A stretch of 64,000 nucleotides of DNA from Myxococcota bacterium (GCA_041687695.1 JAWLBL010000016.1:8622-72621), one strand, 5' to 3'. Numbered from the stretch's first letter, positions 1 through 64,000 are shown. The notes: generated by a model not told the origin, from the sequence alone. A program made the numbers and translations.

Positions 1-298
1 GCTCGTCGGTCATCGCCTGCTGCGCCTTGCGGATGGCGTCGTTGGCGGCCGCCGTGATGAGGTCCTGCAGCATCTCGGCCTCGGACGCCACGATGACCGA
101 CTTGTCGAGCTCGACGCGCACGATCTCGGGTCGCCCGTTGGCGATGACCTTGACCAGCCCGCCGGCGGCTTCGCCGGTGACCTCCCGGTTCTTGGCCCGC
201 TCCTGGGCCTCCTTGACCTGCTCCTGCATGCGCCGGGCCTGCTCGAGCATCTGCTGCAGGCCCGCGCCGCCCTGTCCGAAAAGATCCTCGATGCCCAT
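1..298 (-). CDS. ybaB: YbaB/EbfC nucleoid-associated protein (C-terminal end runs off window)
   Basis: Minus-strand translation MGIEDLFGQGGAGLQQMLEQARRMQEQVKEAQE...GLVKVIANGRPEIVRVELDK is typical YbaB. It starts 6 nt after the dnaX stop, matching the conserved dnaX-ybaB order. Confidence 0.85.
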   Translation of the reverse strand, partial: MGIEDLFGQGGAGLQQMLEQARRMQEQVKEAQERAKNREVTGEAAGGLVKVIANGRPEIVRVELDKSVIVASEAEMLQDLITAAANDAIRKAQQAMTDE

Positions 299-303
299 CG
301 GCG

Positions 304-2289
304 CTACTCCTCGTCGAAGACGTTGATGTGGGTCAGCGTACCACCGAAGCGCTCGATGACCTGCTTGACCGTCGGGTGATCCTCGACCGTTCGGCGTCGC
401 TCCTCGAGCTTGTCCTGGTGGCGTCGCTGGCGCAGCTGATAGGGGCTGGTCTCGGCGCGATCGATGGCCTCGACTTCGACCGTGGCGGCCGTGAGCCCGA
501 CCTCGGGCCCGTGGGTGGCCAACGCCTTGCGCAGATCGGCCAGCTGGTCGGTCGCGCGCTGGGCCTTGAGACCCCGGGCGAAGCCGACCCGGAGGCAGCC
601 GTCGGCCACGCTCAGCAGCTGCCCGTGATCGAGCGTGCCGGCCAGCTTCGGCGCCGCCTCGCGCACCCGATCGACGAAGGCCTCCCAGCGGCCGGCGTCG
701 GCCGGAGAGGCCGGGGAGGGCGGCGGCGCCCCGGTCGCATCCTCGGCGCGCTGTGCCGGCGCCTCGGCCGCGGGCTGGGGCTCGGGCTCGGCCCCGACCT
801 CGGTCTCGGGCTTGGCCTCGGGCGCGGCCACCGCCTCGGGCTTGGCCTCGTGCGCGGCCACCGCCTCGGGCTTGGCCTCGGGCGCGGCCACCGCTTCGGG
901 CTTGGTCTCGTGCGCGGCCATGGCCGCGGGCTGCGGCTGCGGCTCCGGCGCGAGCGCGACGGCCGTGGCGGCGGCGGCCGACACCATGCGCGGCGTCGCA
1001 GGCGCTGCCGGCGCGGCTCGCGCGGTGGGCGCCGGCGTCGCGGTGTGGCTCGGTTGGCTGGGCGCGTGGGCGGAGCGCGTCATGCCTCCGCCGCCGCCAC
1101 CCGAGGGCCCCGGACCGGGCGGAGGCAGCGGCGCGCCGGACTCGAGGTGACGTTCGATGGCCTCGAGCCGCGCCAGCAGCCGGTCGATGGGCTGCAGCGG
1201 GCGCAGCTGGCACATGCGGACGACCGCCATCTCGAGCTCGAGGCGCGGGAAGCTGGCCTGGGTCAACCGCTCGGCCGTGCGCACCGCCACGTTCAGCAGG
1301 CGCTGCAGGTCCTCGGGCGCGTGGGCGCGCGCGATCTCCATCAGGACGGCGCGCTCCTCGTCGGCCAGGTCGGTCAGGGCCCCGCCCGCCTCGCCGGCGA
1401 CCCCCAGCACGATGATGTCGCGCAGGTAGTGCACGAGATCATTGGTGAACTGCTTGAGGTCGGTGCCGAACTCGAAGACGCCCTGCACGATGGCCAGGGC
1501 TTCGGGGCCGTCGCGGCGCAGCATCGCGCCCACGAGGTCCCGCAGCCAGGTGCGATCGGCGGCGCCCAGGACCTCGGCGACCTGCTCGTAGGAGGCCTCG
1601 GCGCCGCAGAAGCTGATGATGCGGTCGAGCAGGCTCAGCGCGTCGCGCATCGAGCCTTCGCTCTCGCGCGCGACCAGGCGGAGGCCGCCCTCGGCGATGG
1701 TGATGCCCTCGGCGCTCAGGATCTCGGCCAGGCGCGCGACCATGACCTGCTGCGGGATGCGCTTGAAGTCGAAGCGCTGGCAGCGCGAGAGGATGGTGAC
1801 CGGGATCTTCTGCGGCTCGGTGGTCGCGAAGATGAACTTCACGTGCGACGGAGGCTCTTCGAGCGTCTTGAGGAGGGCGTTGAAGGCCTCCGTCGTCAGC
1901 ATGTGGACTTCGTCGATGATGTAGATCTTGTAGCGGTCCCGCTGCGGCGCGTAGGCGATGCCCTCGCGCAGCTCCCGGATCTCCCCGATGCCGCGGTTGG
2001 ACGCGCCGTCGATCTCGAGCACGTCGACCGCGCGGCCCTTGGCGATCTCGACGCAGGCGTCGCACTGCCCGCATGGGTTGCCGGTCGGCCCCTGAGCGCA
2101 GTTGAGCGCACGCGCGAACACGCGCGCCGCCGTGGTCTTGCCGACGCCGCGGGCGCCACAGAACAGGAAGGCGTGGTGCACGCGATCTTGCTCGATGGCG
2201 TTGGTCAGCGTCCGCGTGACGTGCTCCTGGCCGGTGATGGCCTCGAAGTCCTGGGGCCGCCACTTGCGTGCAAGGACGAGATAACTCAT
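304..2289 (-). CDS. dnaX: DNA polymerase III subunit gamma/tau
   Basis: 661-aa ORF with the clamp-loader AAA+ N-terminus (GARGVGKTT, IIDEVHML, SRCQRFDF), a Pro/Ala/Glu-rich linker and a tau C-terminus. Confidence 0.95.
   Translation of the reverse strand: MSYLVLARKWRPQDFEAITGQEHVTRTLTNAIEQDRVHHAFLFCGARGVGKTTAARVFARALNCAQGPTGNPCGQCDACVEIAKGRAVDVLEIDGASNRGIGEIRELREGIAYAPQRDRYKIYIIDEVHMLTTEAFNALLKTLEEPPSHVKFIFATTEPQKIPVTILSRCQRFDFKRIPQQVMVARLAEILSAEGITIAEGGLRLVARESEGSMRDALSLLDRIISFCGAEASYEQVAEVLGAADRTWLRDLVGAMLRRDGPEALAIVQGVFEFGTDLKQFTNDLVHYLRDIIVLGVAGEAGGALTDLADEERAVLMEIARAHAPEDLQRLLNVAVRTAERLTQASFPRLELEMAVVRMCQLRPLQPIDRLLARLEAIERHLESGAPLPPPGPGPSGGGGGGMTRSAHAPSQPSHTATPAPTARAAPAAPATPRMVSAAAATAVALAPEPQPQPAAMAAHETKPEAVAAPEAKPEAVAAHEAKPEAVAAPEAKPETEVGAEPEPQPAAEAPAQRAEDATGAPPPSPASPADAGRWEAFVDRVREAAPKLAGTLDHGQLLSVADGCLRVGFARGLKAQRATDQLADLRKALATHGPEVGLTAATVEVEAIDRAETSPYQLRQRRHQDKLEERRRTVEDHPTVKQVIERFGGTLTHINVFDEE
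811..930. repeat. Four in-frame copies of a 30-bp tandem repeat inside the dnaX linker (encodes EAKPEAVAAP-like units)
   Basis: Unit cttggcctcgggcgcggccaccgcctcggg is repeated almost perfectly four times. Confidence 0.8.
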
Positions 2290-2451
2290 CGGCGCCGACT
2301 CTCCTGCTCCCTGCGCGCCGCCCCGACGCGACGCTGCGGGACGTTTAACACAGCCGGACCCCCAGGGTCATCCGGGGCGAACGGGCCGACGCCGCGGCGG
2401 CCTTCGAAACGCCGAGAGCCGCCAGGGACCTGCCCTGACGGCTCTCGAGAT

Positions 2452-2552
2452 GGGACGGCTGGGGCCCGACACATGAAGCTCGCGCTACCGCTGCTTCCTC
2501 CCGGACCTGACGGAGTTCACGCAAACCCCATTGCCGGACCCACAGCCACAGA
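2452..2552 (-). ncRNA. ffs: Candidate small SRP RNA (4.5S, ffs)
   Basis: The minus strand reads GTCAGGTCCGGGAGGAAGCAGCGG, matching the SRP RNA domain IV consensus GUCAGGUCCGGAAGGAAGCAGC with one mismatch. A closing helix is possible between GGCTGTGGGTCC and GGGCCCCAGCC. The location between tRNA-Ser and dnaX is as in Bacillus (scr-dnaX-yaaK). Boundaries are approximate. Confidence 0.55.
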
Positions 2553-2585
2553 CGATCCGACCAAGGCCGGATCGAAGCGATGTGA

Positions 2586-2678
2586 TGGCGGAGAGAGAGG
2601 GATTCGAACCCTCGGTAGAGCTTTTGGCCCTACACACGATTTCCAGTCGTGCACCTTCAACCACTCGGTCATCTCTCC
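2586..2678 (-). tRNA. tRNA-Ser (anticodon GGA), CCA encoded
   Basis: Cloverleaf read by eye: acceptor GGAGAGA/TCTCTCC, anticodon loop CTGGAAA, long variable arm, T-loop GGTTCGAATCC. Confidence 0.85.
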
Positions 2679-2854
2679 GTAGGTGCTCCAGGAACGCCGA
2701 TCCCGGCGTCGCCAACCTGCCGCAAGCAGGGACATCGCTGAGCTCCTCACTGGGTGAGGGTGAGCGCGTCCTGGAAGCCCTGATGACTGAGGGTGAGCGG
2801 CGTAAGCGCGGACGAGGCGCCCGCTGCCGGCGGACCGGCAGCGGGGCGTCGCGG

Positions 2855-2942
2855 CGGAGAGAGAGGGATTCGAACCCCCGGTACGGTTGCCCGTACACCT
2901 GATTTCGAGTCAGGCGCCATCGACCAGCTCGGCCATCTCTCC
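2855..2942 (-). tRNA. tRNA-Ser (anticodon CGA)
   Basis: Acceptor GGAGAGA, anticodon loop CTCGAAA, long variable arm, T-loop GGTTCGAATCC. CCA is not encoded. Confidence 0.85.
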
Positions 2943-2961
2943 ACAAGGCGCGCTCGGACCC

Positions 2962-3435
2962 TCAGCGAGGGCGGCGCTGGACGCGCAGGTCCTCGAAGAA
3001 GGAGGTGAGCAGCTCACGGCACTCGGTCTCACGCAGGCCTTGCTCGACGTCCGGGCGCGGGCCGGTCAAGACTTTCACGGTGCTGACCACCGCGCCGGTC
3101 TTGGGTTCGACTGCGCCGTAGACCACCCGGGCGACCCGCGCCGTCAACGCCGCGCCCGCGCACATGGCGCAGGGCTCGAGCGTCACGAAGAGGGTCGCGC
3201 CTTCAAGGCGCCAGGCGCCCAGGGTGCGAGCGGCTTCACGGAGCGCGAGGACCTCGGCGTGCGCCGTGGGGTCCTGGAGCGTGTCCGTGAGGTTCGCGCC
3301 GCGGCCGACGATGCGGCCCTCAGCGACGACGACCGCGCCGACAGGGACGTTGCCCATGGCGGCTGCGCGGCGGGCGAGGCGGAGCGCCTCTCGCATCGCG
3401 TCGTCGTCGCGGATGGGCTCCGGGACGACGATCAT
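2962..3435 (-). CDS. tadA: tRNA-specific adenosine deaminase
   Basis: Translation has the CDA-fold zinc motifs HAEVLALR and LEPCAMCAGA, and MREALRLARRA...VPVGAVVV aligns with the E. coli TadA N-terminus. Start chosen at MIVVPEP because the longer ORF would overlap tRNA-Arg. Confidence 0.85.
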   Translation of the reverse strand: MIVVPEPIRDDDAMREALRLARRAAAMGNVPVGAVVVAEGRIVGRGANLTDTLQDPTAHAEVLALREAARTLGAWRLEGATLFVTLEPCAMCAGAALTARVARVVYGAVEPKTGAVVSTVKVLTGPRPDVEQGLRETECRELLTSFFEDLRVQRRPR

Positions 3436-3530
3436 GCCGGAGAAACCTTGTCCATCACATCGCGTTTGGAAAAGAGCGGTCGCCTGAGACGACGACGCCC
3501 CCGTCCGGGGGGACGGGGGCTCCATGAGTT

Positions 3531-3604
3531 CGCGCCGGAGAGGATTCGAACCTCTGACCTATGGTTCCGTAGACCATTGCTCTATCCAGCTGAGCTACCG
3601 GCGC
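3531..3604 (-). tRNA. tRNA-Arg (anticodon ACG)
   Basis: 74-nt cloverleaf: acceptor GCGCCGG, anticodon loop CTACGGA, T-loop GGTTCGAATCC. Confidence 0.85.
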
Positions 3605-3732
3605 TCACGGGAGGTGGAAGGTATGCGCCCCTTCCAGGGCTGTCAAGCGTGTTCGCACGGGCCGCCAACGCGGCTTCGGACGGGCACCTGACAGGGATCC
3701 GACCCCGCGCCGCGGCCGCGACGCGGGGCTCG

Positions 3733-3830
<98 letters not shown>

Positions 3831-3873
3831 ACGGGTCGTCTTCACTTGTCAGGACAGGGCTGGTGTCGGGCGG

Positions 3874-3956
3874 CGGAGGAGGAGGGATTCGAACCCCCGG
3901 GACTCGCGTCCGACGGTTTTCAAGACCGCTGCCTTAAACCACTCGGCCACTCCTCC
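3874..3956 (-). tRNA. tRNA-Ser (anticodon UGA)
   Basis: Acceptor GGAGGAG, anticodon loop CTTGAAA, variable arm CGGACGCGAGTCCC, T-loop GGTTCGAATCC. Confidence 0.8.
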
Positions 3957-3974
3957 AGCGGCAAAGGGAGCGAG

Positions 3975-4003
3975 AAACTAGCGCAGGACCCGTCGTCAAT
4001 CAA
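3975..4003 (-). promoter_or_regulatory. Putative sigma70-type promoter for the tRNA cluster
   Basis: Minus strand reads TTGATT, then 17 nt, then TAGTTT, about 20 nt upstream of the tRNA-Ser(UGA) 5' end. Confidence 0.3.
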
Positions 4004-4041
4004 GAGGCTTTCAACACGGCCCGCGCGCGGCCGCCGGGTCG

Positions 4042-6342
4042 CTAGATCTCCTCGAGGGTCGGCAGCTTCCACTCGCCCTGGTCGCGGCTAGACCGCCAGT
4101 CCTCGAGCAGCCCCTCGACGCTGACCGAGCTCAGGTCCTCGAGGATGATCGCGCTGCCGGCCTCGTCGTGCGAGTCGACGCGCTCGCCGCGGGCCTTCTT
4201 GTCGGCGTTCTTCTTCTCCTCGTCGCGGATGAGCTTGCGCAGCTGGGCGAGCGACATGCCCGAGCTGATGACCTGGATGCGCTGCGAGGCGTGGAAGGTC
4301 ATCCAGACCAGGAAGTGGATGGGGTGGAAGTGGTAGACGATGCCGGTCCAGGGCTCGACGTTCAGGCCGATGTGGGCCGCTACGTCCTTGTTGAGCCAGA
4401 CGAAGGGCAGGATCCGACGCAGCGCCCCGCGGAACACGCCCGAGTCCTTGAAGATGCTCTTGAACTCGCTGACCCGCTCGTCCCAGGTCTCGGCCCTCGA
4501 CAGCGCGAGCACCCAGTCGACCTGATCGGACCACTCGCTGACGTGGCGCGCGACGACCTTGCGCAGCCACGACTTCTCCTCGAGGTACTCGCCGGGCGTC
4601 GTGAAGAAGTACTCGATGTCGTCCGGCGCGACCACGCGGGCGTCGAGCAGCGGTGAGCGCTTGCGCACCGTCGGCGACTGGTCGAACAGGCTCAGCACGT
4701 CGCGGTTGTCGACGAAGGGGCTGCCCGTGAGATCCGACTCGACCTCGCTGAAGAAGCGTCCGTGCACGCCAAGGTCGACGGCCTCCTTCCAGCCCTCCTC
4801 GGCGAAGATCTCGACGTGGATCTGCGGCGTCTGGTCGTACTCGTCCTTGCCGAACAGGCCGACGTCGCCGATGAGCTCGCCCGACGAGATCTTGACCGGG
4901 CTCTCCTTCCAGGGGACGAGCGCGATCTCGCCGCGCTTGAAGGCCGCGAGGTGCTGGCCGACCTCGAGATACGCCCGGGTGTCGAACTCGCCGTCGTCGT
5001 CCTCGGCCGCCACGAACTCGTCGTCGTCCTGAAAGAGCGCGGTGTCGTCCTTGGGCGCGCCCCCGCCGTCCTCCTCCTCGGCCGCACCGCCCTGGAGCGC
5101 GGTCTCCTCCTCGTCGACCTTCCCGCCGTGGACCCGGAAGAGCTGCCGCACCCACTCGGGGTGGTCCTTCGTGACGTTCTCGAAGTCGATGGGGCCCAGG
5201 TGCATGTACAGCGAGTAGAAGACGAAGGCCTTGGTCTTCTCTTTCTGGCGCGTGGGCACGTCTATCTCGTGGCGCAGCACCAGGAAGTTGTTGTGGCCCA
5301 TGCGCGTCGGCTTCTTGCCGAACCGTCCGGCGACCACCACCCCGTCGAACATGTTGTACACGGGGCTGCCCTTGGGCTTCTTCAGGTGGATGCCGCCGTG
5401 CCAGGTCTGGTTGATGCCGATGGGGTACCAGCCGCCGCCCAGCGCCGACTCGTTGGCCCGGAAGTACTCCTGCGCGTAGGCCCGCACCTTGTCCGGCTCG
5501 AGCAGGGTCGCGACGTTCTTGCCGTCCTCGAGCTCGATGGGGAAGGCGTTGTGCTCGCGGGCGAGGCCGGCGATGACGCGCTGCCAGTCGAAGCCCGGGC
5601 CCGGATCCCAGCGGGTCGGCGAGATGTGCCAGTGGGCCAGGATGCCCGCGAAGCCCGGCCAGTCGTCGGGGATGACGTAGGGGATGACCTCGCCCGTCGG
5701 GTCGGCCGGGTACTTGGGCTCGATCTTGTCGAGCACCTTGGTCAGGACCTTGAGCAGCTCGATGAGCGCCTGGTACTGCGCGTCCGTGTAGCCCCACGAG
5801 ATCTGGCCGTCGGTGCTCTGCTGGATCTTCATCCGCCTGGAGCGCGGTCGGCGGTACTCCCGCTTGGACATTTCCGCGAAGCGCGGGTGCTTGGGGTCGT
5901 AGGGCGGGGCGTCGGGCTCGCGCACCAGGTTGCGCATCAGGTTGTTGAGGTCGATGCCGACGCTGGTGCTGTTCGAGTCGCCGCCGTGGTACGCCTCGAA
6001 CATCACGTCGAGGGGCTGGTAGATCGTGCCGTCCCAGTCGATCATGAAGTGGGTCGACAGCTTGCGGCCGACCAGCGCGCGGAAGCAGCCCTCGGAGTCG
6101 CCCGTGAGGTCCGTGTGCAGGACGACGTGCTGCACATGCTCCTTGAGCTCCGGCAGGGTCTTGATCGGCTTGCCCTTCACGCGCCGGAACCCGTACATCG
6201 CCTCGTTCGTCGCCGCCTCGCTCGCCGAGCTCTCGCGCGGGAAGCTGAAGGCGCCCGTGTGCTCCCAGGTGACGACCTTGACGTTGTTGGCGAGCTTGTA
6301 GGCCTCGCCGCCGATGATGATGCTGTCGTACGTCTCCGTCAT
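4042..6342 (-). CDS. Multidomain peptidoglycan hydrolase with N-acetylmuramoyl-L-alanine amidase (amidase_2/PGRP-like), split M23 peptidase and a C-terminal unknown domain; no signal peptide
   Basis: HTDLTGDS...HFMIDWDGTIYQ...YHGG..NSTSVGIDL is the amidase_2 signature. GGWYPIGINQTWHGGIHL...YMHLG and later QIHVEIF are M23 motifs interrupted by an acidic insert. The N-terminus MTETYDSIIIGG has no hydrophobic leader. Confidence 0.75.
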   Translation of the reverse strand: MTETYDSIIIGGEAYKLANNVKVVTWEHTGAFSFPRESSASEAATNEAMYGFRRVKGKPIKTLPELKEHVQHVVLHTDLTGDSEGCFRALVGRKLSTHFMIDWDGTIYQPLDVMFEAYHGGDSNSTSVGIDLNNLMRNLVREPDAPPYDPKHPRFAEMSKREYRRPRSRRMKIQQSTDGQISWGYTDAQYQALIELLKVLTKVLDKIEPKYPADPTGEVIPYVIPDDWPGFAGILAHWHISPTRWDPGPGFDWQRVIAGLAREHNAFPIELEDGKNVATLLEPDKVRAYAQEYFRANESALGGGWYPIGINQTWHGGIHLKKPKGSPVYNMFDGVVVAGRFGKKPTRMGHNNFLVLRHEIDVPTRQKEKTKAFVFYSLYMHLGPIDFENVTKDHPEWVRQLFRVHGGKVDEEETALQGGAAEEEDGGGAPKDDTALFQDDDEFVAAEDDDGEFDTRAYLEVGQHLAAFKRGEIALVPWKESPVKISSGELIGDVGLFGKDEYDQTPQIHVEIFAEEGWKEAVDLGVHGRFFSEVESDLTGSPFVDNRDVLSLFDQSPTVRKRSPLLDARVVAPDDIEYFFTTPGEYLEEKSWLRKVVARHVSEWSDQVDWVLALSRAETWDERVSEFKSIFKDSGVFRGALRRILPFVWLNKDVAAHIGLNVEPWTGIVYHFHPIHFLVWMTFHASQRIQVISSGMSLAQLRKLIRDEEKKNADKKARGERVDSHDEAGSAIILEDLSSVSVEGLLEDWRSSRDQGEWKLPTLEEI

Positions 6343-6351
6343 CGTCCTCGC

Positions 6352-8085
6352 CTACTTGACGCCGAGCTTCTTGACGGCCTTGCCGGCCCCGGCGCCCTTC
6401 TTGGCGAGCCCCGCCGCGCCCTTGCCGGCGCCCTGAGCCGCCTTGGCGCCCTTGCCGAAGATCTTCTTGCCGATGGCCATCAGCAGCTTGAGCAGGATGA
6501 GCGCCAGCACCAGCCCGACGCCGATGGCCACGGCCATGAAGCCCTTCTTGCCCAGCTTCGCCTCGCCCATCGACCGCACCTGGTCGACCATCACAGCCAC
6601 GCCCTCGGGCCCCTTGGGCACCGCGGCGGCGTAGGCCGGCGCCGCGAACTTGCGCCCGGCGGCCTTGACCTCGAGCTCGTAGGCCACCATCGATCCGGGC
6701 GTCGCCTCGTGGTCCGTGAACGTCACGACCAGCTGGCCGTTCAGCTCGTCGATGAGATCGGTGTAGTGGTCCGCCACGACGTTGGCGTCCTCGGCCACGC
6801 GCGCCGTGCCCCCCGACCGCCAGGCCAGCAGCTCGAGGCGCTCGCGCTCGTGCGGCTCGGCGTTGGGGTTGACCACCGTGAAGATGCGGATCCCCGCCGC
6901 CTTCGCCAGCGACAGCCACTGCTTGAGCAGCGGCTCGAACCGGGCCTGCTCGGCCTTGATGGCGTCGCCCAGCTTCTTGTCGACGCAGGTCTTCGAGTCC
7001 CGGTAGAGCTTCATCTCCTCGTCTTCGTCGTGCCTGCCGGCCCGCTTGGCCTTGCGCGCCTCGAGGATCTCCCTGTTGCAGTCCTCGCGCATCTTCGCGC
7101 GGCAGTCCTCGAGGCGGTAGGCGTACCCGTCGCGGCCGTCCCCCAGCAGCACCAGGGCCTTGGGTTGTCCGGGCTTGCCGTCCTTGGCGAGCATCCTCAG
7201 CGCCACCTCGACGGCCGGCGCTCCCAGGGCCGACGCCTCGGCCGCCCGCGCGCTGGTCGACATGCGCTCGTGCTGCGGCGTCGGGTTGCACAGCGGCGCG
7301 CCCAGCCCGAACAGGTGCGGGTAGAAGCCCTGGTAGGTGGTCGCTGTGATGACCTTGGGCAGGTCGGCGTAGTTGGCGGTCAGCCCGCAATAGGCCTCGT
7401 CGTCGGCCAGCTGCGCCGGGTCGTCGCCCTCGGGCGGCGGCTCGCCCCAGGTCTCGAGTTGCTCGAGCTCCCAGGCGGCGCACTTGTCGGCCATCTGCTC
7501 GAGGCGCGTCAGCTCCTTGACGCGGCCCTTGGCCTCGACCCAGGTCATGACGAAGTCGTTGTACCAGACGACGTTCATCAGGTTGGCCTTGCCGAGCTTC
7601 TTGAAGAACAGGCCCGCGCCGTTGCGCTGCCGCTCGCCCAGCGTGCCGTCCCGGTAGTCGGGGCTGGCGTAGCCGGGCAGCACGACCGCCACCGCCATGC
7701 CGCGCTCGTCGTCGCCCATCGTGGCCAGCGTCGGCAGCTCCTCCTTGGGGACCTCCTTGTCCTCGCCAGCGTCCGTCTTCGGGAAGACCGGCTCGCCGTC
7801 GACGATGCTGAACAGCTCGACCGCCTTCTGCTTGTCGGGCTTGCGGCTGACCTTCAGCTCCTGCAGGAACTTCTCGTGGTCGACCGGCCGCAGGCGGCTG
7901 TCCAGGAACGACGCGTAGACCTTGATGAGCGGCGCCGCGGTCGTGTCGACGTGGTTGATCTTGATCTGCGGGAAGGCGTCCGAGACCTGCGCGTGCGCCT
8001 CGGGCGCGGTCGGCAGGTAGGGGGCCGCCACGAGCAGCGAGAGCCCGAGGGCAACGGCCACGGGGCCGAGGTGCCTTGCCTTCAT
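6352..8085 (-). CDS. Secreted vWA-like protein with C-terminal transmembrane anchor and Lys-rich tail
   Basis: Signal peptide MKARHLGPVAVALGLSLLVAAP. vWA-like stretches MAVAVVLPGY and ALVLLGDGRDGY. C-terminal TM FMAVAIGVGLVLALILL then a KKG-rich tail. Start taken at the internal Met after an Arg/Gly-rich leader. Confidence 0.6.
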   Translation of the reverse strand: MKARHLGPVAVALGLSLLVAAPYLPTAPEAHAQVSDAFPQIKINHVDTTAAPLIKVYASFLDSRLRPVDHEKFLQELKVSRKPDKQKAVELFSIVDGEPVFPKTDAGEDKEVPKEELPTLATMGDDERGMAVAVVLPGYASPDYRDGTLGERQRNGAGLFFKKLGKANLMNVVWYNDFVMTWVEAKGRVKELTRLEQMADKCAAWELEQLETWGEPPPEGDDPAQLADDEAYCGLTANYADLPKVITATTYQGFYPHLFGLGAPLCNPTPQHERMSTSARAAEASALGAPAVEVALRMLAKDGKPGQPKALVLLGDGRDGYAYRLEDCRAKMREDCNREILEARKAKRAGRHDEDEEMKLYRDSKTCVDKKLGDAIKAEQARFEPLLKQWLSLAKAAGIRIFTVVNPNAEPHERERLELLAWRSGGTARVAEDANVVADHYTDLIDELNGQLVVTFTDHEATPGSMVAYELEVKAAGRKFAAPAYAAAVPKGPEGVAVMVDQVRSMGEAKLGKKGFMAVAIGVGLVLALILLKLLMAIGKKIFGKGAKAAQGAGKGAAGLAKKGAGAGKAVKKLGVK

Positions 8086-8516
8086 GAGAACCACGCCATG
8101 GGCCGTACGCGATAGACCACCGGCCGCTCGGTCGTCAGGCGCGTCCCGCCCGCGACCACCTCGGCCACATACTCGTAGTCGCCCGCAACGTAGTCGTCGT
8201 AGGGATAGACGAGCCGCACCGGGAAGCTGGCGCGACCGCCCGAGACCTCTGGCGCCGGCAGCTCGAAGCGCAGCACCTCGCGCGGCGTCCGCACGGTCAG
8301 GGCCACGCCCGCCGCTGAAGCCTCGACCCCCGCTGGCAGGCGCAGGTCCAGGTGCACCTCGCGATCGGGGAAGGCGCCCTCGGCCTCGTCGGCCCGCCAA
8401 GACAGGGCGCCGCCGCGCCCGCACGAGCCCAGCGTCGCGCCGAGCCCCAGCCCGGCCACCGCCACCAGCCCCGTCCCCAGAAATCCACGTCGCCCCAGCC
8501 GGGTCCCATCGCTCAT
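8082..8516 (-). CDS. Small Tat-signal lipoprotein, hypothetical
   Basis: [25 protein letters not shown] has a twin-arginine motif and a lipobox. The start of the downstream gene overlaps its stop by 4 nt. Confidence 0.6.
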   Translation of the reverse strand: MSDGTRLGRRGFLGTGLVAVAGLGLGATLGSCGRGGALSWRADEAEGAFPDREVHLDLRLPAGVEASAAGVALTVRTPREVLRFELPAPEVSGGRASFPVRLVYPYDDYVAGDYEYVAEVVAGGTRLTTERPVVYRVRPMAWFS

Positions 8517-8653
8517 GGGGCGCTAGCCTAATGGACGGCGTCGCCGGCTGACAAGGTCAGCGAGGCCGTCGGCGTCGGCCACCGAACGCGCAACCCCCGG
8601 ACGCGACGCCGGTTTCGCCCGACGACGCGCCCGGGGGCCGCGCGCTCGGCGCT

Positions 8654-10300
8654 TCAGTCGCAGACCGTGCCGAGCTGCAGGCCGTCGACGTAGGTGCCCT
8701 CGAGCGGCGCCGTCGCCGCGTCCACCGAGTCGAACACGAAGCGCAGCTGGATCTGCTGGCCCGCGTAGGCGTCGAGCGGGACCTCGATCGCCTCGAACCG
8801 GTCGCCCGTGACGCCGTTGGTCAGGCTCTTGGACGTCCAGGCCGGCAGCAGGGCCCCGTCGCGCAGGACGAACACCTGCAGGACGTCGTAGTTCTTGGCC
8901 TGACGCGTCACCTTGAACAGATCGAACGTCAGCCGGGTGCTGCCGCCCTTGGGCAGCGTCAGCACGGGGGTCGTCGCCGACGCCTTGACCCGCACGCCCC
9001 TGGCGTAGGTCTGCGGGACCGGGTCGCCCATGTACAGGCTGTAGTTGCCGCTGGTGGCGCGCGTCTTGTCCGGGGTCCAGAAGACGCCGGTCTCGAGGTT
9101 GTCGGTGACGTAGATGCCCTGCAGCTTGCCGGTGTCGAAGTTGGCGATGAGCTGGTCGCCCGCGACGCAGCACTCGCCCGAGCTGGCGCCCTCGTGCTCG
9201 CACAGGCCGGCGTTGCAGGTGTCGGTCGTGCAGGCCTCGCCGTCGTCGCAGTCGGCGTCGCTCAGGCACGCGTCGGGGTTCAGCGTCACCACGCAGGTCG
9301 CGCCCTCGCAGGTGTCGACCGTCGCCGGGTCGCCGTCTTCGCAGTCGGCGTCCGACGTGCAGCAGTCCGCCGGGGCGTCGGGGCCGGCGCAGGGCTCGAG
9401 GACCGGGTCCTCGGGGCCGCACAGGTCGCCGGTGACGCACCCCTCGGGGCTGCAGGCGTCGGCCGTGCACGGGTCGCCGTCGTCGCAGTCGGCGTCCTCG
9501 AGGCAGGCGCCAAGCAGCGGACACGTCGCCTGGACGGCGATGTCGTCGACCCAGACGCCCTCGAAGGCGTTGTTCAGGTGATCCATCGAGTCGAAGGCGA
9601 TGCGGATCTGGATCCGCTGGCCCGCCAGCTCGGTCAGCGACACGTCGACCAGGGCGAAGCTGTCCTTGGCCTCGGCCGGCAGCGACGCCTTGCGCAGCAG
9701 CTCGACGGTCTGGCTCACGGTCTCGCCGTCGAGCACGTCCGCTTCGATCCACACCCGGTCAAAGGTGGCGTTCGGCTCGACCAGCGCCATCAGACGCATG
9801 GTCAGGTGGCTCTCGCGGTCGGCCGGCAGGTCGAGCGGCGGCAGGGTCGCCGTGCCCGACACGCGGGCGCCGGTGTCGTAGCTCATCGACTCGGGGTCGC
9901 CGAAGTACAGGCTGCCCGGCGGGCTCGCGGCGCGGTGGTCCAGCACGTGCCAGCCGGCGCCGCCGACGGGCGCGCTGAGGGTGACCGCGGCCGCCGCGCC
10001 GTCGTCGAAGGCCTCGGAGAAGAGGACCTCGGCCTCGCAGCAGGCGCCGGTCGGGATGGGCAGGGCCACGCAGGCGCCGTCGAGGCAGCGGTTCTCGGTG
10101 CAGGGGTCGCCGTCCTCGCAGGTGTCCGACGGCGCGCAGACGGCGGGATCGGACGGCAGCCGATCCTCGGCGACCGGGGGGACCGTGAGGGGCGGCCCGT
10201 CGATCGGGGCCTGCTTGAGGGTGGGGTACGAGTCGCCGCAGGCGCCCGTCAGCCCGGTCAGGGCTGCGGCTGCGAGCAGCGTGAGGGGTGAACGTCGCAT
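8654..10300 (-). CDS. Lipoprotein with myxobacterial cysteine-rich repeats
   Basis: Lipoprotein signal MRRSPLTLLAAAALTGLTGAC. Multiple C-x-D-G-D-P-C-T-x-D-x-C units such as DCDDGDPCTADACS and DCEDGDPATVDTCE. Confidence 0.7.
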   Translation of the reverse strand: MRRSPLTLLAAAALTGLTGACGDSYPTLKQAPIDGPPLTVPPVAEDRLPSDPAVCAPSDTCEDGDPCTENRCLDGACVALPIPTGACCEAEVLFSEAFDDGAAAAVTLSAPVGGAGWHVLDHRAASPPGSLYFGDPESMSYDTGARVSGTATLPPLDLPADRESHLTMRLMALVEPNATFDRVWIEADVLDGETVSQTVELLRKASLPAEAKDSFALVDVSLTELAGQRIQIRIAFDSMDHLNNAFEGVWVDDIAVQATCPLLGACLEDADCDDGDPCTADACSPEGCVTGDLCGPEDPVLEPCAGPDAPADCCTSDADCEDGDPATVDTCEGATCVVTLNPDACLSDADCDDGEACTTDTCNAGLCEHEGASSGECCVAGDQLIANFDTGKLQGIYVTDNLETGVFWTPDKTRATSGNYSLYMGDPVPQTYARGVRVKASATTPVLTLPKGGSTRLTFDLFKVTRQAKNYDVLQVFVLRDGALLPAWTSKSLTNGVTGDRFEAIEVPLDAYAGQQIQLRFVFDSVDAATAPLEGTYVDGLQLGTVCD

Positions 10301-10396
10301 GAGGACCCTCGGCGTGGTGAAGACTTCGCGCTGCGACGAAGGCCCGCTCGCGCGCATTCAAAAAAAGGAGCCGATGCGGTAGAACTCGCGCCCGGT

Positions 10397-12307
10397 ATGG
10401 ACCCGTTGGCCCAAGCGCTCTCGCATCACTTCGGTTACTCCGCCTTCCGCGCGGGGCAGCGGCCGGTCATCGAAGGCATCCTCGCAGGGCGGCCCGTGGT
10501 CGCGGTGATGCCCACCGGCCAGGGCAAGTCCCTGTGCTACCAGCTGCCCGCGCTGATGCTCGACGGCGTCACCCTGGTTATCTCTCCGCTCATCGCGTTG
10601 ATGAAGGATCAGGTCGATGCCCTGAGGGCGCGCGGGATCCCGGCGGCCTACGTCAACAGCAGCATGGACCACGGCCAGCAGCGGCAGGTGCTCGAGGACG
10701 CCGCGGCCGGCCACCTCAAGCTGCTGTACCTGTCGCCGGAGCGCTTCCGCTTCGCTGGCGCGATGGCTGCGATCCGGCGCATCCCGGTCAGCCTGTTCGC
10801 CGTCGACGAGGCCCACTGCATGTCGCACTGGGGCCGCGACTTCCGGCCCGACTACGCGAACCTGGGCGCGGTGGTGACGGAGCTGGGGATCCCGCGCGTC
10901 GCGGCCTTCACGGCCACGGCGACGGCGCACGCCCGCGGCGACATCGTCGACACGCTGCGCATGCGCGACCCGCTGGTCATGGTCGCCGGCTTCATGCGCG
11001 ACAACCTGCACCTGACCGTGCTGCCCGTCCGCCGCATGAAGGAGAAGAAGGACCACATGGTGCGCCTGCTGCGCGAGCGGGGCGGCGCCGCGGTGGTCTA
11101 CTGCGCGACGCGCAAGCACTGCGACGAGGTGGCGATCCACCTGCGGGCGAGCCGGCTCGAGCCGATGGTCTACCACGGCGGCCTCGACGACGAGACGCGC
11201 GCCACCACGCAGGACCGGTTCCTGCGCGAGGAGGCGCCGATCATGGTCGCGACCAACGCCTTCGGCATGGGCGTGGACAAGCCGAACGTGCGCGTGGTCG
11301 TGCACTACGACATCCCGGGCAGCGTCGACGCCTACTACCAGGAGGCGGGACGCGCCGGCCGCGACGGCGAGCCGGCGCGCTGCGTGCTGCTGTTCACCTA
11401 CGCCGACACGCGCATCCACGAGTTCTTCATCTCGAACGTCGGGCAGGATCTGCCGGCGCCCGAGCGCGCGGCGCTGATGGCGGCCGAGGAGACCAAGCTC
11501 AAGGCGATGGTGCGCTACGCCTACGAGGAGCGCTGCCGCCACGGGGCCATCCTGCGCTACTTCGGCGAGTCGCTGAGCCTGGACGAGGACGGCTGCGGGG
11601 CGTGCGACAACTGCACGGGCGAGACGGGCGTGCCCGGTCTGCGGCTGTCGGCCGATGCGGGGGCGCGAAAGACCACCGCGTCGGACAAGGGGCCGGCGTC
11701 CGACGAGCCGCGCGGGCCGCTGCGCACGCCGAGCGAGGACGAGGCCGTCATCGTGCAGAAGGTCCTCAGCGCGGTCGCGCGGTCCCAGGGGCGCCTGGCG
11801 CCGACCTCGCTGGCGCAGCTGCTGCGCGGGCACGCCACGATGCTGCAGGACCCGCTGGCCACCTCGAAGAGCTTCGGCCTGCTGGCGTCGATGGGGCAGA
11901 CGCAGCTGACGACGCTCATCCGGGCGCTGGGGCGCGCGGGCTGCACGACCGGCCGGCGCCCCGAGCTGACGCCGCTGGGCACCGAGGTGATGTGGCGGCG
12001 CAAGGACGTCATGCTGGACCTGCCGCCGTTCTCCGAGGGCGCCGCTCCGGCGCCGGCCGGCGCGAGCCTCGTCGACCCGGACGCCAAGGCGCTGTTCGAC
12101 CGCCTGCGCGAGGCGCGGCAGGCCGCCGCGTCCGAGCGCGGCGTCCCCGCCTACGTCATCGCCAGCAACAAGGTGCTCGAGGCGCTCTCGGTCGAGCGGC
12201 CGCAGGGCGACCGCCACGCGTGGCTGACCATCAAGGGCGTCGGGCCCAACAACGTCGACGGCCTGCGCGAGGTGTTCCTGCCGGTCCTCGAGGCCTCAGC
12301 CGAGTAG
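10397..12307 (+). CDS. recQ: ATP-dependent DNA helicase RecQ
   Basis: FRAGQRPVIEGILAGRPVVAVMPTGQGKSLCYQLPAL, DEAHCMSHWGRDFRP, the zinc-binding Cys cluster and a C-terminal HRDC-like region. Confidence 0.9.
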   Translation: MDPLAQALSHHFGYSAFRAGQRPVIEGILAGRPVVAVMPTGQGKSLCYQLPALMLDGVTLVISPLIALMKDQVDALRARGIPAAYVNSSMDHGQQRQVLEDAAAGHLKLLYLSPERFRFAGAMAAIRRIPVSLFAVDEAHCMSHWGRDFRPDYANLGAVVTELGIPRVAAFTATATAHARGDIVDTLRMRDPLVMVAGFMRDNLHLTVLPVRRMKEKKDHMVRLLRERGGAAVVYCATRKHCDEVAIHLRASRLEPMVYHGGLDDETRATTQDRFLREEAPIMVATNAFGMGVDKPNVRVVVHYDIPGSVDAYYQEAGRAGRDGEPARCVLLFTYADTRIHEFFISNVGQDLPAPERAALMAAEETKLKAMVRYAYEERCRHGAILRYFGESLSLDEDGCGACDNCTGETGVPGLRLSADAGARKTTASDKGPASDEPRGPLRTPSEDEAVIVQKVLSAVARSQGRLAPTSLAQLLRGHATMLQDPLATSKSFGLLASMGQTQLTTLIRALGRAGCTTGRRPELTPLGTEVMWRRKDVMLDLPPFSEGAAPAPAGASLVDPDAKALFDRLREARQAAASERGVPAYVIASNKVLEALSVERPQGDRHAWLTIKGVGPNNVDGLREVFLPVLEASAE

Positions 12308-13666
12308 GCTCCTGAGGCGGTCGATGACGGCCGGATGGGCGCGCGCCTTGAAGACGACGCCGTCCTCCTCGTAGCGCTCCTCGACGACCTCGCAGGCGGC
12401 GAAGATCTCGCCGCGCAGCTTCTGCTTGTCGTAGGGGACGAGCAGGTCGGCCTCGGCGAAGCCGCGCGAGAAGAAGGCCAGGAAGGCCGCGCGCAGCCGC
12501 TCGACGTCGCCCGGTCGCATCGCGCTGAGGACCAGGCAGCCGGGCCAGGTCTGGGCCAGCTCGGCCTCGCGCGCGGCCTGGGCCTCGTCGTCGCCGACCT
12601 TGTCGAGCTTGTTGAACACCAGCAGGCGCGGCACCTCGCCGGCGCCGATCTCGGCCAGCACCTCCTCGGTGACCTCGAGCTGCCGTCGGAAGTTCGGGTC
12701 CGAGGCGTCGACGACGTGGCACAGCAGCGAGGCCTCGAGCGCCTCCTCGAGCGTGCTCTTGAAGCTCTCGACCAGCCCGTGCGGCAGGTTCTTGATGAAG
12801 CCGACCGTGTCGGAGACCAGCACGCGCGGGACCGACTCGGGGACCAGGGTGCGGACGGTGGTGTCGAGGGTCGCGAAGAGCTTGTCGGCGACGTAGACCT
12901 CGCTGCCGGTGAGCGCGCGCATCAGGGTCGACTTGCCAGCGTTGGTGTAGCCGACCAGGGCGACGCGGTTGACGCGCGCGATGGCCGAGCTGTCCGAGCG
13001 GCGCGCGCGCCGGACGCGGCGCTCGGCCTCGAGGCGGGCCAGCTCGGTGCCCAGCTCGGCGATGCGGTCGCGGATCTTGCGGCGGTCGAGCTCGAGGCCC
13101 GACTCGCCGGCGCCCTTGCCGCCGACGCCGCCGCGCACCCGGTCGCGCCCCCGCGGCGACTCGCGCAGGCGCGGCGCCATGTACTGCAGCCGCACCATCT
13201 CGACCTGGGCCTTGGCGGCCGGCGAGTGGGCGTGCCGGTGGAAGATCTCGAGGATGACCCCGGTGCGATCGAGGACGTCGCAGCCGGTCTCCTTCTCGAG
13301 GTTGCGCGTCTGGGACGGCGAGATCTCATGGTCGACCAGGACCATCTCGGCCAGCGGCTCGCGGCGCGACACCGGCGGGTCGCCCTCGGCGGGCTCGGCC
13401 TCGGCGGGCTCACCCTCGACGCGCTCCTCGGGAGGCACCCAGCCGACGGCGTCCTTCAGCTCGTCGCGCTTGCCCTTGCCCAGGTAGGCCGCCGCGTCGA
13501 ACGACGACCGCTTCTGCGTCACCGTCCCGACCACGACGATGCCCAGCGTCTTGGCGAGCTGCCGCAGCTCGCTCACCGAGCTCTCGAACGCCTCGTCGCT
13601 GACGCCCGGCAGCTGCACGGCGGCCACGACGGCCCGGCGCGGGCCCTCTCCACCCAACTCGATCAT
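12296..13666 (-). CDS. hflX: GTPase HflX
   Basis: N-terminal HflX domain then G-domain motifs VALVGYTNAGKSTL, DTVGF and NKLD. Confidence 0.9.
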   Translation of the reverse strand: MIELGGEGPRRAVVAAVQLPGVSDEAFESSVSELRQLAKTLGIVVVGTVTQKRSSFDAAAYLGKGKRDELKDAVGWVPPEERVEGEPAEAEPAEGDPPVSRREPLAEMVLVDHEISPSQTRNLEKETGCDVLDRTGVILEIFHRHAHSPAAKAQVEMVRLQYMAPRLRESPRGRDRVRGGVGGKGAGESGLELDRRKIRDRIAELGTELARLEAERRVRRARRSDSSAIARVNRVALVGYTNAGKSTLMRALTGSEVYVADKLFATLDTTVRTLVPESVPRVLVSDTVGFIKNLPHGLVESFKSTLEEALEASLLCHVVDASDPNFRRQLEVTEEVLAEIGAGEVPRLLVFNKLDKVGDDEAQAAREAELAQTWPGCLVLSAMRPGDVERLRAAFLAFFSRGFAEADLLVPYDKQKLRGEIFAACEVVEERYEEDGVVFKARAHPAVIDRLRSLLG

Positions 13667-13708
13667 CTCGGGGACCCCTGGTGTGCGGTCGATCGCGGTC
13701 GATCGCGG

Positions 13709-15178
13709 TCAGTCGCGCGACGCGGCCTTCTGTTCGGCGAGGCGCTTCTTCAAGGCGCCCAGAACGCCGAAGGTCTTGCCGATCTTTCCGGGCCCGCGCG
13801 CGGCCAACCAGTCCAGCGTCGTCCGGGCCAGCGAGACCGCCGACGCGGTGTTCGGGAACCACCACGCCTCGGGCGCCCGCGCGCCGTCGAACAGCACGAA
13901 CTTGGGCTGCACCATCTCGAGGATGGCCAGGTGCGAGTTCGTCACCCCGTGGCCGGACTCGCGGCGGCCCGACCAGGGCGCGAACGGCATGCTGGCCGTC
14001 ATGGCGCAGTTGTTGACCGTCACCACGCCCACGTTGGCTCGCTCGGCGATGGTCCTCGCGCGCGGCTCGTCCTGCGTCCACACGCTGAGCGTCAGGCCGT
14101 AGCGGCTGCGGTTCGCACGCTGGAGGCCGTCCTCGTAGCTGTCGACCGGGACGACCGGGCAGAGCGGTCCGAAGGTCTCTTCGGTCATGACCAGCGCGTC
14201 CTCGGGCACGTCGGTCAGGACGACCGCGCCCGGGTAGTCGCCGTGCAGCTTGGCGCCGCGGGCCCGGGCGTCATCGAGGTGGCGGCGCACGACGGCGTCC
14301 TGGGCCTCGGTGGCGACCGGGGCGACCGACAGGCGGCCGGCGGCCTGCACGAGGCGCTGGACGAAGGCGTCGTAGATGGGCCGCTCGACGTAGACGCGCT
14401 CGACCGAGGCGCAGTTCTGGCCGCTGTTGCCCATCGCGCCCCACAGGACGCCCTGGACCGTGCGCTCGAGGTCGCAGTCCTTGAGGACCAGGGCCGCGTC
14501 CTTGCCGCCGAGCTCGAGGCTGACGGTCTTGAGCTGCTCGGCGCAGCGGACGGCGACCTTGCGCCCGGTGGCGACGCTGCCCGTGAAGACGACGTGGTCC
14601 GCGTGGTCGACGACCGCCTGGCCGGCCTCGGCCGCGCCCTGGATGACGGTCACCAGGCCGCCGGGCAGGACGCGCGTGAACAGCTCGGCGACCAGGGCGC
14701 CGGTGCGCGGCGTGACCTCGCTGGGCTTGAACAGGACGGCGTTGCCGGCGACCAGGGCCGGCACCAGCGTGCGCAGGGGCAGGGCGGCCGGGTAGTTCCA
14801 CGGGCTGATGAGTCCGATGATGCCGCGGGGCTCGAAGTGCAGCGTGCCGCGCTTGTCGGGGAACTTCAGCGACGAGATGGGCGCCTTGCGCGGGCGGATG
14901 GCGTCGAGGCCGGGGCCGGTCCAGTGGGCGAAGAGCTCGAGGTTGGGGACGACGTCGGCGAACCAGGCGTCGACCGGGTCCTTGCGCGTCTCCTCGCAGA
15001 CGACGCGGGCCAGCTCCTCGGCGCGGGCGGCCAGCTGGTCGCCGACCCTGCGGACGAGGGCGGCGCGCTCGGCCAGGGGCGTGCGGGCCCAGCTCAGCTG
15101 AGCGGCGCGCATGGCGGCGACGGTGCCGGACAGGTCCTGGGTGGCGGGGGAGGCGGAGGCGGGGGCCGAGGCGCTCAA
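13709..15178 (-). CDS. Aldehyde dehydrogenase family protein
   Basis: ALDH signatures FTGSVATG, ELGGKD and the catalytic Cys in GQNCAS. Confidence 0.85.
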   Translation of the reverse strand: MSASAPASASPATQDLSGTVAAMRAAQLSWARTPLAERAALVRRVGDQLAARAEELARVVCEETRKDPVDAWFADVVPNLELFAHWTGPGLDAIRPRKAPISSLKFPDKRGTLHFEPRGIIGLISPWNYPAALPLRTLVPALVAGNAVLFKPSEVTPRTGALVAELFTRVLPGGLVTVIQGAAEAGQAVVDHADHVVFTGSVATGRKVAVRCAEQLKTVSLELGGKDAALVLKDCDLERTVQGVLWGAMGNSGQNCASVERVYVERPIYDAFVQRLVQAAGRLSVAPVATEAQDAVVRRHLDDARARGAKLHGDYPGAVVLTDVPEDALVMTEETFGPLCPVVPVDSYEDGLQRANRSRYGLTLSVWTQDEPRARTIAERANVGVVTVNNCAMTASMPFAPWSGRRESGHGVTNSHLAILEMVQPKFVLFDGARAPEAWWFPNTASAVSLARTTLDWLAARGPGKIGKTFGVLGALKKRLAEQKAASRD

Positions 15179-15795
15179 GACGCGGGTTCCTCGCGGCGCA
15201 TGATGCCGTGCAGCAGGATCTTGGCCATCTCCCCGGCGAGCTGCTCGTCGGTGAGGCCCAGCTCCTTGGACAGGGACTTCTGGAGCATGATCTCCTCGAG
15301 GTAGTAGTGCAGGTAGACGTCCATGATGCAGCGCATGATCACCGCGGGGTGGACGTCGACCAGCTCGCCGGCCTCGCGGCGGCGGGCGAGGAGCTGCTCG
15401 CTCGAGGCCGCGAAGCTGTCGCGGAACGCCTTGATGACGGGCGTGACGTTGCGGCCCTGGAACTCGAGGATGTCGATGTAGACCAGCTTGAAGTAGTCGC
15501 GGTGGGTGCGGACCGACTCGAAGACCGCGGCGCCGACCTGGGCCAGGTTCTCGGGGAACTCGGGCGAGCGGAACAGGGCGACCACCCGCGCGATATCGCC
15601 CGCGAGCTGGCTGCTCGACAGGAGCGCCTGGTAGATCTCTTCCTTCGAAGCGAAGTGGTGATAGATGCCGCCCATGGAGACCTGAGCCTTCTGGGCGATG
15701 TCGCGCAGGTTCGACCCGTTGTAGCCCTGGGTCAGAAACAGCTCGCGGGCGGCATCGAGGATTCGCTCCTGGATCGAACGGGCCTCTTCCGACAT
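15175..15795 (-). CDS. TetR/AcrR family transcriptional regulator
   Basis: The TetR HTH reads IQERILDAARELFLTQGYNGSNLRDIAQKAQVSMGGIYHHFASKEE. Its stop overlaps the ALDH start by 4 nt. Start taken at the internal Met MSEEAR. Confidence 0.8.
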   Translation of the reverse strand: MSEEARSIQERILDAARELFLTQGYNGSNLRDIAQKAQVSMGGIYHHFASKEEIYQALLSSSQLAGDIARVVALFRSPEFPENLAQVGAAVFESVRTHRDYFKLVYIDILEFQGRNVTPVIKAFRDSFAASSEQLLARRREAGELVDVHPAVIMRCIMDVYLHYYLEEIMLQKSLSKELGLTDEQLAGEMAKILLHGIMRREEPAS

Positions 15796-15977
15796 GGCGG
15801 GCACTATACGCTCAGTCGGGACGGCACCGTCAACACAGTCCGCTTGCGCTCGCCGGACCCCGACCCGCCGCCCCCGCCTTGCCCTGGCCGGTGGGCGCTC
15901 GCTATCGTGGACCCCGCGCCTGGACGCCCCCGCCCTCCACGCTCCGCACGCGTGGCGGACCTCCGAGGTCACCCCCG

Positions 15978-18900
15978 ATGCATCGTCTGCCCCTCGGCAC
16001 CGTCGCCCTGGCCGCGATCCTGCTCGCCGCCTGCCCCGAGCTGCCCCGCACCGTGGACCGCGACGTCCTCGTGCCCGACGACGCGGACGCCTTCGTCCCG
16101 CTGGCGCTCGACCGCGTCTACGAGACCTCGGGCGAGCCGACCGGCGGCCTGCGCGTGTCCCTGTTCGGCCAGGGCTTCACCCCCGGCGCCCAGGTCGCCT
16201 TCGGGGACGCCACCGCGACGGGCGTGCTGGTCCTGGACGAGGGCCAGATCAACTGCAACGTCCCGCCCCACGCGCCGGGGCTGGTCGACGTGACCGTCCG
16301 CCTGCACGACGGGCAGGAGCAGACGCTGCGCGACGCCTTCCTGTACCGTGGCCCGCTGGCCCTGACGTCGGTCGACCCGACCATCGATCGCGTGGTCGGC
16401 GGGGCCGAGGTGACCGTGCGGGGCGACCACTTCGACGACGCGACGCGCGTGCTGATCGGCGGCCGGCTGCTCGAGGGGATGAAGCGCGTCGACGCGCAGA
16501 CCATCACCGGGCGGGCGCCGGCGCGGCTGCAGGGGCGCGGCGGGTGGGTCGAGGTCATCGCGACCAACGGCTTCGAGCAGCGGGTGCTCGATCGGGCCTT
16601 CCGGTACGTCGACGCGCTCGAGGTCGACTGGATCAGCCCGGCCGCGGGCAGCACCGAGGGCGGCGCGGTGGTGACCCTGTACGGCGCGGGGCTCGAGCCC
16701 GAGACGGTCGTCAGCATCGGCGGCGTCGTGGCCGAGACCGTGGCGCCGGGGCGCGGCAACGCGATCACGGTGCGCGCGGCGCCCGGCGAGCCCGGCGCGG
16801 CCGACATCGTCATCGACAACGGCCAGCAGACGCTGCAGCTGAGCGACGCCTTCCACTACGGGGCGCCGCAGGAGGGGGAGCTGGTCCTGGGGCACGCCTG
16901 GCCGCGCGAGGTGGCGACCACGGGCGCGACGCAGGTCTCGCTGGCGGTCTACGGGCTGCCGGCCGAGGCGCCGGCGCAGGGGCTACAGGTCACGGTCGGC
17001 AACGCGCCGGCGACCATCCTGCAGGTCGAGGCCAGCGAGCACCTGGTGGTGGTCGCCGTCCCCGAGGGGGCCGAGGGGCCGGCGACGCTGACGGTGAGCC
17101 GAGACGGGCAGACCACGTCGCGCAGCGATCTGCTGACCTACGTGACCCCGCTCACGGCGACGTCGGTGAGCCCGCAGCACGGCCCGGCGGCCGGCGGCAA
17201 CGAGATCACGCTGACCGGCAGCGGCTTCGGCGCCGGGACCGAGGTGCGCTTCGGCGGGGCGCTGGCCAAGGAGGTCGAGGTCGAGAGCGCGACGCGGCTG
17301 ACCGTGAAGGTGCCGCGGGGCGTGCCCGGCAAGGTGGACGTGCGGGTCACCCGGGGCGGCAAGGCGACGACCCTGCGAGGCGGGTATGGCTACCGCGACG
17401 GCGAGCCGACGCTGCTGGCGGTCGCGCCGCCGGTGGGGGCGCAGTCGGGCGGGCGCATCGTGCGCCTGCACGGCTCCGGGTTCTTGCTGTCGGACGCGCC
17501 CGAGGTGACCTTCGGGCGCGCGGCGGCCGCCGGGGTCGAGGTCGTCGACGACGCGACCATCCGGGTGCGCGCGCCGCGGGGCGAGCTGGGCGCCGTCAAC
17601 GTGCGCACGGACGCGGGCGGCCTGATGGCCATGAGCTACGGCTACTACGACCCGACGGCCCACTACGGCGGCACCTCGGGCGGCCCCATCCCCGAGGCGA
17701 TCAACGTCACCGTGCTCAGCGCGGCGTCGCGCGAGCCGGTCGAGGAGGCCTTCGTCATCTTCTGGGACGACATCGGCACGCCGTTCCAGGGCGTGACCGA
17801 CGATCGCGGGCAGATCACCTTCTCGACCGAGGGCTTCGGGCCGCCGGCCATGATCACCGCCGGCAAGGACGAGTACACGACGGCCAGCACGGTCGACTTC
17901 GACGCGCGCGACGTGACGCTGTTCCTCATCCACCTGCGCCCGTCCAGCCCGGGCGGCGGCGGTGGGGGCGGCGGACCGACACCGCTGCCGCAGGGGCGCG
18001 TCGCGGGGCAGGTCTCGGGTCTGGACAAGTACATCGTCCTGCCGCCCGGCCAGTGCGACAACAAGCCGCTGGGCGCGCCGGGCTCGCTGTGCCGGGCGTG
18101 CAACACCGACGCGGACTGCACGGGGGCGGGCGCGCGCTGCATCGCGCTGGGCGAGCAGGGCTCGCGTTGCACGACGGCCTGCACGACGGACAGCGACTGC
18201 CCGGGCGGCTACTCGTGCGTCGGCGTGGGCTTCGGGGCGGTCCAGTGCGTGCCCTCGCCGGGCAAGCGCACGGCCTGGTGCGGCACCACGGCCCCGGACA
18301 TCTTCTCCGAAACGGCCATCCAGCCGGTCGGGACCTTCGCCGACGAGCTGAAGCTGTTCGAGTTCACGACCCCGCCGGGCGAGCGGGCCATCGTCTGCCT
18401 GGGCGGCTATCAAGAGGAAGGGCAGGCCTTCGTCCCGCTGATGATGGGCGTGCGGCGCCACGTCTTCGCGCAGCCGGGCGATCTGGTCGCGCAGCAGGAC
18501 GTCAAGCTGGACATCCCGCTGACGCGGACGCTGCGCGTGCGGCTGGACGACGCGCCGCTGGGCGAGGGCGAGGCCAACGTGCACGAGGTCGACGTGTTCC
18601 TGGACCTCGGCTCGGACGGCGTCTTCCACATGCCTTCGCGCGGGCAGGGCGTCGACGTCAACGAGTTCGAGCTGAAGCGGTTCCCCGAGCGGTTCGACGA
18701 GAGCCTGTACGACGCGACCTACACGCTGTACGCCTCGGCGCGCACCCAGGCCGCCATCGATCAGATGAGCGGCGAGGGCAGCTTCGTGATGCTGACCGAG
18801 GTGACCGAGGTCGACGACGACACGCTGTTCGAGGTGCTGCCGCAGGGCGCCAAGCACACCCAGACGGGCATCGACGTGGCGGTGCACGCGATGCACGGCG

Positions 18901-20021
18901 TGCCGGGCTCGAGCCGGCTGTGGGCCGCGGCCGATCGAGGGCGCGTGCTGACCTTCGACGGCACCTGGTGGGGGCTGCTGCAGACGCCGACGCAGGTCAC
19001 CCTCAGGGCCGTCTGGGCGCGGAGCGACGCCGAGGTCTACGTCGCCGGGGACCAGGGCACGCTGCTGCGCTGGGACGGCAGCCACTGGGAGCACGTCTCG
19101 CTGCCGCGCGAGCTGCGGGCCAACGCCTGGTGGGCGCTGGCCGGCACGGCCGACGACCTCTTCCTGACGGGCGAGGCCGGCGTGTGGCGCCTGTCGGGGG
19201 CCGAGCTGCTGCCCGTCCTGCCCAACACCGAACAGCGCGACCGGGGCGTGCGGGGCCTGTGGGCCAGCCCGGACGGCAGCGTGTGGATGGTCGGCCAGGA
19301 CGGGCTCATCCGCCGCTGGACCGCGCAAGGCCTCGAGATCATGGACGTCCCAGGGCGCACGCTGCACGCGATCTCGGGCGCCGGCCCCGACGACGTATGG
19401 GCGGTCGGTGAGGCCGGCCGCGTGGCTCACTGGGACGGCCAGCGCTGGTTCGACTACCTGCCGGTCACGCGGCGCCACCTGCGCGCCGTGCACGCTGCGG
19501 GCGCGGGCGCCGTGTGGGCCGCCGGAGACGCGGGCGCGGTGACGGCCTGGGACGGCGCGCGCTGGACCGTGCGGACCGAGATCGACCACGTGGATCTCTT
19601 CGGCGTGCGCGTGACGGGCGAAGGGCGCGTGCTGACCGGCGGCGTGCAGACCCTGGTCTTGACGCCGTTTCTGCGCATCCCGCGGCTGCTCGATCCGGCG
19701 CCGGGCGCCAGCGTCCACCCCGAGGTCCTGCGCTGGACCAACGGCGGCGGACACGACGGCTCCTACACCTACATGACCATGGCCGAGGTCAGCGGCTTCC
19801 CGTTCTGGACCTTCATGGTCGGCGCCGGGCGCACCGAGGTGCCGCTGCCCGACCTGAACGCGGCCTGGGGCCTGCAGCCCATCTGGCCGGGCACCGGCTG
19901 GGTGCGGTTCGTGCGGATCTACAAGCCCGAGGCCACCCTCGACGCCTTCGATCAGACGCAGCTGAACCAGTTCCAGTGGCGCTCGTGGGCCGTCAAGGAC
20001 TTCCAGGTCATGTGGAACTGA
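15978..20021 (+). CDS. Large lipoprotein with multiple IPT/TIG domains, a Cys-rich module and a C-terminal Trp-rich propeller-like region
   Basis: Signal MHRLPLGTVALAAILLAAC. At least six IPT-like units (ITSVxPxxGPxxGGxxVTLxGxGF). Cys cluster CRACNTDADCTGAGARC. C-terminal repeats VWAVGEAGRVAHWDGQRW and VWAAGDAGAVTAWDGARW. Confidence 0.7.
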   Translation: MHRLPLGTVALAAILLAACPELPRTVDRDVLVPDDADAFVPLALDRVYETSGEPTGGLRVSLFGQGFTPGAQVAFGDATATGVLVLDEGQINCNVPPHAPGLVDVTVRLHDGQEQTLRDAFLYRGPLALTSVDPTIDRVVGGAEVTVRGDHFDDATRVLIGGRLLEGMKRVDAQTITGRAPARLQGRGGWVEVIATNGFEQRVLDRAFRYVDALEVDWISPAAGSTEGGAVVTLYGAGLEPETVVSIGGVVAETVAPGRGNAITVRAAPGEPGAADIVIDNGQQTLQLSDAFHYGAPQEGELVLGHAWPREVATTGATQVSLAVYGLPAEAPAQGLQVTVGNAPATILQVEASEHLVVVAVPEGAEGPATLTVSRDGQTTSRSDLLTYVTPLTATSVSPQHGPAAGGNEITLTGSGFGAGTEVRFGGALAKEVEVESATRLTVKVPRGVPGKVDVRVTRGGKATTLRGGYGYRDGEPTLLAVAPPVGAQSGGRIVRLHGSGFLLSDAPEVTFGRAAAAGVEVVDDATIRVRAPRGELGAVNVRTDAGGLMAMSYGYYDPTAHYGGTSGGPIPEAINVTVLSAASREPVEEAFVIFWDDIGTPFQGVTDDRGQITFSTEGFGPPAMITAGKDEYTTASTVDFDARDVTLFLIHLRPSSPGGGGGGGGPTPLPQGRVAGQVSGLDKYIVLPPGQCDNKPLGAPGSLCRACNTDADCTGAGARCIALGEQGSRCTTACTTDSDCPGGYSCVGVGFGAVQCVPSPGKRTAWCGTTAPDIFSETAIQPVGTFADELKLFEFTTPPGERAIVCLGGYQEEGQAFVPLMMGVRRHVFAQPGDLVAQQDVKLDIPLTRTLRVRLDDAPLGEGEANVHEVDVFLDLGSDGVFHMPSRGQGVDVNEFELKRFPERFDESLYDATYTLYASARTQAAIDQMSGEGSFVMLTEVTEVDDDTLFEVLPQGAKHTQTGIDVAVHAMHGVPGSSRLWAAADRGRVLTFDGTWWGLLQTPTQVTLRAVWARSDAEVYVAGDQGTLLRWDGSHWEHVSLPRELRANAWWALAGTADDLFLTGEAGVWRLSGAELLPVLPNTEQRDRGVRGLWASPDGSVWMVGQDGLIRRWTAQGLEIMDVPGRTLHAISGAGPDDVWAVGEAGRVAHWDGQRWFDYLPVTRRHLRAVHAAGAGAVWAAGDAGAVTAWDGARWTVRTEIDHVDLFGVRVTGEGRVLTGGVQTLVLTPFLRIPRLLDPAPGASVHPEVLRWTNGGGHDGSYTYMTMAEVSGFPFWTFMVGAGRTEVPLPDLNAAWGLQPIWPGTGWVRFVRIYKPEATLDAFDQTQLNQFQWRSWAVKDFQVMWN

Positions 20022-20045
20022 GCCGGGGGGCGGCGCGGCGCCGCC

Positions 20046-21329
20046 TCAGCGGTTCCAGGGCTTGTTCGGCACCGTGGGCACGTCCGTGCGCGTGACGCCG
20101 TCGTGGTCGCGATCGGCGGCGGCGGCGGCGCGCTGCTCGGGGTCCTCGGGCACGTAGTAGGCCCGCTCGCGCTTGGCCTGGGGCGGCTCGGGTGCGGGCT
20201 GCGGGTGGCCCGCGGGCGCTTCCGGCACGTAGTAGGCGCGCTCGCGTCGCAGCTTCTCGATGGCCTCGTCGCGCGAGATCATCAGCGTGTGGCCGTCGGC
20301 GCGCTTGCCGGCCGCTTCGGGGGCGGAGGCGGCCGCGGGGGCGACGCGCGGGATCCGGTCGGTCTCGACCAGCTGCTCGGGGTCGCGGCCGGGGGCCGGC
20401 CGGGGGGCGGGCCGGGGGACCGGGGCGCCGGCGCCGCGGATGCGGGCGTGGACCTCGGGCGGCGCGACGAGCATCGGGACCAGGGCCGTCTCGAGCTCGT
20501 GCTCGTCGGCGGTGAGGCGGCGGCGGCCGGCGGGCGGGGCGGCGGTGATCACCGGGCCCGACGCGGCGGGCGGCGCGGCGGCGGGCAGGGTGCTGGGCGC
20601 GTGGATCGCTGCGGCGGCCTGGGCTCGGGGCGGCGCGGCCGGCGCGTCGAGGGAGGGCGCCTCGGGCGGAGGGAGCAGGGCGGCGTCGAGGCCCGGGAGG
20701 GCCCGGCGCTCGAAGAGGCGGACGACGAAGTGGGTGGCGCCGGCCCGCAGCTGGTCGCCGTCGCGCAGGCGGACGCGGTGGGCGACCGGGCGGCCGCTGA
20801 GCGCGAGCGGGTGCTCGGGCCCCTGCGGGACCACGAAGACGTTGCCGGCCCCGAAGTTCTCGACCGTCAGGTGAGGGGCGCCCAGGCGCGGGTCGGGGAC
20901 CAGGAGGTCGGCGCCTGCCTGGCCGATGCGCAGCACGGGCCGGTCGAGCAAGGCGAACCAGTGGGCTGCGCCGTCGGTGCGGATGCCGAGCTGCAAGAGG
21001 GTGTCGGAGCGCGCCCCGACCTGGACGTAGGTCAGGTGGATGCCGGCCACGTCGACCACGTCGCCGTTGCGCAGCGGCTGCGAGCCGACGATCGCGACGC
21101 CGTCGACGTAGACCGGGGCGGCGCCCGCGCGCGAGATCGCGAACTCGGCCCCGTTGAAGTACAGGAGCGCGTGTTGCGCCGCCACGCGGGCGTCGCGGAT
21201 GACGACGTCGCAGTCGGCGGCCCGGCCGAGGCGCATCCGGGCGTGGGTCAGGTGGACGCGCCAGACCTGGTCGGCCTCTTCGAGCAGCAGGTAGGCTTCG
21301 GGCATGCCGGCGGGTGCGTGGGGTGACAT
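20046..21329 (-). CDS. Protein with two FHA domains
   Basis: Two FHA-like segments, RLGRAADCDVVIRDARVAAQHALLYFNG...NGDVVDVAGIHLTY and LRIGQAGADLLVPDPRLGAPHLTV...DGDQLRAGATHFVV, followed by a Pro/Ala-rich tail. Confidence 0.7.
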   Translation of the reverse strand: MSPHAPAGMPEAYLLLEEADQVWRVHLTHARMRLGRAADCDVVIRDARVAAQHALLYFNGAEFAISRAGAAPVYVDGVAIVGSQPLRNGDVVDVAGIHLTYVQVGARSDTLLQLGIRTDGAAHWFALLDRPVLRIGQAGADLLVPDPRLGAPHLTVENFGAGNVFVVPQGPEHPLALSGRPVAHRVRLRDGDQLRAGATHFVVRLFERRALPGLDAALLPPPEAPSLDAPAAPPRAQAAAAIHAPSTLPAAAPPAASGPVITAAPPAGRRRLTADEHELETALVPMLVAPPEVHARIRGAGAPVPRPAPRPAPGRDPEQLVETDRIPRVAPAAASAPEAAGKRADGHTLMISRDEAIEKLRRERAYYVPEAPAGHPQPAPEPPQAKRERAYYVPEDPEQRAAAAADRDHDGVTRTDVPTVPNKPWNR

Positions 21330-21451
21330 GGCCGCACGATACCGCGACGCCGCCGCGGCGCGCTACGGCACCCGGGAGCCCTCGCGGGGGATGCTTGTCA
21401 CCCGGTGGGCCGCGCGTGGCGGTTCCGCGCGCGTCTGGTATGCTCCCGCCG

Positions 21452-23698
21452 ATGACTCGCACCCTGACGATCGCGCTCGTCGCCCTGGTGATCGCGCTGA
21501 GCCTGGCGACCACGGCCGCCGCCGCGCCCCCCAAGCCGTCCGAGAGCCCGGTCCGGACGCTGCCCCTGGCGAAGAAGGTGCTGAGCGACGGCGCGCTGAC
21601 GGGCGCGACCACGCCCGAGCTGCTGTCGTACGTCGACGCGGCCCTGCGGCGGATGCTGATCTCCGAACACGAGGCCGCCCTGGAGACGGCGCAGGATCTG
21701 CACAACCTGGTGGTCCTGGCCAGCGCGGTGACCCTGCTGCAGGAGCGCGGCGAGTCGTCGCCCCAGCTGCGCCTGCAGGCCGCGCAGGTGGCCTACCTGC
21801 TGCACGCGGCTGGCGCCAACTACCTGACCAACCCCGCGGCGCGGGCGGCCATCGACGGCATGGTCGAGGTCGCGCCCGACGCCGCGACGCGCGAGCTGTT
21901 CGAGGCGCTGGTCGAGAGCATGGGCCAGCTCCAGGCGGTCGGGCGGACGTGGTTCCCCAACGCGCTGCACGCCGCGCTCTCCGACGCCCCCAAGCAGCCG
22001 ATGCTGCACGGCCTGCGCGGGCTGTGGCTGGCGCGCGAGCGGCGCTACGACGACGCGGTGGCCGCGCTGCGGACCGCGATCGAGCAGGCGCCGCGGGTGC
22101 AGTACGCCTATCAGCTGTTCCTGACCCTGACCGAGGCGGGGCAGCTGCAGGCCGCGGCCGAGCTCTCCGGCGACATCCGCAAGGCCGCGCCGGGGCTCGA
22201 CGGGCTGATGCGGCAGGCGCTGCGCGCGCGAGAGGACCGCGAGGCGACGGTGGCCTTCGAGAAGGCGGCGGGCAAGGCGACCGCGGCCACCCTCATCGAG
22301 CAGCTGGCGCGCTACATGCGGCTGCGGCGGCACGAGGCCGCGGAGGTCCTGGTCAAGGAGCTGATCGAGGAGCACGGGCGCGAGCCGGGGGCCCTGGAGG
22401 CCGCGGCCGAGGCGCTGTTCACCTGGCGACGCTACGATCGCTTGCAGCTGGTGCTCGAGGAGGCCGAGCAGGCGGGGCCGCTGAGCGTGCGGCTGCTCGA
22501 GGCGCGCATGGCGGCGGCGGCGGACGCGCGCATGGACGCGCTGCGTGGTGGGCCGGGGCACGCGCTGGGTCGCGGGGACCTCGAGGCGGATCTGGTGCGC
22601 TACGGCGCGCTGAGGGGCGAGGAGGGACGCTTCGTCGCGGACTCCATCCGGTTGTTCCTGCTGGCGGGGGAGGCCATGGTGGCCCGCGCCAAGGGCGCCA
22701 AGGTGTCCAAGGAGCTCATCGCGCGGACGCGCAAGCTCATCGAGGCGGGGTTCGCGGCGCGGGCCGGGTCGGGGGACATGCTGCGGCTGGCGCTCGGGGC
22801 GACGGTGGCGCTCGAGGGGGCGGACGCGTCGATGGAGCTGGCCCGCAAGCGCCTGAACGAGCTGCCCGAGGGCGAGCGCGAGGCCGTCGCGCTGCTGCTC
22901 GCGCGCATCGAGACCGGATACGGCGTGCGGCGCCGGGACGTGAAGCTGCTGGAGACCGCTTGGAAGCGGCTCGAGGGGCTGCGACGCGGCGGGGTGCTGG
23001 CCAAGGGGCCGGCGGGGCCGCTGCTGCAGCTGGCCTGGGTGAACGCGAAGGTGGCCCGGGCGACGCTGCGCGGGCCCGACGAGGTCAAGCGGGTCGCGGG
23101 CGAGGTGCTGCCGGAGCTGCTGAAGCTGACCGACGTCTTCGACGAGAGCGAGGAGGAGGGGCGGCTGCTCGCGCAGGCGGTGTCGAACGGGGTCGGCGCC
23201 CTGGCGTTCGTGCTGGGGCAGAACGATCTCGCGCGCGAGGCGTTGACGCGGTCGCGGCGGCTCGACGCGGCGCCGGGGCTGGCGCGGCTGGCGGCGGCGC
23301 AGTCGGTGCTGCTCGGCGGCGACGCGGCCGGGGCGCACGGGCTGATGCAGGACGCGCTGCCGCTGGCCGAGCGGCCCGAGCTGACCTTCGCCTTTCGCAA
23401 GTGGCTGGCGTTGGCGGCCAATCAGGCGGGCAGCGCGCACGTGGCGGCCGAGCACATGCGCGAGATGCTGGCGCTGTGGCCGGACGCCGGGATCGCGGAC
23501 GTGGTGGGCGGCGCGAGTGTGGCGCCGCTGTTCTTCGGCGACTACAACGTGCACGTCCTGCTCGAGGCGGGGCGGCCGATGCGGACGGTCATCGAGACGA
23601 TGCCGATCGTGACGTTCGTGCCCGACTTCCCGCACGACCGGGTGGAAGTGCGGACGCTGGTGGAGCGTTTCGGGTCGGCCGAGCGTGGCGTGAAGTAG
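21452..23698 (+). CDS. Secreted alpha-helical repeat protein, hypothetical
   Basis: Signal peptide MTRTLTIALVALVIALSLATTAAAA. The 749-aa ORF has high GC3 throughout and Ala/Leu/Arg-rich helical-repeat character. Confidence 0.6.
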   Translation: MTRTLTIALVALVIALSLATTAAAAPPKPSESPVRTLPLAKKVLSDGALTGATTPELLSYVDAALRRMLISEHEAALETAQDLHNLVVLASAVTLLQERGESSPQLRLQAAQVAYLLHAAGANYLTNPAARAAIDGMVEVAPDAATRELFEALVESMGQLQAVGRTWFPNALHAALSDAPKQPMLHGLRGLWLARERRYDDAVAALRTAIEQAPRVQYAYQLFLTLTEAGQLQAAAELSGDIRKAAPGLDGLMRQALRAREDREATVAFEKAAGKATAATLIEQLARYMRLRRHEAAEVLVKELIEEHGREPGALEAAAEALFTWRRYDRLQLVLEEAEQAGPLSVRLLEARMAAAADARMDALRGGPGHALGRGDLEADLVRYGALRGEEGRFVADSIRLFLLAGEAMVARAKGAKVSKELIARTRKLIEAGFAARAGSGDMLRLALGATVALEGADASMELARKRLNELPEGEREAVALLLARIETGYGVRRRDVKLLETAWKRLEGLRRGGVLAKGPAGPLLQLAWVNAKVARATLRGPDEVKRVAGEVLPELLKLTDVFDESEEEGRLLAQAVSNGVGALAFVLGQNDLAREALTRSRRLDAAPGLARLAAAQSVLLGGDAAGAHGLMQDALPLAERPELTFAFRKWLALAANQAGSAHVAAEHMREMLALWPDAGIADVVGGASVAPLFFGDYNVHVLLEAGRPMRTVIETMPIVTFVPDFPHDRVEVRTLVERFGSAERGVK

Positions 23699-23727
23699 AG
23701 GGTGATGGTGGTGGAGGCGAGCGGCGG

Positions 23728-24240
23728 ATGAGTTGGCGTTGGATGGCGGCGGGAGTGCTGGGGCTGGGACTGACGGCGTGCGGGAAGGGGCCCGAGCCGA
23801 AGGCGGCGGCGCGGCCGGCGGCGGCGCCGGTGGTGCGTGAAGCCGCGGCGGGCGAGGGGCTCGAGCCCGGGTCGTCGCCGTTCGTGCCGGTCACGGCCGA
23901 GGAGGCGCCGACGGAGAAGCTGGGCGAGGGGACGTTGCCGGACGGGACGTTCACCGGGGCGCTGCGGGGCGACGGCGTCAGCGGCGAGGTCGAGCTGACG
24001 GTGGTCGGCGGAGTGCTGACCGCGGCCCGGGCGCAGCTCGACGGCGAGCCGGCGCTAGAGGTCGCGCTGGAGCCGTCGCGGCTGCCGGACGACACCGACC
24101 TGTTCCTGATGGGGCGCAAGGACGGCGAGATGGTGAGGGTCCGGGGACGGTTCGTCGAGGGGGAGCGCGCGGCGGGCGAGTTCGAGGCCACGGTGGGCCG
24201 CAAGGGGCTGTCGGGGCGATGGTACGCGGTCCGGCGGTAG
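23728..24240 (+). CDS. Lipoprotein, hypothetical
   Basis: MSWRWMAAGVLGLGLTACG lipobox with a good RBS. Sits in the operon between the secreted protein and the GNAT gene. Confidence 0.6.
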   Translation: MSWRWMAAGVLGLGLTACGKGPEPKAAARPAAAPVVREAAAGEGLEPGSSPFVPVTAEEAPTEKLGEGTLPDGTFTGALRGDGVSGEVELTVVGGVLTAARAQLDGEPALEVALEPSRLPDDTDLFLMGRKDGEMVRVRGRFVEGERAAGEFEATVGRKGLSGRWYAVRR

Positions 24241-24755
24241 TGGTGCGGGCCGCGCGTCTGGGCGAGGCGGCGGCGATCGGGCAGGTGCTGGTCGACGGGC
24301 TGCAGGACGCGCCCAGCGCCGAGTACGCGCCCGAGGAGGTGCCGTCTCGGGCGCTCGACGTCGGCAAGGAGCTGCTGGGTGAGGTGGACCTCGAGGCGGA
24401 TCGGCTGCTGCTGGTGGCCGAGGCCGGCGGGGCGATGGCGGCGCTGGCGCGGGTGGGGCCGCGTGACTTCGTGCGGTCGCGCCACATCGCGGACGTGCTG
24501 ATCGTGGTGCATCCGGCGGCGCGGGGGATCGGCGTCGGGCGCGCGCTGCTGCTGGGCGTGATGGATACGGCGCGGGCCACCGGGCGGCTGCGCAAGCTGG
24601 TGATGCGGGTCGCCGACGACGACGAGGCGCTCGTCCGGGTCGTCACGATCGCGGGCTGGGGGCTCGAGCGCGTCGAGCGGGGGGCGCTGCTGCGCGAGGA
24701 CGGCGAGCGGGACGTGCACGTCTACGCGTCGTGGCTCGGGTCGCTGGAGATTTGA
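24219..24755 (+). CDS. GNAT family N-acetyltransferase
   Basis: [25 protein letters not shown] is the GNAT acetyl-CoA motif A. The start may be the GTG at 24240 or 24243 rather than the ATG at 24219. Confidence 0.7.
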
Positions 24756-24876
24756 GTCGGCGCTTGTGCTAAGGTGCACGGCTCGTAGCCGACGCCGCAG
24801 CGCCCGACGGGTCGTCAGCTGCAGCACCCTAGGGTTGGGAGCCGCAGCGCCCTTCGGGTCGCCAGGGGACACGCGC

Positions 24877-26766
<1,890 letters not shown>

Positions 26767-26842
26767 CCTGGGCTGACCTTGGCATACGCTCGACGAAGGT
26801 GCCTGCGCTAGGAAAACGCGGTGGGTGGAGCGCTCGCCGATC

Positions 26843-28900
<2,058 letters not shown>

Positions 28901-29072
28901 CGCGGCGGCTCCGGAGGACACGACTGAGGGAGCCTCGACCATGGCACGGACGCGGAGGCGGTGACAAGGCGAGCCGGCGTCGAGGATTAACGGGGGCGAA
29001 ACGAGGTCGAAACATGGCGGGAGCACCGTCCCGGAGTGCGTCGTTGCCTTGGGCGCGCGTTTGGAGGTGGCT

Positions 29073-30386
29073 GTGGAGATCTCGGCGCTCGATACGGTGT
29101 GGGTTCTGGTCTGCGCGGTGCTGGTGTTCTTCATGAACACCGGGTTCGCCCTGTTGGAGTCGGGCTTCTGCAGGGCCAAGAACACGGTGAACATCCTGGC
29201 GAAGAACGTCATCGTCTTCGCCATCGCGTCGCTGACCTACTACCTCGTGGGCTTCGGGCTGATGTTCGGCGACGGGGGCGGGTTCATGGGCGGCACCGGC
29301 TTCGCGCCGGCCTTCGACGGCGGCGACGCGGTGAGCGCCGCGCCGGGCAACCTGCCGCTGGCGGCGTTCTTCTTCTTCCAGACGATGTTCGCGGCCACCG
29401 CGGCGACCATCGTCAGCGGCGCCGTCGCCGAGCGCATCAAGCTGCAGGCGTTCATGCTCTTCTCGGTGCCGCTCGTCGGCTTCGTCTACCCGGTCGTCGG
29501 GCACTGGGCCTGGGGCGGCGGGCTCCTCGCCGACACCGGCTTCCACGACTTCGCCGGCTCGACCGTCGTCCACTCGGTCGGCGGCTGGGCCGCCCTGGTC
29601 GGCGCCATCGTCCTGGGTCCCCGCATGGGCAAGTTCACCCGCGACGGCCGCGCCAAGGCCATCCCGGGGCACTCGATGGCCCTCGCCACCGCCGGCGCGC
29701 TCATCCTGTGGATGGGCTGGTTCGGCTTCAACCCTGGCTCGACCCTGGCCGCCGACCCGGGCGCCATCGCCCACATCATCCTGACGACCAACCTGGCCGC
29801 CGCCGCCGGCGCGGTCGTCGCCTGCCTGGTCGCCTGGAGCCGCCTGGGCAGCCCCGACCTGTCCATGATCTTGAACGGCGCCCTCGCCGGCCTGGTCGGC
29901 ATCACCGCCGGCTGCGACGTCGTCTCGCCCGTCGGCGCCCTGGCCATCGGCGCCCTCGCCGGCGCGCTGGTCGTCTTCGCCGTCCTCGGCTTCGACAAGG
30001 TGCGCGTCGACGACCCGGTCGGTGCCATCAGCGTCCACCTGGTCTGCGGCGCCGCCGGCACCGTCATGGTCGGCCTCTTCGCCGCCAAGGGAGACGACCT
30101 GGGCCTGCTCTACGGAGGCGGCGCGGCGCTGCTGCTCGCCCAGCTGAAGGGCGTCGCCCTGGTTGGCGCCTTCACGGTCGCCTGCTCCGCCGCCGGCTGG
30201 CTGGCCCTCAAGGCGCTGATGGGCGTCCGCGTCCCGGCCGAGGACGAGCACGTCGGCCTCGACCTCAGCGAGATGAAGATGGAGGCCTACCCGGCGGACC
30301 TCACCGCCGCCGGCGCCTCGACCCGTTCGGCCCTCGAGCGCGCGGAGGCCATCGAGCCCGCCGCCGCGACCTCCGAGGGCGCCTGA
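29073..30386 (+). CDS. amt: Ammonium transporter (Amt family)
   Basis: Amt signatures DTVWVLVCAVLVFFMNTGFALLESG, VHSVGGWAALVGAIVLGPR and MGWFGFNPGS with about 11 TM segments. Start chosen at GTG 29073 with GGAGG 5 nt upstream; the ORF track frame opens at TTG 29049. Confidence 0.85.
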   Translation: MEISALDTVWVLVCAVLVFFMNTGFALLESGFCRAKNTVNILAKNVIVFAIASLTYYLVGFGLMFGDGGGFMGGTGFAPAFDGGDAVSAAPGNLPLAAFFFFQTMFAATAATIVSGAVAERIKLQAFMLFSVPLVGFVYPVVGHWAWGGGLLADTGFHDFAGSTVVHSVGGWAALVGAIVLGPRMGKFTRDGRAKAIPGHSMALATAGALILWMGWFGFNPGSTLAADPGAIAHIILTTNLAAAAGAVVACLVAWSRLGSPDLSMILNGALAGLVGITAGCDVVSPVGALAIGALAGALVVFAVLGFDKVRVDDPVGAISVHLVCGAAGTVMVGLFAAKGDDLGLLYGGGAALLLAQLKGVALVGAFTVACSAAGWLALKALMGVRVPAEDEHVGLDLSEMKMEAYPADLTAAGASTRSALERAEAIEPAAATSEGA

Positions 30387-30413
30387 TCCCCTAGGAAGGG
30401 GAGGTTTTGGGGG

Positions 30414-30457
30414 GGAAACAGGTCGCTCGCGCTCGCGTCGGCCTGTTTCCATTTTTC
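30414..30457 (+). terminator. Rho-independent terminator after amt
   Basis: Stem GGAAACAGG ... CCTGTTTCC followed by ATTTTTCG. A smaller hairpin CCCCTaggaAGGGG with a GTTTTG run precedes it. Confidence 0.6.
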
Positions 30458-30498
30458 GCGAAGGCGGGTACAGACCTCGGGCCACCGAGGAGGTCACC

Positions 30499-30825
30499 AT
30501 GTCGGACCCGCGCATCGAGCGCTTCGCGACCCTGAAGCAGAAGTTCCCCGACAGCGAGATGCCCCGCTGGAGCCTGGCCACCGCCTACGAGGAGGCCGGC
30601 CGCCACCAGGAGGCCGCGGCCGAGTTCCGCGAGCTGGTCGGCCTCAAGCCGGACTACTGCGTGGCCTGGCTGCACATGGGCTCGTGCCTGCTCGAGCTCG
30701 AGCGCTACGACGAAGCCGTCGAGGCGCTCGAGGAGGCCAAGCGCCTGGCCGTCGCCCAGGGTCACATGGCCCCCAAGCAAGAGGCGGAGATGCTGCTCGA
30801 GCGCGCCCGCGAGGAGATGGACTGA
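30499..30825 (+). CDS. Small TPR-like protein, hypothetical
   Basis: 108 aa with a GGAGG RBS and high GC3. Helical pairs resemble TPR (AYEEAGRHQEAAAEFREL..., YDEAVEALEEAKRLA). Confidence 0.55.
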   Translation: MSDPRIERFATLKQKFPDSEMPRWSLATAYEEAGRHQEAAAEFRELVGLKPDYCVAWLHMGSCLLELERYDEAVEALEEAKRLAVAQGHMAPKQEAEMLLERAREEMD

Positions 30826-30902
30826 AGCCTCGCCGACGAGCCGGCCGCCATCGCCCCGGCCGCCCATTGCCAGCGGGGCGCTCGGCCGGTTAGCGTGCGC
30901 CC

Positions 30903-31619
30903 ATGGACGGGTTCCTCTCCGACATCCTGATGTTCCCGACCGTGGTCTACACCCTGCTGCTCGGTTTCGCGGTGGTGTACTGGACCCTGGTCGTCGTGGG
31001 CGGCGCCGACATCGACGCGATCGACGTCGGGGGCGGCTTGGACGGCGCCGTCGATGGCGCCATCGAAGGGGCGATCGAAGGCGCGGTCGAGGGCGCGGCC
31101 GAGGCCGCCGCGGACGGCGCGCTCGACGGGGCCGAGGGCGGGCTCGCCGGCGTGCTCTCGGCGCTGCGCCTGCGCAAGATCCCGGTGACCATCAGCCTGA
31201 CCGCGCTGTCGAGCTGGGGCTTCGTCCTCAGCTACGTCGGCATGGCCACGCTCTCGCCGCTGATCGGCACCGGCTGGCTGCCCAGCCTCGCCGTCGGCGC
31301 CGGCAGCCTCGTCGGCGGCGTCGCCATGACGTCGCTGACGCTGCGGCCCTTCGGCCGCTTCTTCGAGACCCACGCTGCGCGCAGCAAGCACCACCTCATC
31401 GGCCACGTCTGCACCATCAGCACCGGCAAGGTGGACGCCCGCTTCGGCCAGGCCAGCTGCGAAGACGGCGGCGCCGGGCTCATCCTCAGCGTCCGCTACG
31501 AGGGCGAGGGCCCCCTGACCCGCGGCCAGCAGGCCCTCATAGTCGACTACGACCCCGCCCGCGACGTCTTCCAGGTCGAGCCCATGGACCCCCTGCTCGA
31601 GGACCGCCGCGTTGGCTGA
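30903..31619 (+). CDS. Membrane protein, YqiJ/NfeD-like (N-terminal TM helices plus C-terminal OB-fold-like domain)
   Basis: Three TM segments and an acidic GA(V/I)DGA(I/V)EG linker. C-terminal HLIGHVCTISTGKVDARFGQASCEDGGAGLILSVRYEGEGPLTRGQQALIVDY resembles the NfeD/DUF1449 beta domain. Confidence 0.45.
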   Translation: MDGFLSDILMFPTVVYTLLLGFAVVYWTLVVVGGADIDAIDVGGGLDGAVDGAIEGAIEGAVEGAAEAAADGALDGAEGGLAGVLSALRLRKIPVTISLTALSSWGFVLSYVGMATLSPLIGTGWLPSLAVGAGSLVGGVAMTSLTLRPFGRFFETHAARSKHHLIGHVCTISTGKVDARFGQASCEDGGAGLILSVRYEGEGPLTRGQQALIVDYDPARDVFQVEPMDPLLEDRRVG

Positions 31620-32907
31620 CGAAGAACTCGACGAGATTCACCACCGCTGGGGCCAGCGCGCCCTGTCGACCGGCCGGATCGCCGCCAGCGCGGTGCGCCT
31701 GGCCGGGCGCCGTCTGGTGGGCGCCGAGGGCGACGCCGACCGTCTCCTCGGCGAGCGGCTGGCGCGCGAGCTGGATGGCATGAAGGGCCTGGCCATGAAG
31801 GTCGGGCAGATCCTGAGCTACTTCGATGGCGTGCTGCCCGCCGAGACCCATGAGGCGCTGCGCAAGCTGCAGAAGGGGGCGCGGCCGGTCGCCTTCGAAA
31901 CGATGCGCCAGGAGATCGAGGAGGCGTTCGGGGAGCCGGTGTCCGCGCTGTTCGAGGCCTTCGACGACACACCGGTCGCGGCGGCGTCCATCGGGCAGGT
32001 CTACCGTGCCCGGTTCGAGCGCCGCGAAGTGGCCGTGAAGGTCCAGTATCCGCACGTCGAGAAGACCTTCGAGGCCGACTTCGGCCGCATTCGGAGCCTC
32101 GCGCGGCTGGCCTCGCTGGCGACGGCCGTCGACGGCGTGGCCATCGCCGATGAGCTGCGGGCGCGCGTGACCGAGGAGTGCGACTACCTACGCGAGGCCG
32201 CCTGGCAGGCTGCGTTCCGTGCCGCCTTCGCCGACGATCCCAGGATCGTGATCCCTGAGGTCGTGCAGGCCCGGACGCGTCGCACGGTCCTGACGACCGC
32301 GTGGGCCGCCGGGGACGACTTCTACGCGTTCGTCGAAGGCGCCCCAGCGGCCCGCCGCCACGAGGTGGGGCTGCTCCTCGCCCGCTTCGCGCTGCGCAGC
32401 CTCTTCGGTCTGGGCACGCTGAACGCCGACCCACACCCGGGCAACTACCTGTTCCCGCGTGACGAGGGTCACGTCGTCTTTCTCGACTTCGGCTGCGTCC
32501 GCCGCTTCGAGCCCGACTTCCTCGAGACCGAGCGCGCCCTGGTCGACGTCGTCATCCACGACCGTCGCGCCGCTTTCCGCGACGCCGTGATGGCGACCGG
32601 CATGATCCCCCAGCCGCGCAAGTTCGACTTCGACGTCCACTGGGACATGCTGCGCCACCAGTACGCGCCCTACGGGCAGCCGCGTTTTCGCTTCACGCCC
32701 GAGTACGTGCAGGCCGGAGCGAAGTTCAGCGGCCCGTCGAATCCCAACTTGCGGCGGCTCGCGATCCCGCCGGCCTGGATCTGGGTCCAGCGCCTGCTCT
32801 GGGGCCTGCACGCCGTGCAGGTGCGCCTTGGGGCCGAGGGTGCCTTCCGCGACGTGATGGAAGAGGCGTTGGCGACGCGCTTGCCGCCGCTGGCCGTACC
32901 GGCCTGA
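31612..32907 (+). CDS. ABC1/UbiB family atypical kinase
   Basis: MKVGQILS, AAASIGQVYRA and NADPHPGNYLF motifs. The TTG start overlaps the previous gene by 8 nt. Confidence 0.8.
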   Translation: MADEELDEIHHRWGQRALSTGRIAASAVRLAGRRLVGAEGDADRLLGERLARELDGMKGLAMKVGQILSYFDGVLPAETHEALRKLQKGARPVAFETMRQEIEEAFGEPVSALFEAFDDTPVAAASIGQVYRARFERREVAVKVQYPHVEKTFEADFGRIRSLARLASLATAVDGVAIADELRARVTEECDYLREAAWQAAFRAAFADDPRIVIPEVVQARTRRTVLTTAWAAGDDFYAFVEGAPAARRHEVGLLLARFALRSLFGLGTLNADPHPGNYLFPRDEGHVVFLDFGCVRRFEPDFLETERALVDVVIHDRRAAFRDAVMATGMIPQPRKFDFDVHWDMLRHQYAPYGQPRFRFTPEYVQAGAKFSGPSNPNLRRLAIPPAWIWVQRLLWGLHAVQVRLGAEGAFRDVMEEALATRLPPLAVPA

Positions 32908-32911
32908 GGGC

Positions 32912-33742
32912 CTACTCGGGCACGACGCACGTGCCGGCCTGGCAAGCGCCGGCACCCGCGGCGCACGGCGCTCCGTCGACCACGTCGACGAAGGCCTGCA
33001 CGGCCTGGCCCTTCGGCGTGCACACCCGGCACTCGTTCGCGGGGTCGGGATCGCCGTCCGCGAAGCAGCCGTCGTCGACGAAGCACGTGTCCGCCATCTG
33101 CTCGAAATCGCATGGATTCCTGGCGTTGTTCTGGCACACGCCCACCCAGCACGGCTTCATGGCCTCGACCTCGACGGGGCACTCGAAGGCCGTCACCTGG
33201 CACTGCCCCGAGACGCACTTCTCGCTGTGCGTGCATGGGTCGCCGTCGTCGCAACCGGGCGGCTGCGGGGGCAGCGTGACGACGCACTGCCCGGCGTCGC
33301 ACGTCGCCAGGTTGCAGGGCGCATGGACCCCCAGCGCGTCCAGGCAGTCCTGCCCGGTCACGCACTCGGGCGCGACGTCGGGGCCCTCGTCCGGGGCGCT
33401 CGCGTCGGCGTCGAGCGGACCGGTCTCAGGGGCCAGGTCCGCCGCAGCGATGTCGGCGTCGCTGGTCTCGGCGGGGCCCGGATCCGCCGCCACGTCCGGA
33501 GGTTCGACGGCGTCGGTCACGTCGGGCGGTGGTCGCTTGTTCACCTCGGACGCCGGCAGGCAGGCGGTCTGCTGGGGGTCCGCGACCAGGGGCGCGCAGA
33601 GGAAGCCCGAGGCGCAGTCGCTCTGGGTGGCGCACCGGAAGACCAGCGCGTCCAGGCCGAGGTCCTGCGAGCAGGCGCCGGCGAGGCCGGCGAACCAGGC
33701 GCCGGCCAGGCCGGTGAGCAGCGCGACCCGCGTCGAGCGCAT
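32912..33742 (-). CDS. Cysteine-rich lipoprotein
   Basis: Signal LLTGLAGAWFAGLAGACSQD. GCDDGDPCTHSEKC and many paired Cys. Confidence 0.65.
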   Translation of the reverse strand: MRSTRVALLTGLAGAWFAGLAGACSQDLGLDALVFRCATQSDCASGFLCAPLVADPQQTACLPASEVNKRPPPDVTDAVEPPDVAADPGPAETSDADIAAADLAPETGPLDADASAPDEGPDVAPECVTGQDCLDALGVHAPCNLATCDAGQCVVTLPPQPPGCDDGDPCTHSEKCVSGQCQVTAFECPVEVEAMKPCWVGVCQNNARNPCDFEQMADTCFVDDGCFADGDPDPANECRVCTPKGQAVQAFVDVVDGAPCAAGAGACQAGTCVVPE

Positions 33743-34767
33743 CAGAAGCTCCAGCCCGAGGTCACGACCGCGCCGCCGCCGAGCGGAGCCACCCCGAGCG
33801 TGGTCGCCGGCTCGTCGTCATCGCCGGCGGTGGCCAGCAGGATGACTCCCGTCAGCAGCGCCGCGCCGCCGGCCGCCAGACCGGCGATCCCCAGCGTGGC
33901 GAAGGTGTTCGCGTCGCGCTCGCGCTCGACGGCCTCGGCCTGGGTGAGCGAGGTCACCAGCCCCGACTCGCTGACGTCGGCCGAGCGCACGTCCTCGCGC
34001 AGCGAGTCGGCCCACCACATCAGGCCGCCGCCAGCGCCCGCGGCGACCACGCCCAGCGTGACCGCCGCCCAGCCGAACCCGGTCGAGGCGCTCGAGGCGG
34101 GACGCGAGGCGCGGCCGAACAGGGCCTCGCCCGCGGCCGGCAGCTGCACGAAGACCACCCGCTCGCTCGGCGCCGACGTGTTCGCCTCGCGCTCCGGCTT
34201 GCGCTCCGCCATCGCCCGCTCGAGCTCGGCGCGCATCTCCTCGCGCAGCTGCTCGCGTAGGCGCGCCTCGGCCGCCGCGAGCTTGGCCTCCTCCTCCTCG
34301 CGTCGCAGACGCTCGTCCTCGGCCCGCTGCTCGCTCTGCGCCTTCAGCGCGGCCGCGCGCTGCGCCTCGAGCTCGGCCAGGCGCCGCGCCTCGAGCGCCG
34401 CCTCGGCCTGGCTGAGCGCCTCGGCCGCCTTCGCGCGCAGCGCCGCCTCGGCCTCGGCGCGCGCCAGCAACGCCGTGAACCGCGCCTTGGCCAGCTCGGG
34501 GCGCCCGGCCAGCTGCCAGGCGCGTCCCGCGTTCCACAGCAACATCGGGTCGGGGTCCAGGGCGTAGGCCTCGTCGAAGGCCAGCGCGGCGCGCTCGTAA
34601 CGCTTGGCCTCGTAGTGGACCACGCCGACCTTGTACCACTCCTGGGCGCTGGTGGCGGCGGCCGTCGAGGCGGCGCGCGCGGCCGTGGGGAGCAGGGGCG
34701 GGGCGGCGCCGACCAGACCGGCCAGGGCCAGCGCCAGCGGCGCACGAACGAAGCGACGTCGCGACAT
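33742..34767 (-). CDS. Secreted TPR/coiled-coil protein with C-terminal membrane segments
   Basis: Signal MSRRRFVRAPLALALAGLVGAAP. TPR-like WYKVGVVHYEAKRYERAALAFDEAYALDPDPMLLWNAGRAW. Glu/Arg/Ala coiled coil, then hydrophobic Gly/Ala-rich C-terminus. Confidence 0.6.
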   Translation of the reverse strand: MSRRRFVRAPLALALAGLVGAAPPLLPTAARAASTAAATSAQEWYKVGVVHYEAKRYERAALAFDEAYALDPDPMLLWNAGRAWQLAGRPELAKARFTALLARAEAEAALRAKAAEALSQAEAALEARRLAELEAQRAAALKAQSEQRAEDERLRREEEEAKLAAAEARLREQLREEMRAELERAMAERKPEREANTSAPSERVVFVQLPAAGEALFGRASRPASSASTGFGWAAVTLGVVAAGAGGGLMWWADSLREDVRSADVSESGLVTSLTQAEAVERERDANTFATLGIAGLAAGGAALLTGVILLATAGDDDEPATTLGVAPLGGGAVVTSGWSF

Positions 34768-35372
34768 GCAGCGCAGCATAGCCGCGTCAGGTCGGGTCCG
34801 CCAGGGGGCACGCTGCCCGGATCGGCGCGCGGTGTCAGGGCGTCGCGAGGCGCTCGGGGTCTCTGAGGGGCCATTGCGGGCCGGCCGCGGGTGACCTAAC
34901 GTGGGCATCGGGACACGACGGGCGGCCGCCGGGGGGCGGTCACCAAGGGAGGGGGCAGGATGCATCGGTCGATCACGGGCCGGGGGCTCGTCCTTGCGCT
35001 GCACGCCATGGCGTTGGCCTCGGTGGCTTGTAGCCCCGTGGTGCTCGAGCCGGACACAACCTCGGACATCCACGCGGACGCCAAGGAGGCCGACGCGGTC
35101 CCGGAGCCCGGCGTGGACGTCGGCGGGACGGACGCCGGGGCCGGCGGTGAAGACGCCCAGTATTGGTACGGCACCGACATTCCCATCGGGCCCACCGGCC
35201 CGGTGCCGAGCAGCCACCACTTCTGCGCGGCCGGGGGGCGCTACGACGCCAGCGGCGACGTCACCGGCTGGAGCTGCCTGGGCCCCGGCCCCCTGTCCGT
35301 CGGTCCGGCCAGCGGCGGCGGCGTGCTGTGGCTGCCCGGTCCCATCTTCCACGTGGCCCCGTGAGGACTGAA

Positions 35373-37148
35373 ATGCGTACGATCCGTCACAGCTTCGCCG
35401 CGGCGCTCGTGACCGCGCTGCTCGTCGCGCCTGCGGCGCACGCCCAGGTCCCCGGGACCCTGGTCCACCAGGGCCGCCTGCTCGACGCGAGCGGCGTCGG
35501 TCTCAACGGCATCAAGCCGCTGGTCTTCAAGATCTACGACCAGGAGACCGGGGGCGACCCGCTGTACACCGAGACGCGCAACGCCAAGCTCTCCAACGGC
35601 TTCTACACCGAGACCCTGGGCCAGGGAGGCGACGCGCCGATCGACCCGGCGCTGCTGACGTCGGGGACCCTGTGGCTCGAGCTGACGGTCAATGGGCAGG
35701 CGCTGACGCCGCGTCACCGCATCGAGAGCGTCCCCTACGCGATCCTCGCCAACACGGCGGTCAACGTGGACGGCGGGTACGTGGACGCGACCAGCATCAG
35801 CATCAACGGCACCCCGATCGTCGACGAGGCCGGCCAGTGGGTCGGCTCGGGCGGCCCCGGGGGCGGCACCCTGGACGCGCTCGCGTGCTCGGTGGGGCAG
35901 GTGCCCAAGTGGGTCGGGGGCGAGACCGGCTGGGCGTGCGGCGACGACGTCGACACCGACACCGACACCGATACCGACACGCTGGCGGCCCTGGCCGAGG
36001 AGTGCACGCTGGGGCAACACCCGGCGTTCAACGCCATGACGGGGCAGTGGGTGTGCTGGGATTGGGAGAACCCGCTGGAACAGATCGGGTGCGAGCTCGG
36101 CGAGGTCTTGATGTCACACCCCGATGGCTGGGGCTGTGGTGCGATCGCGCCCGCGACCGACACCCTGGCCACGTTGCCCTGTGGTCCGCAGCAGGTCGCC
36201 AAGTGGGAGACGACCGGCTGGGAGTGCGCCGCGGACGCAGACACGCTGGGTCTGTTGGGCTGCCCACCGGGCCACTTTCCGGTGCGGGGCGAGAGCGATT
36301 GGACGTGCGTGGAGTACGACGCGACCGAGCTGCTCGAGGACCTCGCGTCCAGCTGTCCGGATGGGTCGGTGCTGCGCTGGCAGACCGACCCGGGGTTCTG
36401 GACCTGCAGCCCGGACCAGGACAGCTTCGCCTGGATGGCGTGCCAGGACGGGGATCTGATGAGGTTTCAAGACGGCGGCTGGCAGTGCTCGATCCAGGAC
36501 GCCGACACGCTCGCCGTCACGTTCTGCCCGGAAGGCTGGGTCTTGAAGTCGCAGCCGCAGGACGCCATCAAGCCCTGGGACTGCGCACCGGACGAGGACC
36601 AGGACACCCTCGGCAAGCTCAAGTGCGGGCCCACCGAGCGCGCCGGCTGGGACGAGGTGGAGGGCCTGTTCACCTGCGTCGAGGACCGCGACACGTTGGC
36701 CAAGACGCCGTGCAGCGACGGCAACATCCTGCGCTTCGACAACGGCCAGAAGAAGTGGGTCTGCAGCAACGACATCGACACCAACACGGATCTGTTGGCC
36801 ACCCTCGGCTGCGGCGAAGGGCGCATCCCCAAGCGGTACGATGGCGTCTGGGAGTGTCATCTGGACGAGGTCCGCACCGACGCCGAGATCCGGCAGGCCG
36901 TCTCGGCCCAGCCGATCGCGCTGCAGGCGGGCTCGACCGTGGGCGGGGTGGTGCTGGGCGCCGGTGTGCCGGTGGGCACCCGGATCGTCTGGTGGGACAC
37001 CTTCGGCAACCAGGCCTTCCCGCCGGGCTACCTGCCGGCGGGCGCGCTGGTCGAAGACCCCAACAGCCCGCTCTACAACCGGACGCTGCCCGAAGCCGGC
37101 GAGGCCCCGCCCTCCGAGCACTACGTCCTGTACAAGGTCCTGGACTGA
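35373..37148 (+). CDS. Secreted protein with about nine tandem ~30-aa two-cysteine repeats, hypothetical
   Basis: Signal MRTIRHSFAAALVTALLVAPAAHA with a GAGGA RBS. The repeat units (DTLATLPCGPQQVAKWETTGWECAADA, DTLGLLGCPPGHFPVRGESDWTCVEYDA and similar) each carry an invariant W and two Cys. Confidence 0.65.
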   Translation: MRTIRHSFAAALVTALLVAPAAHAQVPGTLVHQGRLLDASGVGLNGIKPLVFKIYDQETGGDPLYTETRNAKLSNGFYTETLGQGGDAPIDPALLTSGTLWLELTVNGQALTPRHRIESVPYAILANTAVNVDGGYVDATSISINGTPIVDEAGQWVGSGGPGGGTLDALACSVGQVPKWVGGETGWACGDDVDTDTDTDTDTLAALAEECTLGQHPAFNAMTGQWVCWDWENPLEQIGCELGEVLMSHPDGWGCGAIAPATDTLATLPCGPQQVAKWETTGWECAADADTLGLLGCPPGHFPVRGESDWTCVEYDATELLEDLASSCPDGSVLRWQTDPGFWTCSPDQDSFAWMACQDGDLMRFQDGGWQCSIQDADTLAVTFCPEGWVLKSQPQDAIKPWDCAPDEDQDTLGKLKCGPTERAGWDEVEGLFTCVEDRDTLAKTPCSDGNILRFDNGQKKWVCSNDIDTNTDLLATLGCGEGRIPKRYDGVWECHLDEVRTDAEIRQAVSAQPIALQAGSTVGGVVLGAGVPVGTRIVWWDTFGNQAFPPGYLPAGALVEDPNSPLYNRTLPEAGEAPPSEHYVLYKVLD

Positions 37149-37266
37149 ACGCTCGCGGTGCCCCGGCGCCCCGGCTTGACGATGGCCGGGGTGACGGGCT
37201 ACTCCATCCGGCATCACGGCCCGGGCCCCCACCACGCGCCCTCCAACCGCCGTCCAGAGGAACCCC

Positions 37267-39471
37267 ATGATGCTCGAGCCCGCCCTCCTCGTCGCCATCG
37301 GCGCAGGCATCCTGACCGTCGCCACCATCGGCATCATCCTGGCCAAGTTCCACCGCAAGGTGAACCAGGGCCAGGCGCTGATCGTGAACAAGATGTCCGG
37401 CGAGCCGGTAGTGACCTTCACCGGCGCGAACGTGCTGCCCATCATCTACCGCGCCGAGGTGATGGACATCTCGCTCAAGACCATCGAGCTCGAGCGCCGC
37501 GGCAAGGAGGGGCTCATCTGCCGCGACAACATCCGCGCGGACATCAAGGTCACCTTCTTCGTGCGGGTGAACAAGACGGCGGAGGACGTGCTGAAGGTCG
37601 CCCAGGCCATCGGGTGCGCCCGCGCCTCGGACCAGCGGACGCTCGAAGAGCTGTTCATGGCCAAGTTCTCCGAGGCCTTGAAGACCGTCGGCAAGCGGCT
37701 CGAGTTCGTCGAGCTGTACGAGAAGCGCGACGAGTTCAAGGACGAGATCATCAAGGTCATCGGCCAGGATCTGAACGGCTACGTGCTCGAGGACGCGGCC
37801 ATCGACTTCCTCGAGCAGACGCCGCTCGAGAGCCTGGACAAGGACAACATCCTCGACGCGCAGGGCATCAAGAAGATCACCGAGCTGACGGCCGTGCAGG
37901 CGATCCTGACCAACGACTTCAAGCAGCAGGAGCGCAAGGCCATCAAGAAGCAGGACGTCGAGGCGGAGGAGACGATCCTGGAGCTCGAGCGGCAGCAGGC
38001 GGACGCCGAGGCCAAGCAGAAGCGCGAGATCGCGACCATCCGGGCGCGCGAGGAGGCCGAGGTCCTGCGGGTGCAGAACGAGGAGCGGGCCAAGGCGGAG
38101 CTGGCGCGCATCAAGGCCGAGGAGGAGGTCCACGTCTCGGAGCAGAACAAGGCGCGGCAGATCGAGGTCGCGCAGAAGAACCGGCAGCGCGTGGTCGGCA
38201 TCGAGACGGAGCGGGTCGAGAAGGACCGGGCGCTCGAGGCCATCGCGCGCGAGCGGGAGGTCGAGCTGCAGCGCATCCAGAAGGAGAAGGAGCTGGAGGT
38301 GCAGCGCAAGGAGATCGCGGACATCGTGCGGACGCGCATCTCGGTCGAGAAGACGGTGGCGGTCGAGGAGGAGACCATCAAGGATCTGCGGGCGACGGCC
38401 GAGGCCAAGCGCCACAAGGACGTGACCATCATCGCGGCCGAGGCCGAGGCGCAGCAGGATCTGGTCAAGAGCATCAAGGCGGCCGAGGCCAGCGAGGAGG
38501 CGGCCAAGTTCAAGGCGCGCGAGCGGCTGACCATCGCGGACGCCGAGCTCGAGGCGGCCGACAAGCACGCGAAGGCGAAGATCCGGCTGTCCGAGGGCAT
38601 CCAGGCCGAGACGGCGGCGTCGGGGCTGGCGCAGGTGCGGGTCAAGGAGGCCGACGCGGTGGCCAGCGAGAAGCAGGGAATGGCGCAGGCGCGGGTCAAG
38701 CTCGAGCAGATGCAGGCCGAGGCGTCGGGGCTCGAGAAGCAGGGCCTGGCCAAGGTGAAGGTGCAGGAGGCCGAGGCGGACGCCATCCAGAAGAAGGGTC
38801 TGGCCGAGGCGACGGTGGCCAAGGAGCTGATGCTGAGCGAGGCGGCCGGCGCGCAGGAGCGGGGCCTCGCCGAGGTGCGGGTCGAGGAGGCCAAGGCGGC
38901 GGCGATCGAGAAGCGCGGCGAGGCCGAGGCGAAGGCGATCAGGGACAAGCTGGTCGCCGAGGCGGCGGGTCTGGCCGAGAAGGCGACGGCGATGAAGGCG
39001 CTGGACGGGGTGGGGCGCGAGCACGAGGAGTTCCGCCTCAAGCTCGAGCAGCAGAAGGACATCGCCCTGGCGCAGATCCGGGCGCGCCAGGAGATCGCGC
39101 GGGCGCAGGCCGAGATCCTGCGCGAGGCCTTCGGACACGCGAAGATCAACATCGTGGGCGGCGATGGGCAGTTCTTCGACCGCTTCATCAAGTCGATCTC
39201 GCTGGGCCAGTCCATCGACGGGCTGGTCGACCAGAGCGAGGCGGTGCAGAAGATCTTCGGCGGCTACCTGTCGGGTGAGCAGAGCCTGACGGGGGATCTC
39301 AAGGACGTGCTGTCGCGGCCGGCGCTGTCGAGCGACGCGGTGAAGGACCTGACCATCACGGCGCTGCTGTCCAAGCTGATGGTCGGCGCCGACGAGCCCG
39401 TGAGGGACAAGATCATGAAGCTCATCGGGCAGGCCAAGGCGCTCGGCATCGACTCGATCGCGGCAGGCTGA
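37267..39471 (+). CDS. Flotillin family (SPFH/band-7) protein, long YqiK-like form
   Basis: N-terminal TM helix, then an SPFH domain (ALIVNKMSGEPVVTFTGANVLPIIYRAEVMDISLKTIE...), then a long E/A/K/R-rich coiled coil with EA repeats and a flotillin C-terminus. Confidence 0.85.
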   Translation: MMLEPALLVAIGAGILTVATIGIILAKFHRKVNQGQALIVNKMSGEPVVTFTGANVLPIIYRAEVMDISLKTIELERRGKEGLICRDNIRADIKVTFFVRVNKTAEDVLKVAQAIGCARASDQRTLEELFMAKFSEALKTVGKRLEFVELYEKRDEFKDEIIKVIGQDLNGYVLEDAAIDFLEQTPLESLDKDNILDAQGIKKITELTAVQAILTNDFKQQERKAIKKQDVEAEETILELERQQADAEAKQKREIATIRAREEAEVLRVQNEERAKAELARIKAEEEVHVSEQNKARQIEVAQKNRQRVVGIETERVEKDRALEAIAREREVELQRIQKEKELEVQRKEIADIVRTRISVEKTVAVEEETIKDLRATAEAKRHKDVTIIAAEAEAQQDLVKSIKAAEASEEAAKFKARERLTIADAELEAADKHAKAKIRLSEGIQAETAASGLAQVRVKEADAVASEKQGMAQARVKLEQMQAEASGLEKQGLAKVKVQEAEADAIQKKGLAEATVAKELMLSEAAGAQERGLAEVRVEEAKAAAIEKRGEAEAKAIRDKLVAEAAGLAEKATAMKALDGVGREHEEFRLKLEQQKDIALAQIRARQEIARAQAEILREAFGHAKINIVGGDGQFFDRFIKSISLGQSIDGLVDQSEAVQKIFGGYLSGEQSLTGDLKDVLSRPALSSDAVKDLTITALLSKLMVGADEPVRDKIMKLIGQAKALGIDSIAAG

Positions 39472-39475
39472 CGGG

Positions 39476-42400
39476 GTGGCCGCCGCCGCGCCCAGCGCGA
39501 AGGTCGCGGCCTCGGCGGCGAGCGCCGAGGTCGACACCGGCAACTACGAGGTCATCCGGGGGCGCCTCGGCGCCCTCGCGAAGGAGCTCGGCGCCAAGGC
39601 CGAGGCGCTCAACGCGCGCCGCAAGGAGGTCTTCGGCGGCACCGAGCTGACGGTCGTCGGCAACGAGCGCGTCCGGACCGAGCACAACTGCGTCCCGCGC
39701 GACATCGTCAACGCCGGCGGGCACCTGCTGTTCGGCTTCAACGTCTTCTTGGGCCTGAAGACGGAGACGCGCATCGAGGACGTCTTCGGGCTGTACCGGC
39801 TGGGCCGCACCGAGCAGGGCTGGGATCTGGAGGCCGAGCCGTTCGGCGCGCTGCCGGGGTTCCTGGACCACCCGAACTTCGTCAAGGAGTTCCGCGAGCT
39901 CGTCAACTACTACAAGGACGCGCGGCTGATGCAGCTGCGCGCCAGCGAGACGCGGCTGCTGGCGGTGTTCCAGACCGGCAACTCGCCCAAGGACATCCGC
40001 GTCTTCCGCTGGGGCCTGGACCCCAAGCGCCGCCCGACCTACCTCGACAACCGTGGCGAGCGCGACCACGTCTACCCGCCCTCGCACGACTTCACCTGGA
40101 CCGCGACGACCCGCGAGCAGCACGTCCAGGGGCGCCATCCGCACATCAACCTCCTCGACCAGGTCTTCGTCGAGACCGTCGGCGGTGACCTGACGGTCAA
40201 GGTCGAGGACAACACCGAGGAGGGCCAGGGCGTCTACAGCGAGCCGGTCGACGACGCGAACCAGTCGCTCGACGACGCGCAGGTCTACTACGCCCGGGTC
40301 GGGACGCTCATCCTGCTGAAGGTGCTGCCCTACCGCGAGCAGGTCTGGCGCCATCTGGTCTTCAACACGCGCACCCACCACGTGGTGCGCATCGACGCCA
40401 TCGGCCAGGCCTGCGTCCAGCTGCCCGAGGACCACGGCATCATCTTCCCCGGCGGCTACTACCTGCAGTCGGGCGACTTCAAGGTCTTCGACGGCGACCT
40501 GTCGGACCTCGAGTTCAAGCGCATGCTGCGCTCGCCCAACGGCGAGGACGTCCTGTACGTCTTCCACCGCCGGGTCGAGGGCAGCTACGTGCTGTTCCCG
40601 TACAACCTCATCGACAAGCAGATCCGCACGGCCATCCACGCGCACGGCTACTCGCTGTTCGATGACGGGACCCTGGTCATCTTCCGCAACACGGGCAGCG
40701 AGCCGACCCGCGTCCACCCGCTGCAGATCTGGCAGACCCCCTTCACGTCCGCCGAGTTCCACGCCGCCGTCCCGACCGACGGGTCGTTCCTGTCCAAGGT
40801 CGGCAACGCCGATCTGGTCCGCGGCATCTCGGACGTCCTCAGCGTCCGGCGGCTCATCGAGCAGGACAGCCCCAACCGGCAGATCTACGAGGACCTCATC
40901 GCCGCGGCGACGCGCGTGATGGACGCCTACTACTGGCTGGGCAGCGACGAGGTCGGTGATCTCGCGACCTCGCTCAAGGCGGTGCGCCAAAACGCCGAGC
41001 TCATCGTCGACGAGTTCGAGAAGGTCCTGGTGCTGCGGCAGCGGGCCGCCGAGGCCCTGGCCGAGGCCGCCGAGGCCAAGCTGGTCCTCGAGCGGGATCT
41101 GCGCCCCGAGGGGTGGCGCTCGGTCGAGCCGTTCATGAACGCGCTGGCGGCCATCCGCTCGCAGCGCGGGCACGTCATCACGCTCGGCGAGGTGCGCTAC
41201 ATCGATCGGGACCAGCTGGGACGCCTCGAGGCCGAGCTGGTCGCGCACTTCGACCGCGTGTCGAAGGCAGCGGTCGAGTTCCTGCTGCGCGACGACGCCC
41301 TGCAGCCGCTGGCCGAGCAGCTCGAGGGCCTGCTGGGGCGCATCGAGGGGGTGCAGAAGACGCCGGACGTGCCGCCGCTGCGTGAGCAGCTCGAGCGCAC
41401 GAGCGAGGGGCTGAACGTCCTGACCGAGGTGGTCGGCGCGCTCGAGATCGAGGACCCGAGCGCGCGCACGCGCATCCTCGAAGGCATCAGCGAGCTGTTC
41501 GGGCAGGTCAACCGCGTCCGCGCGACCCTCGAGCGGCGCCGCAAGGAGCTGGCCACGGCCGAGGGGCGCGCCGAGTTCGCCGCGCAGTTCCGGCTGTTCT
41601 CGCAGGCGGTCTCGAGCGCCCTGACCATCGCCGACACGCCGGAGCGCTGTGACGAGCAGCTCTCGCGCCTGATGGTGCAGCTCGAGGAGCTCGAGGGCCG
41701 CTTCGGCGAGCTGGACGCCTTCATCAGCGATCTGGCGACCAAGCGCGAAGAGGTCTACGAGGCCTTCGAGGCCAAAAAGCAGGCCCTGCTCGACGAGCGC
41801 CAGCGCCGGGCGTCCAGCCTGTTCGACGCCGCCGATCGCATCCTGCAGGGGATCGCGCGGCGCGCCCGCGGCTTCAAGACCGCCGACGAGCTGAACGCCT
41901 ACTTCGCCTCGGACGCGATGGTCGCCAAGCTGCGGCAGATCGCCGAGCAGCTGCTGGCCCTGGGTGACAGCGTCAAGGCCGACGAGCTCGGGTCGCGCCT
42001 GAAGTCGACGCGGCAGGAGGCGGCCCGCGCGCTGCGCGACAAGTCCGAGCTGTTCGACGGCGACGACGCGGTCATCAAGCTGGGGCGGCACCGGTTCAAC
42101 GTCAACACGCAGCCGCTCGAGCTGACGATGGTGCCGCGTGGCGACCGCATGGCGCTGCACCTGACCGGCACCGACTACTACGAGCTCATCGAGGACGCGG
42201 CTTTCGAGGCGACGCGTGACTTCTGGTCGCAGCAGGTCGTCAGCGAGACGCCCGAGGTCTATCGCGGCGAGTACCTGGCGGCGACCCTGCTGTTCGACGC
42301 CGTGGCGGGCCAGGGCGGGGCGTCGCTCCAGAGGCTGCACGAGGCGGCGCGGGCGCCCGGAGGCCTGGCCGAGCTGGTGCGCGCCGCCGCGGCCAGCCGC

Positions 42401-44809
42401 TACGACGAGGGCTACGAGCGCGGGCTGCACGACGCGGACGCGACGCTGATCCTGGAGAAGCTGCTGAGCCTGTGGGACACGGCGGGGCTGCTGCGCTTCT
42501 CGGCGCCCGCGCGGGCGCTGGGCTGCCTGTTCTGGGCCTTCGCGCCCCATGAGAGCGAGCTGAGCGCCGCCTGCGCCGCCTGGCATCGACGCGCGACCAG
42601 CTATGGGCGGCTGCGCGCGGCCTTCGGGCAGGGGGCGCCGCTGCGGGCGTTGGGCGGCGAGCTGGGGCGGGCGATCGCCGAATTTGCTGCGGCGCACCAT
42701 ATCGCGTGCGATGTGACGACCGCCGGGCTGGCGGGGCAGTACCTGGCCGAGGAGCTGACCGCCGAAGCGCCGCGTTTCGTGAGCAGCGCCGACGCAGATC
42801 GGCTGGTGCATCTGCTGGTCGAGGCGCTGGACCGCGCCGGCGAGCGCGCGGCGTTCGAGGCCGACCTGACGGTGCTGGAGGGGCGGCACGCGGCCCGGTT
42901 GGCGCTGGCGCGCGAGTGGCTGGCGGGGTTCGTGGCGTCGAGCCAGGACGAGCGGGTGACGGTGCTGCACGCGGCCATCGAGGAGGCGGCGACGCTGCTG
43001 GTCACCGCCGAGCGCCTGGACCGTCAGACCTCGGCAGCGCGCGGCTCGGCCGAGGTGACGGGCCTGCTCGGGCAGCACCCGCGCATCGCCGAGCGCAAGA
43101 TGACGCTGCGCCTCGACGAGGTGCTGGCGCGGCTGACCGCCTTCGTCTCGGAGCGGGTTCCGGGGTACCGCGCCTATCGCGTGACGGTGCGCGAGCTGCT
43201 CGAGCGCGAGCGGGCGCGGCTGCGCCTCGACGAGCTGATGCCGCGGGTCCTCAGCTCGTTCGTGCGCAATCGCCTCATCAACGAGGTCTACCTGCCGATC
43301 CTGGGTGACAACCTGGCCAAGCAGATCGGCGCGGTGGGCGACGCCAAGCGGACCGATTTGAACGGCCTGCTGCTGCTCATCTCGCCGCCCGGCTACGGCA
43401 AGACGACGCTGATGGAGTACGTCGCCAGCCGACTGGGGCTGGTCTTCGTCAAGGTCAACGGCCCGGCGCTGGGGCACGGCGTGACCTCCATCGACCCGGC
43501 CGAGGCGCCGAACGCGACGAGCCGGCAAGAGGTCGACAAGATCAACCTGGCGCTCGAGATGGGCAACAACGTGATGCTCTATCTCGACGACATCCAGCAC
43601 ACCCACCCGGAGCTGTTGCAGAAGTTCATCAGCCTGTGCGACGGGCAGCGGCGCATCGAGGGCGTCTGGAAGGGCAAGACGCGCACCTACGATCTGCGCG
43701 GCAAGAAGTTCTGCGTGGTGATGGCGGGCAACCCGTACACCGAGTCGGGCGACAAGTTCCAGATCCCCGACATGCTGGCCAACCGCGCCGACACCTACAA
43801 CCTGGGTGACATCCTGGACGGCAAGGCCGACGCCTTCGCCCTGAGCTACATCGAAAACGCCCTGACCTCGAACCCGACGCTGGCGCCGCTGGCGGGGCGC
43901 GACCAGCAGGACGTCTACAAGCTCATCAAGATGGCGCGCGGCGAGCAGGTCGCGACGACCGAGCTGTCCTACGGGTACTCGGCGGTCGAGCTGAACGAGC
44001 TGCGCGCGACCTTCCAGCACCTCTTCGCGGTGCAGGAGGTCCTGCTGAAGGTCAACCTGCAGTACATCGCCTCGGCCAGCCAGGACGACGCCTACCGCAC
44101 CGAGCCGCCCTTCAAGCTGCAGGGCAGCTACCGCAACATGGCCAAGCTGGCTGCCAAGGTCGCCCCGGCGATGAACCCGGACGAGCTGCAGGCCCTCATC
44201 GACGACCACTATGTCGGCGAGGCCCAGACCCTGACCACGGGCGCCGAGGCCAACCTGCTGAAGCTGGCCGAGCTGCGCGGGCGCTCGACCCCCGAGCAGG
44301 CCGCCCGTTGGGCCGAGATCAAGAAGGGGTTCGCCCGCGTGCAGCTGATGGGCGGCAAGGAGGACGATCCGGTCACCCGCGTCACCGGCCAGCTGTCGGC
44401 GCTGTCGGACCAGGTCTCGCTGCTGCGCGACGCGCTGATCGCCGCGCTGCGGGATGCTGCGGTGCACAAAACGGCCGGGGCGGCCTTCGACCCGAGCAGC
44501 CTCGAGCCGGTCGTCGCCCGCCTGGACCAGGCGCTGCGCCAGCTGGCCACGCCTCAGCTGGACGTGAACGTCACCACGCCGCCGCTGGACGTTGGGCGTC
44601 TGTCGGCGCTCATCGACGCGCAGGTGCAGGCGATCCAACAGACGCTCTTGCCCATCGCCCACTCGGCGGCCCGCAACCTCGAGACCGGCCAGGACATCGG
44701 CCGCCGCCTGACCATCCTGGTCGACCAGCTGCTGGGCGAGCAGCAGCGCCGCGCGACCGTGCCGACGCCGACGGGCGCGCCCAAGCCGAGGGTGAAGCCG
44801 CAGCCGTGA
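39476..44809 (+). CDS. Giant (1777 aa) protein with C-terminal MoxR/AAA_5-like ATPase domain; N-terminal 1250 aa are unknown
   Basis: Walker A LLLLISPPGYGKTTLMEY. Walker B and sensor region VMLYLDDIQHTHPELLQKFISLCDGQRRIEGVWKGKTRTYDLRGKKFCVVMAGNPYTE follows the MoxR/dynein AAA_5 pattern. The start lies 5 nt after the flotillin stop. Confidence 0.8.
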   Translation: MAAAAPSAKVAASAASAEVDTGNYEVIRGRLGALAKELGAKAEALNARRKEVFGGTELTVVGNERVRTEHNCVPRDIVNAGGHLLFGFNVFLGLKTETRIEDVFGLYRLGRTEQGWDLEAEPFGALPGFLDHPNFVKEFRELVNYYKDARLMQLRASETRLLAVFQTGNSPKDIRVFRWGLDPKRRPTYLDNRGERDHVYPPSHDFTWTATTREQHVQGRHPHINLLDQVFVETVGGDLTVKVEDNTEEGQGVYSEPVDDANQSLDDAQVYYARVGTLILLKVLPYREQVWRHLVFNTRTHHVVRIDAIGQACVQLPEDHGIIFPGGYYLQSGDFKVFDGDLSDLEFKRMLRSPNGEDVLYVFHRRVEGSYVLFPYNLIDKQIRTAIHAHGYSLFDDGTLVIFRNTGSEPTRVHPLQIWQTPFTSAEFHAAVPTDGSFLSKVGNADLVRGISDVLSVRRLIEQDSPNRQIYEDLIAAATRVMDAYYWLGSDEVGDLATSLKAVRQNAELIVDEFEKVLVLRQRAAEALAEAAEAKLVLERDLRPEGWRSVEPFMNALAAIRSQRGHVITLGEVRYIDRDQLGRLEAELVAHFDRVSKAAVEFLLRDDALQPLAEQLEGLLGRIEGVQKTPDVPPLREQLERTSEGLNVLTEVVGALEIEDPSARTRILEGISELFGQVNRVRATLERRRKELATAEGRAEFAAQFRLFSQAVSSALTIADTPERCDEQLSRLMVQLEELEGRFGELDAFISDLATKREEVYEAFEAKKQALLDERQRRASSLFDAADRILQGIARRARGFKTADELNAYFASDAMVAKLRQIAEQLLALGDSVKADELGSRLKSTRQEAARALRDKSELFDGDDAVIKLGRHRFNVNTQPLELTMVPRGDRMALHLTGTDYYELIEDAAFEATRDFWSQQVVSETPEVYRGEYLAATLLFDAVAGQGGASLQRLHEAARAPGGLAELVRAAAASRYDEGYERGLHDADATLILEKLLSLWDTAGLLRFSAPARALGCLFWAFAPHESELSAACAAWHRRATSYGRLRAAFGQGAPLRALGGELGRAIAEFAAAHHIACDVTTAGLAGQYLAEELTAEAPRFVSSADADRLVHLLVEALDRAGERAAFEADLTVLEGRHAARLALAREWLAGFVASSQDERVTVLHAAIEEAATLLVTAERLDRQTSAARGSAEVTGLLGQHPRIAERKMTLRLDEVLARLTAFVSERVPGYRAYRVTVRELLERERARLRLDELMPRVLSSFVRNRLINEVYLPILGDNLAKQIGAVGDAKRTDLNGLLLLISPPGYGKTTLMEYVASRLGLVFVKVNGPALGHGVTSIDPAEAPNATSRQEVDKINLALEMGNNVMLYLDDIQHTHPELLQKFISLCDGQRRIEGVWKGKTRTYDLRGKKFCVVMAGNPYTESGDKFQIPDMLANRADTYNLGDILDGKADAFALSYIENALTSNPTLAPLAGRDQQDVYKLIKMARGEQVATTELSYGYSAVELNELRATFQHLFAVQEVLLKVNLQYIASASQDDAYRTEPPFKLQGSYRNMAKLAAKVAPAMNPDELQALIDDHYVGEAQTLTTGAEANLLKLAELRGRSTPEQAARWAEIKKGFARVQLMGGKEDDPVTRVTGQLSALSDQVSLLRDALIAALRDAAVHKTAGAAFDPSSLEPVVARLDQALRQLATPQLDVNVTTPPLDVGRLSALIDAQVQAIQQTLLPIAHSAARNLETGQDIGRRLTILVDQLLGEQQRRATVPTPTGAPKPRVKPQP

Positions 44810-44873
44810 GACGCGGGTCGGCCGAATGGGGCCGGCGCGCGGGCGCCATGGGGCGTCATCTGGGGGGGACGCG

Positions 44874-45437
44874 ATGCGACAGCGCCTCGTCGGCTTCGAC
44901 ACGCGGGTGGCCATCGAGCAGGCGGCTGTAGATTGGCAGGACGCGGAGCGACGCAGGCGCTATCTGTTGCGCGACGTGCGCCGGCCGTTGTCCATCGACG
45001 AGGCGGTGTGGCTGCGGCGGGACACGTCATGCGTGCCGGGGCTCGGAATCCGGATCGAGACGCCGCGGTCTTGGCGTCTGGCTGACGCGCTGGCGGAGGC
45101 CACCGACCAGGAGACCGTCGTCGCCTTCAGCGTGCTCGTGGGCCCCAGGGAGCCCGAGTTCATGCCGTGGCTGACGCCGCCCGAGCTGAGCTCGATCGAT
45201 GCGCGATGGGAGTTCCTGGGCTGGGACATCGCCGAGAACGCCTTCCCCAGCGCGCTGACCAACTGCGGGTACGAGCCCGACGAGCGCGAGGCGTTGTCCG
45301 CGCGATTCGGCGCGGCGCTGAACGATCACCACCTCTTCGGTGAACTTGCGCCCGCCCTGGCCTGCCGGCGCGCTCAGGAGGCGCGGATCCTCGAGCATGG
45401 TCCGTGGGCCGTCTTGGGCCTTTATCGCGTGCGGTGA
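44874..45437 (+). CDS. Hypothetical protein (187 aa)
   Basis: ORF with a G-rich RBS, 64 nt downstream of the giant ATPase. No recognisable motif. GC3 is slightly lower than the host genes. Confidence 0.45.
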   Translation: MRQRLVGFDTRVAIEQAAVDWQDAERRRRYLLRDVRRPLSIDEAVWLRRDTSCVPGLGIRIETPRSWRLADALAEATDQETVVAFSVLVGPREPEFMPWLTPPELSSIDARWEFLGWDIAENAFPSALTNCGYEPDEREALSARFGAALNDHHLFGELAPALACRRAQEARILEHGPWAVLGLYRVR

Positions 45438-45623
45438 GGCCTCTCATCCGCTCGATACTTCGGGAAGTGCCGGGCCAGCGGGGCGGTCGCCGATCGCATT
45501 CCGTGGCATGAGGTCAGCGCGCAGGGTCCGGGTGAGCACTTGTAAGTGGTTGAATTGATAGCCGTAAGGAGGTTGGGTCGATTTTTCTTGTGCCCGCCTC
45601 TTGATGCGTGAACGCTTGTTCAG

Positions 45624-45659
45624 GCATGCTGGCCGACCCTTCATGGAGGACCAGCATGC
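45624..45659 (+). promoter_or_regulatory. Stem-loop sequestering the RBS and start codon of the HNH gene
   Basis: Perfect 9-bp inverted repeat GCATGCTGG ... CCAGCATGC; the loop contains GGAGGA and the second arm contains the ATG. Confidence 0.45.
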
Positions 45660-47695
45660 GCGAGCAGCGGACAACGGCAGGAGGCCTGGCGCGGTCGGAT
45701 GACGCGTCTCGAGCGGAACGTAGTGCGGTGCAGGGCTGCACAGAGCGCGAGGCGGCCGCCAAAGACGCGGCGGAAGCTCCGAGCCGGCGTGTCGTCGAAG
45801 GGCGGGGCTTCGAGGGCGCGGGCGTGCCGTCCAGCGCGTCGGAGGTGCGACCGCAGACCGCGGGCGACGAGTCGCGCCCCGGGGCGAGTGGCAGGGAGCG
45901 ACGTCTCATGGCCCTGGAGCTCGAGCTGGTCGGGCTCGCGCGAGGAGGGGCCGGGCTGCGGCTGGCCATCGGGCGGACGTTGGGTGACGTCGAACGGCAC
46001 GGAGGCGTGGCCGAGCTGGGGTTCTCGTCGCTCGAGGCCTATGCCGTCGAGCGCTTGCAGCGAACGGGCGCGTGGGCCAGAGAGACCCGAGCGGTCGCGC
46101 TGCGGTTGGAGCGGTGGCCCGAGATCGCGGGGGCGTTGGTGGCGGGTCGGGTCCCGTGGTCCATGGCGGCGCTGTGTGCGCGGCTGGCCCGCAGCTGGGG
46201 AGAGTCCCGTGCGCTGGCTGAAGCCGAGCAGCAGACGGTGCGTGGGCTGCGTGAGGTCGTCCAGCGGGTCGAGAGCGGGGGGGAAGAACCCGAGGGGCTC
46301 GACGCCGATGACGCCTTCAGTGAGGATGAACGCATGGCGTTCAGCCTGACGCTGACGCCCGAGGACGGCATGAGGCTCGAGCAGGCGCGCCTGCTCGTTC
46401 GAGCGCTCGGAGGTGACGGGTCGTGGGACGGGACGGTCGAGGCGCTCCTCGCCGAGGGTGAGGCCGAGCTGCTGGCTCGCAACCCTGGGCTGCGGCTCCC
46501 CGAGACCGACTGGCTCGACGACAAGCTCAGGCGGCTGGAGACGTATGGGCCCCGTGCCTTCGGCACCAGCCTCGACGAGGCCAGGGCCGAGGTGGAGGCT
46601 CGTCGCGCCCCCGTGGCGGCCTGCGATGGCGGGCTGCCTGGGGATGAGCCGGGGGCGACCGACTCGCCGCCGGCTGACATGGATCCCGTGACCTTGGACG
46701 CTCGGCTGCGAGAGCTCGCTGCGGCGCTGGCCACTCGCGAAGCTGAGTTCGCCACCCGAGTGCGCTGGTTCGTCGAGCGCGAGGGCTGGAAGATGCTGGG
46801 GTGGCACAGCCTGGCGCAATGGGCCCGCGAGCGACTGGGAAGCTCGGCTTCGGCCGTTCGAAGGCTGGTGGGGCTTGGGCGAGCGTTGGAGACGATGCCG
46901 TCGCTGCGGGCGGCGCTCGTCTCGGGACGAATCGGCCTCGAGGCGGCCATCCAGATCGGCCGCGTGGCGCACCCAGAGACGGTCGAGGGGTGGATGCGGC
47001 ACGCGCAGCATCTGACGATCAAGCATCTGGAGGAAGCGATCGACGTGGGCGAGCGTCGTGCGCGCGCCGGTGAGACGGAGCGCGTCGTGCCTCCTACCGA
47101 GGCTCAGCTCGAGGCTGCGTTCGCCCAGGAGACCGGCGTGCTGCGGCGCGTCTTCGATGCTGGAGAGGCCGAGGAGACGTCCGCGCAGATGTCACGGCAG
47201 GAGGAGAGCGGTCCTGAGGTCAGCGCGCAGATGTCACGCTCGTCGGGCAGCTGGAGGGCCCGGCTGTCGATTCGCGAGAGCCTGGTCGCCCGTTGGCGGG
47301 CGCTCGAGCGGGTCTGGCGCGAAGCGAGCCCGGGCGGCGGCAGCTTCGTCGGCTTCCTCACCGGGGCGCTGTGGAAGTCGTGGGAGCGGGCGATGGGCCC
47401 GCTGCCGACCTACGGTGACATCTATCTGCGAGACCGTTGGCGGTGCGCCTCGCCGGTGTGCAAGCGGCGGGATGTCACACCGCACCACATCGTGTTCCGA
47501 AGCCAGGGAGGGGGCGACGAGCCCGACAACCTGGTCTCGTTGTGCGTCGAGTGCCACCTGCGACTGCTGCACGAGGGTAGGTTGGCGACATCGGGTCCGG
47601 CGGGGAACGGGGTCTGGCGCATCGGCCGGAAGGGATTGATGACTGTGATGGGCCGACGCGTTCAGGTCACACCCGGCGAGAGCGGGGCTTCGTAA
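45656..47695 (+). CDS. DUF222 (13E12-repeat-like) protein with C-terminal HNH endonuclease domain
   Basis: C-terminal HNH region DRWRCASPVCKRRDVTPHHIVFRSQGGGDEPDNLVSLCVECHLRLLHEG. N-terminal architecture resembles actinobacterial REP13E12/DUF222 proteins. Many A/T-ending codons. Confidence 0.7.
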   Translation: MREQRTTAGGLARSDDASRAERSAVQGCTEREAAAKDAAEAPSRRVVEGRGFEGAGVPSSASEVRPQTAGDESRPGASGRERRLMALELELVGLARGGAGLRLAIGRTLGDVERHGGVAELGFSSLEAYAVERLQRTGAWARETRAVALRLERWPEIAGALVAGRVPWSMAALCARLARSWGESRALAEAEQQTVRGLREVVQRVESGGEEPEGLDADDAFSEDERMAFSLTLTPEDGMRLEQARLLVRALGGDGSWDGTVEALLAEGEAELLARNPGLRLPETDWLDDKLRRLETYGPRAFGTSLDEARAEVEARRAPVAACDGGLPGDEPGATDSPPADMDPVTLDARLRELAAALATREAEFATRVRWFVEREGWKMLGWHSLAQWARERLGSSASAVRRLVGLGRALETMPSLRAALVSGRIGLEAAIQIGRVAHPETVEGWMRHAQHLTIKHLEEAIDVGERRARAGETERVVPPTEAQLEAAFAQETGVLRRVFDAGEAEETSAQMSRQEESGPEVSAQMSRSSGSWRARLSIRESLVARWRALERVWREASPGGGSFVGFLTGALWKSWERAMGPLPTYGDIYLRDRWRCASPVCKRRDVTPHHIVFRSQGGGDEPDNLVSLCVECHLRLLHEGRLATSGPAGNGVWRIGRKGLMTVMGRRVQVTPGESGAS

Positions 47696-47895
47696 CCGGT
47701 GAGGCCTGGCCGGTTGACCCCCGCGCGGGCCTTGCTACAACGTCGGCACATGCAACACGTCGACCGGCGTGCGCTCGAACCTACGGAAACCGGCGGGGAG
47801 TTGGTGCGGCAACTGCGGACGGGATGGAATCAGTTCTGTTGCGAGTCTGGCGTCTGCACAAGCAGCGGCTCTCAGCGTCCGTGAGCGGGTGACCC

Positions 47896-48366
47896 TTGGC
47901 GCTCGTCCTCAAGCCGCCGGTCGCGCTATGGGACCTCGCCCGGTTTGCCGGGCGGGTCGCCTTTCTGGCCGGCAGCATCGAGATGGGCGCCGCCGAGGAC
48001 TGGCAGGCGCGGGTCGAGGCCGACCTGTCGGACCTGGACGCGCTGCTGTTGAACCCGCGCCGTGATGACTGGGACAGCGGCTGGGCGCAGTCGATGGACC
48101 ACCCGCACTTTCGAGCGCAGGTCGAGTGGGAGCTGGAAGGGCTCGAGCGGGCCGATGTCGTGGCGATGTATCTGGTGCCGGGCACCAAGGCGCCCATCTC
48201 GCTGTTGGAGCTGGGCCTGGTGGCGGCCAGCGGACGCCTGGTCGTCTGCTGTCCCGAGGGTTTTTGGCGCAAGGGCAACGTGGACGTGGTCTGCGCGCGC
48301 TACGGCGTCGCTCGCGTGCCGGACCTGGCAGCGCTGACGACCGAGCTGCGACGGCGGCTGGCCTGA
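47896..48366 (+). CDS. Nucleoside 2-deoxyribosyltransferase-like protein
   Basis: RVAFLAGSIEMG...WDSGW...QVEWELEGLERADVVAMYL...PISLLELGLVAASGRLVV follows the NDT/Rcl-like flavodoxin-fold pattern. Start is a non-ATG codon (TTG). Confidence 0.6.
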   Translation: MALVLKPPVALWDLARFAGRVAFLAGSIEMGAAEDWQARVEADLSDLDALLLNPRRDDWDSGWAQSMDHPHFRAQVEWELEGLERADVVAMYLVPGTKAPISLLELGLVAASGRLVVCCPEGFWRKGNVDVVCARYGVARVPDLAALTTELRRRLA

Positions 48367-48375
48367 CGCATCGGG

Positions 48376-49338
48376 TCAGGCGATGTCCAGGTCCTCGAGC
48401 ACCTTGCGCGCCGCCGTGTCGCGGGCCTGTACGTCGTCACTGGCCAGGTCGCGGCGCACGGTCTCGGCGTCGTCGTCGGAGGCGCCGCCGGCCTCGCGCA
48501 GCAGCGCCTCGAGCGCCGGCGGCGTGCGCGGGTCGTCGAGGTGGTTGGCGAGCAGCGAGACGACCGCCCAGACCAGGTCGAAGCCGGTCGACATGGCGAG
48601 CAGCGGCGCCTGCAGGTCGCGTTCGTCGGGGGCGGCTTGCGCGGCCTCGAGCAGGTCACGCGCGGGCGAGGCCTGGAGGTCGACGGCGGCCGCGAGCAGG
48701 CCGTCGGTCGGCGAGCCGCCGGCGTCGAGCGTGCGGATGACGCTCTCGAGGCGCTTGGCGCCCATCGTCCGCAGGCAGGGCAGATCGGCGCCCAGGGCGA
48801 CCTTCATCAGGCCCAGCGGCTGCCAATGACCCTGCGCCTGGCCCGTGGCGCCGCGCAGGGCGACGAGCGCATCGGCGGCGTTCAAGCGCACCAGCGCGTG
48901 GGAGTCGCCCAGGGCGGTGAAGAGCGCGGCGTCGGTCGCCGGGCCCGGGAAGTCGGCGAGCGTCCGCGCCGCGGTGGCGCGCTGCGACCAGGCGCCGGTG
49001 CGCAGGGTCTCGAGCACCGCCTGGAGCGCGGCGTCGTCGCCGCCCAGGGACTGCAGGGCTCGAGCTACGGCGACCCTGGCCGCGCCGGGACCGAGGCGCG
49101 CGAGCGCGTCCTCGAGGGTCTGTCGCGCACGAGGCGAGCCGAGGATGGCCAGGGCCTCCGCGGCGCGGCCGTCGTTTTCGTCGCGGAGCTTGGCGACGAG
49201 CAGGTCTTCGGCCTGGTCGCGCTCGTCACCGGTCAAACGCCGGAGCGCCTCGAGGTCCAAGCCGTCGAAGCGCTCGCGGGCGCCATCGGCTTCGAGGCTC
49301 CTGCGGAAGCGATCGAACGCGGGGCTGACCGCCGCCAT
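48376..49338 (-). CDS. HEAT-repeat (PBS-lyase-like) protein
   Basis: Repeated ALGDSHALVRLNAADALVAL-type HEAT units. Its start lies 2 nt after the stop of the upstream DUF4157 gene. Confidence 0.6.
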   Translation of the reverse strand: MAAVSPAFDRFRRSLEADGARERFDGLDLEALRRLTGDERDQAEDLLVAKLRDENDGRAAEALAILGSPRARQTLEDALARLGPGAARVAVARALQSLGGDDAALQAVLETLRTGAWSQRATAARTLADFPGPATDAALFTALGDSHALVRLNAADALVALRGATGQAQGHWQPLGLMKVALGADLPCLRTMGAKRLESVIRTLDAGGSPTDGLLAAAVDLQASPARDLLEAAQAAPDERDLQAPLLAMSTGFDLVWAVVSLLANHLDDPRTPPALEALLREAGGASDDDAETVRRDLASDDVQARDTAARKVLEDLDIA

Positions 49339-49339
49339 A

Positions 49340-50590
49340 TCAGAGCGTCCCCGTACGCGTGGCCGCCTTGGCAGCCGCCAGCTCCAGAGCCTTGGCGGTC
49401 GCGTCGAGCGTGGGCAGCACGTGATCAGCGCCGCGGCCGAGGGCGTTGCCGTCGGCGTCGAGCTCGCGGATGTCTTCGTCCGGGCCGCTCAGGGCGTGGT
49501 ACTTGATGGAAACCTTGCTGCCGAGGCTCAGGAGGATGTTGTGCTCGACCTCGCCGAAGATGGAGGTCGTGCTGTAGGCCCGCAGGTAGCAGTGGACCTC
49601 GCCCTGGCACTGCGAGACGAACCTGGCCGACAGGGCCGCCCAGACCGGACGGACCTTGTCCCAGTCCTTGTAGAGCTTGAGGCCGTCGGTGAGCTTGTAG
49701 AACTTCTGCGCCTCGAGGGTCTGCTTGCCCTTGGACACGGCGTAATCGCTGACCCCGATGCCGCCCGACCACAGCGCCATCTTGCCCTTGGGGACCTGCA
49801 TGTACGGGAACAGCTCGTCCGCGACGAGCTCGTAGTTGTCCGGCTTGCCGTCGCGGATGCCCTCGATGATGAGCGTCCACAGCTCCAGCGCCCTCGCCTG
49901 GCCGATGCCAATGGACGCAGCGCCGTCTCGGAACTTGGGCCACTCGGGGTGCCTGTTCGGCACCGCGAGCGCCTCGTCGCCGGGCGGCGGCTCCGTGCGC
50001 GACAGGTTGAGCCAGCTCTGCTGGCGGTCGCACACGTCGACCCTGCCGCCAGCGGCGGCCTGGCTCGCCGCGGCGTCGGCCTCGGCTTCGTTCTTGCTGT
50101 TGTCCGGCGCGATGCCCGAGCCCGAGCCGGCGGCGCCGTTGCGCGCCTGCACCACGTGCGCAAGCTCGTGCGCGACGAGGGCCTTGGACGGGCTGGCCGA
50201 AGCGAAGGCGACCGACTCGCCCGACGCCGCGGCTTCCGCGCCCAGCGACTCCATCTCGGCGCCGCGGCCGAGGTGCGCCTTGACGTTTCCGAAGCCCTGC
50301 CCGAAGGACTGCTCCATCTCGGCGCGGAACGGCACGACGCTGGCCGGTCCCTGGGTGGCCGACGTGAAGGCTTCGACGCCGGCGCCGCCGCCGCCGCCCG
50401 CGCGCGACAGGTGCACTGGCGTGGTGCTGCGCTCGATGGGGCCGCCAGGGCGAAGGCTCGCCACCTGTTCGGCATAGGACATGCCGCTCAGGCTCCGCTT
50501 CGTCTGCGTGCCGCGGGTCGCGGCCTCGGCAGCGTGACCGCTGGCGTTCGATTGCTGGGCCTGTTCGGTCCCCTGAACCGCCTGCTCCAT
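49340..50590 (-). CDS. DUF4157 (zincin-like HExxH) domain protein with unknown C-terminal domain; toxin-like
   Basis: VVPFRAEMEQSFGQGFGNVKAHLG...ALVAHELAHVVQ matches the DUF4157 pattern seen at the N-terminus of polymorphic and eCIS-associated toxins. The C-terminal 230 aa have lower GC and no recognised motif. Start taken at the internal Met with a GGAGA RBS. Confidence 0.6.
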   Translation of the reverse strand: MEQAVQGTEQAQQSNASGHAAEAATRGTQTKRSLSGMSYAEQVASLRPGGPIERSTTPVHLSRAGGGGGAGVEAFTSATQGPASVVPFRAEMEQSFGQGFGNVKAHLGRGAEMESLGAEAAASGESVAFASASPSKALVAHELAHVVQARNGAAGSGSGIAPDNSKNEAEADAAASQAAAGGRVDVCDRQQSWLNLSRTEPPPGDEALAVPNRHPEWPKFRDGAASIGIGQARALELWTLIIEGIRDGKPDNYELVADELFPYMQVPKGKMALWSGGIGVSDYAVSKGKQTLEAQKFYKLTDGLKLYKDWDKVRPVWAALSARFVSQCQGEVHCYLRAYSTTSIFGEVEHNILLSLGSKVSIKYHALSGPDEDIRELDADGNALGRGADHVLPTLDATAKALELAAAKAATRTGTL

Positions 50591-50771
50591 GACCCGTCTC
50601 CGGCGCACATGTTCGCGTGCCGGCACGCTACGAGGGGGCTCGTACGGGGTCAAGGTGCCACGTCGGCGGTCGGCCCAAATGGCCGCGCCCCGCGGGCCGT
50701 GGTGACGGCCGGCGGGGCGCGATGGTGCTCGTGCCGATCGGGCGAACCCGACGGCGAGCTTGCTCGTCGGG

Positions 50772-53018
50772 CTACTCGACCGGGCAGTGATCACCCAGGC
50801 CGTCGAAGGTGTCCTGGGCGAAGCCTTCCCACTCGGCCGCGGGGTCGAACTCGTCCGAGCCGTCCGGATCGCCCTCGAGCACGCTGCACTGGCGGCGCAG
50901 GGTGTTGTCGGCCGTGCTCAGGTCGCCCGTGCCCCACTCGGCGCCGGGGTCGACGCCGATCTGGCCGATGACGTCCAGCGTCTGCCCGTTGCAGACCAGG
51001 GCGACGGCGTCGTCGCCATTGTAGTTGAGGGCGCTGGTCAGCTGATCACACAGAGGCGCCAGCGTGGTGTTGGCCTGGTTGTGGCAAACCACGAACGTGC
51101 CCAGGGCGGGGATCGTCCCGTCGAGGTCGGCGCTGACCGAGTTCGGCGTCGTGTTGCCGTTGGCGTAGACCAGGACCGAGCAGAGGGCCAGGTCGACGTC
51201 CGACTCGCTGAAGTTGAAGATCTCGACCGCCTTGTTGTTGCTGGAGCCCTCGACGTACTCGCTGAAGAAGAGGTCGAAGACGACCGTGCTGCCGGTCGCG
51301 ACGAGGCCGCCCGCGGCGTCGACCTGGTAGCCGTCGGTGGAGCCGGCGCCCGTGTCGCAGTAGACCCAGGTCTCGCCGCCGTCGCCGCTGAAGCGGTAGG
51401 CGTAGTCGTAGGGCGAGCCGGACGCCGCCGGCAGCGTGAGGGTCGCCTGGTACTCGTCATTGTTGGGCTCGCCCGCCGCCGTGGGGTCGAAGCCGTCGTT
51501 CGGCTGGGCGCCGAGCCAGGTCCAGGTCTCGTCCGTGGCGGGATCGGTGGCGTCGGGGCCGTAGCCGAGCTGCGCGACGAGCTGGACGTGGGGGTCGTTG
51601 CCGGCCGTGTTCACGTCGGTCAGGCCCTCGGCGAAGACGCGGCCGTAGACCGTGGCCGTCGTACCCTCTTCGGCCTCGATGGTGGCCGGGAACTGCAGCC
51701 GGCAGAAGCCGACGGTGAAGGTCGGCAGGGTGCAGGTGTGGTTCGGCGCGCCCGGGCTGCCGGTGTCGCCGTTGTAGCTGTCGAGCGCCTCGCACCAGTT
51801 GGCGCCGTCGTCGTTGAGGGCCGGGTCGAACGCCTCGGGGTCGAGCTGCATGCTGGCGCCGGTCGGGTCGGGGAAGTCCGGCCCGCCGTCGTAGGCGACG
51901 ATGTCGACCTGGGTCTCGAGCTCGTCGGGGTAGCAGACGATCTCGACCAGATCACCGCCGTTTCCGAGGGTGAAGTTGCTGTAGACGTAGTCCGGGGTGA
52001 AGCCCGGGTCCGCCGACCGCGCGAAGGTCAGGTAGACGCCCGGCTCGACCTGGGGCGCGCCGATCACGACGAACGTCTCGCCCGCGAAGTTGCTGCGGAT
52101 CTCGCAGCCGTTGAGGCTCAGGGTGACGTCCGCCAGGCTGTGCAGCTCGAACCACTCGCCGACGTCGTCGTTGAGCGTGTTCGGGTTCTGCATGATCTCG
52201 GTGATGATCACCTCGCCGGGGAGCGGGTGCGGCGCGCGCGTGCAGCCGTCGTAGACGAAGGCGCAGGTGTCATCGCAGGCCAGGGTGCCATCGTCGAAGC
52301 CGAGCGAGAGGCACGTCGCCTCGCCCAGGTTCGCGCCGTCGCAGGCCTCGCCCTCGTCGATGTCGCCGTTGCCGCACGGGTCTTCGACGCAGCCGGTGAA
52401 GTCGAAGGCCGAGCAGTCGCTGGCGCAGGCCAGCTCACCGCCGAAGAAGCCCAGCGACGCACAGCTCTCGCCGCCGAGGTCCAGCCCGTCACAGGCCTCG
52501 CCGTCGTCGATGACGCCGTTGCTGCACAGGTCGGTGACGGCGTCGGGGTCGGTGACGGCGTCGGGGTCGGTGACGTCGGGGTCGGTGACGTCGGGGTCGG
52601 TGACGTCGGGGTCGGTGACGTCGGGGTCGGTGACGTCGGGGTCGGTGACGTCGGGGTCGGTGACGTCGGGATCGGTGACGTCGGGGTCGGTGACGTCGGG
52701 GTCGGTGACGTCGGGGTCGGTGACGTCGGGGTCAGTGACGTCGGGATCGGTGACGTCGGGATCGACCACGTCGGGATCGACGACATCAGGCTCCACTACG
52801 TCCGGGTCCACGGCGTCGGGCTCGGTGGCGTCGGGCTCGGTGGCGTCCGGCTCGGCATCCGGGCCTTCGCCGTCCGGCGAGGCGTCCGGCGCGTCGGCTA
52901 CGATGGTGTCGGACTGGTTGCCGGAAGGGCCCTCGTCACCGCAACCCGGCGACGTCAGGCCAATGGCCAGGCAGGCCCCAATCGGCAGCAGGAGGCGAGG
53001 CAGCGAAGGGCGTCTCAT
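50772..53018 (-). CDS. Lipoprotein with DPDVT acidic repeat linker, cysteine-rich repeats and two lamin-tail (LTD) domains
   Basis: Signal MRRPSLPRLLLPIGAC. (DPDVT)n linker. CSNGVIDDGEACDG and CGNGDIDEGEACDG units. LTD-like EVIITEIMQNPNTLNDDVGEWFELHS and VVFDLFFSEYVEGSSNNKAVEIFN. Confidence 0.7.
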   Translation of the reverse strand: MRRPSLPRLLLPIGACLAIGLTSPGCGDEGPSGNQSDTIVADAPDASPDGEGPDAEPDATEPDATEPDAVDPDVVEPDVVDPDVVDPDVTDPDVTDPDVTDPDVTDPDVTDPDVTDPDVTDPDVTDPDVTDPDVTDPDVTDPDVTDPDVTDPDAVTDPDAVTDLCSNGVIDDGEACDGLDLGGESCASLGFFGGELACASDCSAFDFTGCVEDPCGNGDIDEGEACDGANLGEATCLSLGFDDGTLACDDTCAFVYDGCTRAPHPLPGEVIITEIMQNPNTLNDDVGEWFELHSLADVTLSLNGCEIRSNFAGETFVVIGAPQVEPGVYLTFARSADPGFTPDYVYSNFTLGNGGDLVEIVCYPDELETQVDIVAYDGGPDFPDPTGASMQLDPEAFDPALNDDGANWCEALDSYNGDTGSPGAPNHTCTLPTFTVGFCRLQFPATIEAEEGTTATVYGRVFAEGLTDVNTAGNDPHVQLVAQLGYGPDATDPATDETWTWLGAQPNDGFDPTAAGEPNNDEYQATLTLPAASGSPYDYAYRFSGDGGETWVYCDTGAGSTDGYQVDAAGGLVATGSTVVFDLFFSEYVEGSSNNKAVEIFNFSESDVDLALCSVLVYANGNTTPNSVSADLDGTIPALGTFVVCHNQANTTLAPLCDQLTSALNYNGDDAVALVCNGQTLDVIGQIGVDPGAEWGTGDLSTADNTLRRQCSVLEGDPDGSDEFDPAAEWEGFAQDTFDGLGDHCPVE
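52529..52860. repeat. 15-bp tandem repeat (gtcggggtcggtgac) of at least 15 copies, encoding the DPDVT linker
   Basis: Direct reading shows near-perfect 15-bp periodicity with degenerate flanking copies. Confidence 0.85.
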
Positions 53019-53363
53019 CGAAATCCTCGGAGAATCTACGGGTCGTGGCGCGCCTCCAGCGAGGAGACGGGCCGGGGGGAGTCCAAACGGCCCCCGCTAT
53101 AGGCGGCCAGGACACTGAGGTCAACCAGGTGTCCGTTGCGGGACGGCGACGCGATGCAACCATGGGGCCTCGGCCGCCCGTTACGCTTTCGTGACGCGCG
53201 CTTGCGGCACCCGGCCGGCGCGGCGCGGTGAAACGTCACTCGGCGCGCCCGCTCGAGGGCACGCGCCCCTGCGCGCCTCCAACCGCGGAACCCCTTCGAG
53301 GCCCGCGCCAGGCGCGGGCCGTCCATGCTATCGTCCGCAACGTCCGAGCCCGGGGAGGAGCCG

Positions 53364-55025
53364 ATGCCGTTGACCTACATCAGGACACGCCCGCACGTGT
53401 CGACCGCGGCGCTGGCCGCGTTGCTGCTCGGCGCCTGCGGCGACGCCGGCGCGGGTGACCCGTCCGATGTCGCCGAGGTGAAGGCCCAGGACGCCTCCGA
53501 GATCGCGGACGCCGAGGGCGAGGTCGCCGCCGACTCCGGCCCCGACGTCCCCGCGCCCGAGCCGTACCCGGACCCGGGCGCCTGGCCGCCCAACCGCGGC
53601 CCCGGCGGGCCGGCCGTCAGCTTCCCCGAGGAGGCGCTCTACGAGCACTGCGCCTACCTGAACGGCGGCGAGGCCGACGTCACCGATCACCACAACCTGC
53701 TCGTCATGTACGACGGCTACCTGCTGATGCCCTGGGCACCCGAGTGGGGCGGCGGCGGCCTCACCTTCTTCGACGTGAGCGATCCCTGCGCCCCCACCGT
53801 CGCCGGCTACGGCACCAGCGAAGAGATGCGCGAGACGCACAGCATCGGCTTCTCCCACGGCACCCCGTCGGCCCCGGGCGCCTGGGCCGTGGTCAACCAG
53901 ATCCGCCTGACCCCAGATGGAGAGGCTCTCTTTTCGGGCGGCGTGCAGTTCTGGGACGTCTCGGACACCTCGGCGCCCCACGTCGTCTCCAGGCTCGAGC
54001 TCCCCGGCTTCGGCTACCCCGACGCCTACGCGCGCGTGACCCTCAGCGTCTTCTGGCAGGCCCCCTACGTCTTCGCCGCCGGCTCCGACAACGGCGTGTA
54101 CGTCATCGACGCCTCCGACCCGCTGTCGCCGAAGCTGCTGCACCAGCAGACCTTCGACCCCGTCCTGCGCGCCGGCCAGGTCGCCGCCGTCGGCAACCTG
54201 CTGTTCGTCTCGGCCGCAGAGGGCGCGCGCACCGTCCTGCTCGACGTCTCGGACCCCGCCGCCCCGCAGCCCATCCCCGGCGGCGACTTCCTGGTCCACG
54301 ACCCCGAGGGCAAGCCCCGCGAGTCCTACTTCAGCAACTTCTCCAACGGCTACGCCTACTACGCCCGCAAGGACAAGGGCGGCGGCGTGCTGATCTACGA
54401 CGTCCGTGACCCGACGCAGCCCGCGCTCGCCGGCTCGTACCACTCGGACGGCAACGGCGGCTACGTCTTCGTCAAGGACGACTTCGCCTTCGTGGGCGAG
54501 TCGAACTTCGCCGCCATCTACGACCTGTCCGATCTCGGCGCCATCACCGAGGTCCAGCGCCTGCACCTCACGGGCGACCTCGACACCATGACCCCCATCG
54601 GCAACGTGGTCGTCCTGAGCGTCGACGACAAGGGCGACCCCGGCAAGGGCAGCGCCATCGCCCCCTGGCAGACCGAACCCGACGCGACGCCGCCGCGCGT
54701 CACCTGGGTCTACCCGCCGGACGGGGCGACCGGCCTCGCCCCGACCTCGCGCTTCGGCGTGACCTTCGGCGAGATGGTCGACCCCAAGAGCGCCTGGGAG
54801 GGCTCGGTGCGCCTGTACCGCACCGATCTCGGCCCGACGGCGGGACGCGTCGAGGGTTACGTCAGCGCGCAGGAGGCCATCGTCAACTTCGCGCCGGCCG
54901 CGCCGCTCGAGGCAGGCCGACACTACACGCTCGAGCTCCCGGCGGGCGGCGTGACCGACTACAACGGCAACGCCCTCGCCGAGTCCTTCACCGCCGGCTT
55001 CACGGTCGCCGGGACCGCGCCGTGA
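53364..55025 (+). CDS. LVIVD-repeat beta-propeller lipoprotein with C-terminal Ig-like domain
   Basis: Signal AALAALLLGACGD. LVIVD-type repeats VYVIDASDPLSPKLL, VLLDVSDPAAPQ and VLIYDVRDPTQPALAG. Confidence 0.7.
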   Translation: MPLTYIRTRPHVSTAALAALLLGACGDAGAGDPSDVAEVKAQDASEIADAEGEVAADSGPDVPAPEPYPDPGAWPPNRGPGGPAVSFPEEALYEHCAYLNGGEADVTDHHNLLVMYDGYLLMPWAPEWGGGGLTFFDVSDPCAPTVAGYGTSEEMRETHSIGFSHGTPSAPGAWAVVNQIRLTPDGEALFSGGVQFWDVSDTSAPHVVSRLELPGFGYPDAYARVTLSVFWQAPYVFAAGSDNGVYVIDASDPLSPKLLHQQTFDPVLRAGQVAAVGNLLFVSAAEGARTVLLDVSDPAAPQPIPGGDFLVHDPEGKPRESYFSNFSNGYAYYARKDKGGGVLIYDVRDPTQPALAGSYHSDGNGGYVFVKDDFAFVGESNFAAIYDLSDLGAITEVQRLHLTGDLDTMTPIGNVVVLSVDDKGDPGKGSAIAPWQTEPDATPPRVTWVYPPDGATGLAPTSRFGVTFGEMVDPKSAWEGSVRLYRTDLGPTAGRVEGYVSAQEAIVNFAPAAPLEAGRHYTLELPAGGVTDYNGNALAESFTAGFTVAGTAP

Positions 55026-57316
55026 GACGCGCGACCCTCGCGCTGGCGCTGGCCCTGACCGGCTGCGGGAGCGCCCCCCCAACCGCCGCCGAGGACGCCA
55101 AGGCGGCGGACCTCGCCGGCGGCGACGCCCCGGACACCGGCGCCGTCGACGCGGGCGACGATCCGGGCCCCGAGCTGCCCGCGCAGCCGCTGACCGCCGT
55201 CGCCGTGGCCCCGCGCTACGCCCTGGTCGGCGAGCCGGTCCTGCTCGACGGGTCGGCCTCGACCGGCGCCACCGCCTTCCAATGGAGCTTCGGCAACGGC
55301 GACGGCTGGGACGCCCCGCGCCCCGAGCCCACGGCCACGGTCACCTACGCCGCGCCCGGCCGCCACCAGGCCGTCCTCAGCGTCTTCGACGCGGTCGGCG
55401 CCCGTCGCACCGCGACGGCCCTGGTCACCGTCACCCACGCGCCCACCCACGTCCCGCGCCAGTCCTCGACCCTGGTCCGCCTGCCCGGCGAGCCCGACCG
55501 CTTCGCCGTCGTCAGCGCCGATTCGAGCGAGCTGGTCCTGGCCACCCGAACCGGTGACGCCGCCTTCGAGGTGACCTGGCGCGCGTCCACCGCCGCCCAC
55601 CCGCGGACCGTGGCCTACCACGACGGGCACCTGCTGGTCGCCTGCCAGGACGCGGGGACGCTGCAGGCCTTCCGCGCCGCCGGCGGCGAGCTGGCCTTCA
55701 CCACGCCGCTGCCCGCCGCCTCTCGGCCCTTCGGCGTCGTGGCCACGGGCGACGCCGTGTACGTCTCGCTGCAGGCCACCGGCGAGCTGGCGCGCCTCAG
55801 CTGGGACCCCGCGGCCGGCCCAGCCCTTCTGAACGTCGTCCCTGCGCTGCCGGACGCCCGCGCCCTGGCCCTCCTGCCCGACGGCCGCGTCGCCGTCGCC
55901 CGCTGGCGCTCGCCCGACACCGAGGGGCAGATCGCCGTCATCGACCCGGACACCGGCGCCGTGGCCCCCTGGACGCTCGAGCTGGACCCGCAGGAGCCCT
56001 CCGACACCGAGAGCGGCGGCGTCCCGAGCTACCTCTCCCAGATCCTGGTCCCGCCCACCGGCGGCGCCGTCGCCATCCCTTCCCTGCAGGCCAACCTCTT
56101 CGGCGGCCTCCACCTCTCCGGACAGGCCCTGGCCCACGACACCACGGTCCGCGCCGTCCTCTCCTGGCTCGACCCGGCTTCCGGCGTCGCGGCCGCCACC
56201 GACCGCAAGCACTTCGACAACCGCGGCTTCGCCTCGGCCGGCGTCTTCACCTCCCGCGGCGACTACCTGTTCGTCGCCGACCGCGGCGCCCGCGCGGTCG
56301 AGCGCCTCGACGCCCTGACCGGCGCGCAGTCCGGCACCCTCCTGGACGTCGGCTACGCCCCCGAGGGCCTGGCCCTGACCGCCGACGACCGCTTCCTGCT
56401 GGTCGACGCCACCCTGTCCCGCGAGCTGGTCGTCTTCGACGTCTCCGACTTCACCAAGCTGCCCAGCCCCGTGGCGCGCCTGACCGTCCCCAGCGCCGAG
56501 CCGCTCGCCCCCGCGGTCCTGCGCGGCAAGCAGCTCTTTGGCGACGCCTTCGACCCGCGCCTCGGCCGCGACGGCTACATGGCCTGCGCCCACTGCCACC
56601 TCGAGGGCGACTCCGACCGCCGCGTGTGGGACTTCACCGACCGCGGCGAGGGCCTGCGCAACACCATCGGCCTGCTCGGGCGCGCCGGCCTGGGCCACGG
56701 CCCGCTGCACTGGTCGGCCAACTTCGACGAGGTGCAGGACTTCGAGAACGACATCCGCGGCCCCTTCGAGGGTCACGGCCTCATCCCCGACGCGGACCTG
56801 CCCGAGGCCGCCGTCCACCCGCTGGGCGCGCCCAAGGCCGGCCTCAGCGCCGATCTGGACGCCCTGGCCGCCTATGTCACCAGCCTGGCCGAGCTGCCGC
56901 CCAGCCCCCACCGCCTCGCCGACGGCGGCCTGACCCAGGCGGCCCACCGCGGCCGCGCGCTCTTCGAATCGCCGGACCTGGGCTGCGCGACCTGCCACGC
57001 CGGGGCCGCCCTGACCGACAGCGCCTGGGAGGCCGACGGCGCCCCGCGCCTGCACGACGTGGGCACCCTGACCCCCGCCTCGGGCCAGCGCCTGGGTGGC
57101 CCGCTGCCCGGCCTGGACACGCCGACCCTGCACGGCCTGTGGGACAGCGCCCCCTATCTGCACGACGGCTCGGCCCCGACCCTCGAGGCCGTCCTGACGA
57201 CCCGCAATCCGGCCGATCAGCACGGCACCACCAGCCAGCTGACCGCCGCTCAGATCGCCGACCTCGTCGCCTTCCTGCTGAGCCTCGACGGCCGGCCGCT
57301 CCCCGAGCCTCCATGA
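55022..57316 (+). CDS. Lipoprotein with PKD/propeller region and C-terminal di-haem cytochrome c (peroxidase-like) domain
   Basis: Signal LALALALTGCG. Two CxxCH haem sites, CAHCH and CATCH. Overlaps neighbours by 4 nt at both ends (GTGA, ATGA). Confidence 0.7.
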   Translation: MRRATLALALALTGCGSAPPTAAEDAKAADLAGGDAPDTGAVDAGDDPGPELPAQPLTAVAVAPRYALVGEPVLLDGSASTGATAFQWSFGNGDGWDAPRPEPTATVTYAAPGRHQAVLSVFDAVGARRTATALVTVTHAPTHVPRQSSTLVRLPGEPDRFAVVSADSSELVLATRTGDAAFEVTWRASTAAHPRTVAYHDGHLLVACQDAGTLQAFRAAGGELAFTTPLPAASRPFGVVATGDAVYVSLQATGELARLSWDPAAGPALLNVVPALPDARALALLPDGRVAVARWRSPDTEGQIAVIDPDTGAVAPWTLELDPQEPSDTESGGVPSYLSQILVPPTGGAVAIPSLQANLFGGLHLSGQALAHDTTVRAVLSWLDPASGVAAATDRKHFDNRGFASAGVFTSRGDYLFVADRGARAVERLDALTGAQSGTLLDVGYAPEGLALTADDRFLLVDATLSRELVVFDVSDFTKLPSPVARLTVPSAEPLAPAVLRGKQLFGDAFDPRLGRDGYMACAHCHLEGDSDRRVWDFTDRGEGLRNTIGLLGRAGLGHGPLHWSANFDEVQDFENDIRGPFEGHGLIPDADLPEAAVHPLGAPKAGLSADLDALAAYVTSLAELPPSPHRLADGGLTQAAHRGRALFESPDLGCATCHAGAALTDSAWEADGAPRLHDVGTLTPASGQRLGGPLPGLDTPTLHGLWDSAPYLHDGSAPTLEAVLTTRNPADQHGTTSQLTAAQIADLVAFLLSLDGRPLPEPP

Positions 57317-58386
57317 CACGCCTCGCCCTCGCGGCCCTCGCGGCCGCCACGCTGGCCTTCTCCTGCGGCGCCCCCCAGGCCGCGGCGCCCCCCGACGTGA
57401 CCGCAGACCGGGACGATCTGGCCCACGACGACGCGCCCTCGCCGGACGTAGCCGACATCCTCCCGGCCCCGCGCACCTTCCGCGTCGTGACCTTCAACAC
57501 CGGCTCCGCCCCCGAGATGGACCACGACGGGCCGCCCGACGACGGCTACGGCGCGGCCGAGGCGGCGCTGACCGCGGCGCACTACGGCAACGGCCTGGCC
57601 TGGCTCCCCTTCGTCGAGCAGACGACCGCCTTCTTCACCGCCCTGCAGGCCGACGTCGTCGTCTTCCAGGAGATCTTCCACCCCGGCGAGTGCCCCGATG
57701 TGCCGGAGGAGGCGCGCGCCGGCTTCGTCTGCCAGGACTGGGCGCCCGGCGCTCCGACCGTGGCCCAGCGGCTGGTCGGCGAGGGCTTCCAGGTCGCCTG
57801 CCACCCGGGCAAGCCGGACAAGTGCGCGGCGGTGCGGCGCTCGGTCGGGACCTTCCGCGGGTGCCAGGGCGACCTGTGCCTCGACGGCCTCGACGGCTTC
57901 ACGGTGCCGGGGTGCGGCAGCGGGGCGCGTGTCGCGCGCGGGCGGGTCGACCTGGTCTCGGGCGGCACGCTGACGGTGGTCAACGTGCACGGCACCTCGG
58001 GCTTCTCGGCCGACGACCTGGACTGCCGCGTCGCGCAGGTCGAGCAGATCTTCGTCGACCTGGGCGACGGAGCCCCCGCCATCGGTCCGGACGAGCTGGG
58101 GGTCGTCCTGGGCGACCTGAACACCGACCCCGGCCGCCTGGCCGAGGGCGACCCCTCGGCGGCCCGCTGGCTGGACTTCGCGGGCCCGGGCCGCCCCTTC
58201 GCCTTCCTCAGCCCCTTCGGCCCCGAGGCCCCGCCCAGCTACGTGCTGTTCAACATCGATCACGTGCTGTCCGCCACGCTGACCGGCCCCTGCTTCGTGC
58301 CCGGCGTGACCGAGGGGCACCCGCCGGTCCTGGACGCGGCGCTGTTCTTCGACCACCACCCGATCGTCTGCGACCTGACGGAGTGA
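57313..58386 (+). CDS. Endonuclease/exonuclease/phosphatase (EEP) family lipoprotein
   Basis: Signal LAALAAATLAFSCG. FRVVTFNTG...VVFQEI...LGDLN...IDHVL follows the EEP pattern. Confidence 0.65.
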   Translation: MTRLALAALAAATLAFSCGAPQAAAPPDVTADRDDLAHDDAPSPDVADILPAPRTFRVVTFNTGSAPEMDHDGPPDDGYGAAEAALTAAHYGNGLAWLPFVEQTTAFFTALQADVVVFQEIFHPGECPDVPEEARAGFVCQDWAPGAPTVAQRLVGEGFQVACHPGKPDKCAAVRRSVGTFRGCQGDLCLDGLDGFTVPGCGSGARVARGRVDLVSGGTLTVVNVHGTSGFSADDLDCRVAQVEQIFVDLGDGAPAIGPDELGVVLGDLNTDPGRLAEGDPSAARWLDFAGPGRPFAFLSPFGPEAPPSYVLFNIDHVLSATLTGPCFVPGVTEGHPPVLDAALFFDHHPIVCDLTE

Positions 58387-58428
58387 TCGCGCGGAACATC
58401 CGTTGCCCCCGCGGGGTTGATGCCCCCC

Positions 58429-59619
58429 ATGCGACACAACAAGTGGATCATCGCCCTGGCCGGCGTACCGGCCGCGCTCGCGTTCTTGACCACCGGCACG
58501 ACGCCGCCGACGCCGCTCCCCGCCCCGTCGGCGGTCGAAGCCGCGGCCACCAGCGAGGGGGCGCCCGTCACCGGACCGGTCCTCTCCTCACCCGAGCCGG
58601 CCGAGACGCCCGCGCCCCCGCTCTCAGCGGCCGAGCGCGCGCGCATGGCGGCCGAGCTCCAGCGGCTGAAGACCCGCGACGCCAAGCAGCTGGTCGAGGT
58701 GGTCAGCCAGGCCGCCGAGGAGGCCGGCTCGGTCGTCCCGCCGAGCTTCCTGCTGGCTATCGCCCACACCGAGACGCACGGCGACGTGCTGGCGGTCTCG
58801 CCCGCGGGGGCGGCGGGCCTGGCGCAGGCGACCCCGGCGGCCTTCATGATGGAGGGCGTCGAGGGGCCGCTGTTCATCACGAACGACTACCTGATGGGCA
58901 CGCGCGCCTACATCATGAAGAAGCCGCTGGGCGACGCGCTGAACATCACCGAGCGGGTGCTCGACGGCGAGGCCACCCTCCCGCAGGCGCTCGAGCTGCT
59001 GGAGACGGCGCGCGCGCTGCGCCGCGTGGGCGTCGAGGAGCTCGAGGCGCTGGCCCCGCGCGCCCCCGAGCTGTTCATGCAGCGTGTCCGGGCGGCCGAC
59101 GCCCGCAACGAGCAGGCCCTGGACGAGCTGGGGCGGCTGTTGTCGGAGGGGGCGCCGCGCCAGGCGCTCGACGGGTTCCGCGAAGGGCTGCAGAGCGATT
59201 TCGACGCGGCGATGGACGAGCAGCAGGTGCGGTGGATGCGCTACGCCGAGGCCCTGAAGGCGGAGCGGGACCGCGTCCTGCGCGCCCACTTCGGGCAAGA
59301 CCCGGCCAAGGTGATGGCGCAGCGCCGCTACGAGGCGGGCGAGGTGCTCGGCGCCAAGCTCGACGCGCGCTTTTCGCCCACCAAGATGGCGCTGTTTCTG
59401 ACGCGGCACCTCGAGACCAAGCGCCAGCAGGCCCTCGAGGCCGGCATCGGCGCGGACGAGCTCGAGGTCTGGACGGCGGCCCTGTACAACGGCGGGCGCG
59501 TCAACGTGCTGCGCCTGCGGTCGGGGCTCATCCGCTCCATCCGCGAGACGCGCGACTACATGAAGAAGGTCCCCGAGATGCGCCAGCGCCTCGAGCGCGT
59601 CGCCGGCGCTACCGGCTGA
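58429..59619 (+). CDS. Secreted lytic transglycosylase (SLT domain) protein
   Basis: Signal MRHNKWIIALAGVPAALAFL. SLT motif LLAIAHTETHGDVLAVSPAGAAGLAQATPAAF. Confidence 0.7.
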   Translation: MRHNKWIIALAGVPAALAFLTTGTTPPTPLPAPSAVEAAATSEGAPVTGPVLSSPEPAETPAPPLSAAERARMAAELQRLKTRDAKQLVEVVSQAAEEAGSVVPPSFLLAIAHTETHGDVLAVSPAGAAGLAQATPAAFMMEGVEGPLFITNDYLMGTRAYIMKKPLGDALNITERVLDGEATLPQALELLETARALRRVGVEELEALAPRAPELFMQRVRAADARNEQALDELGRLLSEGAPRQALDGFREGLQSDFDAAMDEQQVRWMRYAEALKAERDRVLRAHFGQDPAKVMAQRRYEAGEVLGAKLDARFSPTKMALFLTRHLETKRQQALEAGIGADELEVWTAALYNGGRVNVLRLRSGLIRSIRETRDYMKKVPEMRQRLERVAGATG

Positions 59620-59683
59620 CGCGAAGGCGGGACGATCCGCCGCCCCGACCGACGAGGGCCGGGGCGGCGGGCGCCCGCGTGCA

Positions 59684-60448
59684 TCACGGCGAAGACGGCT
59701 GCGTCGGCTGCTGGCCCGGCATGGGCTGCTGGCCCGGCTGCCTGGGCTGCTGGCCGTGCTGCCCGGTCTGCTCGATCTTCTGGCCCTGCGGGCTGATGAG
59801 GTACCACTCGCCGCCGAAGCCTTGGACGTCCTGCCCCTGGATGTCGTTGGGGCCGGTGTCGCGGGCGAAGTAGTACAGCGGCCACCCGTTGTAGGTCACC
59901 TGCTTGGTGCCATCGGGCCGGGTGATGGTCCCGAGCTTCGACCGGTCGAGGTTCGGCGCGACCGTGCTGGGATCGCCCGTGGTCACCAGCGGCGGCCACG
60001 CGGTGGCGCACGCGTCGTTGCATCGGCTGCTGTCGGCGTTCTCGTCCGGCGTGAACAGGTACAGGGCGCGGCCCTGCGCGTCGGTCAGGAACTCGCCGTA
60101 GGGCTGCTGGTTCTTGACGTTCAGCTGGACCTGGCTGGCCGCCTGTCCGGGCTGCTGGCCCGGCTGGCCCATGGTGGGCTGCTGGCCCGGCTGGCCCATG
60201 GTGGGCTGCTGGCCTGGCTGCTGGCCCGGCTGGCCCATGGTGGGCTCCTGTCCTGGCTCGCCCATGGTGGGCTCTTCGCCGGGCTCCGGCATCGCGCCGG
60301 CGTCGGCGCCGCCCATCGGCGCGGGCTCTCCCGGCGTCGGCTCCTCACCCATCGGCTGGGTGCCGGGCGCGCCGGTGTCGCGGCACGCTCCCAGCAGCGG
60401 CAGCGTCATCATCGTCCCGAGGACGCAGAGGGTCTTCATCAGGCGCAT
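59684..60448 (-). CDS. Lipoprotein of the COG4315 secreted-repeat family with a PGQQPTMG low-complexity linker
   Basis: Signal [23 protein letters not shown]-terminal [16 protein letters not shown]...[12 protein letters not shown]...YNGWPLYYF pattern. The internal 30-bp repeat at about 60130-60300 encodes the QPTMGQPGQ units. Confidence 0.65.
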
Positions 60449-60756
60449 CGTCGGCCTCCTGGGGCGCGCCACGCGCTCGCGTTCGGGCGCCCCTGCGGGG
60501 TTTGTCGCGTCCCGGCCGTCCGGCCTCGGTGGGCGTGGCCTCGTTCGGCTTGCCCTGCGCGCGCTCGGCGCGGAGACCGGCCGGGATCGGGATCGGCCTT
60601 TGTTCCCATGAACTTAGGACCACTTGCCGGGTGCGGCAACGCGTCCCAGGGGGCGCTTTGAGGCCGCGGCCGCTCGGGACGCGGCGGCAACACCTGCGTT
60701 CGCGCCACGTTTCTCGCCTCGCGGCGGCCGCTGAGGCAGCTTCGACGTGCGGGGGC

Positions 60757-60785
60757 TTGCTATTAATTGAACGAATGTTTAATGT
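60757..60785 (+). promoter_or_regulatory. Putative sigma70-like promoter in an AT-rich patch
   Basis: TTGCTA, then 17 nt, then TAATGT, about 25 nt upstream of the phyH-like start. Partial palindrome ATTAAttgaacgaatgtTTAAT. Confidence 0.4.
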
Positions 60786-60811
60786 GCGGGCCTCACCTCC
60801 GGGAGCACCCC

Positions 60812-61807
60812 ATGGCCGCCATCGACACGACCCCACGCGCCGACGATCTCATCTTCGCGGACGAGCCCGCGCCCTTCGACGAGGCGGCGCTGCTCACCGC
60901 GCCCCCCCTCGAGGCGCGCCGCGTCGCCGCCGGGCTGCCCCTGAACACCCGCTTCGTCCTGCGCGACCTCATCACGCCGGTGCAGTACGCCTTCCTGCTC
61001 GAGCACGGCTTCATCGTGTTCGCGCGCGTGGCCAGCAAGCCCGAGATCGACCGCATCCTCGGCGAGATCGACCGCGTCGAGAAGAAGCTGCTCGACGAGA
61101 AGATCGACAAGATCTGCGGCGTCCCGGTCTGGTTCGGCACCGGGCCCGACGGGCAGCCCTGGCTGCAGCGCATGGGCTTTTCGTCCTATTACTCCGAGTG
61201 GCTCGAGGCCTTCGTCACCGACGCCCGCTTCGAGCCCATCCGGCAGCTCATCGGCGAGGACGCCCGCATCGGCACCCGCGAGAAGGACGGCGTCGTCTTC
61301 AACCGCTACATCAACCTGCCCGGCAGCCTGCGCCCCGACCTCGCCTGGCACACCGACGCCCTGCGCGACGTCTTCTACAACGGCGAGATGCCCGGCCCGA
61401 TGCTGAACGTCGGCCTGCACTTCGACCGCATCCGCCCCGAGGACGGCGGCCTGCGCCTCATCCCCGGCACCCACTCCCAGACCGTCTGGAGCACCCTGTT
61501 CCACAAGATCCACTTCGTCAGCAACGACGACGACCCGCGCGAGATCGCCGTCGAGACCTGGCCGGGCGACCTGACCGTCCACGACGGCCGCATGTGGCAC
61601 CGCGTGAAGAGCTCGCCCAGGACCGGCGAGGCCTCGCTGCGCCGCAGCATGTACGTCCCGTACGTGGTCGACGCCTACCAGCCCAAGGACGCCAAGGCCA
61701 AGACCAACGCCTACATGCGCGTCTTCGACGGCATCATCAAGGTCAAGGGAGCCCTCGGCAAGCGCAAGCAGGCGCGCGCCAGCCGCAAGGCGCGGGCCGG
61801 GCGCTGA
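60812..61807 (+). CDS. Phytanoyl-CoA dioxygenase (PhyH) family Fe(II)/2-oxoglutarate oxygenase
   Basis: WHTD...H...R spacing of the PhyH family (DLAWHTDALRD, RLIPGTHSQ, RMWHRV). Confidence 0.7.
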   Translation: MAAIDTTPRADDLIFADEPAPFDEAALLTAPPLEARRVAAGLPLNTRFVLRDLITPVQYAFLLEHGFIVFARVASKPEIDRILGEIDRVEKKLLDEKIDKICGVPVWFGTGPDGQPWLQRMGFSSYYSEWLEAFVTDARFEPIRQLIGEDARIGTREKDGVVFNRYINLPGSLRPDLAWHTDALRDVFYNGEMPGPMLNVGLHFDRIRPEDGGLRLIPGTHSQTVWSTLFHKIHFVSNDDDPREIAVETWPGDLTVHDGRMWHRVKSSPRTGEASLRRSMYVPYVVDAYQPKDAKAKTNAYMRVFDGIIKVKGALGKRKQARASRKARAGR

Positions 61808-61819
61808 GCGGCGCTGCGC

Positions 61820-62320
61820 GTGCCCACCCCGCACCCCGCCAAGGCGCGCGTCGTCGAGGCCCTGCGCGCCCGGGTGGCGGCCGACCTGCAGGCGGCCACG
61901 CGCTCGCAGGAGCGCGCCGCGGAGGGGGCGACCCACGAGGAGGCGCGCCCCGAGCACGACAAGGACACGCGCGCCACCGAGGCCTCGTATCTGGCGCGGG
62001 GCCTCGCGCGGCGCGTGGTCGAGCTGCAGGAGGTCGCGTCGGCGCTGCAGCGGCCCCTGTACGACCGGGTCTTCGGCCCGGACGATCCGATCGCGATGGG
62101 CGCCCTGGTCACGATCGAGGACGCCGACGGGCGGGTGGCGCACGTCCTGCTGGCGCCCCGCGGCGGCGGCTTCGACGTGACGGTCGACGGGTCGGTGGTC
62201 CGGATCGTCACGCCCGAGTCGCCGCTCGGAGGCGAGCTGATCGGACGCGAGCTGGACGACACGGTGGTGACCCGCTCGCCGCGCGGCGACCGCGCCTGGA
62301 CGGTGGTCGCGCTGTCCTGA
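61820..62320 (+). CDS. GreA/GreB-family (Rnk-like) protein
   Basis: C-terminal FKBP-like Gre domain IAMGALVTIEDADGRVAHVLLAPRGGGFDVTVDGSVVRIVTPESPLGGELIGRELDDTVV. GTG start 12 nt after the phyH stop. Confidence 0.6.
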   Translation: MPTPHPAKARVVEALRARVAADLQAATRSQERAAEGATHEEARPEHDKDTRATEASYLARGLARRVVELQEVASALQRPLYDRVFGPDDPIAMGALVTIEDADGRVAHVLLAPRGGGFDVTVDGSVVRIVTPESPLGGELIGRELDDTVVTRSPRGDRAWTVVALS

Positions 62321-62501
62321 ACGGACGGGCCGCGGCGCAAGGCGACGCCGCCGCACCCGCGCGGGGCAAGGCCCGGACCGCGGGGATCGGGTTTATGAAC
62401 GGAACTGCTTTTCAGGGAAGCGACGCGGCGGTAGAACGCGGGCAACCACGCGGTACTGGCGCCGGCGACCCTCCCGGCCTGCCCCTGAGATGGAGGACCC
62501 C

Positions 62502-63788
<1,287 letters not shown>

Positions 63789-63806
63789 CGCGCCTCCGCT
63801 AAGTCG

Positions 63807-64000
63807 CCAGATGTCATGGAGCCCCGGCCTGGTCCGGGGCTTCGTCGTCTCGCGGCTCCGCGACGGCGCCAGATGTCACGGAGCCCCGGCCTGGTCCGGG
63901 GCTTCGTCGTCTCGCGCATCCGCGACGGCGCCAGATGTCACGGAGCCCCGGCCTGGTCCGGGGCTTCGTCGTCTCGCGGCTCCGCGACGGCGCCAGATGT
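63807..64000. repeat. 62-bp structured tandem repeat (at least 3.1 copies, continues past window end) downstream of gltA
   Basis: Unit gccagatgtcacggagccccggcctggtccggggcttcgtcgtctcgcggctccgcgacggc recurs with period 62. Each unit contains the hairpin GAGCCCCGG-cctggt-CCGGGGCTT and a second palindrome CGCGGctcCGCG. Confidence 0.85.

Follow-up and report, generated by a model that had tools for sequence, protein, structure and literature searches.

The window, by which we mean the whole 64-kb stretch of DNA that was analysed, carries a single copy of a membrane module that occurs widely and consists of three genes, for a YqiJ/NfeD-like membrane protein, a flotillin and a giant cytoplasmic ATPase. 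The flotillin gene (37267..39471, + strand; 734 aa, YqiK/FloT-type) lies directly upstream of the ATPase gene (39476..44809, + strand; 1777 aa, GTG start, DUF3686 family). The YqiJ/NfeD-like gene (30903..31619, + strand; 238 aa), with which the conserved trio begins, is set apart from them by a lineage-specific insertion of ~5.6 kb (31612..37148, not assigned to a strand). Neither this insertion nor the 187-aa orphan ORF that follows the ATPase gene (44874..45437, + strand; start at 44826 or 44874) belongs to the module.

The TGA stop codon of the flotillin gene and the GTG start of the ATPase gene are separated by 4 nt. The sequence-only reading, which had put this gap at 5 nt, was thus right about the closeness of the two genes but not about the exact count. 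The flotillin and ATPase ORFs are real genes, as judged by the GC3 value of 0.96-0.97 in both frames, and they are almost certainly co-transcribed. The weak TTGACG-like promoter that had been proposed just upstream could not be upheld, because the TTGACG at positions 37176-37181 lies in the loop of a G+C hairpin located 3' of the upstream gene, and a promoter scan across 30500-46000 found no sigma-70-like site.

Pfam recognised no family when the full-length flotillin was scanned, but assigned its N-terminal 244 aa, scanned alone, to Band_7 (E=1.8e-10); the C-terminal 145 aa gave no match to the Flot domain. The protein shares 30% identity with E. coli YqiK (E=5e-41), and its profile (A5) aligns with YqiK over aa 8-460 with a probability of 99.9%, while its C-terminal ~270 aa do not align. 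Hydropathy analysis revealed a single TM-like segment, an N-terminal TM segment or hairpin (aa 1-29) with basic residues next to it, which places the bulk of the protein in the cytoplasm. It is followed by the SPFH/Band_7 domain (aa ~31-230), a long Glu/Ala-rich coiled-coil region, in which EA-rich repeats can be read directly from the sequence, and a C-terminal region in which the motif IDIVGGDG-FF is conserved and the tail, discussed below as a candidate docking site, is variable and poorly conserved.

In the YqiJ-like protein an N-terminal TM segment is connected by an acidic Gly/Ala/Asp/Glu linker to two further TM helices, and the C-terminus forms an OB-like beta domain. Its family profile (A2) matched E. 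coli YqiJ in an hhalign comparison (probability 91.8%, E=7.4e-7), and it is this profile comparison with E. coli YqiJ alone that identifies the family, as neither a Pfam match (25 members scanned) nor a PDB match by profile search was obtained. The gene is the ortholog of the one located upstream of flotillin in 70-73 of the 80 related loci described below. In the window it lies 5.6 kb from flotillin, behind two opposite-strand genes, and therefore is not part of the flotillin transcript. The observation that the NfeD/YqiJ-like gene is not adjacent to flotillin was correct, with a distance of ~5.6 kb, but the canonical partner is not missing: it regularly belongs to the module as its third gene and here has been moved away by an insertion.

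The insertion contains an ABC1/UbiB-type kinase gene (31612-32907, + strand), overlapping the stop codon of the YqiJ-like gene by 8 nt, a 276-aa hypothetical gene (32912-33742, - strand), a gene for a TPR protein (from 33742, - strand), a 134-aa ORF (34960-35364, + strand) and a gene for a secreted Cys-repeat protein with a signal peptide and Cys-containing DTDT repeats (about 35374-37148, + strand). In none of the 80 loci does a homologue of the insertion proteins separate YqiJ from flotillin; the ABC1 kinase gives a single match, elsewhere in one of them (L023). The insertion itself was not found in the other loci examined. In the closest relative (P0002, 65% identity) the trio is uninterrupted, with products of 257, 754 and 1805 aa. 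The secreted repeat protein, the TPR protein and the ABC1 kinase were therefore rejected as parts of the module, since they are absent between the trio genes elsewhere.

The N-terminal 1250 aa of the ATPase had been described as matching nothing, which does not hold, as parts of this region are covered by DUF3686 (aa 37-486, E=9e-208) and DUF7902 (aa 607-691, E=1.5e-26), and Foldseek detects a propeller within it. Thus, of what had been noticed at this locus, the gene pair, the AAA_5 domain, the small ORF, the secreted repeat protein and the distant YqiJ-like gene were borne out, and the featureless N-terminus and the promoter were not. Homologues of the ATPase form >6,500 90%-identity clusters at ~60% identity over the full length, and conservation between phyla amounts to ~50% identity over ~1,700 aa. 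DUF3686 is always N-terminal in proteins of 1.6-2.0 kaa, with one fixed architecture, and no TM segment was found in the ATPase by hydropathy analysis.

A helix (aa 24-53) precedes a predicted beta-propeller of roughly seven blades (39650..40735, + strand; aa ~59-420), which was modelled with AlphaFold2 (m6ee91a58083d, mean pLDDT 85). The Foldseek matches of the model in the PDB include the clathrin terminal domain plus linker (5ods, E=1.7e-5), Elp1, prolyl oligopeptidases, PON1 and WD40 proteins. Many propeller residues are invariant, among them those of SPNGEDVLY and HP-Q-WQTPF, and the surface of the domain is highly conserved. It is followed by a rod of long helices that resembles tandem spectrin repeats and includes DUF7902 (40751..42049, + strand; aa ~426-858). 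A small beta element and a helical bundle (42113..43033, + strand; aa ~882-904 and ~930-1180), modelled with a pLDDT of ~71-96 and showing no specific structural match, join the rod to the AAA+ module. The C-terminal tail (44096..44806, + strand; aa ~1541-1777) is helical/coiled-coil according to the model secondary structure; its first half is conserved and its last ~150 aa poorly so.

The AAA+ module (43268..44095, + strand; aa ~1265-1540) matches AAA_5/AAA of Pfam at aa 1299-1422, with AAA_5 scoring 30.6 bits against a cutoff of 22, and the earlier assignment to a MoxR/AAA_5-like type is supported by this score and by NorQ and CbbQ showing the best structural overlap. The Foldseek search with the model (m396cd5ea4751, pLDDT 83) retrieved the NorQ hexamer (9qh4, E=8.5e-7, TM to target 0.61), CbbQ (6l1q) and RuvB (7x5b, TM to target 0.39). 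In the module Walker A reads GYGKTT and Walker B LYLDD; sensor 1 is MAGNP, and LANRAD is the candidate Arg finger. A beta-hairpin is inserted between Walker B and sensor 1 (aa ~1393-1406, residues 193-206 of the model). The core features of the MoxR family are therefore present, i.e. Walker A and B, the pre-sensor-1 hairpin, the sensor 1 Asn, the Arg finger and the closest fold, with DD in Walker B. Since 70 homologues show no variation in the two Walker motifs, sensor 1 or the Arg motif, the protein is probably an active ATPase, while a Walker B with DD rather than DE suggests that its hydrolysis could be slow or switch-like.

With the MoxR family (NorQ/NorD, CbbQ/CbbO, RavA/ViaA) the ATPase shares AAA_5, the pre-sensor-1 hairpin and, in sensor 1 and the Arg motif, the NP...(I/L)P..L..R pattern. 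It differs by its Walker B DD and by the ~1,250 aa of N-terminal propeller, rod and helical domains and the C-terminal coiled-coil tail that it adds, and sequence similarity to the family is marginal, a PDB sequence search giving P-loop-level matches only. A protein with a VWA/MIDAS domain is the usual partner of MoxR ATPases. Here no such partner gene is present: no VWA match was obtained among the window neighbours, and no conserved fourth gene in the 80 loci.

Pfam describes DUF3686 as an 'ATPase involved in DNA repair', and PGAP uses the name 'DNA repair ATPase', according to which the protein would act on DNA and stand beside flotillin by chance. In favour of this reading, besides the name, count weak RuvB P-loop matches (E about 1e-3, far below cutoffs) and the presence of RuvB among the Foldseek matches. 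However, the RuvB NCBIfam models matched over just 43 residues, with scores of 18 and 17 bits where 282 and 299 are required, and the structural likeness is generic to the AAA+ fold, with an overlap TM of 0.39 versus 0.61 for NorQ. Pfam detected no DNA-binding or nuclease domain in the ATPase, and a literature search found no papers on DUF3686, PF12458, or 'flotillin' together with 'DNA repair ATPase'. Moreover, that the gene is obligately linked to two membrane-protein genes and occurs in PspA operons, as described below, rules out chance adjacency and opposes a role on DNA. We regard a DNA-repair function as highly improbable and rejected it, since the RuvB matches concern the P-loop only and no literature stands behind the name. 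The database name is without a traceable experimental basis, and it mismatches both the domain content and the gene context.

For the analysis of synteny 80 related loci were compared, drawn from Myxococcota, Actinomycetota, Gammaproteobacteria, Acidobacteriota and Planctomycetota. In 76/80 the ATPase gene directly follows flotillin; among the other four, flotillin is found ~6.4 kb upstream in one, the contig ends in two, and it is not found within 10 kb in one. The YqiJ-like gene is immediately upstream of flotillin in 70/80 loci by tblastn and in 73/80 by ORF clustering. In 13 loci the end of the flotillin gene and the beginning of the ATPase gene share 4 nt, and in most loci the distance between them is <150 nt. 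Plasmid records add carriers from Deinococcus and Hymenobacter, the module being present on some megaplasmids. In line with co-inheritance, the pairwise distance matrices of the trio proteins correlate with each other (r=0.93, 0.89 and 0.87, values without a control for the species tree). As the flotillin-ATPase adjacency recurs in 76/80 loci from at least five phyla, it is more than chance. The neighbourhood comparison called for by the sequence-only reading thus came out in its favour: the pair is conserved, co-oriented and tightly spaced, which makes a functional, and probably physical, link between the two proteins and an energised membrane-associated complex a reasonable interpretation.

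The same comparison bears on the other neighbours. The small hypothetical ORF downstream and the secreted repeat protein upstream had been noted beside the pair, but neither accompanies the module in any of the 80 loci. The 187-aa ORF, which has no Pfam, NCBIfam or PADLOC match and is absent from 80/80 loci, was rejected as a fourth component. Its sole homologue among 5.8 billion proteins (45% identity) is encoded in an unrelated context, beside a LigD Prim-Pol gene. A secretion role, also considered earlier, is not supported either, as the ATPase has no TM segment and no conserved secretion components are found nearby.

The further genes downstream in the window, encoding HNH, nucleoside-deoxyribosyltransferase-like and eCIS_core proteins, might point to anti-phage defence, a role that the sequence-only reading had raised, or to abortive infection, in which the ATPase would sense infection and flotillin/YqiJ would serve as the membrane effector. 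Propeller sensors on large STAND/AAA-like ATPases are a common feature of conflict systems, some megaplasmids carry the module, and PspA was originally found as a phage-shock protein. However, these downstream genes accompany the module in 0/80 loci, defence genes are not conserved around it, and the conserved set contains no nuclease, toxin or pore effector. A PADLOC search (PADLOC-DB v2) with flotillin, the small ORF and the ATPase gave no match for the first two and only noise for the third (IetA, E=0.003, at the P-loop; LmuB, E=0.007, at the coiled coil; over 29-33 residues), and tblastn found no copy in 50,697 phage records. The single fixed architecture and the high interphylum conservation are also unlike fast-diversifying defence genes. 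Because of the PADLOC result, the lack of phage copies and the non-conserved neighbours, we rejected defence as the main reading and consider it improbable.

A different context, that of PspA/IM30 envelope-stress operons, emerged from the relatives. In 15 gammaproteobacterial loci DUF2170(YjfI)-PspA/IM30 genes are located directly upstream of the trio, with rhomboid and PLD genes downstream, and on plasmid pQBR103 the gene order is PspA, rhomboid, DUF2491, DUF350, DUF1190 and a glutathionylspermidine-synthase-like gene, followed by the trio. None of the genes of the 64-kb window matched PspA_IM30, DUF2170 or PLDc.

The architecture had been thought undescribed. However, Ravi et al. (2024, mSystems; PMC11237479) had described in silico a PspA-associated operon of band-7/flotillin, YqiJ/YuaF and AAA+(beta-propeller) genes, including an 'abbreviated' form without the CesT/Tir-PspA dyad and PLD, and inferred a membrane-stress function from gene context, as is done here. 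The proteins of the window agree with this description: flotillin combines a TM segment, a band-7/SPFH domain, a coiled coil and a flotillin-type C-terminus, and the ATPase is a large AAA+ protein with an N-terminal beta-propeller and a helical region, encoded directly after flotillin. The equivalence is one of matching architecture and neighbourhood, not of shared accessions, the supplement of Ravi et al. giving no useful match for DUF3686, YqiJ or propeller. The gammaproteobacterial relatives carry the full published form, including DUF2170/CesT-like, PspA and PLD genes, whereas the window locus represents the 'abbreviated' form: its 64 kb contain neither the CesT/Tir-PspA dyad nor PLD, and the YqiJ-like gene is split from flotillin by 5.6 kb. 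The locus is therefore a further member of an operon class already described in silico, to which it adds mainly the relocation of the YqiJ-like gene; a literature search found no experimental work on the trio operon. Taken as a whole, the earlier interpretation is supported as regards the coupled pair and the MoxR-like module, but not as regards undescribed status, an unrecognisable N-terminus, defence and secretion.

Among characterised systems, the two-gene operons yqiJ-yqiK of E. coli and yuaF-floT (yuaG) of B. subtilis, belonging to the SPFH2 subfamily (Hinderhofer et al. 2009, PMC2636767), likewise encode an NfeD-like OB membrane protein and a flotillin. Their flotillins and that of the window have in common the N-terminal anchor, the SPFH domain and the EA-rich coiled coil, and the window flotillin shows the SPFH2 features (YqiK, FloT) of SPFH domain, EA-rich coiled coil and NfeD-like partner, the last displaced here. 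It is ~180 aa longer than its YqiK/FloT-operon counterpart and, unlike in the window, no ATPase follows yqiK in the E. coli locus. When an Enterobacterales copy of the ATPase served as the query, blastn 'distant' gave no match in any of 5,426 E. coli genomes, a search that divergent copies could escape.

SPFH cages commonly pair with AAA+ proteases, as in HflK/C-FtsH and prohibitin-m-AAA. HflK/C-FtsH resembles the present module, by analogy only, in bringing together an SPFH scaffold and a hexameric AAA+ protein at the cytoplasmic membrane. However, FtsH is a membrane-anchored classical-clade AAA+ protease inside a periplasm-facing cage, while the window ATPase is soluble, of the MoxR class and protease-less, and the bulk of its flotillin is cytoplasmic. 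In Vps4/ESCRT-III and PspF/PspA an ATPase is genetically coupled to a membrane-remodelling polymer, as is the trio in the PspA/IM30 operons of Gammaproteobacteria and pQBR103. Unlike Vps4 and PspF, the window ATPase has no MIT domain, belongs to another AAA+ clade and lacks a sigma-54 activator domain, and we offer the likeness to both systems as functional speculation, not as homology. A Vps4-like ATPase for the bacterial ESCRT-III appears to be absent in bacteria, and in B. subtilis an SPFH protein links PspA to the membrane (review, PMC7619361).

Based on our observations, we tentatively suggest, with somewhat less than even confidence, that the protein is a cytoplasmic ATPase which docks on flotillin/YqiJ and remodels this scaffold in membrane stress; this is the best explanation of the data. 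Flotillin, aided by the YqiJ-like partner, would oligomerise at the cytoplasmic membrane, forming an SPFH cage or patch on its inner face, and the ATPase, hexamerising via its AAA+ module, would be recruited to it. The propeller, placed at the tip of the rod, would act as a binding head, plausibly for the C-terminal segments of flotillin, and ATP hydrolysis would drive assembly, opening or dismantling of the scaffold. Where PspA/IM30 is encoded in the operon, the associated ESCRT-III-like polymer might also be a target. The overall role would be the sensing and repair of membrane stress, in a manner akin to Vps4 acting on ESCRT-III or to a MoxR protein pulling on its partner complex. Besides the synteny, the co-inheritance, the invariant catalytic motifs and the PspA context described above, scaffold remodelling is supported by the cytoplasmic location of the bulk of both the YqiJ-like protein and flotillin (hydropathy, positive-inside rule) and by a binding architecture of propeller plus spectrin-like rod. 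Against it speak the poor conservation of the flotillin tail proposed as the dock, the lack of a PspA gene in the 64-kb window, the absence of the VWA/MIDAS partner usual for MoxR ATPases, the DD in Walker B, and the fact that the flotillins of E. coli and B. subtilis function without such an ATPase.

The conserved synteny and the cytoplasmic localisation fit equally well a possible, though somewhat less probable, alternative. The flotillin/YqiJ platform could do no more than concentrate the ATPase at a membrane microdomain, while its propeller would capture third-party clients to be unfolded, extracted or matured by the AAA+ ring. Damaged or unassembled membrane-associated proteins are candidate clients, which would parallel HflK/C-FtsH without a protease domain. 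NorQ and CbbQ, which match best in structure, have specific client complexes as their targets, and it is established that SPFH cages often have AAA+ proteases as partners. Moreover, the combination of a conserved propeller surface with a variable flotillin tail is more readily explained by a conserved ligand other than flotillin than by the flotillin tail. On the other hand, no conserved fourth gene that could encode a client is present in the 80 loci, and the ATPase has no protease or other effector domain.

The bolder form of the favoured scaffold-remodelling reading, which we put forward as doubtful, is that the DUF3686 ATPase is a bacterial uncoating/recycling motor, a hexameric MoxR-class ring with six propeller heads on spectrin-like arms, which uses ATP to disassemble or reshape flotillin cages and, where they occur, PspA/IM30 ESCRT-III-like polymers.

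The role of bacterial flotillins is debated, and the module may bear on how SPFH cages and PspA/ESCRT-III-like polymers are dynamically assembled and cleared. An ATPase that is almost always found beside flotillin and an NfeD-like partner, often in PspA operons, is an obvious candidate for the energy-consuming part of the flotillin/PspA machinery. The window locus shows, in addition, that the YqiJ-like gene can move out of the operon. If the motor reading is true, the DUF3686 ATPase would be a bacterial functional counterpart of Vps4 or of the clathrin-uncoating machinery, and would explain the dynamics of bacterial flotillin microdomains.

In the window, whose G+C content is about 72%, the flotillin gene (37267-39471, + strand, 734 aa) is followed by an open reading frame encoding a giant ATPase (39476-44809, + strand, 1777 aa, GTG start). 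Third-position G+C of 0.96-0.97 in both frames indicates that these are real genes, and the GTG start is supported by a conserved 'G-x-YEVIR' motif, which alignment with homologues places at residue 22, in agreement with the family consensus. The sequence-only reading had set the two genes 5 nt apart; they are indeed nearly adjacent, with the flotillin TGA ending at 39471 and the GTG beginning at 39476, i.e. with 4 nt between them. It had rightly noted a small ORF 3' of the ATPase gene (203 aa if the first ATG is used, 187 aa in the public-record call) and an upstream gene for a secreted repeat protein, which carries a signal peptide and Cys/DTDT repeats. The 'TTGACG' promoter proposed for this region (37176-37181) was not confirmed; it sits in the loop of a G+C-rich hairpin 3' of the secreted repeat gene, and a consensus scan of positions 30500-46000 revealed no sigma-70-like promoter.

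The ATPase has full-length homologues in more than 6,500 clusters at 90% identity (about 57-65% identical over their full length), which are named 'DNA repair ATPase', 'AAA family ATPase' or 'MoxR-like ATPase' in the source databases. A role in DNA repair, as the first of these names has it, found no support in our analysis and is very improbable. The neighborhoods (10-kb flanks) of the best 80 of at least 568 relatives were compared, one genome per species being scanned; these loci come from Myxococcota, Actinomycetota, Gammaproteobacteria, Acidobacteriota and Planctomycetota. In tblastn searches with the window proteins, the N-terminus of flotillin was found in 76 and its C-terminus in 77 of the 80 loci, always on the strand of the ATPase gene, and in 76 flotillin lies immediately 5' of the ATPase. 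The neighborhood of the two genes, first read from a single genome, is therefore kept across relatives; the pairing is real and far from a matter of chance. In 13 of the best 80 loci the two genes overlap by 4 nt at the flotillin stop and the ATPase start, and in most the gap is shorter than 150 nt.

Two of the four loci without an immediately upstream flotillin (L020 and L058) are contigs that start at the ATPase gene. In the other two, flotillin is either missing within 10 kb upstream of the ATPase (L073) or lies approximately 6.4 kb upstream of it (L014); these exceptions may reflect a second, paralogous copy or additional insertions. The former locus belongs to a Labilithrix sp. MAG, with an ATPase of 1929 aa, and the latter to Myxococcales bacterium 68-20, where ORFs of 621, 765, 312 and 168 aa separate the two genes. 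In a further locus (L077) the contig is cut inside the flotillin gene, hence only the C-terminus was detected.

A third gene belongs to this neighborhood. Homologues of the protein encoded at 30903-31619 were identified by tblastn in 70 of the best 80 loci, always directly 5' of flotillin. All-against-all ORF clustering of the same loci left only three widely conserved real genes, i.e. those of the ATPase (80), flotillin (77) and this small upstream protein (73), since the other large clusters were shadow ORFs within big genes and were discounted. The three genes thus form a conserved, co-oriented trio. Across 70 loci the distance matrices of their products were pairwise correlated (r=0.93, 0.89 and 0.87; Mantel p=0.001 for ATPase versus flotillin, without species-tree control), which is consistent with inheritance of the trio as a unit. 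None of the best 80 loci contains counterparts of the small downstream ORF or of the secreted repeat, TPR, 276-aa and HNH proteins of the window, and a single homologue of the 187-aa downstream product was found in 5.8 billion proteins, its context being unrelated.

The small upstream protein (238 aa) begins with a TM helix, which an acidic Gly/Ala-rich linker separates from two further hydrophobic helices and, at the C-terminus, a domain rich in beta strands; neither Pfam nor PDB sequence searches recognized the protein. A profile built from 25 members of its family, however, aligned to E. coli YqiJ (probability 91.8%, E=7.4e-7) over TM2-TM3 and the OB domain, and on this basis we consider it a YqiJ/NfeD-like partner, corresponding to the NfeD/YqiJ-like gene previously noted 6 kb from flotillin. 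YqiJ and YuaF are NfeD-like partners of SPFH2 flotillins (Hinderhofer et al. 2009, PMC2636767). In the closest relative (65% identity) the trio is unbroken, with products of 257, 754 and 1805 aa, and this arrangement, together with public record GCA_041690335.1 (JAWLHM010000013.1), identifies the 5.6 kb parting the YqiJ-like gene from flotillin as a lineage-specific insertion, which none of the other loci examined shows. The insertion (31612-37148) encodes an ABC1/UbiB-type kinase, a 276-aa hypothetical protein (- strand), a TPR protein (- strand), a 134-aa ORF and the secreted Cys/DTDT-repeat protein. The kinase gene overlaps the end of the YqiJ-like gene by 8 nt; the two may therefore now be co-translated.

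The full-length flotillin gave no Pfam match at E<=0.01, and the precomputed Pfam list of its gene in the public record is empty. When scanned alone, its N-terminal 244 aa matched Band_7/SPFH (E=1.8e-10), and the protein is 30% identical to E. coli YqiK (E=5e-41). Perhaps the HMMER composition filter, acting on the Glu/Ala-rich coiled coil, is behind the missing match. As Band_7 was seen only with the N-terminal fragment, automated annotation can miss such flotillins.

The AAA_5 domain recognized earlier in the ATPase was confirmed (aa 1299-1422, also matching AAA). The earlier claim that nothing matches the N-terminal 1250 aa did not hold, as this region contains DUF3686 (aa 37-486, E=9e-208) and DUF7902 (aa 607-691), and so belongs to named families of uncharacterized role. 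Querying 1.84 billion representatives with the first 500 aa returned 780 relatives; in every full-length one (1.6-2.0 kaa) the domain is N-terminal, so the DUF3686 family has a single architecture. In an AlphaFold2 model built for aa 1-1200 from 81 sequences (mean pLDDT 85), a helix (aa 24-53) precedes an all-beta domain of about seven four-stranded blades (aa ~59-420); aa 426-858 form long helices, aa 882-904 a small beta element and aa 930-1180 a helical domain. Foldseek matched the all-beta domain to beta-propellers in the PDB, namely the clathrin terminal domain and linker, Elp1, prolyl oligopeptidases, PON1 and WD40 proteins; with low TM-scores, the predicted likeness is one of fold level only.

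In the model of aa 1201-1777 (pLDDT 83), an AAA+ module is followed by a lid and a long helical tail; within the module, an inserted beta-hairpin separates Walker B from sensor 1. The module overlapped best with the NorQ hexamer of the MoxR family (E=8.5e-7, TM to target 0.61) and with CbbQ; RuvB reached a similar E-value with a lower TM (0.39). Modeling thus predicts a MoxR-like AAA+ fold combined with a propeller on a spectrin-like rod. No TM-like segment was found in the ATPase, which is predicted to be soluble. The catalytic motifs of the ATPase are intact and did not vary in 70 homologues (GYGKTT in Walker A, LYLDD in Walker B and MAGNP in sensor 1, along with LANRAD). The Walker B acidic pair is DD (43583-43588, aa 1370-1371) rather than the usual DE, also invariably and across phyla; this may point to slow or switch-like hydrolysis, or to a catalytic residue supplied from elsewhere.

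Elsewhere, the trio recurs inside PspA envelope-stress operons. In 15 gammaproteobacterial loci it is preceded by DUF2170 (YjfI-like) and PspA/IM30 genes, and in approximately 7-9 (including L033 and L038) rhomboid intramembrane protease and PLD/HKD-family genes lie directly 3' of the ATPase, which suggests that the extended system of Gammaproteobacteria includes the processing of lipids or membrane proteins. On the P. fluorescens SBW25 megaplasmid pQBR103 (L085; NC_009444.1, 85112-97641) the order is: PspA/IM30, rhomboid, DUF2491, DUF350, DUF1190, glutathionylspermidine-synthase-like, hypothetical (in the YqiJ-like position), SPFH and 'DNA repair ATPase'. The rhomboid gene there adjoins PspA instead. 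Here the trio is in effect fused to an operon of the E. coli yjf type, which makes this well-studied megaplasmid a convenient experimental entry. A Streptomyces linear plasmid carries the genes in the order hypothetical, 'flotillin family protein', 'DNA repair ATPase'. The ATPase is absent from the E. coli K-12 yqiJ-yqiK locus, and blastn detected it in none of 5,426 E. coli genomes.

The window itself is ordinary chromosome, encoding DnaX, RecQ, HflX, AmtB, GreA, citrate synthase, a bacterial small SRP RNA (2456-2544, - strand) and, after it, a tRNA cluster reaching 3956 (- strand) with four tRNA-Ser (GGA, CGA, GCT, TGA) and one tRNA-Arg (ACG). It contains no PspA gene. Several large proteins, at 8654-10357 (-), 24766-26766 (+) and 50772-53018 (-), bear repeats of kinds associated above all with eukaryotes, namely Dicty_CTDC, thrombospondin type 3, a MopE-like metal-binding motif and lamin-tail domains. 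Downstream of the trio, genes within 45608-50794 encode a protein of 695 aa with an HNH domain, a nucleoside 2-deoxyribosyltransferase-like protein (47896-48366), a HEAT-repeat protein (48376-49338, -) and an eCIS_core-domain protein (49340-50794, -). Together they might represent a small islet of toxin or conflict genes, and none is conserved alongside the trio. That the trio is itself a defence system is improbable and found no support, and phage genomes yielded no copy of the ATPase.

The machine had been regarded as undescribed, but comparative genomics had already recognized the module: Ravi et al. 2024 (PMC11237479; preprint 2020) described operons uniting CesT/Tir-PspA with three further genes, some also with PLD, and widely distributed abbreviated operons lacking PspA. 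The operon rebuilt independently here agrees with their description. Searches for DUF3686 (PF12458), flotillin-'DNA repair ATPase' and MoxR-SPFH found no other relevant paper and no experiments. The locus in the window is one more member of this module, with an unusual split arrangement.

Based on our observations, we tentatively suggest that the ATPase remodels a flotillin scaffold during membrane stress. All three products are predicted to have their bulk in the cytoplasm; flotillin and the YqiJ-like protein would form an SPFH scaffold on the inner membrane face, on which an ATPase hexamer would dock via its propeller heads, spending ATP to assemble, open or dismantle the scaffold, possibly with PspA polymers. 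On the other hand, the scaffold might only position the ATPase for work on other clients, by analogy with HflK/C-FtsH. The high conservation of the propeller versus the variable flotillin tail somewhat favors such clients; we regard this explanation as the main rival and as a little less probable than scaffold remodeling. According to a 2025 review (PMC7619361), SPFH proteins tie PspA to the membrane in B. subtilis, and a Vps4-like ATPase is apparently absent from bacteria. It is the family, rather than this locus, that is of interest, as a candidate for energizing flotillin/PspA membrane dynamics in bacteria.
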